A DNA stretch of 64,000 bases from Eledone cirrhosa (GCA_964016885.1 CAXHJY010000303.1:22154-86153), one strand, 5' to 3'. Shown: positions 1 through 64,000, counted from the stretch's first letter. The notes: generated by a model not told the origin, from the sequence alone. A program made the numbers and translations.

Positions 1-72
1 TGGGTGCTTTATCTGTATGCGTATGCGTATATATATATATATGTATATTATATTATGTGTATGTATATATGC

Positions 73-106
<34 letters not shown>

Positions 107-109
107 ATA

Positions 110-294
110 GTGAATTGGCAGTATTGGGAGAGGGTCGGACGCCATGCTTTGACGTATAGAGTTACGGCCCTTGCTATTCTGAGTTCAAATCCCGCCGAGG
201 TTAACTTTGCCTTTCATCCTTACGGGGTCGATAAAATAAAGTACCAGTACCGCACTGGGTAATTGCTGGCCTTGTGCCTAACGTAGAAACAATT
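110..294 (+). mobile_element. tRNA-derived SINE family A
   Basis: A box TGGCAGTATTGG, B box GAGTTCAAATCCC, central GCCTTTCATCCTTACGGGGTCGATAAAATAAAGTACCAG, end GAAACAATT. Confidence 0.88.
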
Positions 295-377
295 ATATAT
301 ATATACATATATTTATTAAAATAACATTACAGTTTAAGCAAAGAATCGCTGCTTTCACCCTTAACGGGATCTTCTGA

Positions 378-423
<46 letters not shown>

Positions 424-1434
424 TCTTTTGGGACCATTTCTCCAATGAAATAGTTTTTTTTAAAATTTAATTTTGACAAAACAAAAAAAAACACACAAAA
501 AAAAAAAGAATTTAGTAAGATAACTTTTTCGTTAAGTTGTTGTTTGGAATATATTTTAAACAAAAGGTTTATATATATATTTTTTTATGGAAAGTTTTTA
601 CATTCAAATACATCTACTTCAAATGAGAGGCTTTGTGTTATAGACCCAGTTACAGACAAGCTGGTTGTAACTTGTAATTTTGTTTTGGAATGACACTTCA
701 GATATTGTGATATGGTGATAACTCTGTGAGATACTGAGATGGCGATACATGTATATATTGATAATATTTTATAGCTGTCAACTGGTTTGATATCATTAAG
801 ATCTTAAGATGGTTTGTTGAAACATAACACCAATACTGCTTTAGTATTTGGAAAAAGATATTTCCATGAACGTCTGCCAGACAAAATGTTAAACAGAGTT
901 TTTTCTCTTTTTTTTTTAATGTATAACTCTGTTACAAAAGCCATCAGCTACACTTAGCAGTTTGTTTTTCATTCAAAACTATATTTATACAAATCAACTC
1001 ATTTAATTTTTATACACTATCTGCTGAGTTCAACAAACTCTTATTCAAATAAATCTCTTAGAATTTTAACTGCTGTGCTTTTATTTTATTTGAAAACTGC
1101 TTGTAAATCTCATAACATACATGTGTATAAGTCATGGTCTTTTTCCCATATAAATACATTGTAAAAACTTATTTATTGAGCATAGAAAGCTTCAAATAAA
1201 ATATGGTACATTGTAAATAACTATCTATAAAATATTGTTTTTGTTGTTTAACTTAATACCTTAATAGTACAATGTAATCTATCATTTACTTGTCAATAAT
1301 TAAAATATAATGATAATTTCTAAACCCCATAGATTGTTGAAGGTATGCAAACTCCTTGAACCCTTATTAGCAAAATGGGAAGCCTGTTAACCTATTTTTA
1401 CCAACCTGCCTGAAACCACTCTGGTTATATAATG

Positions 1435-2390
1435 CACATCTCAATTGATCCAGCTGGATCCCTAAGCGAAACCAGCCGAGATCATGGATGTTATCAAGCC
1501 ATCTTGCTCGGGGTCTACCCTTGGGTCTGTTGCCTGTTGCCTGTTGGTTTTGCCTTTAATATCTGTCTAGTGCTTCCTTCTTGAGACATTCAGAGAAGTA
1601 GCAGCTCTACCTGGAATGACTCTGATTTCTGAACTACACACTCTATTGAGTAATGTTACTCCAAAGACCCTTTGGAGGAACCCCATTTTGGCTGCTTGTA
1701 CTCACAATCATATTCTTTCGGTCATTATCCAAGTTTCATGACCATAGGTAAGGGTTGGCATGAATACCAAATTAAAGATTGCGAGTTTGGCTTTTATACC
1801 TACTTCTGATGACTGAATGCTGAAGCTGGTGCAGTAATGCACCAGCTCTTGCAATTCTTGCACTTAATTCAGCTTCCTGCCTTCCATCACTTGTCCCTGA
1901 GATAATTGAACTTCTCTACCTGCATCAGTGGTACTCCATTCACATGTAGAGTGCACTGCACAGTCTTTCTTGAGAGGATGAGTCTCGGTCTTCACAGCAC
2001 TGATTTTCATACCTGCCGTGCAGCACTCAGCAGCAAACCTATCAAGTGTATGTCGGAGATCACTTTCTGATGAGTTAAGTAGAACCATGTCGTCTGCATG
2101 TTCCAGTCATCTGATCTTACATCTGCCAATCTCGATAACCGTTTCCAACCAGATTGCACATATCAATCCTGTTCTTGAAAATTATGAACAGGAGAGGTGA
2201 CAATATGCACCTTTGGCAGAGCCTGACACCTACATTAAATGGTTTTGACTTAGCACCATTTATCTGAACACAAATACTAGGGCATTTATATAGAGACTTC
2301 AGGGTAACAAGGAGCTCTTTTCTCCCTTTTTGAAAACTGGGATTATCACTCCTGATTGCCATTGCTTAGATACTTTTTCAGAGGTCCAGG
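1435..2390 (-). mobile_element. Degraded RTE-type RT fragment nested in a TTAA MITE (~1388-2495)
   Basis: Minus-strand ORF pieces GVRLCQRCILSPLLFII, ADDMVLL and GMKISAVKTE; flanked by the two halves of the TTAA MITE family. Confidence 0.75.
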
Positions 2391-2539
2391 CCACCAGAGA
2401 TCCATAATTATCTCATTGTAGTCTTCAAATTTTCAAAATTAATTGATACACATAGGCAGTGTATTTCATTAGAAATATAGTAGTAAAAGGGTTTATAGTT
2501 ACCATCCATTATTATTGCCCACAAGGGCAATAATAATGC

Positions 2540-2732
2540 ATGGATTGGCAGTATCAGTAGAAGGTCAGACACCATGCTTTACAGCATAGAGTTACGGCCC
2601 TTTATGTTCAGAGTTCAAATCCCGCCGAGGTTAACTTTGCCTTTCATCCTTACGGGGTCAATAAAATAAAGCACCAGTAATGCACTGGGATAATTGCTGG
2701 CCTTGTGCCAAAAGTAGAAACAATTATTATTG
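2540..2732 (+). mobile_element. SINE family A
   Basis: Colinear with 110-294. Confidence 0.87.
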
Positions 2733-2734
2733 CC

Positions 2735-3125
2735 CCATATGTCACCTGTGTTCTATTGTATGGCTGCTCAGCATGGACCCTCACCTCAAAACTGGAAAGA
2801 AGATTAGATGGAGCCTACACTCACATGCTAAGAGTGGCCTTGAATGTTACTTGGAGAGTTTGTCTGACCAATGAGCAACTGTATGGGATCATTCCAGTGT
2901 CAGACATCATCAAAGAGCACAGTCACATTGCTAAAGATGAAATTGTTAGTGTTCTTTTGTGGTAGCCTACACAAGGAAGAGCTAGCAGAGGATGACAAGC
3001 CAAGTCCTATATCAAGCAGATTTATGACGACATAAACTGCAATCCCTTTGATCTGCTGAATATGATGAACAATAGAATTGGATGGCTATAGAGAGTCAAG
3101 AGAATCCATGCAAGCAGTGTGACTT
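2735..3125 (+). mobile_element. Degraded LINE RT C-terminal fragment
   Basis: VLLYGCSAWTLTSKLERRLDGAYTHMLRVALNVTW is an RTE-like C-terminal motif. Confidence 0.7.
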
Positions 3126-4165
3126 ATTGATTGATGGAAGTACAACAGACTATTACAGTGAATTGTCTGTATATTATTGTTATGGAATTTGCTTCCCTTG
3201 ATAAGCTCCCAAATACTTGTTTTACACAAGAAACTATATTTGGTATAATTAAATATGGAGGAGATAGTAGTGTGTACAGGATGTGGGAGCTAGATTGCAT
3301 TACTGATTTCATTATTGCTTGTGATGAAATTAATAAAATGTGTTGTTACATGTGATTAAATATATATAATAGAATTGTTTAATCCTTTAGCATTTACATT
3401 ACTCTCTATATTTACCATTATATTTTCATATATCTCACATAATTAACTCACATAATATCGAATTTATGAGATTTTGATATCATTTATTTTGAGAACAGTA
3501 CCTTAACATCTGTATGAGCAGCCGGGTACAGCCAGTTTGAACAGAAAGAGGTGAGATAATTTTGGTCGGATATGGCCAGTTTGAATGCTAAAATGTTGAT
3601 ATAGAGAATTATGACTTTATTAACATGGTTTTAACTTATAAAAGAGCTACTAAAGGATTTGTTTCCATATAGTTTTATTCAATATATGTTTAGTTTTGGA
3701 TGTTGAAATGGAAATTTCATCCAAGCATTATATGCAGTATTGATAAACACAGCCTGCGCCATCTATGTGAGTCAAGTATAGCTTAGAATGATGAAAATAA
3801 AATGAGTGTGATTTATCTACTAGTGAAACCTTTACACAAGTATATACAATATATTCATTAAAAATTGAAAGGGGTTGGTAATATATCTCATCAATATTTT
3901 TGTAATAACAATACATAATTTCAGACAGAAATGAGAGTATGACATCTTAACATTTTATATCAATGTCACTGTTTAATTCTCAGAAAAAAAGAAAACTTTC
4001 TTGCTTATAGGTAGCTTAGGGAATGTTGTTTAACCCTAGGCCATTCCTGATCAAGCAGGCTTATGATCAAACTACAGTCATCTTATTTTTTTTATTTTTT
4101 ATTTTCCTAGATCTTCCTTTTTTTTTAAATGGTAGGGTTTGCTTTACTGTTTGCTACCTCTAACA

Positions 4166-4805
4166 CAGGGGTCAGGAACCTTTTCAATCTGAAGAATCAT
4201 TCTTAGCTAAAAAAAACAACAATATGATAATAATAATTGAGACTATTGAAATCATACAATTAATTATAAACAAAAATACATACAATTAAACATGAATTTA
4301 CTGCATCTCACATATGTTTAGGTGCATTTTATCATTACACCAACACTAGGGTGTCAGTCATAACTTTGACACAACTGAAGAACCCTCACTACTCTTTGGC
4401 AAATTTTTTTATGGCTAGATGCACTTTCTATCACCAACCACTTTACTAGGTGTACTGGGTGCATTTTATTGTATCACCAACACTAAATAATAAAATTATT
4501 ATTTCTGAGTATCTAAGAGCCACTCCTAGTGGTAAGGATGTTGGACTTATGATCATAATGTCATGAATTTGATTCCTTGACTGGGTTATGTGTTGTGTTC
4601 TTCAGCAAAACACTTCATTTTATGCTGCACCAGTATACTCAGCTGAAAATGTGTACCAGTAGTAGCCAGAGGTTTAACCCTGTGATAGACTGGCACCCTA
4701 TCCAGGATAAGCACTGGCCTAATGAGCCTCTGGGTTTGAAACAGACTTTAAACTTTAGAAGAGCCATTGAAGATATGCTAAAGAGCCACAGATTCCTGAT
4801 CCCTG
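4166..4805. mobile_element. hAT-type MITE with nested SINE
   Basis: TIRs CAGGGGTCAGGAACCT and AGATTCCTGATCCCTG; SINE at ~4515-4757 inside; 8-bp target duplication not clean. Confidence 0.65.
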
Positions 4806-5231
4806 ATCTCTGCTCTCTGCTCTAGCATATCAAGCAATTATATTACAGCAGTATAATCTATTTATCCTTCTGGGATCTGAAAATTACATCAACTTAAAGT
4901 CCTCTGTATTCTGATTATGGATGTGTAAACTAGTTGTTCGGGTGGTGAACTCATGATCATAAAGTGGTGCATTGTGTTCTTGATAGGGCTGAAACCTCTC
5001 TCATTAAAACTTCTCCTATGAGATGTAACCTCATAGAAGGCCAGCTAAACCTGCATGTGTATGAGCTGTAAATTTCATTTTTTCATAGATAGGAAAGTTT
5101 AGTGAATGATAGTTGATTTAAACTCTCTTCACACTCTTAGATGAGAAGCTCTGTTGACTTTGCTCTTTCTAGCAGAGAAAATTATATTATTTCTCATATA
5201 GTTAAATGCATGATAACCTAGTGACGTGATC

Positions 5232-5573
5232 TCATCATCATCATCATTTTACGTCCGCTTTTCCCTTCTTGCAAGGGTGGGACGGGAACTGATTCTGGCT
5301 TGATTTCTACAGCTGGATACCCTTCCTAACACCAACCTCATTTACAGTGAGTGCTGGGTGCTTTTTTGCCGTGGCACCTCCACGACCACTTTGCAGTGGA
5401 ATGATAGGGACACCAGTCCCTAGCATCTCATTTCTACAGCTGAGTAAACTGGAGCAATGGGAAATAAAGTGTCTTCTCAATCAAGGACACAACACATCAC
5501 CCGGTCTGAGAATTGAACTCACAACCTTTCGATTGCAAGGCCAATGTTCTAACCACTAAGCCATGTGCCTCCA
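5232..5573 (-). mobile_element. SINE family C
   Basis: Reverse complement of 24617-24960 with (GAT)n tail. Confidence 0.88.
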
Positions 5574-5850
5574 TACAATATTTAACCAAATTGAAATTAA
5601 AAATACAGTGAAGTGAAATGACAATTTTTTTCGAGAAAGGCAAGGGAGAGAATTATGAAACTTAAATTAATTAAAAATTAAATGGAGTATCTTGGTACAA
5701 TAATTGGCAGTAAAAGTCAATCTATGCAAAATTATTGAAATTGATAAATGAATCATATACATACTAACATAACTTTCATTTCAGATTATATTATATAATA
5801 TGATTATATAATCTAATCTAATCTATTATTTGTCTCTTTTTTTTTTCTAG

Positions 5851-5932
5851 GATTCAGTCCATTAAGGAAGAATCTCAGCTGGAGACTCCGGGTATATTTA
5901 CCAAAGTATTTGATCAACATTTTTCTATGAAG
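5851..5932 (+). other. Candidate upstream exon of the PCGF3 transcript (5'UTR or N-terminal extension)
   Basis: Strong acceptor tctctttttttttttctag| at 5850; two possible donors G|gtatat (after 5891) and AAG|gtaatc (after 5932); apparently non-repetitive sequence. Confidence 0.45.
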
Positions 5933-5972
5933 GTAATCATGAATTCTTTTTCAAAAGTTTGTAGAATTTTCT

Positions 5973-6220
5973 TTAACCCTTTTGTTACCATATTTCTAAT
6001 GAAATATGCTGCAAATGTGTTTCAATTAATATTGAAAATAATAATAATGTTTGAGGTATTTAGTAATATAACTTTTTCAATAATAAGTTGATGTTTGAAA
6101 TATTATTTTCAAATTTCTTACATAAAATTATGATGGAAGGTTTTAATGAACACTTTAAAACAGACAGTTTTGTGTCATAGAACAAGGGTGGTTTTAGGTG
6201 GGTTGGTAACAAAAGGATTA
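5973..6220. mobile_element. Second TTAA MITE family (~250 bp)
   Basis: ttaacccttttgttaccatatttc...ggtaacaaaagg; other copies near 9806-10060, 16122-16659, 17761-17991, 18071, 53719-53947 and 54998-55219. Confidence 0.7.
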
Positions 6221-7059
6221 TTATTATATAAATGGTGGTGTTCCAGCATGGCCACAACACATGGGCTGGAACAGGTAAAAGAGTATTTTTTTTAATTTAG
6301 AATTCATAAAACAATTAAAAGGAACAAAAAATTTGGGGATAAAATTCTACATCCTTGGTCAGACCCCATACCTCAGTTCCATATAGCCCAAATATGACCA
6401 GGTCAACCAGGGAGAGGGTTCCTCCAACAGGAATGAGAAGGCCTTGGATTTTGGATAGATTGGTCATATGGTGCTTATGTTAAAAAAATAAATCTTTATT
6501 ACTAAAATGATGGTTGTGGCTTCTAGTAATCCTGTCACAAATCACACAGGTTCATCAAATGTGTTTAACTATAGTGTTAACCAAATAACAGACAAATGCA
6601 GTTAAACTTCTAGAAAGCTCTATTCCTCATGTTGATCAAATAAAATGAATTTCTTTTTTTTTTTATAAGATTGGATAAAAATGTTATAATTATGTATGGC
6701 AAAAGAAAAAAATAGAAATGAAAAAAGGATGGGGAGAGATGATACATGGGAACTCTACTCCTTTGGGTTGATAGCATATCTCAGCTGCTCTCTGCAGACA
6801 AGATGACAAAGGTGTTGCTACAGAGAATAACTATCAATAACTGCTACCTCAGCCATTCCACCACTTGGTGCTCCATGTTGTGGCACAGTGTCAAACTCAT
6901 TGCTTTAGCCTCATACCAAAGTGCCTCTGCCTGTAATGTAAAGGAGTAGAAGGTAACCAAATATTAAGCATTGACTGACCAATTCTATTTTGTGCTGGTC
7001 ACCATTGAAACCTCCTGCGGTTTTTGAGAATTTATTTTCTTACTTAGCAACACAGTTCA

Positions 7060-7333
7060 AAGCATGTAGTAGATATGAACTTGTGTTGCACATAGATGAT
7101 GATCGTTGGGTGAAGAAGTGCCAGTAAATCCCAGTGGAAGAAAGATGCTGTAGAAGAGGACCAGGGAAGATCTGGGCAGAGGCAGTGAGAGCTGACCGCA
7201 AATCACTGAGACTCACAGAGGAGATGATGAAGGAACGTGATGAGTGGAGAGATGCTGTGTTAAATAGGACCCATCCAACCCATGCAAGTGTGGAAAAGCG
7301 AACATAAAAATTATGATGATGAAGATGATGGTG
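7060..7333 (+). mobile_element. Degraded RTE 3' end (different subfamily)
   Basis: Encodes a WVKKC...RGPGKIW...EWRDAVL-like C-terminus followed by a (GAT)n tail. Confidence 0.65.
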
Positions 7334-8265
7334 ACTCAATAGTTGACAGGATGATACCTTAACCACTCAGCTATTTTAACTAATCAGTAATGAAGTAGTA
7401 ATGATTCCTGATTGGAATCGGACATTTCTACAAACTTCATTTGAAGAGATATTTTGGAGGAATTTTGATTTTCCCCTTTTCATATGGTATTAAAACATTT
7501 ATGAAACAATTGAAATATTGAAATTCTTAATGAAATGAATACCAGTAATATCCTGGATTTCAACTTATTAACTGTATTCCTTCTCTAAGGTATTGAGTCA
7601 TAGCAATATTAATAGCTTAAAAGTAATTGAAGCAGTAGGAATTTGGATTAGTTATTTTATGGTCTCTAATTCTATACATTAATTCCTCAGTTCAAATCCT
7701 CATAGGTGCAATTTTGCCTTTCATCCCTTTGGTGTTGTTAATTGAATATACTCCAACCCTTTACAATAATGGACACTTTTGTAGTGGGCAGCAGTGGGTG
7801 GGGTATGGTGATGGAGAAGAGTTGTAATCATTTGAACCAGCAGACTCTGTGGTATATACAATGTAGCTGATTACAGCAAGCACTAGCTTGTAACACAGGC
7901 TGCTATTGCTGCTGTCAGCTTTCAATTCATGAACTTAACCTTCAACCCAACCCTCTCACTATGGCGTTGACACAGCTGCTGCTAGTAAGAATCTTGTTGC
8001 AAATGGGCAAGGGAGTAAGTATGCTTAGAATAATGGCAAGCAGTCCCTACAAGACTAGATGTACCCTGCTGTTGCACATCATGCCTTACCAATTGCATGG
8101 CATTTATATCTAGAATTCTACTATCTTTTGTGTTAAGTAAACAACATTCTATGTTGATTTGAGAAAATATTACTTTGTGGTTGACTTGATATTATTTGTG
8201 ATGGTTATTTGTGTGATCACAGCAAATATTTAACCAGGAACAACGACACTTGATGAAATATTGAA

Positions 8266-8381
8266 GTGGGTTTCATATATGCTAGTGTGTGTGTGTTTGT
8301 GAGAGAGAGGGGGCAAGGTCCACGTGGGTTTCATATATGCTAGTGTGTGTGTGTTTGTGAGCGAGAGGGGGCAAGGTCCAC
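8266..8381. repeat. 58-bp tandem duplication
   Basis: gtgggtttcatatatgctagtgtg...ggggcaaggtccac occurs twice with one mismatch. Confidence 0.9.
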
Positions 8382-8796
8382 ACTATTTTTCTAATAACAA
8401 ATTTGATACTTTTTGTTCTCCAAACTAGAAGCTAATGGTATAGAATGACTTCTGATGGAGTTGAAGGGATGCTGTAGTGACAAACAGCATTTTCCTCTCT
8501 AGGTCTGAACACTGCAGAGAAGGATAGAAAGTGAGAGAAAGAGATATAGAGGAAGAATCAACCCCAGTACTAGACTGGTACTTTTTTTTTTATCGACCTT
8601 GAAAGTATGAAAGACAGTGTTGGTCTTGATGGGATTTGAATTCAAGGAGCAGAGAACCAGAATGAATAACACAAAGAATTCTATCCAATGTTCTAACGAC
8701 TCTGCCAATTTGCTGCCTGGAAGCTAACAATGAAGTAAAAATGAAATTAAGTATCCTTACTCTCTCTGTTGAAGGGTAAATAAGAGGTGATATTGA

Positions 8797-9004
8797 CCCT
8801 TTAACATTTAAACCAGCCGTATCCAGCCAGAATTCTCACAGCTCTTTCTGTCCAAACCAGTTGTAATCGGTCACTCATACCACTATTAACGTATTGTTCT
8901 CAAAATAAATAACATCAAAATCTCGTAGCTTCGATATTATGTGAGGTAAAGCCTTTACCGTGAAAATACAATAGTAAATATAGAGCAATGTAAATGTTAA
9001 AGGG
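8797..9004. mobile_element. piggyBac-type (TTAA) MITE, ~210 bp
   Basis: Perfect 14-bp TIRs CCCTTTAACATTTA and TAAATGTTAAAGGG, flanked by TTGA and TTAA; relatives at ~3383-3595 and 15766-15985. Confidence 0.8.
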
Positions 9005-10708
9005 TTAAATGTTATTGTCACATAGGTTAGCCCTCTTGTTAACCTCTTATTAATTTCTCATGAAAGACTGTTTTTCAGTTAATTTTGAAAATAAGAATTT
9101 TAATGCATTTAGTAAAATAGGTTATTTTTAAGCTGATGTTAAAAAAAACTAACAAAACAAATGTTCTTATAAAAAATTATGATGGAATGTTTAATTTTAA
9201 ATATGAATGCTTTAAAACAAAATACTTTATATCATAGAGTAGTATTGACACCAAATTATTGGAAAACATTTCTGCTTCTACAATATAAAATTGCTTGTTT
9301 TAAATTGTTTATATTTATCTAAAAAAACCTTCCATCATAATTTTATGTAAGAACCTCCAAACCCCAGTTTAATCACATGAAAGTAATATAAATTTGACCA
9401 CTTCAGTCTGTCACACAATGTGTGAATGTATGTGTGTTTCATGTGAATGTATGCCTGTAAGTGTGTATTTTTGTGTTTCTGTGTTTGCGCATTTATATTT
9501 ATATACTCATACATATAAATGTATGCACATATACACATATGCATCAGCATGTTGAAAAAGGTTCTAGTATTACTAAATTCCTCCAAATTCTTGATTATTT
9601 TTCAAAATTATTAAAAAAAACATAAGTGTTGTATTTCTTTAAAAATACAGTAACAAATCAGTTGTTTTACTGAAGTAGAATAATAGACTGAATGCCAAAC
9701 CATAACATTCTCTCTCCCATCGTTGTTACCATTGGCATCATCCATCTATTCCATTGTCAGCAGCAATAAATCTGGTTATTGCTAAGAGGCCTGTATACTA
9801 AATGCTTAACCCTTTTGAGACCAAACTGCTTGAAACCATCTCTGGTTCTATGATACATAGCTGTTTATTTTAAAGTGTTATATTTATCTAAAAAGCTTCC
9901 ATCAATTTTAGGTAAGGACCTTTTGTTAAGTTGTTCTAAATACCAACTTAAGAATGGAGGAGTTATTTTACTAAATCTCTCCAAATTCTTGATTATTTTC
10001 AAAATTATTTGAAAATCATAGGCAGTGTCCTTCAATAGAAATATGGTAATATAAGGTTTAACAACTGAAAGATTTGGAGTTATGTAAGCAGTTAAATATT
10101 TTTAGGTTATTTAACACAACATCCTGCTATGATTTACCAGAAAATGTCTTTTAAAAAAACAGGCTTCTTAATTAAAATGTTTGTAGTATTCTTACTAGTG
10201 GATAAAAAATTATTGCAAAAATTTGCAATCTTAGAATAAGGACTTTAATTTTTAATGCTATGTAGCCATAATTCTATTTTATATTTTTCAAGAATGTTTA
10301 GTTAATGTGGTTTCCTGAGGTACAAGAATTTAAGACCTAAGTGGTGAATTGTCAGAGAAAGTGTTTAAGAGCATTTTGTTATGGCACTTTACATCCGGAT
10401 TTCAAATCCCGTTGAGGTCAACTTTACTTTTCATCCTTCCAGGGTCAATTAAATAAAGTATCAGTCAAGTACTGGGGTTGATCTAATTGGCTTTCTCCTC
10501 TCCACCCATTTTGTTGGTTTTATACCTAAATTAGAAACCATTTATGCATCTCTGATAGAGAAAAAAACTATCTACAGTAGAAGCTGCTTATTGTGATCAA
10601 GTTGGGTCAAAACCTTTTCTATAACAATAACTAACTGATAACATTAACCAATTTATAATATATTTTAACTGGAAAGTCACTAGAACTTACTATTTGATAT
10701 CATTATCT

Positions 10709-10898
10709 GGCAGTGGATTGGCAGTATCGGTAGAGGGTCGGACGCCATGCTTTGATGCATAGAGTTACGGTCCTTGCCATTCTGAGTTCAAATCCCGCCG
10801 AGGTTAACTTTGCCTTTCATCCTTACGGGGTCGATAAAATAAAATACCAGTAATGCACTGGGTAATTGCTGGCCTTGTTCCAAAAGTAGAAACAATTA
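10709..10898 (+). mobile_element. SINE family A
   Basis: Near-consensus copy with a flanking ATTATCT duplication. Confidence 0.9.
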
Positions 10899-11057
10899 TC
10901 TTTAACTGTAAATAAGTGACTGATGTTCATTGTATATTTAAACTGGCTGTATCTGGCCACTCATACTAAGGTATTCTCGACACAAACGGGACAACCCATC
11001 TAATAACCCATGCTGGGTTAATAGACATTAAACAGCGATGATGATGATATATATATA

Positions 11058-11335
11058 TATCGTCGTCGTTTAACGTCCATCTTCCATGCTAGCATGGGTT
11101 AGACGGTTTTGTTCCATTTGATGCGGGAATGGTCGGGAGACCAGATCTCGCTCACACGGAAGCGTCTCTGGCAGGTTTTTTTTACAGCTGGATGCCCTTC
11201 CTAACACTAACCACATTTACAGTGTGGACTGGGAGCCTTTTCACTGTGTTTCTTACACGGCCACCTTACAGTGTGGACTGTTGTGTCATCAACACAGTGG
11301 ACGGAACGGGAGAGGGAGGATGGGGTAGGGTGTAC
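11058..11335 (-). mobile_element. RTE 3'UTR-only fragment
   Basis: gtttaacgtccatcttccatgctagcatgggttagacgg...ggatgcccttcctaacac matches the 3' ends of the longer RTE copies. Confidence 0.75.
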
Positions 11336-11558
11336 ATTGAGTTATTTACTAGAAACAAAATAAGATTTAATAATGTAATTTTGATTTGATATATTACAAA
11401 AAATAATGTTTTCCAATTTTTCATGCGTTACATTTTACATTGAGTACTATTGAAATGCAGAGTTTTCTTCCATAAATTATATCACTGATTTAAAATCAAT
11501 CATCATTTTCTTACAAAAAAAATGTGTTAAATGCACCAAAGCACGAGTAATTCGGCTA

Positions 11559-11591
<33 letters not shown>

Positions 11592-11594
<3 letters not shown>

Positions 11595-13866
11595 TCATCA
11601 TCATCTTCATTTAACGTCCATTTTCCACGCTAGCATGGGTTAGACGGGAGTTGTCCCACTTGAAGCAAGGCTGGTCGGGTGACCGTGTCTCACTCATATA
11701 GGACTATCTGGCACGTTTTCTATGGCTGGATGCCCTTCCTAACACCAACCACATTTACAGTGTGAAACTGGGAACTTTTTACCGTGTTACCTACACGGTC
11801 ACATTACAGCATGGACTGTGTGTGTGTTTTTTGTCGTGACACCTACACGATCTCGATTTCATTTTCTCGTGCTGTTGGTGCGAGTGGGAGGATGGGGTAG
11901 GGGTAGTGGATCGGGGTGTATATTTGGTTAAGAGGTGCCTACTGACTGAAGGTTTCGCTTTGTACATAGGCAAGGCGTGTCTTCTGTATTACTGCCTAGC
12001 GCCAAAGATCTCGGTCCAGAGACATTGTCTTAGAGAGATGTAAGTGTGTGAGGTCGGAATTTATCAGATCATCCCAGGTTTTTCTGGTTCTACCTACTCC
12101 GTAACTACCATCAATTTTGATCGCCCTGCACTTTTTTATGCAGCTGTCGTCTTTCATGCGCATCACGTGACCATACCAACATAGTCTTCTCTCAAGTAAA
12201 CAGCATCTTATCCCTCTTATTCCTAATTTCTCACTAGTTCATTTATGCTTTGCTGTTCACGTATATTACTATTACACATCCAACGGAGCATGCATGCTTC
12301 GTTTCTTTCCAGTCTACGCAGGTCCTCTGCATGTAATGCCCATGTCTCACTGCCATGTAGCATTGCTGTTCGTTTACAGGCATCATACAGCCTGCCTTTC
12401 ATTTTTAGAGAGAAACCTTTTGTGGCCAACAGCAGTATAAGCTCTCTGAACATTTTCCATCCTGTTCTGACTCTGGCTACTGTACTTTCAGAACACCCTC
12501 CACCACTGCTGATTTCGTCACCCAGGTAACGGAAAGTGTCTACTATTTCTATAGAACCATCTGGACAATAGAAGGAGCTAGTATCCTTTGGACACTTGCT
12601 ACCTATTGCAACTGAGCATCGGCCACATATAAAGTCTACGTTCTTAGATAGTTTACCTGTGATCCCACTACATCTTTTATGTACCCATACTTTGCATTTG
12701 GGACATAAAATGGAATTTCTGCCTACTCCTTTCCTACACACTGAGCATGGCCATTTCCCTGAGGGCACCTGTGCCCTATTTTCCTTTCTACAAACTAGAA
12801 CTTTAGTCTTAGACAAGTTAACTTTAAGGCCTTTTGATTCTAGGCCGTGCTTCCATGTTTGGAATTTCTTCTCTAGTTGCTTCTAGCCATTGATTCAGCT
12901 ATGAGCGTTAGATCATCTGCGTATAGGAGTTCCCATGGGCAGCCATCTTGAACTCCTTTGTTATAGCCTGAATGGCAATAATAATTAAGAGGGGGCTAAG
13001 GACAGAGCCTTGATGAACGCCAACTTTTACACTAAATTCTTCACAATATTCATTGTTAATTCTAACCTTACTGACTGTTTCATTATACATAGCTTGTATA
13101 GCTCTCACATGCCATTCATCTACACCTAGTTTTCTAAGAGCCCACCAGATAATGTAGTTGTCGTACAAGAAAAAAAGTGTCTGTGGTACTTTTACCTGAC
13201 ACAAACCCAAACTGCATTTCATCTAGATCAATTCGCTCTCTGATTAGTTGCGCTATAACTCTTTCTGTGACCTTCATGACCTGGTCAACTAACTTAATGC
13301 CTCTATAGTTTCCCCTATCTAGAGCATCCCCTTTACCCTTGTAGCAGCATCTACGCCAGTCTTTCGGTATGACCCAATTCTGTATTACTTGGTTAACTAT
13401 ACGGGTGACCATAGTGTGTCCCACCTTACCAGATGCCTTCAACATCTCAGCAACTATCTCTGAAAGCCCAGCTACCTTGCCTGTCTTCATATCTTTGATT
13501 GCCTTACTTATTATGCTACCTTTAACTTGCACCGCTGGTCCTTCTATTGGATCGATTTGGGGCAGACTATCTTTTTCCCATTTATTCTCCTCATTTAATA
13601 GTCTCTCGTAGTGACACTTCCAGGCTATCTTCTTATCAGTATCAGTGAGCGCAAGTACACCATTATCATTACGGACACACTTCTCCCCGACAATATCACG
13701 GTTTTCCTTGACACATTGTCTAGCAATCCTGAACACCTCACGTTTTTGGTCCTCACGTTGTAGAACATGCTTGAACTTTCTATCCTCTGCTACCCTTTTT
13801 GCAAGGTACACTTGTCTCCTAGCTTCTCTTCTGGCCACTTGATAGTGCTCTCTACTTCCCCCATCA
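11592..13866 (-). mobile_element. RTE-clade LINE, 5'-truncated, frameshifted
   Basis: ORF fragments 13134-13838, 12908-13222 and 12223-12816 are homologous to the 21-kb copy; internal deletion of the DLEKAFD region; (GAT)n tail. Confidence 0.93.
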
Positions 13867-13960
13867 TTTCATCATCATCATTTTACGTCCGCTTTTCCCC
13901 GCTTTCATAAACAAGAAGTATAAGTCAACAGGTTAAAATTAACTTTGTTTATTTATATTT

Positions 13961-14019
13961 GCTGTTATATATATTTCGGTGATAACCATTATGCAACAGC
14001 TATGACCTCATCAGTCAGC
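13961..14019 (-). ncRNA. Degenerate minimal type-I hammerhead ribozyme motif (Penelope-like element remnant)
   Basis: Minus strand reads GCUGA CUGAUGA GGUCAUAGCUG-loop-UGGUUAUCACC GAAA UAUAUAUA ACAGC, with AATAAA shortly downstream. Confidence 0.6.
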
Positions 14020-14946
14020 TAGAATTTGAACAGAAAAAACATAACAAATGGAATAAAGTTTATTTCTTATTTCAATTTTTTGATATGCTCAGTGGTGAAG
14101 TTTGGTTATATATACAAACACATACGTATATATATATATATATACATACATACACACACACCAGGAGCAAACACCTTAACCACACAGCTATATTTGCAAC
14201 AATATGGTGGTAAATGAGAATTTACTTTTGAAATATTTGACTATTGCTGTGAAGTATTTAACAAACTACAGCAATTTTAGTTTCTAACAGAGATTATCAG
14301 CTAAAAGATCTTTTGATATAATAACAAAATCCACTTTGCTATAAACACTCATCTTTTTCTATTGCTTAATTATGATCTTTTTTGTATTCACTTATAAATT
14401 TATAATATTATATATTAGTAATATAATTAACAGCGATTGGAAATAAACTGATATCTATATTTTATTAATATTTATTGAAAAAATATTAACTAAATTGTAG
14501 GAAATGTAGTTAGGAAGGAATTATTGATTATGTGATTGTTGTGGAAAGCTTCTTTGATAGTTGTAAAGAACATTATTAGAAGAGTTACCAGTTGTCTTTT
14601 GAACCAATATTGCCAAATAAAGAACCCCCCACTAATGCAATAAATATATACTTAATTGAATTAGAAAGACCAAGGTTAGGTTAGCATATTTTGCAAGTTT
14701 CACTATTAACATTATTTAATGTGAACTTCTATTGTTAATTTTATGTCTGATTACAATCAAAGCTGTAGAATCTGTACAAACATATATAATGATATAATGA
14801 TTTCAATGCCACACAAAAATGTGTTAAAGTGTTTATTTAGTTTGTGACCTGTTGTTTCTGAGTTCAAATCTTACCATTCTCAACTTTAATTTAAAATTGT
14901 TTGGGTGTCAGTAAACTAAAGTGCCTATAAATGTACTTGCTTGAGT

Positions 14947-15220
14947 ATCATCATCACCATCACCAACATTATCAACACCATCATCATCACCAGCATCAAC
15001 ACCACCAGCATCATCAACACCATCATCACCACCATCATCACCACCACTGCCACCATTACCACCATCACCACCACCACCACTACCACCACCATCATCATCA
15101 TCACCACCACCATCACCACCGCCATCACCACCACCACCACCACTATCACCACCACCACCATCACAACCATCATCACTACCACCATCACCACCACCACCAC
15201 CACCATCACTACCACCACCA
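14947..15220. repeat. (CAC/CAT)n microsatellite
   Basis: Direct inspection. Confidence 0.95.
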
Positions 15221-15765
15221 AATATCTTGTGTAGTTCTTATACATTCACTATATTTTAGACATGTCCAATTCTTAATATAATTCTTTCACTTAATTCTTG
15301 GTATTTCCCTTTCCTATCTTTCCATTTATTTTTCTTTCTATTAATTGTCTCTGTAAAACATCTTTTTCTTCTAATTAGATGTCAAAAATATTTTACTTTT
15401 CTCTCTTTGGCAACGTCTTATAAAATGTTATTAGTTTTTGTTATTTTTATTATTTTCTCATTGTTTTTTGTTCTGTCCATGATATTCTCAAAGGCTTGCA
15501 ATCTATTTGATAAATACTGTTAATGTCTAATGTTTCAACTATATATTGTAGTGTAAACCATACATAACATTTTAATAACTTTTTTTTACTATACTACCTT
15601 CCTTACAAAATTTGGCTTTATTCTTAGTAAAAAAAAAAAAGAAGCCAATATTAACTCTTTCATGACCATATTTCTCTTAAATATGTTTTAATTAATTTTG
15701 AAAATAATAAAAAATTTGGAATTAAAAAAAAAACAAAAAAAACTCTTTCATTAAGCTAGTATTAA

Positions 15766-15985
15766 CCCTTTAACATTTACATTACTCTATATATACTATT
15801 GTATTTTCATGGTAAAAGCTTTACCTCGTATAATTATCTCACATAATATCGAATCTATGAGATTTTGAAAGTATTTATTTTGAGAACAATACCTTAACAT
15901 CAGTTTGAGTGACCGGTTACAGCCAGTTTCAACAGAAAGTGGTAGAGAACTCTGGCCGGTTTTGGCCGGTTTGAACATTAAAGGG
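15766..15985. mobile_element. piggyBac-type MITE nested in a second TTAA MITE family (~15651-16085)
   Basis: TTAA|CCCTTTAACATT...AACATTAAAGGG|TTAA; homologous to 3383-3595. Confidence 0.8.
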
Positions 15986-18375
15986 TTAAGAAGATAACAA
16001 CAAATTCCTTACATAAAATTATAACAAAGTTTTAATTTAGATATGAACACTTTAAAATGGGCAGTTTTGGTTTCAGGCAGGTTGGTGGTAGTGATAGAGT
16101 CATGAAAAATAAAATAAACTGTTTTTTAAGTTACTTCATATTTAACCCTTTTCATATAAAACTGCCTGAAACAATACAAATCTGTTTATCTTTAAGTGTT
16201 TATATTTATCTAAAAACCTCTCAGCATAATTTTATGTAAGAACATTTATCAAGTTATTTTCCAAACACCAGTTATGTTATTAAAATTCACCTGTGAAGCC
16301 ACATAGCTTAGTGGTTAGGTTGTGAGTTCGATTCCTGTTGGTGCATTGTGCCCTTGTGCAAGACACTTGACTTTATGATGCTTCAGTCCATTCAGCTAGC
16401 AAAAATGAGTTGTACCTGTAATTCAAAGGGCCAACCTTATCACATTCTGTGTCACACTGAATCACTCTTTAGATATGTGTGTCTGTTGAATGATCAGTCA
16501 CTTGCATGTTAATTTTATGAGCAGGCTGTTCCATTGATTGTATCAACTGGAACACTCATTGTAACTGTTTGAGTACCAGTTAATATCACTCTAAATTCAT
16601 GATTGTTTGAAAGTCATATGCACTATCTTCTATTGGAAATATGGTAATAAAAGGGTTAATACAAAATAGAGTTGTATTTTTTTTACATTGGTTTCAGCAA
16701 GTTAGCTACTAATTTTGCAGTTTTCTATGGCTGTAAAAGATAGATTGCACTATAGTTGCTAATTGATTGCCTTAAGGGAGCTGTTATGTAGATTGCTAGT
16801 CTATATCGGCCAAATCTTACATACCCCCCCCCCCCCCCCCCACACACACACACTTTATTGTATTACATTTTTGTGTGTGTATTGGACCTTTGCTGGTTCC
16901 GATAAGAAGTGTTCTGGGTATTTCATCAACGAAACAGCTTGCTTGTGAAATCAGCGTGCAAATGGCTGAGCATTCCACAGACACAGGTACTCTTAGTATA
17001 ATTCTCAGGAAGATTCAGTATGAGAAGTCTGGCTTTTTGAGTTACACACAGGTACAATTCATTTTTCCAGCTGAGTGAATTAAAACAACATGAGCTAAAG
17101 TGTCTTGCTCAGATACAACACATTGCTAAGAACGAACTCCTGACCATATGATTGTGAACTGAACACCCTAACCACTAAGCCACATACCCTCAATCTGGCT
17201 GCACATATTCATTAGTATTTTAACTAATCACAGAGGAGAGGGTCATGATTAATTAACCAGTTAATAACCAAAACAGATTGAAATATACACGCCTACTTAT
17301 AAAAGCTCCTATTTTCATACAAATAATTTGTCATTTACATTTAGTCGGGTATATTGAAATTTAGTTTGATATAGTTGAAAATTACTGGTACCATGTAACC
17401 CAGTACAACCTGCTTCATGGTCAAATGATCAGCAACTAAACTGGCTCCCCACCAGACCAGGGTCTAATGAGGAGGGTAAGTGGAACCCCCAGCAACACAA
17501 AAAACAAGATCTATTAAATAGCCTCACCAACCTGCACTTGGCCAACTATGGTGAGTATGGCTACACACCTGACATGACCAAAACCAAACAGAAAGCAGTG
17601 GAGGTCAACCAGGGAAGAGTTGCTCCAACAGGAGTGAGAAGGCCTTGGATTGGATAGTTGAAAAGTTAAAAATAGATGAAGACAAACATAAAAGATGCAA
17701 TAAAAGGAAGTAACAGAATATATAGTTGTCTTCAATGGAGACAATGACAATCTGTGTTCCTTAACACATTGGGCACCAAACTGCCTGAATCTGCCCTGGT
17801 TCTATGATACAAAGCTGTTTGTTAAAGTGTTTATATTTATCTAAAAACCGTCCATTAATTTTCTGTAAGAGCTTAATAATGAGAAAGTTAATTATTTTAT
17901 TACTAAGTCCCTCCAAATTCTTGATTATTTTCAAATTATTTTCAAATCATAGGCAATGTATTTCATGAAAAATATGGTAATAAATGGTTAAACAGTGCCA
18001 AAAATTCAGTTACTTCACATAATAAAAACACTCTTGTATATTATTCTTTTTAGATATAAACAATACACAATTAACCCTTTTGTTACCAACCCACCTGAAA
18101 AACTGAACCTGACCCTGATTTTATGATACAAAATCTCATTTAAAGTGACCCTATTTAAATTAAAACCTTCCATAATAATTTTCTGTAAGATCCTTTTGTT
18201 AAGTAAATAATATTCCAAACATCAGCTTAACTCTTTTCATTAACATCCTAGCCAACACTGGCTTTGGTTCTATGAAACAAATCCACCCATTTTAAAGGGT
18301 TCCGATTTAAATTATGATAAAATCATCTAACATAATTTTACATAAGCATCAGAATTACAGACATGAAAAGATTAA

Positions 18376-19779
18376 TAATAGTTACAAGCCAGCAATTTTG
18401 GGGGGAGGAGAAAGTTGATTAAATCGACCCCCAGTTCATTACTGGTGCTTTATTTTATCAACCCTGTAAGGATGAAAGGCAAAGCTAACCTCGGCAGGAT
18501 TTGAACTCAGAATGTAAAGAGTCATAACTCTATGCCACTAATTATGTTATCCGACGCCTTGTGGGTTTGATTCCTGGACTGGGTTGTATGTTGTGTTCTT
18601 GAGCAAAGCACTTCATTTCATGTTGCTCCAATATACTCAGCTGGAACTGAGTACCAGCAATAGCTGGGGGTTTAACCCTACGATGCACTGGTGTCATGTT
18701 CAGGAGGGAGTTATGTACTCTCAGTCACTTAACACCACAAAAACCAGGATAAGCATCGGCTTGATGCGCGTCCAGGCTTGTGACAGTTTTAGATTAGGGG
18801 GTTGAACTCATCATAAGTTTGTTGATTTAATTCCTGCACTGGGCAACATGTTGCATTCTTGAGTAAGATGTTTCATTTCAGGTTGCTTTTTAGGCCTGAT
18901 AAGACAAGCCCCTATCATTAAAACACCCAAGAAACTTCTTATGAGATACAAGTTCGTATTAGGCTGGCTACATTTGTATACATGTGATTTGTGATTGTAA
19001 ATTTCACTTTTCATTTTCATTGAAAGGTGTTAAGTGACAAAATTAGAAACAACAAAAGACCCTTTCCCTGAAAAATAACAATGACATTAACAACAATAAT
19101 AATGGTTTCTATATTTAGCACAAGGCCAGCAATTTGAAGGGAAGGGGGGAAAGTCGATGAAATCGACTCCAGTGCGTGACTGGTACTTTATTTTATCAAC
19201 CCCATAAGGATGAAAGGCAAAGCTAACCTCAACAGGATTTGAACTCAGAATGTAAAGAGCTGTATGCCACAAAACATGTTGTCCGACACCCTATCTATAC
19301 TACCAATCCACCACCCTATTAACAACAAAAATAATAAAAATAGTTTCTAAAATAGGTAGAAGGCCAGCAATTTGGTCGTAGGGGAAAGTCGATTGACCCC
19401 AGTAATTGACTTGTATTTTATTTCATTGGCCCTGGAATGATAGAAGTTGAAATTAACCTTGGTGGGATTGTCAGGTTGCAAGGAATAATAGCAGTTAAGT
19501 CCCTGAAATTAGTAAGAAAAGAAAAGGTGTAAGCATGACTATACCTGATGTTGTGAGAATAATGGTTTCTTATATAGGCACAAGGCCAGAAATTTTGAGG
19601 GAGGGGAAAATTGATTCAATCGATCCCAGTGTATGACTGGTACTATATTTTTTTGACCCCTTAAGGATGAAAAGCAGAATTAACCTTGGCGGGATTTGAA
19701 CTCAGATCATAAAGGGCTGTAACTCTATGCCGCAAAGCATGGCGTCCGACCCTCTACCGATACTGCCAATCCACTGCCC
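18376..19779 (-). mobile_element. Cluster of SINE A copies (~18376-18558, 19095-19315, 19340-19470, 19560-19779) plus a + strand SINE B (~18560-18790)
   Basis: Repeated ggatgaaaggcaaag...ggatttgaactcaga, the reverse complement of the family A core. Confidence 0.82.
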
Positions 19780-20079
19780 TTGATGCTGTAAGAATAATGA
19801 AATGAAATTCTTTGAGGAGAAATGGTCTTAGACACTGTAGATGTAATAAAGAAAGAAATATCTCTAAACAGAAGTGTTTACATGATAAAGAAAAAAATGT
19901 ACTCCAACTATTAAAAGCCCCCTTGGAAACTGAACATTTACAGGAAGTACAAGAGTATAAACGGACATTCTTATAGGAAGTGTGTACATCCTGAGTAAGA
20001 ACCTCTCTACACGAGAAGGAAACAAAATAGCATAGACGTATGTGTGTGTAGTGCTTTTGTTCTGTGTATGAACATAATT

Positions 20080-20115
<36 letters not shown>

Positions 20116-20283
20116 GTTTATGAGGTTATAGTGTAGTACTTCACTATTTTCATTGGTAAGGTGAGATAAGCCTGATGCACTTTACCATCCTCAGTTCTTC
20201 AGGAGCAAAACACTGGATGTTTTATGAGCAGTTCAGGTAGCAAAGCATTTAAAATTCAAAATTTTAAGAAAGTCAATGATAGG

Positions 20284-20473
20284 ATGGTGGATTGGCAGTA
20301 TCGGTAGAGGGTTGGATGCCATACTTTGCAGCAAAGAGTTACGGCTCTTTATGGTCTGAGTTCAAATCCCGCCGAGGTTAACTTTGCCTTTCATCCTTAC
20401 GGGGTCGATAAAATAAAGTACCAGTAATGCACTGGGTAATTGCTGGCCTTGTGCCAAAAGTAGAAACAATTAT
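20284..20473 (+). mobile_element. SINE family A
   Basis: Near-consensus copy. Confidence 0.9.
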
Positions 20474-20660
20474 TTATTTATACATCTCTATTAATACCAT
20501 AAGACAAATATCAAAAAAATGAGAGGATTCAAAGTATGGAGCCTTTAGTCAAGCAGTTAAAATTTCAAGTGTAAATTTAGCATAGGCTTGTACAAGGGTT
20601 TTTTTAAACATGCAAGCTTATAAATTTATCTGCTTTTTTTTTCAGGAAAAAACACACACC

Positions 20661-23360
20661 CATCATCATCATCATCATCATCAACGTTTAACGTCCGTGT
20701 TCCACGCTTGCATGGGTTTGGACGGGGGTAGTCCCACTTGAGGCAAGAGTGATTGTCTTGCTCGCATAGGACTGTCTGGCAGGTTTTCTACAGTTGGATG
20801 CCCTTCCTAACACCAACCACATTTACAGTGTGGGTCTGGGAGGTTTTTACCGTGTTGCCTACACGGCCACATTACAGCGTGGACTGTGTGTTTTTTTGTC
20901 GTGACACCTACACGATCTCATTTGTTTCGGCCTGGATGGCGCGGCACCAACATAACTTTACATAGAACGGGGTGGTGTGGATGGGGTGGGTGGTGGTGGT
21001 GGTGGGACGGGGTGTATTTTGTTAGAGATGCCTACTGGCTGGAGTAGGTTTTACTATATATTTAGGTAAGGCGGGTCTTCTCTGTTACTGTGTACCGCCA
21101 AAGGTCTCGGTCCAGTGACATTGTCTTGGAGAGGTGTAAGTGTGTGATGTCGGAGTTTATCAGCTCGTCCCAGGTTTTTCTAGGTTTACCTATTCCGTGA
21201 CTACCGTCTATCTTTATTGCCCTGCACTTTGTTATACAGCTATCGACTTTCATGCGCATCACGTGTCCATACCAACGTAGCCTTCTCTCGAGTAAACAAC
21301 ATCTGATCCCTCTTATCTCTAATTTTTTCCTTAGTTCGTTTATGCTTTGCCGTTCACGTATATTACTGTTACACATCCAGCGGAGCATGCAAGCTTCGTT
21401 CCTCTCTAGTCTGCGTATATCCTCTGCACACAATGCCCAGGTCTCACTGCCATGCAGCATTGCTGTTCGTATGCAGGCATCGTACAACCTGCCTCTCATT
21501 TTTAGGGAGAACCCTTTAGCAGCTAATAGTGGTATAAGCTCTCTGAACTTTTTCCAATCAGTTCTGACTCTAGCTACAGTACTTTCAGAGCACCCTCCCC
21601 CACTGCTGATTTTATCGCCCAGGTAACGGAAGCTGTCCACTATTTCTATAGAACCCTCTGCGCAATTGAAAGAGCTAGTATTTTGTGGGCACTTGCTGCT
21701 ACTTATTGCACCAGAACACCGGCCACATGTAAAATCTATGTTCTTAGTTAGCTTACCTGTGATCCTACTACATCTTTTATGCACCCATACTTTGCATTTA
21801 GGACATAAAATGGAGTTTCTACCTACGCCTTTCCTACACACCGAGCACGACCATTTCCCAGAAGGGACCGCCGCCTTGTTTTCTTTCCTACAAACTAGAA
21901 CTTTGGTCTTAGCCAGGTTAATTTTAAGTCCTTTTGACTCTAGGCCGTGCTTCCATGTTTGGAATTTCTTCTCTAGCTCGGCCATTGATTCCGCTATGAG
22001 TGTCAGGTCGTCTACGTATAGGAGTTCCCATGGGCAGCCTGTCTTGAACTCCTCTGTTATAGCCTGAAGGGCAATAATAAATAGTAGGGGGCTGAGAACA
22101 GAGCCCTGATGGACGCCAACTTTTACGCTAAACTCTTCACTATATTCGTTGTTAATTCTAACCTTGCTGACTGTTTCTTTATACATGGCTTGTGTAGCCC
22201 TCACAAGCCATTCGTCAACGCCTAGTTTTCTAAGAGCCCACCAGATAATGGAGCGGGGGACTCTGTCGAAGGCTTTCTCCAAGTCGACAAAGGCTAAGTA
22301 GAGGGGTTTACCTTTAGCTAGGTACTTCTCCTGTAGTTGTCGTACTATGAAAAGAGCGTCTGTGGTACTTTTGCCTGACACAAACCCGAACTGCATTTCA
22401 TCTAGGTCAATTCTCTCTGATTAGTTGCGCTATTACTTTTTCCGTGACCTTCATGACCTGGTCGATTAATTTAATGCCTCTATAGTTACTCCTATCTAGG
22501 GCGTCTCCTTTACCCTTGTAACAGTTAACGATGATGCTGCTATGCCAGTCCTTCGGAACAACCCCATTCTGTACGACTTGGTTAACTATGCGGGTGACCA
22601 TGGTGTGTCCCACCGTGCCAGATGCCTTCAGCATCTCAGCAACTATTTCCGAAGGCCCAGCCGCCTTACCCGTCTTCATATCCTTGATTGCCTTACTTAT
22701 TATACTCCCCTCGACTAAAACTGCTGGTCCCTCTATTGGGTCGATATGGGGGAGACTGTCTTTCTCCCATTTATTCTCCTCATTTAGTAGCCTTTCATAG
22801 TGACACTTCCAAGCTACCTTCTTATCAGCGTCGGTGATGGCAAGTGTGCCATCGTCGTTTAGTACACACTTCTCCCCGACAATATCACGGTTTTCCTTGA
22901 CGCATTGCCTAGCAATCCTGAACACCTCACGTTTTTGGTCATCGCGTTGTAGAACATGCTTGAACTTTCTTTCCTCAGCTTCCCTTCTTGCTAAGTACAC
23001 TTGTCTCCTAGCTACACTCCTGGCCACTTGATAGTCTTCTCTACTTCCCCCATCCCGCCATACTTTCCAAGCCTGCTTTTTGGCCTTAATTGACCCCTCC
23101 ACCTTACTGTTCCACCACCATGTTGCTCTCCTCCTGCCTACAGGCCTGCTCCAGCCACAGACTTCGTCTGTCGCCATCAGCAGGTTTGCCTTCAGGAATT
23201 CCCACTGTCCCCTCTATATTGTCCGACTCTAAATGCTCTTCCTTACTGTCGAAAGCATTAAGTAATATGCTTTGGAATTTATTTCTGGCTGTGGGGTCCT
23301 TTAGCTTCCATATTTGTCTCCTGAGGATAACTGGTACCTCCAGTCGCTCCGCAAATGGAT
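20661..23360 (-). mobile_element. RTE-clade LINE, 5'-truncated, young copy with reverse transcriptase and a frameshift
   Basis: ORFs 22407-23177 and 21062-22396 carry RT motifs NYRGIKL, QFGF, FVDLEKAFDRV, GVHQGSVLSPLLF, YVDDL and the RTE C-terminal RRLRWYGHV...PRKTW; (GAT)n 3' tail; 2-bp deletion near 22410 relative to the copy at 13230. Confidence 0.95.
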
Positions 23361-23476
23361 GCAATATTCTAGCTGCTTTAAAACGTTCATAGAGATGTAT
23401 AAATAAATAATAATTGACTTTCTTAAAATGTTGAATGTATATGTGATGATGATGTATGTATGTATATGTGGGTGTA

Positions 23477-24009
23477 TCTATTTATATAAAATAGCTTGTT
23501 TGTCTGTTTGTCCCCAATACTCTTAAAAACAAGTGGATCAATCATGTTCAAACTTGGCATGTGAGTTCCTTAGATTCAGGAATAGGTTTTTCTCCACTGA
23601 AATTAATGCATGCAAGATTTCTCAGCTCTAGCATCACTTCTTCATAGTCAGCCAATGAACTTTTCAGCCTACCCTCGTGTGTGTGTGTGGTGCAAATGTC
23701 ATCTGTGAAGGTGGTTTTTATCTACTTTCAAGATCCAAGGGCAAGTGACCCACAGAATTGGACCACTTCAGCCACTTTCAGAAGAACAACCAAAACATTT
23801 ACAACTGTATTTCATCAGTGATATGAAACCCAAGCACAGACAAGATATGAAAGGATTAAAGAAACTAAGTATGAAATCATATTGCATCTAAAAGATATAT
23901 TACACAAACGAAATAACTATATTAGAAGTTTCAAATATACCCTAGAAAAAGCTTTGAATGAAATTTCATTATTTTCTTTAACCCGGGCAACACTGGGTAC
24001 TTCTGCTAG
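23477..24009 (+). mobile_element. Non-autonomous Helitron
   Basis: Starts A|TCTATTTATATAAAA and ends with hairpin ACCCGGGCAACACTGGGT then GCTAG|T; inserted between A and T with no target duplication. Confidence 0.8.
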
Positions 24010-24384
24010 TATATATATATATGTGTGTATATGTATATATATATGTGTATAAGTATATATATATGTGTGTATGTGTATAAGTATATATGTGTGTATGTGT
24101 ATAAGTATATATATATGTGTGTGTGTGTATGTATATTGTATATATATATATTTTTTTTTATGTATATACATATATACAACCCCTTTCCAATGATAAGCTT
24201 TCATAATAGAATTCAACATCAAGTTTAGATTCTGAGCTGACAGCTAATAACACTATTACTATTACCACTTCATTCACATCATCACCATTACAACCATGGT
24301 CATAACCAATCCCCACCACCACTGGGATATTGTCATAGCCACATCATTACCTCCACCACTGAGGTACCTATACCCAGTGTAATA

Positions 24385-25140
24385 ACACCAGAGGGGCTCT
24401 GCTGCCCACAATGCAAAGGAGAGGAAGATAGTTAAATACCGGGGCCTGACTGACTACTTCCTCTTTGTACCGGTCTCCGTCAAGGCCTCTAGTGTCCTTG
24501 GTCTCTACACTGCTGATTTTCTCTGTAAAACCAGAAAGAGCCCTGTGAGGTAGGGTGGCTGTTGCAGCGAGTATCTCTGGCTATTCTCTGCAATAATGCT
24601 TTTGCCATTTTGTGCATAGGCACATGGCGTAGTGGTTAGAGCATTGGCCTTGCAATCGAAAGGTTGTGAGTTCAATTCTCAGACCGGGTGATGTGTTGTT
24701 TCCTTGAGCAAGATACTTTATTTCACATTGCTCCAGTTTACTCAGCTGTAGAAATGAGATGATAGGACTGGGGTCCCTATCATTCCACTGCAAAGTGGTC
24801 GTGGAGGTGCCACGGCAAAAAAGCACCCAGTACTCACTGTAAATGAGATTGGTGTTAGGAAGGGCATCCAGCTGTAGAAATCAAGCCAGTATCAGTTCCC
24901 GTCCCACCCTTGCAAGCAGGGAAAAAGCGAACGTAAAATGAAATGATGAAATGAAAATGACGCAGCTGAGACACTGCCCAGATTGGGGTGTAGTGTTTGT
25001 CCCTAATCCTCATCCTTTCTTTTGCTGCTTAATTCTTTTTTCTTTTTCTTCTTTTCATTGGGGCGGGGTCCTTCTAATAGTGTTTTGTTTTTGTATAAAT
25101 GGCTTTGTAAAATAGATATTGATTTAGATGAGGAAAAAAA
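24385..25140 (+). mobile_element. CRE-like non-LTR retrotransposon 3' end (RLE domain remnant plus 3'UTR) with an inserted SINE
   Basis: Manual translation GSAAHNAKERKIVKYRGLTDYFLFVPVSV...WLLQRVSLAILCNNAFAIL; the putative 3'UTR (24963-25120) recurs at 61880-62040. Confidence 0.65.
24617..24960 (+). mobile_element. tRNA-derived SINE family C with RTE-like 3' tail
   Basis: tRNA head, core shared with family B, 3' GGTGTTAGGAAGGGCATCCAGC...ACGTAAAATGA. Confidence 0.88.
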
Positions 25141-25189
25141 TAACACTGGTGTGCTAAGCCCAACCTGAACACCAGCACTGTAATAGGAC

Positions 25190-26430
25190 CACTGCAACTA
25201 TAGATACCATACACTGTTTTTAACATTGTCATTATCACCACAACTACAACCTCTACTATTTACACCAACACTACAATTACAAATACTACTACTTAGACCA
25301 ACACCACAACTACAACCACTACCACCACAACTACAACTACTTGCACCAACACCACAACTACAACCTCTACTACTTACACCTATACCACAACTGCAACCAC
25401 TACTACTTATACCACTACCACCACAACTACAACTACTTGCACCAACACCACAACTACAACCTCTACTACTTAGACCAACCCAACAACTACAACCACTACT
25501 ACTTATACCACTACCACCACAACTACAACTACTTGCACCAACACCACAACTACAACCTCTACTACTTACACCTATACCACAACTGCAACCACTACTACTT
25601 ATACCACTACCACCACAACTACAACTACTTGCACCAACACCACAACTACAACCTCTACAACACCACAACTGCAACCACTACTACTTATACCACTACCACC
25701 ACAACTACAATTACTTGCACCAACACCACAACTACAACCTCTACTACTTAGACCAACCCAACAACTACAACCACTACTACTTATACCACTACCACCACAA
25801 CTACAACTACTTGCACCAACACCACAACTACAACCTCTACTACTTACACCTATACCACAACTGCAACCACTACTACTTATACCACTACCACCACAACTAC
25901 AACTACTTGCACCAACACCACAACTACAACCTCTACTACTTAGACCAACCCAACAACTACAACCACTACTACTTATACCACTACCACCACAACTACAACC
26001 TCTACTACTTACACCTATACCACAACTGCAACCACTACTACTTATACCACTACCACCACAACTACAACTACTTGCACCAACGCCACAACTACAACCTCTA
26101 CTACTTACACCAACACCACAACTGCAACCACTACTACTTATACCACTACCACCACAACTACAATTACTTGCACCAACACCACAACTACAACTGCTTGCAC
26201 CAACACCACAACTACAACCACTACTATTTACACCAACACCACAACTACAACCACTACTACTTAGACCACTACCACCACAACTACAACTGCTACTACTTGC
26301 ACCAACACAACTACAATCACTACTACTTCACCACACTAATACAACTTACACCACCAATGACACTACTAAGACCACTACCACCGCTACCATCTCTACTCAT
26401 ATCACCACCACAACTACAACCACTGCAGCC
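25190..26430. repeat. CA-rich minisatellite of ~30-33-bp subunits grouped in ~96-bp units
   Basis: Repeats of ccacaactacaac...; the ORF track shows a 32-aa period (PQLQLLAPTPQLQPLLLTPIPQLQPLLLIPLP). Confidence 0.92.
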
Positions 26431-26944
26431 ATGATAACAGAAGGACTATAGCACCCCATTTCCCTTATCACAATAACACCTCCATCACTATCTCTGTGGC
26501 AATGCTATTCTATATTAGTAGTTTCTCCAGTCTTCCACAAGAAGTTATCAATCATGGGGGGGGGGGGGGGGGATCTGTGCTCTGTTATCTGCCCCTTCTC
26601 ATGTAATGTTAAACTGTTTTATGTCTTCTTTGACAATATAGGGGTGGGTGGTTGGAGGGAACATGTTTTCCATTGACCTTCCTTTTTCCTTCTTCAATTC
26701 TGGCAGTACCCTCATCATTACAATCCTGGCTATTTGTTGTCACTCTGGCATTCAGAATACATGTCCTGTAATGCTCATGCTTTGCTCTGTTATAATTTCC
26801 TGCAGGTTTTTTGATCTGGAAGATTTTACATTTCAACAAATGCAAAGCAGTGCATTGAATTTCAACAATTAATGGTCATCAATTTTGTAGATTTCATTAA
26901 GGCATTTGATAGTGTACATCGAGTAAAGTTATCTAAGTCTAGAG

Positions 26945-27184
26945 TTTAAAGTCTGTCTCGAGCCCAGAGGCTCATCAGGCCGGTCCTTATCCCGGTTTCT
27001 GTGGAATGAGGCGACTGTGAGTACAAGACTCCCCCTGCTATTGCATTTTCAGCTGAGTATACTGGAGAAATGTGAAATAAAATGTTTTACTCAAGAACAC
27101 AACATACAACCCAGTCCAGGAATCGAACCCACAACATTATGATCCTAAGTCCTACACCTTTATCACAAGGCCACATGCCTCCAC
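26945..27184 (-). mobile_element. tRNA-derived SINE family B
   Basis: tRNA head (GGTTCGATTCC B box), gtgttcttgag..aaaca core and 3' stem-loop GAGCCTCTGGGCTC; other copies at 4515-4757, 18560-18790, 28757-29030 and 54008-54268 (+). Confidence 0.85.
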
Positions 27185-27286
27185 AGTAAAGGTTTGGGGC
27201 ATAGATATAAAGTATAGTGTGTCAGACAACTACATTATTTTTAATAATCTTTTCTTTCAGATGAGGATGTCAGTTCTTCTGACACC

Positions 27287-27395
27287 ATGATGGAGCGGAG
27301 AATTCGTTTGAAGTCAGTCAATGTTCACATAACATGCACACTGTGTTCTGGCTACCTCATTGATGCGACCACCATCACAGAATGTCTGCATACAT
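27287..27395 (+). CDS. PCGF3: PCGF3 coding exon 1 (RING N-half; splice acceptor at 27260/27261)
   Basis: Encodes [36 protein letters not shown]; upstream acceptor tttctttcag|, donor T|gtgagt, phase 1. Confidence 0.95.
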
Positions 27396-28756
27396 GTGAG
27401 TATAGTTCTTCCTCATTTTATTGTAAAACCATTTGTCAGTTTTATTGCCTCTACTCATTTATTTTACTTCTTTGATATCTGGGTTTTTTTTTGTTTCCTT
27501 GTTGTTTTCAGTAATATTTCCAACTCCTGCTGCCTAAAACTATTGCTGTTACACCTAAGTACTTTCAGTCACACCTGAGTACTCTCAGTTACTATGCAAC
27601 AACATTGTATCTAATTGGTAGATAACTTGTTGAGCCTCAATGTTACCTCTGATCAAGCAAATCTATAATCAAAGTTATTTAAGCAGTGACCATCTCATAT
27701 ATTTTTCTTTTCAGGCATAGTATATATAATGTGATATTTTTGAAAGATGGTAAGGTGTGATTTTAGGAAGATTTGGCTGCTATTTTTAGCAGATTGAGCA
27801 ATCAAGTAGTGGCTTCTTTATTGGCTAGTTGCTTGAAGTCATTTGGGTAACAACTGACAACTAACATCTGTGATGTTCCTAATGCAAATCTTTAATTTGT
27901 TCAAATCTGAATAAATTATACTCTGGTAAGAAATATCAATAGTGCTATTTTACTTCTTCAACACTGTCATAATGTTATATTTAGTGAGGCTCTACTTACA
28001 AACAAACAGTGAAGGCACATAGCTTAGTGGTTAGTGCATTGGATTTGTAATTGTGAGGTTGTGAGTTTGATTCCCAGACCAGGTGACGTGTTGTGTCCTT
28101 GAGCAAGACATTTTATTTTATGTTGCTCCAGTTTACTCAACTGTAGAAATGAGTTGCAACATCACTGGTGCCAAACTGTATCCAACTTTGCCTTTCCCTT
28201 GAACAACACTATTGGTCTTCCACAAAAAAACCTTTCCCAGACTTTGAGCCTTGGAGGGGAACTTTCTAGGTGTAAATTTGAAGGTGGTCTTTACCTTTTT
28301 ACTTACAAACAAGAAATAAAGTGACACCAAAAGATAAGAAATAAAGATCATCAAAAAACTTTGATCTGAGGAGATATATTAAAGTCTGAAATAGCAGGGC
28401 ACGCATATATGGTATAGTGGAAGCACGTTCTCTAGCAGTAAGTGAGCTGAACTTACAATCATAATGTTGTGTGTTCAACAGGCCGAGAGGTTTACATCCT
28501 GCTTGCATATGAACAAATGTTCTATCAAGTACAGAGAAGTTGTCAAGTCTTTTGACAAAAACTGATTCTTACACAAACATCAGATTTTTACACTCTACTG
28601 CAGAATACAAAATATGTAATTGCAGGATATTTTGCCAATTTCCACCAACTTCAACAGGCACCAAAATATCTGGAATAATACATACAGATACTTCTGGTCA
28701 TATCCATTTGTAAAATGACAATATTTAAAAAACAACCTTTATTATCATACTTGTAA

Positions 28757-29030
28757 TGGCTTAGTGGTAAAGGTGTTGGACTTACAATCATAATGTTGTG
28801 GGTTTGATTCTTGGACTGGGTTATGTGTTGTGTTCTTGAGCAAAATGCTTCATTTCATGTTGCTCAAGTATACTCAGCTAAAAATGAGTACCAGCAATAG
28901 CTGGGGGTTTAATGCTGCAATGGACTGGGTTTCTGTTCAAGGGAAAGTCTTGTACTTTCAGTTGCTTAACACCATAGAAGCTGGGATAAGCATTGGCCTG
29001 ATGAGCGCTGGGCTTGAGACAAATTTTAGG
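28757..29030 (+). mobile_element. SINE family B
   Basis: tggcttagtggtaaaggtgttggacttac...cctgatgagcgctgggcttgagac. Confidence 0.83.
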
Positions 29031-29200
29031 CTTTTTAATGCGCACATTCAGAAAATATATCTTTGAAATATGCAATTTTATGGATGTTTCAAGGAAACGA
29101 ATTGGCATGGGGATATTACACTGTAGTTTTGTTCAAATATATATATATGTGTATATAATAATGTAGCTATATGTGTATATATATATATATATGTATATAT

Positions 29201-29531
29201 ATCATCATCATCATTTTACGTCTGCTTTTCTCTGCTTGCAAGGGTGGGATGGGAACTGATTCTGGCTTGATTTCTACAGCTGGATGCCCTTCCTAACACC
29301 AACCTCATTTACAGTGAGTGCTGGATGCTTTTTTTCTGTGGTGCCTACATGTCCACTTTGCAGTGGAATGATATGGACCCTAGTCCAATCATCTCATTTC
29401 TACAGCTGAGTAAACTGGAGCAATGTGAAATAAAGAGTCTTGCTCAAGGAAACAACACATCATCCGGTCTGAGAATTGAACTCACAACCTTTCAATTGCA
29501 AGGCGAATGCTCTAACCACTAAGACATGCGC

Positions 29532-29533
<2 letters not shown>
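29201..29533 (-). mobile_element. SINE family C
   Basis: Colinear with 5232-5573. Confidence 0.88.
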
Positions 29534-29585
<52 letters not shown>

Positions 29586-29619
29586 TGTGTTAGCAGCCAA
29601 AGTGTATGATAGAGTTATA

Positions 29620-30540
29620 CCCGTATAAATACAGTGTGTGTAATCGAGACTGCCGCTTTCAAATTCTATGCAAATGAGGTGTTCAAATATTTTTGCTTTG
29701 GAGGTGAATATTACACCTGTTTACTTTTGATGTGTAGTTTGTTTTTCCTCTTGTTTTTTAAGTGTTTTGATTGAAAATGGACTTCAAAATGGTCAAAAAT
29801 TGGTAAATAGTCATTACATATTGGAGTTGTGAAACAAACTTTACTCTAAACAATGTTTAAAACATTTTGAATATCAAAAGAATAAAACTTCATAAATATA
29901 TTCTCCACTTATTAGAATTTCATATCTACATCATCTAAACATAATGTGTTGATTTCCTGTCTCGGCTTATAAACGGTGTTTGGATTTTTTTCTCTCATTT
30001 CTCAGACATAAAATATGGGGTTGGCTTATATACTGTATATCAAAATATTAACACTTCATAAAAATATTCTGTGGGAATTTACAAAACGGTGCCATCTAAA
30101 TGTAATGAATATTTTAATTAGCAGCCTCAGCTTATACTCAGAGTTTGGATTTTTGCCCATTTCTCAGACATAAAATAGTAGTTCATCTTATAGGCAAATC
30201 ATCTTATACACAAATATATACAGTGTATCCTCAGCATTTGCAATCCCGGCATTTGCAGTCCTGGTTATTTGCAGAATTTTCCTTAGAACGATCTTCTGCA
30301 ATTTTTTTTGTGGCAATATATATTTTTTAACACTAAATTATTAATAACAATATATCGTATTTGCCGACCTATTAGACACCCCTTCCCATAAAATGCTCCC
30401 TCTTTTTAAAATTATATTTTACGTTATATTTTGACGTTTATAGGCATTTTTATGGACCACGTCTAATATTTGTGGTTTTTCACTCTTTGTGGCTGCTCTA
30501 GCAATGTAACTCCCATGAATACTGGGGAACAACTGTACTG
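29620..30540. mobile_element. Unexpanded copy of the same MITE family with a single satellite monomer
   Basis: aaattctatgcaaatgaggtg...tttggaGGTGAATATTACACC (29703-29717) is followed by sequence colinear with 50820-51010 (for example gttgtgaaacaaa and aaaacttcataaatatattctccact); TIRs are degenerate. Confidence 0.8.
30221..30535. mobile_element. Tigger-like MITE nested in the right end of the previous element
   Basis: TA|CAGTGTATCCTCAGCATT ... GAATACTGGGGAACAACTG|TA imperfect TIRs with TA target duplication. Confidence 0.6.
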
Positions 30541-33500
30541 TAAATTAAAACCTAAGAATTAAGCTATATTACTATATTTCTTCAATGTTTACAAAATAAA
30601 TAGGAACATGAGCTATTTTTTGCATTAGAAATATGGTAATAAAAGGGTTAAAATGTAAATCAACAAGCAATCAGTTCATAAACATTATTTTTAGCCAATA
30701 AAGAATAGGTATACCATATTCCTGCACACTGCAAAAGGTTGGTAACTTGAAGGGAATATGACTGTAAAACATTGCCTCAAAAAAGAAACCATGATGAATA
30801 TTATTAAAATTGTTATTGGGTCCATACAGCTAACCCACACTTTAGTGGGGAAAATAGCTTTAAAATGTTTGATGGTGATGATGATGATGATGATGATGAT
30901 GACTACTATCAGAGCCTTATTTGTAAGAAGAGGCTAGACAGTAAAGGACAGCCAACATGTTATGTCTGCAGTCTAGTCCTCAACCAAGTGGAGACATTGT
31001 ATATATGTGATGTTAGATCTACAGATTGTACCCTAGCCCATTCACTCCTCTGAACATTTACTGTTTATACTCGTATATAAGCCAAGAAATATGTGATTTA
31101 AAAAAAATTGATGTTAAAATATATTTAAGATTTTTTGATTTTCACCATTGTAAAAATTCTATGTAAATGAAGTGCTAAAATATTTTCACTTTGGAGGTGA
31201 ATATTACACCAGTTTCACTTTGGAGGTGAATATTACACCAGTTTTATTTTGGGGTGAATATTACACCAGTTTTACTTTTGGGGTGAATATTACACCAGTT
31301 TCACTTTGGAGGTGAATATTACACCAGTTTTATTTTGGGGTGAATATTACACCAGTTTTACTTTTGGGGTGAATATTATACCAGTTTTACTTTTGGAGGT
31401 GAATATTATACCAGTTTTACTTTTAAGGTGAATATTATACCAGTTTTACTTTTGGGGTGAATATTACACCAGTTTCACTTTGGAGGTGAATATTACACCA
31501 GTTTCACTTTGAAGGTGAATATTACACCAGTTTTACTTTGAAGGTGAATATTACACCAGTTTCACTTTGAAGGTGAATATTACACCAGTTTTACTTTGGA
31601 GGTGAATATTACACCAGTTTCACTTTGGAGGTGAATATTACACCAGTTTTACTTTTGGGGTGAATATTACACCAGTTTTACTTTTGGGGTGAATATTACA
31701 CCAGTTTTACTTTTGGGGTGAATATTACACCAGTTTCACTTTGAAGGTGAATATTACACCAGTTTCACTTTGAAGGTGAATATTACACCAGTTTCACTTT
31801 GAAGGTGAATATTACACCAGTTTCACTTTGAAGGTGAATATTACACCAGTTTTACTTTGGAGGTGAATATTACACCAGTTTCACTTTGGAGGTGAATATT
31901 ACACCAGTTTTACTTTTGGGGTGAATATTACACCAGTTTCACTTTGGAGGTGAATATTATACCAGTTTTACTTTTGGGGTGAATATTACACCAGTTTCAC
32001 TTTGAAGGTGAATATTACACCAGTTTTACTTTGGAGGTGAATATTACACAGTTTTACTTTTGGGGTTAATATTACACCAGTTTTACTTTTGGGGTGAATA
32101 TTACACCAGTTTCACTTTAAAGGTGAATATTACACCAGTTTCACTTTGAAGGTGAATATTACACCAGTTTTACTTTGGAGGTGAATATTACACCAGTTTC
32201 ACTTTGAAGGTGAATATTACACCAGTTTCACTTTGAAGGTGAATATTACACCAGTTTCACTTTGAAGGTGAATATTACACCAGTTTTACTTTGGAGGTGA
32301 ATATTACACCAGTTTCACTTTGGAGGTGAATATTACACCAGTTTTACTTTGGAGGTGAATATTACACCAGTTTCACTTTGGAGGTGAATATTACACCAGT
32401 ATTATTTTGGGGTGAATATTAGACCAGTTTTACTTTTGGGGTGAATATTACATCAGTTTTACTTTTGGGGTGAATATTATACCAGTTTTACTTTTGGGGT
32501 GAATATTACACCAGTTTCACTTTGAAGGTGAATATTACACCAGTTTTACTTTGGAGGTGAATATTACACAGTTTTACTTTTGGGGTTAATATTACACCAG
32601 TTTTACTTTTGGGGTGAATATTACACCAGTTTCACTTTAAAGGTGAATATTACACCAGTTTTACTTTGGAGGTGAATATTACACCAGTTTTACTTTGGAG
32701 GTGAATATTACACCAGTTTCACTTTGGAGGTGAATATTACACCAGTTTCACTTTGGAGGTGAATATTACACCAGTTTCACTTTGAAGGTGAATATTACAT
32801 CAGTTTCACTTTGAAGGTGAATATTACATCAGTTTCACTTTGAAGGTGAATATTACACCAGTTTCACTTTGAAGGTGAATATTACATCAGTTTCACTTTG
32901 AAGGTGAATATTACATCAGTTTCACTTTGGAGGTGAATATTACACCAGTTTCACTTTGGAGGTGAATATTACACCAGTTTTACTTTTGGGGTGAATATTA
33001 CACCAGTTTTACTTTTGGGGTGAATATTACACCAGTTTCACTTTGGAGGTGAATATTACACCAGTTTCACTTTGAAGGTGAATATTACACCAGTTTTACT
33101 TTTGGAGGTGAATATTACACCAGTTTTATTTTGGAGGTGAATATTACACCAGTTTTACTTTGGAGGTGAATATTACACCAGTTTTACTTTTAGGGTGAAT
33201 ATTACACCAGTTTCACTTTGGAGGTGAATATTACATCAGTTTTACTTTTGGGGTGAATATTACACCAGTTTCACTTTGGAGGTGAATATTATACCAGTTT
33301 TACTTTTGGGGTGAATATTACACCAGTTTTACTTTTGGAGTGAATATTACACCAGTTTTACTTTTGGAGTGAATATTACACCAGTTTTACTTTTGGAGTG
33401 AATATTACACCAGTTTTACTTTTGGAGTGAATATTACACCAGTTTTACTTTTGGAGTGAATATTACACCAGTTTTACTTTTGGAGTGAATATTACACCAG

Positions 33501-36500
33501 TTTTACTTTTGGAGTGAATATTACACCAGTTTTACTTTTGGAGTGAATATTACACCAGTTTTACTTTTGGAGTGAATATTACACCAGTTTTATTTTGGAG
33601 GTGAATATTACACCAGTTTTACTTTTGGAGGTGAATATTACAACAGTTTTACTTTTGGAGGTGAATATTACACCAGTTTTATTTTGGAGGTGAATATTAC
33701 ACCAGTTTTATTTTGGAGGTGAATATTACACCAGTTTTACTTTGGAGGTGAATATTACACCCGTTTTACTTTTGGGGTGAATATTACACCAGTTTCACTC
33801 TGGAGGTGAATATTATACCAGTTTTACTTTTGGGGTTAATATTACACCAGTTTCACTTTGGAGGTGAATATTACACCAGTTTTACTTTGGAGGTGAATAT
33901 TATACCAGTTTTACTTTTGGGGTGAATATTACACCAGTTTCACTTTGGAGGTGAATATTACACCAGTTTTACTTTTGGAGTGAATATTACACCAGTTTTA
34001 CTTTTGGAGTGAATATTACACCAGTTTTACTTTTGGAGTGAATATTACACCAGTTTTACTTTTGGAGTGAATATTACACCAGTTTTACTTTTGGAGTGAA
34101 TATTACACCAGTTTTACTTTTGGAGTGAATATTACACCAGTTTTACTTTGGAGGTGAATATTACACCAATTTTACTTTCGGAGTGAATATTACACCAGTT
34201 TTACTTTGGAGTGAATATTACACCAATTTTACTTTTGGAGTGAATATTACACCAGTTTTACTTTTGGGGTGAATATTACACCAGTTTCACTTTGGAGGTG
34301 AATATTACACCAGTTTTACTTTTGGGGTGAATATTACACCAGTTTTACTTTTAAGGTGAATATTACACCAGTTTTACTTTGGAAGTGAATATTACACTAG
34401 TTTTACTTTTGGGGTGAATATTACACCAGTTTTACTTTAGATGTGAATATTACACCAGTTTCACTTTGAAGGTGAATATTACACCAGTTTTACTTTGGAG
34501 GTGAATATTACACCAGTTTTACTTTTAGGGTGAATATTACACCAGTTTCACTTTGGAGGTGAATATTACATCAGTTTTACTTTTGGGGTGAATATTACAC
34601 CAGTTTCACTTTGGAGGTGAATATTATACCAGTTTTACTTTTGGGGTGAATATTACACCAGTTTTACTTTTGGAGTGAATATTACACCAGTTTTACTTTT
34701 GGAGTGAATATTACACCAGTTTTACTTTTGGAGTGAATATTACACCAGTTTTACTTTTGGAGTGAATATTACACCAGTTTTACTTTTGGAGTGAATATTA
34801 CACCAGTTTTACTTTTGGAGTGAATATTACACCAGTTTTACTTTTGGAGTGAATATTACACCAGTTTTACTTTTGGAGTGAATATTACACCAGTTTTACT
34901 TTTGGAGTGAATATTACACCAGTTTTATTTTGGAGGTGAATATTACACCAGTTTTACTTTTGGAGGTGAATATTACAACAGTTTTACTTTTGGAGGTGAA
35001 TATTACACCAGTTTTATTTTGGAGGTGAATATTACACCAGTTTTATTTTGGAGGTGAATATTACACCAGTTTTACTTTGGAGGTGAATATTACACCCGTT
35101 TTACTTTTGGGGTGAATATTACACCAGTTTCACTCTGGAGGTGAATATTATACCAGTTTTACTTTTGGGGTTAATATTACACCAGTTTCACTTTGGAGGT
35201 GAATATTACACCAGTTTTACTTTCGAGGTGAATATTATACCAGTTTTACTTTTGGGGTGAATATTACACCAGTTTCACTTTGGAGGTGAATATTACACCA
35301 GTTTTACTTTTGGAGTGAATATTACACCAGTTTTACTTTTGGAGTGAATATTACACCAGTTTTACTTTTGGAGTGAATATTACACCAGTTTTACTTTTGG
35401 AGTGAATATTACACCAGTTTTACTTTTGGAGTGAATATTACACCAGTTTTACTTTTGGAGTGAATATTACACCAGTTTTACTTTGGAGGTGAATATTACA
35501 CCAATTTTACTTTCGGAGTGAATATTACACCAGTTTTACTTTGGAGTGAATATTACACCAATTTTACTTTTGGAGTGAATATTACACCAGTTTTACTTTT
35601 GGGGTGAATATTACACCAGTTTCACTTTGGAGGTGAATATTACACCAGTTTTACTTTTGGGGTGAATATTACACCAGTTTTACTTTTAAGGTGAATATTA
35701 CACCAGTTTTACTTTGGAAGTGAATATTACACTAGTTTTACTTTTGGGGTGAATATTACACCAGTTTTACTTTAGATGTGAATATTACACCAGTTTCACT
35801 TTGAAGGTGAATATTACACCAGTTTTACTTTGGAAGTGAATATTACACAGTTTTACTTTTGGGGTGAATATTACACCAGTTTCACTTTGGAGGTGAATAT
35901 TACACCAGTTTTACTTTTAAGGTGAATATTACACCAGTTTCACTTTGGAGGTGAATATTACACCAGTTTTACTTTTGGAGTGAATATTACACCAGTTTTA
36001 CTTTGGAGGTGAATATTACACCAGTTTTACTTTTGGAGTGAATATTACACCAGTTTTACTTTTGGAGTGAATATTACACCAGTTTTACTTTTGGGGTGAA
36101 TATTACACCAGTTTTACTTTTAAGGTGAATATTACACCAGTTTCACTTTGAAGGTGAATATTACACCAGTTTTACTTTTAAGGTGAATATTACACCAGTT
36201 TCACTTTGGAGGTGAATATTACACCAGTTTCACTTTGGAGGTGAATATTACACCAGATTTACTTTTGGGGTGAATATTACACCAGTTTCACTTTTCGGGT
36301 GAATATTACACCAGTTTCACTTTGAAGGTGAATATTACACCAGTTTCACTTTGAAGGTGAATATTACATCAGTTTTATTTTGGAGGTGAATATTACACCA
36401 GTTTTACTTTGGAAGTGAATATTACAGTTTTACTTTTGGGGTGAAAATTACACCAGTTTTACTTTTGGGGTGAATATTACACCAGTTTCACTTTGGTGGT

Positions 36501-39500
36501 GAATATTACACCAGTTTCACTTTGAAGGTGAATATTACATCAGTTTCACTTTGGAGGTGAATATTACACCAGTTTTATTTTGGAGGTGAATATTACACCA
36601 GTTTCACTTTGGAGGTGAATATTATACCAGTTTTACTTTAGATGTGAATATTACACCAGTTTTACTTTTGGGGTGAATATTACATCAGTTTTACTTTGGA
36701 AGTGAATATTACACAGTTTTACTTTTGGGGTTAATATTACACCAGTTTCACTTTGGAGGTGAATATTACACCAGTTTTACTTTTGGGGTGAATATTACAC
36801 CAGTTTCACTTTGGAGGTGAATATTACACCAGTTTTACTTTTAAGGTGAATATTACACCAGTTTTACTTTTAAGGTGAATATTACACCAGTTTCACTTTG
36901 GAGGTGAATATTACACCAGTTTTACTTTAGATGTGAATATTACACCAGTTTTACTTTTGGGGTGAATATTACACCAGTTTCACTTTGAAGGTGAATATTA
37001 CACCAGTTTTACTTTGGAAGTGAATATTACACAGTTTTACTTTTGGGGTTAATATTACACCAGTTTCACTTTGGAGGTGAATATTACACCAGTTTTACTT
37101 TTGGGGTGAATATTACACCAGTTTCACTTTGAAGGTGAATATTACACCAATTTCACTTTTAAGGTGAATATTACATCAGTTTCACTTTGGAGGTGAATAT
37201 TATACCAGTTTCACTTTGAAGGTGAATATTACACCAGTTTCACTTTGGAGGTGAATATTACACCAGTTTTACTTTTAAGGTGAATATTACACCAGTTTCA
37301 CTTTGAAGGTGAATATTACACCAGTTTTACTTTTAAGGTTAATATTACATCAGTTTCACTTTGGAGGTGAATATTACACCAGTTTCACTTTGAAGGGGAA
37401 TATTACACCAGTTTTACTTTGGAGTTGAATATTACACAGTTTTACTTTTGGGGTTAATATTACACCAGTTTCACTTTGGAGGTGAATATTACACCAGTTT
37501 TACTTTTGGGGTGAATATTACACCAGTTTTACTTTTGGGGTGAATATTACACCAGTTTCACTTTGAAGGTGAATATTACACCAATTTCACTTTTAAGGTG
37601 AATATTACATCAGTTTCACTTTGGAGGTGAATATTACACCAGTTTCACTTTGGAGGTGAATATTATACCAGTTTTACTTTGGAGGTGAATATTACACCAG
37701 TTTTATTTTGGAGGCGAATATTACACCAGTTTTACTTTGGAGGTGAATATTACACCAGTTTTACTTTTGGGGTGAACATTACACCAGTTTCACTTTGGAG
37801 GTGAATATTATACCAGTTTTACTTTTGGGGTGAATATTACACCAGTTTCACTTTGGAGGTGAATATTACACCAGTTTTACTTTTGGGGCGAATATTACAC
37901 GAGTTTCACTTTGGAGGTGAATATTATACCAGTTTTACTTTGGATGTGAATATTACACCAGTTTCACTTTGGAGGTGAATATTATACCAGTTTTACTTTT
38001 GGGGTGAATATTACACCAGTTTCACTTTGGAGGTGAATATTACACCAGTTTTACTTTTGGAGTGAATATTACACCAGTTTTACTTTTGGAGTGAATATTA
38101 CACCAGTTTTACTTTTGGTGTGAATATTACACCAGTTTTACTTTTGGAGTGAATATTACACCAGTTTTATTTAGGAGGTGAATATTACACCAGTTTTACT
38201 TTTGGAGGTGAATATTACACCAGTTTTACTTTTGGTGGTGAATATTACACCAGTTTTATTTTGGAGGTGAATATTACACCAGTTTTATTTTGGAGGTGAA
38301 TATTACACCAGTTTTACTTTGGAGGTGAATATTACACCAGTTTTACTTTTGGGGTGAATATTACACCAGTTTCACTTTGGAGGTGAATATTATACCAGTT
38401 TTACTTTTGGGGTGAATATTACACCAGTTTCACTTTGGAGGTGAATATTACACCAGTTTTACTTTTGGGGTGAATATTACACCAGTTTCACTTTGGAGGT
38501 GAATATTATACCAGTTTTACTTTTGGGGTGAATATTACACCAGTTTCACTTTGGAGGTGAATATTACACCAGTTTTACTTTTGGAGTGAATATTACACCA
38601 GTTTTACTTTTGGAGTGAATATTACACCAGTTTTACTTTTGGAGTGAATATTACACCAGTTTTACTTTTGGAGTGAATATTACACCAGTTTTACTTTTGG
38701 TGTGAATATTACACCAGTTTTACTTTTGGAGTGAATATTACACCAGTTTTACTTTTGGAGTGAATATTACACCAGTTTTACTTTTGGAGTGAATATTACA
38801 CCAGTTTTACTTTGGAGGTGAATATTACACCAATTTTACTTTTGGAGTGAATATTACACCAGTTTTACTTTGGAGTGAATATTACACCAATTTTACTTTT
38901 GGAGTGAATATTACACCAGCTTTACTTTTGGGGTGAATATTACCCCAGTTTTACTTTTGGGGTGAATATTACACCAGTTTTACTTTTAAGGTGAATATTA
39001 CACCAGTTTTACTTTGGAAGTGAATATTACACCAGTTTTACTTTTGGAGTGAATATTACACCAGTTTTACTTTTGGGGTGAATATTACACCAGTTTTACT
39101 TTAGATGTGAATATTACACCAGTTTCACTTTGAAGGTGAATATTACACCAGTTTTACTTTGGAAGTGAATATTACACCAGTTTTATTTTGGAGGTGAATA
39201 TTACACCAGTTTCACTTTGGAGGTGAATATTACACCAGTTTCACTTTTGTGGTGAATATTACACCAGTTTCACTTTGGAGGTGAATATTATACCAGTTTT
39301 ACTTTAGATGTGAATATTACACCAGTTTTACTTTTGGGATGAATATTACATCAGTTTTACTTTGGAAGTGAATATTACACAGTTTTACTTTTGGGGTTAA
39401 TATTACACCAGTTTCACTTTGGAGGTGAATATTACACCAGTTTTACTTTTGGGGTGAATATTACACCAGTTTCACTTTGGAGGTGAATATTACACCAGTT

Positions 39501-40420
39501 TTACTTTTAAGGTGAATATTACACCAGTTTTACTTTTAAGGTGAATATTACACCAGTTTCACTTAGGAGGTGAATATTACACCAGTTTTACTTTAGATGT
39601 GAATATTACACCAGTTTTACTTTTGGGGTGAATATTACACCAGTTTCACTTTGAAGGTGAATATTACACCAGTTTTATTTTGGAAGTGAATATTACACAG
39701 TTTTACTTTTGGGGCTAATATTACACCAGTTTCACTTTGGAGGTGAATATTACACCAGTTTTACTTTTGGGGTGAATATTACACCAGTTTCACTTTTGAA
39801 GGTGAATATTACACCAATTTCACTTTTAAGGTGAATATTACATCAGTTTCACTTTGGAGGTGAATATTACACCAGTTTCACCTTGAAGGTGAATATTACA
39901 CCAGTTTCACTTTGGAGGTGAATATTACACCAGTTTTACTTTTAAGGTGAATATTACACCAGTTTCACTTTGAAGGTGAATATTACACCAGTTTTACTTT
40001 TAAGGTGAATATTACATCAGTTTCACTTTGGAGGTGAATATTACACCAGTTTCACTTTGAAGGTGAATATTACACCAGTTTTACTTTGGAGTTGAATATT
40101 ACACAGTTTTACTTTTGGGGTTAATATTACACCAGTTTCACTTTGGAGGTGAATATTACACCAGTTTTACTTTTGGGGTGAATATTACACCAGTTTTACT
40201 TTGAAGGTGAATATTACACCAATTCACTTTTAAGGTGAATATTACATCAGTTTCACTTTGGAGGTGAATATTACACCAGTTTCACTTTGGAAGTGAATAT
40301 TATACCAGTTTTACTTTGGAGGTGAATATTACACCAGTTTTACTTTTGGGGTGAATATTACACCAGTTTCACTTTGGAGGTGAATATTATACCAGTTTTA
40401 CTTTAGATGTGAATATTACA

Positions 40421-40480
40421 AGGGCGGTGCCCCAGCATGGCCTCAGCCGGATGGCTGAAACAGGTAAGAGAGTAAAAGAG
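40421..40480 (+). mobile_element. 60-bp 5'-truncated retroposon 3' tail inserted in the satellite (copy 1)
   Basis: agggcggtgccccagcatggcctcagccggatggctgaaacaggtaagagagtaaaagag flanked by direct repeat TATTACA; a diverged relative lies at ~6233-6284. Confidence 0.85.
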
Positions 40481-43400
40481 TATTACACCAGTTTTATTTT
40501 GGAGGTGAATATTACACCAGTTTTACTTTTGGGGTGAATATTACACCAGTTTCACTTTGGAGGTGAATATTATACCAGTTTTACTTTTGGGGTGAATATT
40601 ACACCAGTTTCACTTTGGAGGTGAATATTACACCAGTTCTACTTTTGGGGTGAATATTACACCAGTTTCACTTTGGAGGTGAATATTATACCAGTTTTAC
40701 TTTGGAGGTGAATATTACACCAGTTTTACTTTTGGGGTGAATATTACACCAGTTTCACTTTGGAGGTGAATATTATACTAGTTTTACTTTTGGGGTGAAT
40801 ATTACACCAGTTTCACTTTGGAGGTGAATATTACACCAGTTTTACTTTTGGGGTGAATATTACACCAGTTTCACTTTGGAGGTGAATATTATACCAGTTT
40901 TACTTTTGGGGTGAATATTACACCAGTTTCACTTTGGAGGTGAATATTACACCAGTTTTACTTTTGGAGTGAATATTACACCAGTTTTACTTTTGGAGTG
41001 AATATTACACCAGTTTTACTTTTGGAATGAATATTACACCAGTTTTACTTTGGGAGTGAATATTACACCAGTTTTACTTTTGGTGTGAATATTACACCAG
41101 TTTTACTTTTGGAGTGAATATTACACCAGTTTTATTTAGGAGGTGAATATTACACCAGTTTTACTTTTGGAGGTGAATATTACACCAGTTTTACTTTTGG
41201 TGGTGAATATTACACCAGTTTTATTTTGGAGGTGAATATTACACCAGTTTTACTTTGGAGGTGAATATTACACCAGTTTTACTTTTGGGGTGAATATTAC
41301 ACCAGTTTCACTTTGGAGGTGAATATTATACCAGTTTTACTTTTGGGGTGAATATTACACCAGTTTCACTTTGGAGGTGAATATTACACCAGTTTTACTT
41401 TTGGGGTGAATATTACACCAGTTTCACTTTGGAGGTGAATATTATACCAGTTTTACTTCTGGGGTGAATATTACACCAGTTTCACTTTGGAGGTGAATAT
41501 TACACCAGTTTTACTTTTGGAGTGAATTTTACACCAGTTTTACTTTTGGAGTGAATATTACACCAGTTTTACTTTTGGAGTGAATATTACACCAGTTTTA
41601 CTTTTGGAGTGAATATTACACCAGTTTTACTTTTGGTGTGAATATTACACCAGTTTTACTTTTGGAGTGAATATTACACCAGTTTTACTTTTGGAGTGAA
41701 TATTACACCAGTTTTACTTTGGAGGTGAATATTACACCAATTTTACTTTTGGAGTAAATATTACACCAGTTTTACTTTGGAGTGAATATTACACCAATTT
41801 TACTTTTGGAGTGAATATTACACCAGCTTTACTTTTGGGGTGAATATTACCCCAGTTTTACTTTTGGGGTGAATATTACACCAGTTTTACTTTTAAGGTG
41901 AATATTACACCAGTTTTACTTTGGAAGTGAATATTACACCAGTTTTACTTTTGGAGTGAATATTACACCAGTTTTACTTTTGGGGTGAATATTACACCAG
42001 TTTTACTTTAGATGTGAATATTACACCAGTTTCACTTTGAAGGTGAATATTACACCAGTTTTACTTTGGAAGTGAATATTACACCAGTTTTATTTTGGAG
42101 GTGAATATTACACCAGTTTCACTTTGGAGGTGAATATTACACCAGTTTCACTTTTGTGGTGAATATTACACCAGTTTCACTTTGGAGGTGAATATTATAC
42201 CAGTTTTACTTTAGATGTGAATATTACACCAGTTTTACTTTTGGGATGAATATTACATCAGTTTTACTTTGGAAGTGAATATTACACAGTTTTACTTTTG
42301 GGGTTAATATTACACCAGTTTCACTTTGGAGGTGAATATTACACCAGTTTTACTTTTGGGGTGAATATTACACCAGTTTCACTTTGGAGGTGAATATTAC
42401 ACCAGTTTTACTTTTAAGGTGAATATTACACCAGTTTTACTTTTAAGGTGAATATTACACCAGTTTCACTTAGGAGGTGAATATTACACCAGTTTTACTT
42501 TAGATGTGAATATTACACCAGTTTTACTTTTAAGGTGAATATTACACCAGTTTTACTTTGGAAGTGAATATTACACCAGTTTTACTTTTGGAGTGAATAT
42601 TACACCAGTTTTACTTTTGGGGTGAATATTACACCAGTTTTACTTTAGATGTGAATATTACACCAGTTTCACTTTGAAGGTGAATATTACACCAGTTTTA
42701 CTTTGGAAGTGAATATTACACCAGTTTTATTTTGGAGGTGAATATTACACCAGTTTCACTTTGGAGGTGAATATTACACCAGTTTCACTTTTGTGGTGAA
42801 TATTACACCAGTTTCACTTTGGAGGTGAATATTATACCAGTTTTACTTTAGATGTGAATATTACACCAGTTTTACTTTTGGGATGAATATTACATCAGTT
42901 TTACTTTGGAAGTGAATATTACACAGTTTTACTTTTGGGGTTAATATTACACCAGTTTCACTTTGGAGGTGAATATTACACCAGTTTTACTTTTGGGGTG
43001 AATATTACACCAGTTTCACTTTGGAGGTGAATATTACACCAGTTTTACTTTTAAGGTGAATATTACACCAGTTTTACTTTTAAGGTGAATATTACACCAG
43101 TTTTACTTAGGAGGTGAATATTACACCAGTTTTACTTTAGATGTGAATATTACACCAGTTTTACTTTTGGGGTGAATATTACACCAGTTTCACTTTGAAG
43201 GTGAATATTACACCAGTTTTACTTTGGAAGTGAATATTACACAGTTTTACTTTTGGGGCTAATATTACACCAGTTTCACTTTGGAGGTGAATATTACACC
43301 AGTTTTACTTTTGGGGTGAATATTACACCAGTTTCACTTTTGAAGGTGAATATTACACCAATTTCACTTTTAAGGTGAATATTACATCAGTTTCACTTTG

Positions 43401-43877
43401 GAGGTGAATATTACACCAGTTTCACCTTGAAGGTGAATATTACACCAGTTTCACTTTGGAGGTGAATATTACACCAGTTTTACTTTTAAGGTGAATATTA
43501 CACCAGTTTCACTTTGAAGGTGAATATTACACCAGTTTTACTTTTAAGGTGAATATTACATCAGTTTCACTTTGGAGGTGAATATTACACCAGTTTCACT
43601 TTGAAGGTGAATATTACACCAGTTTTACTTTGGAGTTGAATATTACACAGTTTTACTTTTGGGGTTAATATTACACCAGTTTCACTTTGGAGGTGAATAT
43701 TACACCAGTTTTACTTTTGGGGTGAATATTACACCAGTTTTACTTTGAAGGTGAATATTACACCAATTCACTTTTAAGGTGAATATTACACCAGTTTTAC
43801 TTTTGGGGTGAATATTACACCAGTTTCACTTTGGAGGTGAATATTATACCAGTTTTACTTTAGATGTGAATATTACA

Positions 43878-43937
43878 AGGGCGGTGCCCCAGCATGGCCT
43901 CAGCCGGATGGCTGAAACAGGTAAGAGAGTAAAAGAG
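43878..43937 (+). mobile_element. 60-bp retroposon tail in the satellite (copy 2)
   Basis: Identical to 40421-40480, with the same TATTACA duplication and the same preceding tttagatgtgaa monomer variant. Confidence 0.85.
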
Positions 43938-46667
43938 TATTACACCAGTTTTATTTTGCAGGTGAATATTACACCAGTTTTACTTTTGGGGTGAATATTA
44001 CACCAGTTTCACTTTGGAGGTGAATATTATACCAGTTTTACTTTTGGGGTGAATATTACACCAGTTTCACTTTGGAGGTGAATATTACACCAGTTCTACT
44101 TTTGGGGTGAATATTACACCAGTTTCACTTTGGAGGTGAATATTATACCAGTTTTACTTTGGAGGTGAATATTACACCAGTTTTACTTTTGGGGTGAATA
44201 TTACACCAGTTTCACTTTGGAGGTGAATATTATACTAGTTTTACTTTTGGGGTGAATATTACACCAGTTTCACTTTGGAGGTGAATATTACACCAGTTTT
44301 ACTTTTGGGGTGAATATTACACCAGTTTCACTTTGGAGGTGAATATTATACCAGTTTTACTTTTGGGGTGAATATTACACCAGTTTCACTTTGGAGGTGA
44401 ATATTACACCAGTTTTACTTTTGGAGTGAATATCACACCAGTTTTACTTTTGGAATGAATATTACACCAGTTTTACTTTGGGAGTGAATATTACACCAGT
44501 TTTACTTTTGGTGTGAATATTACACCAGTTTTACTTTTGGAGTGAATATTACACCAGTTTTATTTAGGAGGTGAATATTACACCAGTTTTACTTTTGGAG
44601 GTGAATATTACACCAGTTTTACTTTTGGTGGTGAATATTACACCAGTTTTATTTTGGAGGTGAATATTACACCAGTTTTATTTTGGAGGTGAATATTACA
44701 CCAGTTTTACTTTGGAGGTGAATATTACACCAGTTTTACTTTTGGGGTGAATATTACACCAGTTTCACTTTGGAGGTGAATATTATACCAGTTTTACTTT
44801 TGGGGTGAATATTACACCAGTTTCACTTTGGAGGTGAATATTACACCAGTTTTACTTTTGGGGTGAATATTACACCAGTTTCACTTTGGAGGTGAATATT
44901 ATACCAGTTTTACTTTTGGAGTGAATTTTACACCAGTTTTACTTTTGGAGTGAATATTACACCAGTTTTACTTTTGGAGTGAATATTACACCAGTTTTAC
45001 TTTTGGTGTGAATATTACACCAGTTTTACTTTTGGAGTGAATATTACACCAGTTTTACTTTTGGAGTGAATATTACACCAGTTTTACTTTTGGAGTGAAT
45101 ATTACACCAGTTTTACTTTGGAGGTGAATATTACACCAATTTTACTTTTGGAGTAAATATTACACCAGTTTTACTTTGGAGTGAATATTACACCAATTTT
45201 ACTTTTGGAGTGAATATTACACCAGCTTTACTTTTGGGGTGAATATTACCCCAGTTTTACTTTTGGGGTGAATATTACACCAGTTTTACTTTTAAGGTGA
45301 ATATTACACCAGTTTTACTTTGGAAGTGAATATTACACCAGTTTTACTTTTGGAGTGAATATTACACCAGTTTTACTTTTGGGGTGAATATTACACCAGT
45401 TTTACTTTAGATGTGAATATTACACCAGTTTCACTTTGAAGGTGAATATTACACCAGTTTTACTTTGGAAGTGAATATTACACCAGTTTTATTTTGGAGG
45501 TGAATATTACACCAGTTTCACTTTGGAGGTGAATATTACACCAGTTTCACTTTTGTGGTGAATATTACACCAGTTTCACTTTGGAGGTGAATATTATACC
45601 AGTTTTACTTTAGATGTGAATATTACACCAGTTTTACTTTTGGGATGAATATTACATCAGTTTTACTTTGGAAGTGAATATTACACAGTTTTACTTTTGG
45701 GGTTAATATTACACCAGTTTCACTTTGGAGGTGAATATTACACCAGTTTTACTTTTGGGGTGAATATTACACCAGTTTCACTTTGGAGGTGAATATTACA
45801 CCAGTTTTACTTTTAAGGTGAATATTACACCAGTTTTACTTTTAAGGTGAATATTACACCAGTTTCACTTAGGAGGTGAATATTACACCAGTTTTACTTT
45901 AGATGTGAATATTACACCAGTTTTACTTTTGGGGTGAATATTACACCAGTTTCACTTTGAAGGTGAATATTACACCAGTTTTACTTTGGAAGTGAATATT
46001 ACACAGTTTTACTTTTGGGGCTAATATTACACCAGTTTCACTTTGGAGGTGAATATTACACCAATTTCACTTTTAAGGTGAATATTACATCAGTTTCACT
46101 TTGGAGGTGAATATTACACCAGTTTCACCTTGAAGGTGAATATTACACCAGTTTCACTTTGGAGGTGAATATTACACCAGTTTTACTTGTAAGGTGAATA
46201 TTACACCAGTTTCACTTTGAAGGTGAATATTACACCAGTTTTACTTTTAAGGTGAATATTACATCAGTTTCACTTTGGAGGTGAATATTACACCAGTTTC
46301 ACTTTGAAGGTGAATATTACAGCAGTTTTACTTTGGAGTTGAATATTACACAGTTTTACTTTTGGGGTTAATATTACACCAGTTTCACTTTGGAGGTGAA
46401 TATTATACCAGTTTTACTTTTGGGGTGAATATTACACCAGTTTTACTTTGAAGGTGAATATTACACCAATTCACTTTTAAGGTGAATATTACATCAGTTT
46501 CACTTTGGAGGTGAATATTACACCAGTTTCACTTTGGAGGTGAATATTATACCAGTTTTACTTTGGAGGTGAATATTACACCAGTTTTACTTTTGGGGTG
46601 AATATTACACCAGTTTCACTTTGGAGGTGAATATTATACCAATTTTACTTTAGATGTGAATATTACA

Positions 46668-46727
46668 AGGGCGGTGCCCCAGCATGGCCTCAGCCGGATG
46701 GCTGAAACAGGTAAGAGAGTAAAAGAG
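46668..46727 (+). mobile_element. 60-bp retroposon tail in the satellite (copy 3)
   Basis: Identical to the other two copies, in the same context. Confidence 0.85.
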
Positions 46728-49700
46728 TATTACACCAGTTTTATTTTGGAGGTGAATATTACACCAGTTTTACTTTTGGGGTGAATATTACACCAGTTTC
46801 ACTTTGGAGGTGAATATTATACCAGTTTTACTTTTGGGGTGAATATTACACCAGTTTCACTTTGGAGGTGAATATTACACCAGTTCTACTTTTGTGGTGA
46901 ATATTACACCAGTTTCACTTTGGAGGTGAATATTATACCAGTTTTACTTTGGAGGTGAATATTACACCAGTTTTACTTTTGGGGTGAATATTACACCAGT
47001 TTCACTTTGGAGGTGAATATTATACTAGTTTTACTTTTGGGGTGAATATTACACCAGTTTCACTTTGGAGGTGAATATTACACCAGTTTTACTTTTGGGG
47101 TGAATATTACACCAGTTTCACTTTGGAGGTGAATATTATACCAGTTTTACTTTTGGGGTGAATATTACACCAGTTTCACTTTGGAGGTGAATATTACACC
47201 AGTTTTACTTTTGGAGTGAATATTACACCAGTTTTACTTTTGGAGTGAATATTACACCAGTTTTACTTTTGGAGTGAATATTACACCAGTTTTACTTTGG
47301 GAGTGAATATTACACCAGTTTTATTTAGGAGGTGAATATTACACCAGTTTTACTTTTGGAGGGGAATATTACACCAGTTTTACTTTTGGTGGTGAATATT
47401 ACACCAGTTTTATTTTGGAGGTGAATATTACACCAGATTTATTTTGGAGGTGAATATTACACCAGTTTTACTTTGGAGGTGAATATTACACCAGTTTTAC
47501 TTTTGGGGTGAATATTACACCAGTTTCACTTTGGAGGTGAATATTATACCAGTTTTACTTTTGGGGTGAATATTACACCAGTTTCACTTTGGAGGTGAAT
47601 ATTACACCAGTTTTACTTTTGGGGTGAATATTACACCAGTTTCACTTTGGAGGTGAATATTATACCAGTGTTACTTTTGGGGTGAATATTACACCAGTTT
47701 CACTTTGGAGGTGAATATTACACCAGTTTTACTTTTGGAGTGAATATTACACCAGTTTTACTTTTGGAGTGAATATTACACCAGTTTTACTTTTGGAGTG
47801 AATATTACACCAGTTTTACTTTTGGTGTGAATATTACACCAGTTTTACTTTTGGAGTGAATATTACACCAGTTTTACTTTTGGAGTGAATATTACACCAG
47901 TTTTACTTTTGGAGTGAATATTACACCAGTTTTACTTTTGGGGTGAATATTACACCAGTTTTACTTTTCGGGTGAATATTACACCAGTTTTACTTTTAAG
48001 GTGAATATTACACCAGTTTTACTTTGGAAGTGAATATTACACCAGTTTTACTTTTGGAGTGAATATTACACCAGTTTTACTTTTGGGGTGAATATTACAC
48101 CAGTTTTACTTTAGATGTGAATATTACACCAGTTTCACTTTGAAGGTGAATATTACACCAGTTTTACTTTGCAAGTGAATATTACACAGTTTTACTTTTG
48201 GGGTGAATATTACACCAGTTTCACTTTGGAGGTGAATATTACACCAGTTTTACTTTTGGGGTGAATATTACACCAGTTTTACTTTTGGAGTGAATATTAC
48301 ACCAGTTTTACTTTTGGAGTGAATATTACACCAGTTTTACTTTTGGAGTGAATATTACACCAGTTTTATTTAGGAGGTGAATATTACACCAGTTTTACTT
48401 TTGGAGGTGAATATTACACCAGTTTTTCTTTTGGTGGTGAATATTACACCAGTTTTATTTTGGAGGTGAATATTACACCAGTTTTATTTTGGAGGTGAAT
48501 ATTACACCAGTTTTACTTTGGAGGTGAATATTACACCAGTTTTACTTTTGGGGTGAATATTACACCAGTTTCACTTTGGAGGTGAATATTATACCAGTTT
48601 TACTTTTGGGGTGAATATTACACCAGTTTCACTTTGGAGGTGAATATTACACCAGTTTTACTTTTGGGGTGAATATTACACCAGTTTCACTTTGGAGGTG
48701 AATATTATACCAGTTTTACTTTTGGGGTGAATATTACACCAGTTTCACTTTGGAGGTGAATATTACACCAGTTTTACTTTTGGGGTAAATATTACACCAG
48801 TTTCACTTTGGAGGTGAATATTATACCAGTTTTACTTTTGGGGTGAATATTACACCAGTTTCACTTTGGAGGTGAATATTACACCAGTTTTACTTTTGGA
48901 GTGAATATTACACCAGTTTTACTTTTGGAGTGAATATTACACCAGTTTTACTTTTGGAGTGAATATTACACCAGTTTTACTTTTGGTGTGAATATTACAC
49001 CAGTTTTACTTTTGGAGTGAATATTACACCAGTTTTACTTTTGGAGTGAATATTACACCAGTTTTACTTTTGGAGTGAATATTACACCAGTTTTACTTTT
49101 GGTGTGAATATTACACCAGTTTTACTTTTGGAGTGAATATTACACCAGTTTTACTTTTGGAGTGAATATTACACCAGTTTTACTTTTAGAGTGAATATTA
49201 CAACAGTTTTACTTTGGCGGTGAATATTACACCAATTTTACTTTTGGAGTGAATATTACACCAGTTTTACTTTGGAGTGAATATTACACCAATTTTACTT
49301 TTGGAGTGAATATTACACCAGTTTTACTTTTGGGGTGAATATTACACCAGTTTTACTTTTGGGGTGAATATTACACCAGTTTTACTTTTAAGGTGAATAT
49401 TACACCAGTTTTACTTTGGAAGTGAATATTACACCAGTTTTACTTTTGGAGTGAATATTACACCAGTTTTACTTTTGGGGTGAATATTACACCAGTTTTA
49501 ATTTAGATGTGAATATTACACCAGTTTCACTTTGAAGGTGAATATTACACCAGTTTTACTTTGGAAGTGAATATTACACAGTTTTACTTTTGGGGTGAAT
49601 ATTACACCAGTTTCACTTTGGAGGTGAATATTACACCAGTTTTACTTTTGGGGTGAATATTACACCAGTTTCACTTTGAAGGTGAATATTACACCAGTTT

Positions 49701-51265
49701 TACTTTTGGGGTGAATATTACACCAGTTTCACTTTGGAGGTGAATATTACACCAGTTTCACTTTGGAGGTGAATATTACACCAGTTTTACTTTTAAGGTG
49801 AATATTACACCAGTTTCACTTTGGAGGTGAATATTACACCAGTTTTACTTTTGGAGTGAATATTACACCAGTTTTACTTTTGGAGTGAATATTACACCAG
49901 TTTTACTTTTGGAGTGAATATTACACCAGTTTTACTTTTGGAGTGAATATTACACCAGTTTTACTTTTTGGGTGAATATTACACCAGTTTTACTTTTGGA
50001 GTGAATATTACACCAGTTTTACTTTTGGAGTGAATATTACACTAGTTTTACTTTTGGGGTGAATATTACACCAGTGTTACTTTTAAGGTGAATATTACAC
50101 CAGTTTCACTTTGAAGGTGAATATTACACCAGTTTTACTTTTAAGGTGAATATTACACCAGTTTCACTTTGGAGGTGAATATTACACCAGTTTTACTTTT
50201 AAGGTGAATATTACACCATTTTCACTTTGAAGGTGAATATTACACCAGTTTTACTTTTAAGGTGAATATTACACCAGTTTCACTTTGGAGGTGAATATTA
50301 CACCAGTTTTACTTTTAGGGTGAATATTACATCAGTTTCACTTTGAAGGTGAATATTATACCAGTTTTACTTTTGGGGTGAATATTACACCAGTTTCACT
50401 TTTGGGGTGAATATTACACCAGTTTCACTTTGGAGGTGAATATTACACCAGTTTAACTTTTGGGGTGAATATTACACCAGTTTCACTTTGGAGGTGAATA
50501 TTACCCCAGTTTCACTTTGGAGGTGAATATTATACCAGTTTTACTTTTGGGATGAATATTACATCAGTTTTACTTTTGGGTTGAATATTACACCAGTTTT
50601 ACTTTTAAGGTGAATATTACACCAGTTTCACTTTGAAGGTGAATATTACACCAATTTCACTTTTAAGGTGAATATTACACCAGTTTTACTTTTAATGTGA
50701 ATATATTACACCAGTTTCACTTTGAAGGTGAATATTACATCAGTTTCACTTTGGAGGTGAATATTACACCAGTTTTACTTTTAAGGTGAATATTACAACA
50801 GTTTTATTTTCGACGTGAATTTTCTATTTCCTATTGCTTTTTTATGTTTTGAATGAATATGGCCTTCAAAACAATCTGAAATTGGTAAAAAATCATTACA
50901 TAGTGCAGTTGTGAAACAAAAACTATATTCTAGACAACACTTAAAACATTTTGAATATAAAAATATTAAAACTTCATAAATATATTCTCCACTCATTAGA
51001 ATTTCAAAATTGCACTATCGACACATTACCTGCCTTAACCTATAAACAGGATTTCAATTTTTGTCTATTTCTTAGACATAAAATAGGGGGTGGGTCAGCT
51101 TATATTCAAGTATATACAGTATTTACCACATGTTTAGTCAGGCATAACTGATGCAACAGAAACAGGAATAACAACAACAGAAACATACCCAACTGTTTAC
51201 ATTTTTCATGAAATATTATTAGAGGATTTGTTTAAAAATGGTTTTATACTTTTTTTATCTTGTAG

Positions 51266-51362
51266 TCTGCAAAAGCTGTTTGGTTCGTTACCTGGATGAC
51301 AATAACACTTGCCCTACTTGTGAAATTGTGATTCATCAGAGTCACCCACTTAATTACATCAG
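51266..51362 (+). CDS. PCGF3: PCGF3 coding exon 2 (RING C-half)
   Basis: ttttatcttgtag| then (F)CKSCLVRYLDDNNTCPTCEIVIHQSHPLNYI, donor AG|gtgagt, phase 2. Confidence 0.95.
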
Positions 51363-51699
51363 GTGAGTGGTTCTGTTCTTATTCTAGCTATTGCTATTTT
51401 TCTCAATATTAAAATTCATTATTAATACACCATATAATGACTTTATCTCTCCTTTCATTTTTATATGACTTTGTCTATCCTCACACATTTTGTAATTCCT
51501 ATATATGTTTTTATTTTATGAATGAAAGGGCCCAGGTAGCACTAATAAAAGAAAAGATTATTATTACTTTGCCAGATGGTGTTATTAAGTTAGACATGGC
51601 CTAGGCCAATACTGGACGAAACCAATCAAAGTTATTTCAATCAGTGTTGCTATTTAACTGAAAAATTTGCTCTAATAAACACCAAACTGCTACCTGCAG

Positions 51700-53330
51700 C
51701 CTCAGATATTCTGGACGTATTGGAGGGTCCTTGCTGTTCCCAATAGGCATACCTTCTGGAGTGTTCTAAAAAAGGGGGCTGGGCTAATGTTCTTTAACCA
51801 GCCTTTGAAGCTCTTCAAGATAGTACCTAGTGCTCCTATGATGACGGGGACGACCCTGATCTCATGACAGTCCCAAATCCTTTTCTTGCACTCTTGTGTC
51901 ATAGGAGCAAGCTACATCTATAATCAAGCAATATCTTTTTTCCTTGTCAAAAACTACCAGTTCAGGCCTATTGTGTTCCATTTGTATTCTGAAATTCTAT
52001 AGCACCTTCATCCAATCATTTTCTATCACCGATTCTGGCTTATGCTCATACCATTTCTCAGAATGGGGTAAATTGTTCAGTTTGCATAAATGCCAGTGAA
52101 TCACTTTTCCTATGATATCATGCCTCCATTCTTTATAATGAGTCTGGGCTATGTGTTTACACTTGGATACGATGTGAGCCACAGTTTCCTCTCTCTCTCC
52201 TCAGATCCTACAGAGTGGGTTAGCCTCCTCCTTGTCAATATGGTGTTTAACCCACACCATTCTAAGGGCTTGCTCCTGTGCAGTCAATATCATTCCCTCT
52301 GAGGCTTTCTTAAGGTCCCGTTTCTTTAACCAGTTCCATGTCTGCGGATCTCTGATTTCTGTTTTTTTTTAAAAGATGCTATGAAGGACCTATTCATTCA
52401 GGTTGTTCTTCCTTTTTGTTGTTACTTCTTTTTTTGACATCTCCTGGTCTATTATCTCCTCCTTCAATACAGCCTTAAGTATTTGCTTGCTACTCTCAGA
52501 CACATATTTGTGTAGACAGTTCTTCTCCATCTGAACATGATCCTCCATGCTGATTAGACCTCTTCCACCTTCAGATCTCATCAAGGTGGTCATTAATTTC
52601 CTTGTCTTTCTATTAAGTTCTTTTGGCTGGTTTACATTCCATTTAAGAATTCCTGCACTGTACCTAATAATTGTTTCTACTTTTTGGCACAAGGCCAACA
52701 ATTACCCAGTGCATTACTGGTACTTTATTTTATCGGCTCCGTAAGGATGAAAGGCAAAGTTAACCTCGGCAGGATTTGAACTTAGATCATAAAGGGACAT
52801 AACTATGCTAGAAAGCATGGCGTCTGACTCTCTACCGATACTGCCAATTCACCGTACCGAATAATAGACACAGCTTATTATGTTTGATACTCTATTGGTC
52901 TTTTTATTGTTTCTACTGCTGGCACGAGACCAGCTATTACCCCAGTGCATTACTGGTGCTTTATGTTATCGATGACGTAAGGATGAAATGCAAAGTTAAC
53001 CTCGGCGGGATTTGAACTCAGAACTTAAAGGGCCATAACTCTATGCTGCAAAGCATGGTGTCTGGTGCTCTACTGATACTACCAATCCACTGCATTTGTA
53101 AACCAATAATGTCATTATTGTCAGCATCATTTTTACATCTGTTTTTCTATGCATGCATGGTGTTTGATGGGTCTTCTCGAACAGAATTTTGCTTCTTGAT
53201 GCTTTCCTTTGTTATCTTCTCTGTAAAGTTTAGTATCTTGAGATTGGCTTTTACCATTTCTGCCAGTGTCTTCTTCTTTCACAGCATTCTTTCATTTGGA
53301 ACTCTTGGCACTTCTTTGCTTAAATACCAC
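51700..53330 (-). mobile_element. Decayed RLE-type non-LTR retrotransposon (R4/Dong-like), interrupted by two SINEs
   Basis: Fragments RSEGGRGLIS, HIVSKC...YKEWRHDIIGKVIHWHLC...WYEHKPESVIEN and VVPVIIGALGTI...LQKVCLLGTARTL. Confidence 0.8.
52667..53093 (-). mobile_element. Two SINE A copies (52667-52855, ~52905-53093) inside the R4-like element
   Basis: Reverse-complement matches to family A; the first has an imperfect gtacc(t/g)aataat target duplication. Confidence 0.85.
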
Positions 53331-53531
53331 CACTCATATGAATTACATGTCCAGATCAGTATGTCTCTCTCTCACTATAAAAATTTATTTAGATGAATAT
53401 AAATTACATTTTTAACATTATCGATGTACATTCTTCACATCATCTTTTATGAAGTATCAACATGCTAGCAATGAAATCGGATATTAAATAGTGATGATGA
53501 AATGATGTAACTAATGTGTCTCTTTTTGCAG

Positions 53532-53587
53532 CCATGATCGGACCATGCAAGACATTGTATACAAACTGGTGCCAGAATTACAAGAAA
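53532..53587 (+). CDS. PCGF3: PCGF3 coding exon 3
   Basis: tctttttgcag| then (S)HDRTMQDIVYKLVPELQE, donor A|gtaagt. Confidence 0.95.
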
Positions 53588-54392
53588 GTAAGTATATCAG
53601 CACATACTTCAACTTAGAATCATATAATTTTGTTAAGTTTCATGTCAGCCCTGATTCATCAGTCTTTTTTTTTTTTTGTACATCACATGCTACATTGTGC
53701 AATGTCTCTTTATATTTTTAACCCTTTTGATATCAAATTCTCCTCTGATTCAATGAAATAAAATCACCCATTTTAAAGGGTTTCCATTTAAATGAACATC
53801 TTTGAACATAATTTTATATAAAAACCATGTTAAATTACCTGTCTTAGTAATGAAATAATTAATAATTTTAGTAAATTCATTAAAATTCTTCATTAATTAA
53901 TTGAAATAGAATATATTTTATTAGAAATACAGTCACACAAGAGTTAAGAGTAGAAGGATGTAAGAAGAGATAAAGTTAGCTACCACTTCTTGTAGGTCTA
54001 TGACCATGCTTTTGGACTTACGATCATAATGTTGTGGGTTTGATTCCTGAACTGGGTTGTGTGTTTGATTCCTGAACTGAGTTGTGTGTTGTGTTCTTGA
54101 GCATAACACTTATTTCACATAACTCAGCTGAAAATGAGTACCAGCAGTAACAGGCATCTAGTCTAGGGGGAAGTCTTGTACTTTCACTTGCTTAAATCCA
54201 TGGAAGCCAGGATAAACACTGGCCTGATGAGCCTCCAGGCTTGAGGTAGATGTTAGACTTCGACTTTAGGACCATGTCGTGGTATCTTCATTGGCTTGAA
54301 AATCATGTAGATTTTCTGTAAGCTAAAAAATGCATCAAATAGATCAGTAATCGTATTATTTTTTTCTTTTTCATTCTTTAAACACTACATTA

Positions 54393-54650
54393 ACACTGTC
54401 CCCTCTACATAATTTACTGTCCTCTCTAAACATACCACTGTCACTTCCACATGTCACTGTCCCTTCTACATATATTTACTGTTCTCTCAATATATATTTT
54501 AGTGTCCCCTTTACATACCACTGTCCCCTTTACACATACACTGTCACCTCTACATATACCTCTGTCCCTCCACATGTATCACTGTCACCTCTACATACAT
54601 CACTTTCACGCTTACATATTACAGTCCCCTCTGCAAATGTTGCTGTCCTT
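54393..54650. repeat. Degenerate ~21-bp minisatellite (cactgtcccctctacatatac)
   Basis: Recurring cactgtc(c/a)c motif at about 20-23-bp spacing. Confidence 0.75.
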
Positions 54651-55459
54651 AGACTCAGTCTACCTAAGTCCTTAGAGTGAAATTAGGTTGACAGAAACTA
54701 TAGGGAAGCTCTTCAAATCGACTGTACCTGCAATGTAAATGTCCCAACTTTGGTTCACATTCATTCTGTATGATAATTACCTGAAAGATACAAGTGTCTG
54801 TGGAATACTCAGCCATTTACACTATATTTGAGTGATCCAACAACAGGAGTATTCTTTGACACAATATTATCCTTCAACACCAAGGCCAAATATTTTTATA
54901 AGAAATCAATTCATTATTATTTTAAAACAGAGGTAATATGGTAGTTATTATTTACATCCCAGTTTTGTGCATTTAGTGTCTACATTAAGATGTATGATTA
55001 ACCCTTTTGTGACCATATTTCTAATGTCTTTTTCAATTAATGAAGAATTTTGAGGGATTTACTAAAATCATTAATTATTTCATTACTAAAATAGTGACTT
55101 CATATGGTTCTTATATAAAATTGCTAGAATATCTTAATTCAAATAGAAACCTTTGAAATGGGTGGTTTCGTTTCATAGAACTAGAACTGGTTTTGTCTGG
55201 CTTGTTATCAAAAGGGTTATTATAACATGTTCAAATTTTAGAAGTTATTGATGTGTTTCTAATTCATACTAATTGATTATAGTTACTATAATGCATTGAT
55301 TGTGGTTTGAATAAGATATAATCTCTTTGTAGTTTGAGATGCGTTAAATATTTGATTTGGTGACACATGTTTTTTATTATAGTGTTTGATATATTAACTA
55401 GATATTTTGTTACTGTAATGCATAATGCAATATCTAGAACTATATACTGTATTAATTAC

Positions 55460-57172
55460 AGCTGTAGTGTCTAATGTACAGATGTGGTGTCTGATGTATT
55501 ATCTAGAGCTCTAATGTCTGATGTATTATCTACAGATGTAGTGTCTGATGTATTATCTATAGATGTAATGTTTGATATATTATCATCAGATGTAATGCCT
55601 GATGTATTGTCACAAGATGTAATGTCTGATATATTATCTACAGATGTTGTGTCTGATGTATTATTTAGAGATGTAGTCATCATCATCATCATCATCATCA
55701 ACGTTTAACGTCCGTGTTCCACGCTTGCATGGGTTTGGACGGGGGTAGTCCCACTTGAGGCAAGAGTGATTGTCTTGCTCGCATAGGACTATCTGGCAGG
55801 TTTTCTACAGTTGGATGCCCTTCCTAACACCAACCACATTTACAGTGTGGGTCTGGGAGGTTTTTACCGTGTTGCCTACACGGCCACATTACAGCGTGGA
55901 CTGTGTGTTTTTTTGTCGTGACACCTACACGATCTCATTTGTTTTGGCCTGGATGGCGCGGCACCAACATAACTTTACATAGAACGGGGTGGTGTGGGGG
56001 TGGGGGTGGTGGGACGGGGTGTATTTTGTTAGAGATGCCTACTGGCTGTAGTAGGTTTTACTATGTATTTAGGTAAGGCGGGTCTTCTCTGTTACTGAGT
56101 ACCGCCAAAGGTCTCGGTCCAGTGACATTGTCTTGGTGAGGTGTAAGTGTGTGAGGTCGGAGTTTATCAGCTCGTCCCAGGTTTTTCTAGGTCTGCCTAT
56201 TCCGTGGCTACCGTCTATCTTTATTTCCCTGCACTTTGTTATACAGCTATCAACTTTCATGCGCATCACGTGTCCATACCAACGTAGCCTTCTCTCGAGT
56301 AAACAACATCTGATCCCTCTTATTTCTAATTTTTTCCTTAGTTCGTTTATGCTTTGCCGTTCACGTATATTACTGTTACACATCCAGCGGAGCATGCAAG
56401 CTTCGTTCCTCTCTAGTCTGCGTATATCCTCTGCACACAATGCCCAGGTCTCACTGCCATGCAACATTGCTGTTCGTATGCAGGCATCGTACAACCTGCC
56501 TTTCATTTTTAGGGAGAACCCTTTAGCAGCTAATAGTGGTATAAGCTCTCTGAACTTTTTCCAACCAGTTCTGACTCTAGCTACTGTACTTTCAGAGCAC
56601 CCTCCCCCACTGCTGATTTTATTGCCCAGGTAACGGAAGCTGTCCACTATTTCTATAGAACCCTCTGCGCAATTGAAAGAGCTAGTATTTTGTGGGCACT
56701 TGCTGCTACTTATTGCACCAGAGCACCGGCCACATGTAAAATCTATGTTCTTAATTAGCTTACCTGTGATCCCACTACATCTTTTATGCACCCATACTTT
56801 GCATTTAGGACATAAAATGGAGTTTCTACCTACGCCTTTCCTACACACCGAGCACGACCATTTCCCAGAAGGGACCGCCGCCTTATTTTCTTTCCTACAA
56901 ACTAGAACTTTAATCTTAGCCAGGTTAATTTTAAGTCCTTTTGATTCTAGGCCGTGCTTCCATGTTTGGAATTTCTTCTCTAGCTCGGCCATTGATTCCG
57001 CTATGAGTGTCAAGTCGTCTGCGTATAGGAGTTCCCATGGGCAGCCGGTCTTGAACTCCTCTGTTATAGCCTGAAGGGCAATAATAAATAGTAGTAAATA
57101 GTAGTGTCTGATGTAATATCTAAAGATATGTAATATCTGATATATTATCTACAGATGTAGTGTCTGATGTAA
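55460..57172. repeat. 27-bp minisatellite (tctacagatgtagtgtctgatgtatta) split by an RTE insertion
   Basis: About 8 units at 55460-55677, continuing at 57100-57172. Confidence 0.88.
55677..57094 (-). mobile_element. RTE-clade LINE 3' part, near-identical to the 20.7-22.1 kb copy
   Basis: ORF 56069-57013; 3'UTR almost identical to 20661-21060; inserted in a 27-bp minisatellite. Confidence 0.94.
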
Positions 57173-57494
57173 GACACATTGTTACTATAATGTATAATGT
57201 ATGATGTATTATCTAGAACTATATGGTGTATTAGCTAAAGGTGTTACACTCAATGTATTGTAGTATATAGTATGTGATTTATTAACTAGAACTGTTAGAT
57301 TCAATGTGCTTTAGTCTATTATGCATTGATTTTATTTATGATAAAGCACTGCATCATTATAATCTCTGACATAATAATGATAGCTATGATAACACTTGTT
57401 GTCATTCACTTTTATGATGTATTCATTATAACGATATATATATATAATAGGTGGTTCAGTAGATTTGTGGTTTACTGAGGAAAGTACTCTATGC

Positions 57495-57754
57495 TTAGTC
57501 TTAAGCCAGAAGGCTCATTTGGCCGGTTTTATGGCGTGAAGCGACTGAGAGTACAAGATTCCTCCCTGGACAGGACGCCAGTCCATCGCAGGTTTAAACC
57601 TCCAGCTATTGCTGATACTCATTTCCAGCTGAGTATACTAGAGCAACGTGAAATAAAGTGTTTTGCTCAAGAACACAACACGCAACGCAGGAATCGAACC
57701 CACAAATTTATGATCGTAAGTCCAACACCTTTACCACTAGGCCACGTGCCTCCA
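57495..57754 (-). mobile_element. SINE family B
   Basis: Colinear with 26945-27184 and 28757-29030. Confidence 0.85.
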
Positions 57755-58152
57755 CTCTATGCTTAGGCAGAGTGTATATATTAGAAAACAATGTGAGGTT
57801 TCACATTAAGGTCTTTATTGACTATACACAGTTAAGATTATACAAAATTATGCGCCTCCATATGTGTTGGGCAGTCAGAAGGGCCAGCTCTGCATCTCAG
57901 AGTGTGTGGAGATCTTAAAACTGAAAGGCTGTGGGATCAACTTGTGGTTATAATGGACTACCTGCACTGATGGGCTCATCTTTTCATCAGGTTCACATGT
58001 GCCTAGACCATGAGGTTTGAATACATGTTGGCATTGTATGTTGTTTGACTTCTCTCATTTCTGATCAAAATCTTCCAACATAATTTTATATAAGAACCTT
58101 GCATTAATAATGAAATAATTAATAATTTTTTCATTAATTAATTGTATCAGAG

Positions 58153-59590
58153 TCATCATCATCATCAACGTTTAACGTCTATCTTCCACGCTAGCATGGG
58201 TTTAGATGGGAATTGTTCCACTTGAGGCAAGATTGGTTGTCTCGCTCGTATAGGACTGTCTGGCAGGTTTTCAACGGCTGGATGCCGTGACACCTACACA
58301 ATCTCATTTATTTAGGACTGGATGTTGTGGTACCAACATAACATTACAGAGAAAGGGGTGGGGTTGGGGGAGTTGAGGTAGTGGGATGGGGGTGTATATT
58401 TGATTAAGAGGCGCCTACTGACTGTAGGTTTCACTTTGTACTTAGGCAAGGCAGGTCTTCTGTATTACTGCGTAGCGCCAAAGATCTTGGTTCAGTGACA
58501 TTGTCTTACAGAGGTGTAAGTGTGTAAGGTCAGAATTTATCAAATCGTCCCAGGTTTTTCTGGGTCTGCCTACTCCGTAACTTCCATCAATTTTGATCGC
58601 CCTGCACTTTTTTATACAGCTGTCATCTTTCATGCACATCACGTGACCGTACCAACGTAGTCTTCTCTCGAGTAAACAGCATCTGATACCTCTTATACCT
58701 AATTTCTCACTTAGTTCATTTATGCTTTGCCGTTCACGTATATTACTATTACACATCCAACGGAGCATGCATGCTTCGTTCCTCTCCAGTCTGCGCAGAT
58801 CCTCTGAACACAATGCCCATGTCTGACTGCCATGTAACATTGCTGTTCGTATACAAGCATCATACAGTCTGCCTTTCATTTTTAGAGAGAAACCTTTAGT
58901 GGCCAATAGTGGTATAAGCTCTCTGAACTTTTTCCATCCCGTTCTGACTCTGGCTACTGTACTTTCAGAGCTCCCTCCACCACTGCTGATTTTGTCACCC
59001 AAGTAACGGAAGGTGTCCACTATTTCTATAGAGCCATCTGGGCAATAGAAGGAGCTAGTATTCTGTGGGCACTTGCTACTTATTGCACCCGAGCACTGGC
59101 CACATATAAAATCTACGTTCTTAGATAGCTTACCTGTGATCCCACTACATCTTTTATGCACCCATACTTTGCATTTAGGACATAAAATGGAATTTCTGCC
59201 TACTCCTTTCCTACACACTGAGCATGGCCATTTCCCAGAAGGGACCTCTGCCCTATTTTCCTTCCTACATACTATAACTTTAGTCTTAGACAAGTTAACT
59301 TTAAGGCCTTTTGATTCTAGGCCATGCTTCCATGTTTGGAATTTCTTCTCTAGTTCCGCCATTGATTCAGCTATGAGCATTAGATCATCTGCATATAGAA
59401 GTTCTCATGGGCAGCCAGTCTTGAACTACTCTGTTATAGCCTGAAGGGCAATAATAAATAGGAGGGGGCTAAGGACAGCCCTGATGAACGCCAACTTTTA
59501 CGCTAAATTCTTCACTATATTTGTTGTTAATTCTAACCTTGCTGACTGTTTCTTTAAACATGGCTTGTATAGCTCTCACAAGCCATTCAT
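58153..59590 (-). mobile_element. RTE-clade LINE 3' part
   Basis: ORF 58442-59380 covers the RT C-terminal region; (GAT)n tail at 58153. Confidence 0.93.
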
Positions 59591-59760
59591 AGTGTATTTC
59601 ATTATTCATACGGTCATGAAAGGGTTATACAATATCAAATAAGTTTACATGGAGAATATATCTTGCTGTGTTGTCCTAACAAAGTATGAAATAACTGTAC
59701 AATGTAGAATATATCTTGTGTTGTGTATGATATCCTAATGGGATTACTTTCTTATTACAG

Positions 59761-59826
59761 ATGAACTACGACGACAACAACAATTTTATAAGAGCAGAGG
59801 TGTTCCATTTCCAAAATCCATTGGAG
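59761..59826 (+). CDS. PCGF3: PCGF3 coding exon 4
   Basis: cttattacag| then (N)ELRRQQQFYKSRGVPFPKSIG, donor G|gtcagt; phases fit both neighbouring exons. Confidence 0.88.
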
Positions 59827-60218
59827 GTCAGTACATCTTAGTTTCATTTTTCACAGTTATAGAGCTTTTGTAAAAGTAATTCCTATACTCTTATGTATTC
59901 TGAGGTGCACTTTCTTCCTTGAATACTTGTTACTTACCAGATGGAGCTTGAATATTAGGCACTTATTAAAAATGCTGTTCCATAGCACATTCTTTTGTAA
60001 CAGGAGTACCTATCATCTTTGGATACCAACACACCTGTTATTTTCCTATATCCCTTCAAACGCTTGATTATTTTCAAACTTAATTGAAATGCATGGACAT
60101 TGTATTTCTTTAAAAATATAATCATGAAAGAGTCAAGTCCGTGTGTGTGTTTATATATATATTTTAATAAAATAACAATGGATAACCAGTTAAGATTTAC
60201 AACATTATTTTACTCTAA

Positions 60219-60405
60219 GGGCGGAGGATTTGCAGTATCGGTAGAGGGTTGGACGCCATGCTTTGACGCATAGAGTTACGGCCCTTGCCATTTTGAGTTC
60301 AAATCCCGCTGAGGTTAACTTTGCCTTTAATCCTTACGTGGTCGATAAAATAAAGTACCAGTACTGCACCGGGTAATTGCTGGCCTTGTGCCAAAAGTAG
60401 AAACA
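60219..60405 (+). mobile_element. SINE family A with 14-bp target-site duplication
   Basis: ATTATTTTACTCTA at 60204-60217 and 60406-60419. Confidence 0.92.
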
Positions 60406-60780
60406 ATTATTTTACTCTATGAACATTTCAATGTAGGATGGTAGGTTGTCTCTCAGTAGATATACTGGGGACCGGTTCGCGTAATATAATGTTGTAAATC
60501 TTAACTGGTTATCCATTATTATTTTATTAAAATTTTGAGCTCTGCAGTTTGTACTATAACAGTCCATAACGTAATCCACGAAGGTTGAACATCATCCAGC
60601 CTTCTGGATTACCGATTGACTAAGGATACTGATTAGCATCAAGCTTCTATAATCTTCACCATGATATATATTAGTAAACTCTAACATAACCTTATATATA
60701 TGATCTCTTAAAACTTTCAATTCTATTGTATTTTGATTATGTTCAATTTGTTAATGATCTTTGATTTGTTATATTTCCAG

Positions 60781-61010
60781 CTAACGAAGAGTGTGTGGAA
60801 ACTGAACGGACACATACACAACCACCAGATTCTGACACACAAGACTATCATCGAAGTGATGAACAAGTGAACATCTGTCTAGAAGGTCGAGGTGTATCGA
60901 TGCGTAATTTAAAACGTAAATTCATTCGATGCTCTTCACAAGCTACCATTATGCAACTAAAAAAGTTTGTTGCACTGAAAGTATTCAACAGTTCAGCTAA
61001 GCATACAGAT
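60781..61010 (+). CDS. PCGF3: PCGF3 coding exon 5 (start of RAWUL domain)
   Basis: atttccag| then (A)NEECVETER...DYHRSDEQVNICLEGRGVSMRNLKRKFIRCSSQATIMQLKKFVALKVFNSSAKHTD, donor |gtaagt. Confidence 0.93.
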
Positions 61011-61077
61011 GTAAGTTTAGCAGATATATTTTTGTTGTTGTATGTTGTTTGACTTCTCTCATTTCTGATTACTAATG

Positions 61078-61360
61078 TTCCATTTGATTGAACAACAGAA
61101 CAGCCTGCTCATGAAATTAACGTGCAAGTGGCTCTGCATTCCACAGACATATGCACTCTTAATGTAGTTTCTAGAGAGATTCAGTGTAACACAGTGTGAC
61201 AAAGCTGGCCCTTTGAATTACAGATACAACCCATTTTTACTAGCTAAGAGTACTGGAGTAATGGGAGATAAAGTGTCTTGCTTAAGAACACAATGCAGTG
61301 CCAGGAATTAAACTTACAACCTTACTATAGTGAGCTGAATACCCTAACCACTAAGCTATG
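61078..61360 (-). mobile_element. Older tRNA-derived SINE family D
   Basis: Shares ttcaaagggcca..cttgtcacact and gcacgttaatttcatgagcaggctgtt with copies at ~16290-16580 (+) and ~16930-17190 (-). Confidence 0.7.
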
Positions 61361-62242
61361 TATTTTAACTTTAAAAAGTCTGAGTCTATTTGGTAGTAAA
61401 TATTTTGTGATAAGAGGTATGTTCATGTGAAATGGAATGAGCCTCCATCAGTTTCGGCATTGAGTTTCCCAGTTGTCCAATCAATGGGACAGCCTGCTCC
61501 TGAAATTACTGTGTAAGCGTCTAAGCATTCTACGGGCAAGTATACCCTTAATGTAATTCTCAAGGAGATTCACTATGGCACAGTGTGTGACATGAACTAC
61601 AGATATGGTCCATTTGACAAGTTTCCAAACAGTTTCTATTTACCTAGTTTTACTGACAAGGCTTTCGCTATGAGTTATGGTCCCATTAGTACAGTGATTA
61701 AATCTGGCCATTAGTGGGATTTGAATCACATAACACAATTCCATCAATCCACTGCCATAGATTGGTATTTTATTTTATTGACCTTGAATGGATGAAAGGC
61801 AAAGTTGACTATGGTGGGATTTGAATTGAGAGCACAAGAAGCTAAAACAAATATCACAAGATATTTTGTCCATGGGGTGCAGCTGAAACACTGCTCAGAC
61901 TGAGGTGTAGTGTCTGTTGCTCACTCCCCCTATCTTTTTCTTTCAGTGCTTAGTTTTTTCCTTTTCTTTTCATTTTTCTATTTTTTTTGTTCCCTTTAAT
62001 AGTGTTTTGTTTTTGTATAAATAGCTTTGTAAAATAAAATGCTCCCAACATATTCTACCTGACGCTCCAATGACTCAGTCAATTCACTGCTTCACCCAAG
62101 TAATTTCTTCTAAATTTTTCCTTCTTTTGGAGGTAAAACATAAATGGTGTTAAATATTCTCATAAGCTCTATCTTCAAAATGTTAAAGTGGAAAGTGATT
62201 GATATTGACTCATTAATCTTTATTTTTCTTTGATCTGTATAG

Positions 62243-62323
62243 ATTGATATTCTCTGTAATGATGCCATCCTAGGAAAAGATCATACGCTGAAATTTATTT
62301 CAGTCACAAGTTGGCAAGCCAAA
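62243..62323 (+). CDS. PCGF3: PCGF3 coding exon 6
   Basis: ctgtatag| IDILCNDAILGKDHTLKFISVTSWQAK |gtaagt, phase 0 at both ends. Confidence 0.94.
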
Positions 62324-62969
62324 GTAAGTTCATATTCACATATTCTCTGATTCCCTAACAGTTTTTAACATGGACATACTATTCAAATGTTTTATAAATG
62401 TTTCCATTATTTAGAATATTTAATTCTTTAACATCCTGTAATAATTTAGTAGAAAATATCTAAAAATGTGTTTGTTAATTTAAATGTTTCTTTACTAGTG
62501 GACAAATTCTGTCAAAGATTTACAGTATTAGTGTAAAGACTTTAATTTTTAATACAATGCAATCATAGTCTTATTATTGATCTTGGATCACCTCCACCTT
62601 TGGAAATAGCAGCTCCGGCATGTTATTTGGCTGTTTGTCTATCATGACATTTCAGTAGGCCTGAGAATGCTTATCAGTGCCCATCTCTTCTCTGAGCATC
62701 AAGTCCCTCACTAAGTTTAGCCTGCCAGCAGAAGCAGTTTCTGGTGGACCCAATAGTTATTCAGGTGAGAACCATGTATCTGTCCACCCTTAAAGATGCT
62801 GCTGGACATCCTGTTATGTATTTTTCAAAAATATTTTTCTAATGTAGTTTCATGCCATACAGGTTGTTAAGAGTTAAGTCCTTCAATATCATAAATATTC
62901 ATTTATTTGAGTAACATATATTCATTTGCTTTTACTATATAACAATGTTTTTCCTTTCTTTTCTTTCAG

Positions 62970-63014
62970 GACACACCATTAATGTTACATTATCGACAGA
63001 GGGTTGACTTGTGA
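62970..63014 (+). CDS. PCGF3: PCGF3 terminal coding exon
   Basis: ttttctttcag| [14 protein letters not shown] then TGA; matches the PCGF3 C-terminal PLLLHYR motif. Confidence 0.93.
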
Positions 63015-63099
63015 AGGGTCTTTCCCTCTACTGCTCTTTTCTTTCTACATATATGCAGAGACTGATAAACCTATATAAATTCACACATGCACATGCACA

Positions 63100-63141
63100 T
63101 TATATACGTATACGTATATTTATCTATGCGTATATATATAA

Positions 63142-63226
<85 letters not shown>

Positions 63227-63233
63227 TATATAC

Positions 63234-63317
<84 letters not shown>

Positions 63318-63379
63318 ATACACATATATATATATATATATATACATACACACACACACACATATATATATATATACAT

Positions 63380-63441
<62 letters not shown>

Positions 63442-63445
63442 GTGT
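63100..63445. repeat. (TA)n/(CA)n microsatellite just downstream of the PCGF3 stop codon
   Basis: Direct inspection. Confidence 0.95.
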
Positions 63446-63895
63446 TTATTTACATATGGACCTGCTATCATTTCTGCTGTCGCCATTGGTTTACTTAGAA
63501 CAAATCAACAATGTGTTATGCATTTCTGCCTAATGAGGACGTTTACTGGCGTCTGTCGATATCTGAAATGGAGAAAGATGACATCCTATGTATTTCTTGT
63601 ACATATCCCTTGGATAGCTATGACGTCTGTGTTACGGAGCAGTTCTTCAACTGTTGTTCTGTCTCCTTTCTATTGCTTCAACCATGCTAATATTTCCTTA
63701 CTACCATCAACAAAAGACTACATCACTTGGATTCTGGATAACACAATGCAGATTACCTTATCAACAAAATAGTGTGGCAATTTGCAAAATCGTCTCCCTC
63801 TCTCTCTTCCCACCTTTTCTAATCTCCCCACCCGTAAAATCTTTGTATGTGATAACAATGGTCAGAATATGGTTACAGTGTCATTATTATTATTA

Positions 63896-63944
<49 letters not shown>

Positions 63945-64000
63945 CATCATTATTGTTGTTGTTGTTGTTGTTGTTGCTGCTGCTGCTACCTCTCATTCTT

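Follow-up and report, generated by a model that had tools for sequence, protein, structure and literature searches.

A layered 29-bp satellite array between the ends of a Passer-type MITE in an octopus PCGF3 intron

How does a unit inside a short transposable element grow into a satellite, and how much of that growth can be read from one locus? Within the 64,000-nt stretch of DNA analysed here (the window), an array of 29-bp repeats lies between the two ends of a MITE, about 1.5 kb downstream of a relative of the same element that carries a single repeat core. The initial annotation took the pair for the ancestral and expanded states side by side, and the array for a satellite caught at birth. 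We consider it likely that a unit inside a pogo-type MITE of ~0.45 kb gave rise to the array in place, long after the insertion of the MITE itself. The expansion of an internal 29-mer within a TA-flanked, pogo-type MITE, annotated as ~675-fold, is supported, but its proposed start from the neighbour's present state is not, and the array proved to be mature and layered rather than newborn.

The element and its host intron

The Octopus PCGF3 protein (P0001) maps onto seven exons within the window, one of them (60783-61010) at 100% identity, and its alignment around the intron at 27396-51265 places the array inside PCGF3, as first annotated. This 23.9-kb intron interrupts the RING finger and holds the entire element (31061-51119, TIR to TIR), which ends 146 bp before the downstream exon; the array in its element accounts for 82% of the intron's length. 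From exon to exon, the features are as follows.

27257-27395 (+): PCGF3 exon, N-terminal half of the RING finger (tblastn with P0001 residues 23-68, 100% identical; GT donor at 27396)
31059-31060: left TA beside the left TIR, putative target duplication
31061-31082 (+): left TIR (19/22 to the right TIR; 20/26 to the Gekko PasserC TIR)
31083-31183 (+): left arm, AT-rich, non-coding (contigs of other copies join 31096 to 31153/31154)
31184-50820 (+): 29-bp array of ~675 units with a quasi-palindromic core, two linker types and higher-order blocks of 1.3 kb and 2.8-3.5 kb (Tandem Repeats Finder and core splitting)
50821-51097 (+): right arm, AT-rich, non-coding (arm analysis)
51098-51119 (−): right TIR (22/26 to the Gekko PasserC TIR, the top match of the whole window)
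51120-51121: right TA beside the right TIR
51266-51362 (+): next PCGF3 exon, C-terminal half of the RING finger (P0001 residues 70-100, 30/31 identical; AG acceptor, GT donor)

Within the second RING exon, 51268-51360 differs from P0001 by a single residue, Arg for Gln. Elsewhere in the window, an ACT-rich 33/96-bp minisatellite of ~1.1 kb (25236-26333) lies upstream of the first mapped PCGF3 exon, and several related LINE fragments occur at 21065-22420 (carrying RVT_1 and PHD domains), 56072-57148, 58445-59404 and, on the minus strand, 12911-13222.

The anatomy of TIRs and TAs exceeds chance: when the flanks are compared in inverted orientation, the best 24-mer agrees at 21/24 positions, and 200 shuffles gave at most 19/24. 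The annotated 22-bp TIRs with a TA on each side are present and the non-array sequence, put at ~120 and ~300 bp, measures 123 and 299 bp (422 bp in total, 73-80% AT); the ends, called intact, are in fact decayed. With no stop-free frame longer than 64 codons, the arms are short and non-coding, as in a MITE. Flanking TAs and TIRs of <30 bp are also described for Passer (PS, DD35D), a member of the pogo superfamily (PMC9976928), and the left TIR gives the second-best match to Gekko PasserC in the window. The supplement of that paper includes Passer elements from two Octopus species as well as vertebrate ends very like these; the Octopus TIRs in its listing are related, not identical, to those of the present element, which, unlike Passer, encodes no transposase.

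Tandem Repeats Finder assigned the array a period of 29 over 19.6 kb, and core splitting recovered 673 cores, in agreement with the ~675 units annotated at this position. Every unit is on the plus strand, the window contains no Ns, and the cores comprise 102 distinct variants, 50 of them singletons. Units differ by ~10% in mean pairwise comparison (n=619), the core by 1.5% and the linker by 16.6%; since the variation falls on five positions of the linker, we do not read the low core divergence as selection. At positions 19 and 25 of the linker, the bases are strongly associated (C-G in 195, T-T in 283, T-G in 102 and C-T in 12 of the 619 units), although these counts are inflated by block duplication and shaped by both mutation bias and block copying. 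As in a classical satellite, the array is long, head-to-tail and of higher order; large arrays of classical satellites are free of transposon ends and usually heterochromatic, and this one is intronic with both ends retained. Folding of five monomers gave z = -4.4 with a nearly unstructured centroid, as repeated quasi-palindromes would give, and hairpin-driven slippage, perhaps aided by the quasi-palindromic core, might conceivably have contributed to seeding the array.

In the sense of PCGF3, the array contains 632 GTGAAT words, with GAG/GTGAAT in 213 units and AAG/GTGAAT in 106, each after a T-rich tract. By their sequence, such AG/GTGAAT units resemble weak 5′ or recursive splice sites.

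A one-core relative and a dispersed family

The relative of the element lies upstream in the same intron, among further fragments.

29609-29634: weak Passer-like end in right-end orientation (17/26 to the Passer TIR on the minus strand; repeated in sequencing runs)
29661-30040 (+): sibling copy whose one core (29703-29717) lies between half-repeats, with ~43 bp of left arm, a full right arm and a degenerate TIR (62/70 and 281/346 alignments)
30034-30223 (+): second, partial right-arm copy ending in a decayed TIR, then TG (71% to 29868-30015, E 3e-15; 19/26 to the Passer TIR)

The sibling aligns significantly with the array flanks, as had been anticipated: 29691-30052 matches the array end and right arm at 281/346 positions (81%; score 376, compared with a shuffle maximum of 75) and 29661-29730 matches the array start at 62/70. 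It is therefore a one-core copy collinear with the array through both arms, which speaks for growth in place. The homologous flanks of the initial annotation were thus recovered, but the left one amounts to only ~43 bp; homology ends at 29661, and ~90 bp of left arm, including the TIR, are missing. Its single monomer likewise proved to be one core, the only one in the window outside the array, flanked by 16-bp direct half-repeats (12/16 alike, one period apart) that bring the unit to ~1.5 periods altogether. A left TIR at 29620 was rejected, with 9-10/26 matches as a left end; the best match there (17/26) faces the opposite way and ends at 29634. The segment 29609-29634 is possibly the end of another element, which may have removed the sibling's left end. 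At the 3′ side, 29868-30015 recurs at 71% similarity as 30034-30177. The only one-core copy seen is this truncated one; no complete copy of this kind, with TIRs at both ends, came to light.

The Jukes-Cantor distance between the sibling and the array arms is 0.22; if one applies the rate that PMC13282606 uses, 0.0036 per million years, the two would have split very roughly 30 million years ago. Being 5′-truncated, 3′-duplicated and 19% diverged, the sibling is a decayed cousin of the array-bearing element and not its ancestor, which leaves the reading of ancestral and expanded states side by side unsupported. Between sibling and array, 30301-30537 and 30580-30689 are high-copy repeats by summed run depth.

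Four of seven public sequencing runs were compared over 29590-31230, namely X1 from organism A, X2 and X3 from one sample, and a fourth; the read depth of the RAD run (X5) was excluded from abundance estimates. X2 and X3 match 30914-31092 without difference and may be the window's own source, so they are not independent. Many contigs leave the family's right end into unlike flanks (146 + 84 in X1, 164 in X2, 168 in X3), and the family is therefore dispersed in both organism labels. One X1 contig crosses the left TA junction of the present element and stops 34 bases inside the left TIR, at 31094. It differs at 4 or more of 126 bases (three listed, at 31036, 31038 and 31049); we read it as the same insertion in a second species. 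The left junction is present in both labels and no empty TA site was seen among them, which is why the target duplication is termed putative.

Monomer depth is about 7-14 times the summed arm depth in both organism labels, a rough ratio, as summed depth is not copy number. As an upper bound, with every 31-mer counted as its own contig, the array would account for 1/3.4 of the monomer depth in X2 and 1/2.7 in X3; these fractions become 1/1.7 and 1/1.35 if a baseline contig represents one haplotype. In X1, the most extreme overcount gives a ratio of 0.7, at which a single array of this size could suffice. None of 8 monomer variants taken from the runs occurs in the array, although some derive from noisy consensus lines and could be allelic. 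Together with the >100 right ends in unlike flanks, these variants support the annotated expectation that a dispersed family carries the 29-mer elsewhere in the genome. When metagenome and prokaryote-genome collections were scanned for exact matches to a 26-nt arm motif and a monomer dimer, 0 loci were returned, and the 15-nt core had 0 matches in literature full texts and in the searched supplements of PMC9976928 and PMC13282606. The octopus family was not found in print in these searches; the repeat library of PMC13282606 may already contain it.

These data bear on where the first copies came from. The C-G linker type matches the left arm and left half-repeat and the T-T type matches the right half-repeat, which agrees with the earliest duplications having arisen between the half-repeats: through slippage or unequal exchange, these imperfect 16-bp sequences would have created the first copies, and such exchange would explain why left-type and right-type linkers both occur in the array. 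The excess of T-G over C-T hybrids weakens this argument, being equally compatible with a C-to-T mutation bias. It is also possible, albeit rather doubtful in our view, that a short multi-unit array was part of the family from earlier on, or that the family had captured a pre-existing satellite, the one-core sibling being a collapsed or decayed array. Degenerate unit-like sequence flanks the core on both sides in both copies, and the monomer's abundance relative to the arms in both organism labels would suit such an origin; moreover, capture of a pre-existing repeat has been proposed for the Xenopus element miDNA4 (PMC12628747), and deletion from a preformed array for DTC84 of Donax (PMC3879986). 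However, the sibling's half-repeats differ at the linker-type positions, which is simplest if both pre-date the array, and 61% of miDNA4 copies are reported to hold one unit (PMC12054243).

Layers within the array

At the level of single monomers, the array records several successive events. Mapping the order of monomer variants revealed 26 repeated runs of at least 10 monomers, covering 62% of the units, with no such run in any of 20 order shuffles; 67 units at the start of the array and 63 at its end lie outside these runs. The clearest markers are the following.

33138-35807 (+): tandem duplicate of a 46-monomer (1335-bp) block, the copies one base apart (block comparison)
40420-40480 (+): 61-bp non-satellite insertion in a monomer core, copy 1 of 3 (6-bp target duplication)
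43877-43937 (+): insertion copy 2, identical (sequence identity)
46667-46727 (+): insertion copy 3, identical (sequence identity)

Based on its target duplication and short repeated end, the insertion is likely the truncated 3′ tail of a retroposon, and outside the array it has a relative at 6231-6285 (76% match, E 1e-6). No insertion-free exact paralog of the insertion-bearing block stood out in the array. Near 37686, a similar monomer order occurs without the insert, an observation that is only suggestive. Over 2674 bp, the blocks between insertions show 9 base differences, to which 6 monomer indel events are added; compared locally, blocks are 0.19 to 1.0% different, and blocks of 1.3-6.3 kb are overall 0.07-1% apart.

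These layers suggest an order of events. The first step would have been the insertion of the short MITE at a TA by a Passer-type transposase, at a time when organism labels A and B had not yet split. This would have been followed by the first duplications between half-repeats and by the divergence of the units, which falls nearly all in the linker. A retroposon-like tail would then have entered one core, and its block is present in three copies. The insertion preceded triplication of this ~3-kb block, and much of the array length is therefore recent; likewise, since the near-identical blocks form much of the middle, most of the length likely stems from recent unequal crossover of kilobase blocks, a growth that probably took place within about 1.5 million years at 0.0036 per million years. 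The element and the monomer types are far older than this gain in length. Spliced out with the intron, the array would be selfish or neutral DNA with no host function.

Could the array be real but its 20-kb length inflated by an assembler that strung together duplicated haplotype blocks? A 1335-bp block one base from its neighbour and three identical insertions are what such an error might leave, no spanning read was seen in the runs, and the length is that of the assembly. We nevertheless hold this to be improbable, because the larger blocks differ by substitutions as well as the 6 monomer indel events, the longest exact repeat is 894 bp, the sequence is free of Ns, and monomer depth in X2 and X3 is above what the array alone could give. 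A recent single burst from the neighbour's one-monomer state might be read into the retained TIRs, the young higher-order blocks and the one-core relative 1.5 kb away, but it is very unlikely, and for the monomer family largely refuted, given the sibling's divergence and truncation, the left junction common to a second organism label, and the several stages implied by 102 variants, 10% pairwise divergence and a nested insertion.

Precedents and meaning

Growth of a MITE-internal repeat into a satellite was earlier proposed for frogs, flies and bivalves. The frog element, miDNA4, was reportedly first described by Scalvenzi and Pollet in 2014. In the accounts of PMC12628747, PMC9659126 and PMC12054243, miDNA4 is a Tc1/mariner MITE of Xenopus whose satellite motif is present as one monomer or as an array; microhomologies flanking the monomer are proposed as the trigger, and long arrays are proposed to become free satellites. 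The octopus locus resembles it in having a MITE-internal motif with short direct repeats beside the monomer, and in that the same arms enclose either one core (at 29703, in a copy without left TIR) or ~675 units. As far as these accounts go, the octopus locus differs in its host, its 29-bp unit, its length (19.6 kb, compared with a typical 300-600 bp in miDNA4), and its higher-order blocks and nested insertion, acquired with both TIRs kept. We regard miDNA4, published with the same growth model (PMC12628747), as the closest precedent, by a likeness of working that need not imply homology.

Other systems share parts of this picture. DTC84 of Donax and the pearl elements, as described in PMC3879986, likewise have tandem palindrome-bearing core repeats in a non-autonomous element and ordered variant types, but DTC84 differs by its AA target site and microsatellite module, and its core repeats are few. 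In Drosophila virilis, Tetris (PMC4079207) can be likened for tandem repeats in a non-autonomous element, although by that account its TIR repeats are the source of its satellites. Lathyrus sativus has satellites derived from a retrotransposon (PMC7004042), with short arrays in a dispersed element and occasional great expansion; there, the element is an LTR retrotransposon and the reported expansion pericentromeric, whereas the octopus array sits in a DNA transposon in a gene intron.

The locus is thus a clear new example of the known route from transposon to satellite, unusually large and legible, and reveals no new mechanism. Both ends, both half-repeats, a nested insertion as time marker and kilobase duplicates make the order and scale of the steps readable from one allele. 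More tentatively, a Passer-type MITE family may seed an undescribed octopus 29-bp satellite genome-wide, its insertions serving as independent, datable growth experiments from one unit to hundreds; the present locus would then be a rare late intermediate, a 20-kb array with both TIRs whose length would differ between close Octopus species and whose AG/GTGAAT motifs might affect splicing of the RING-finger intron. Should array sizes prove graded across further copies of the family, the rates of satellite birth and growth could be measured directly in a cephalopod.
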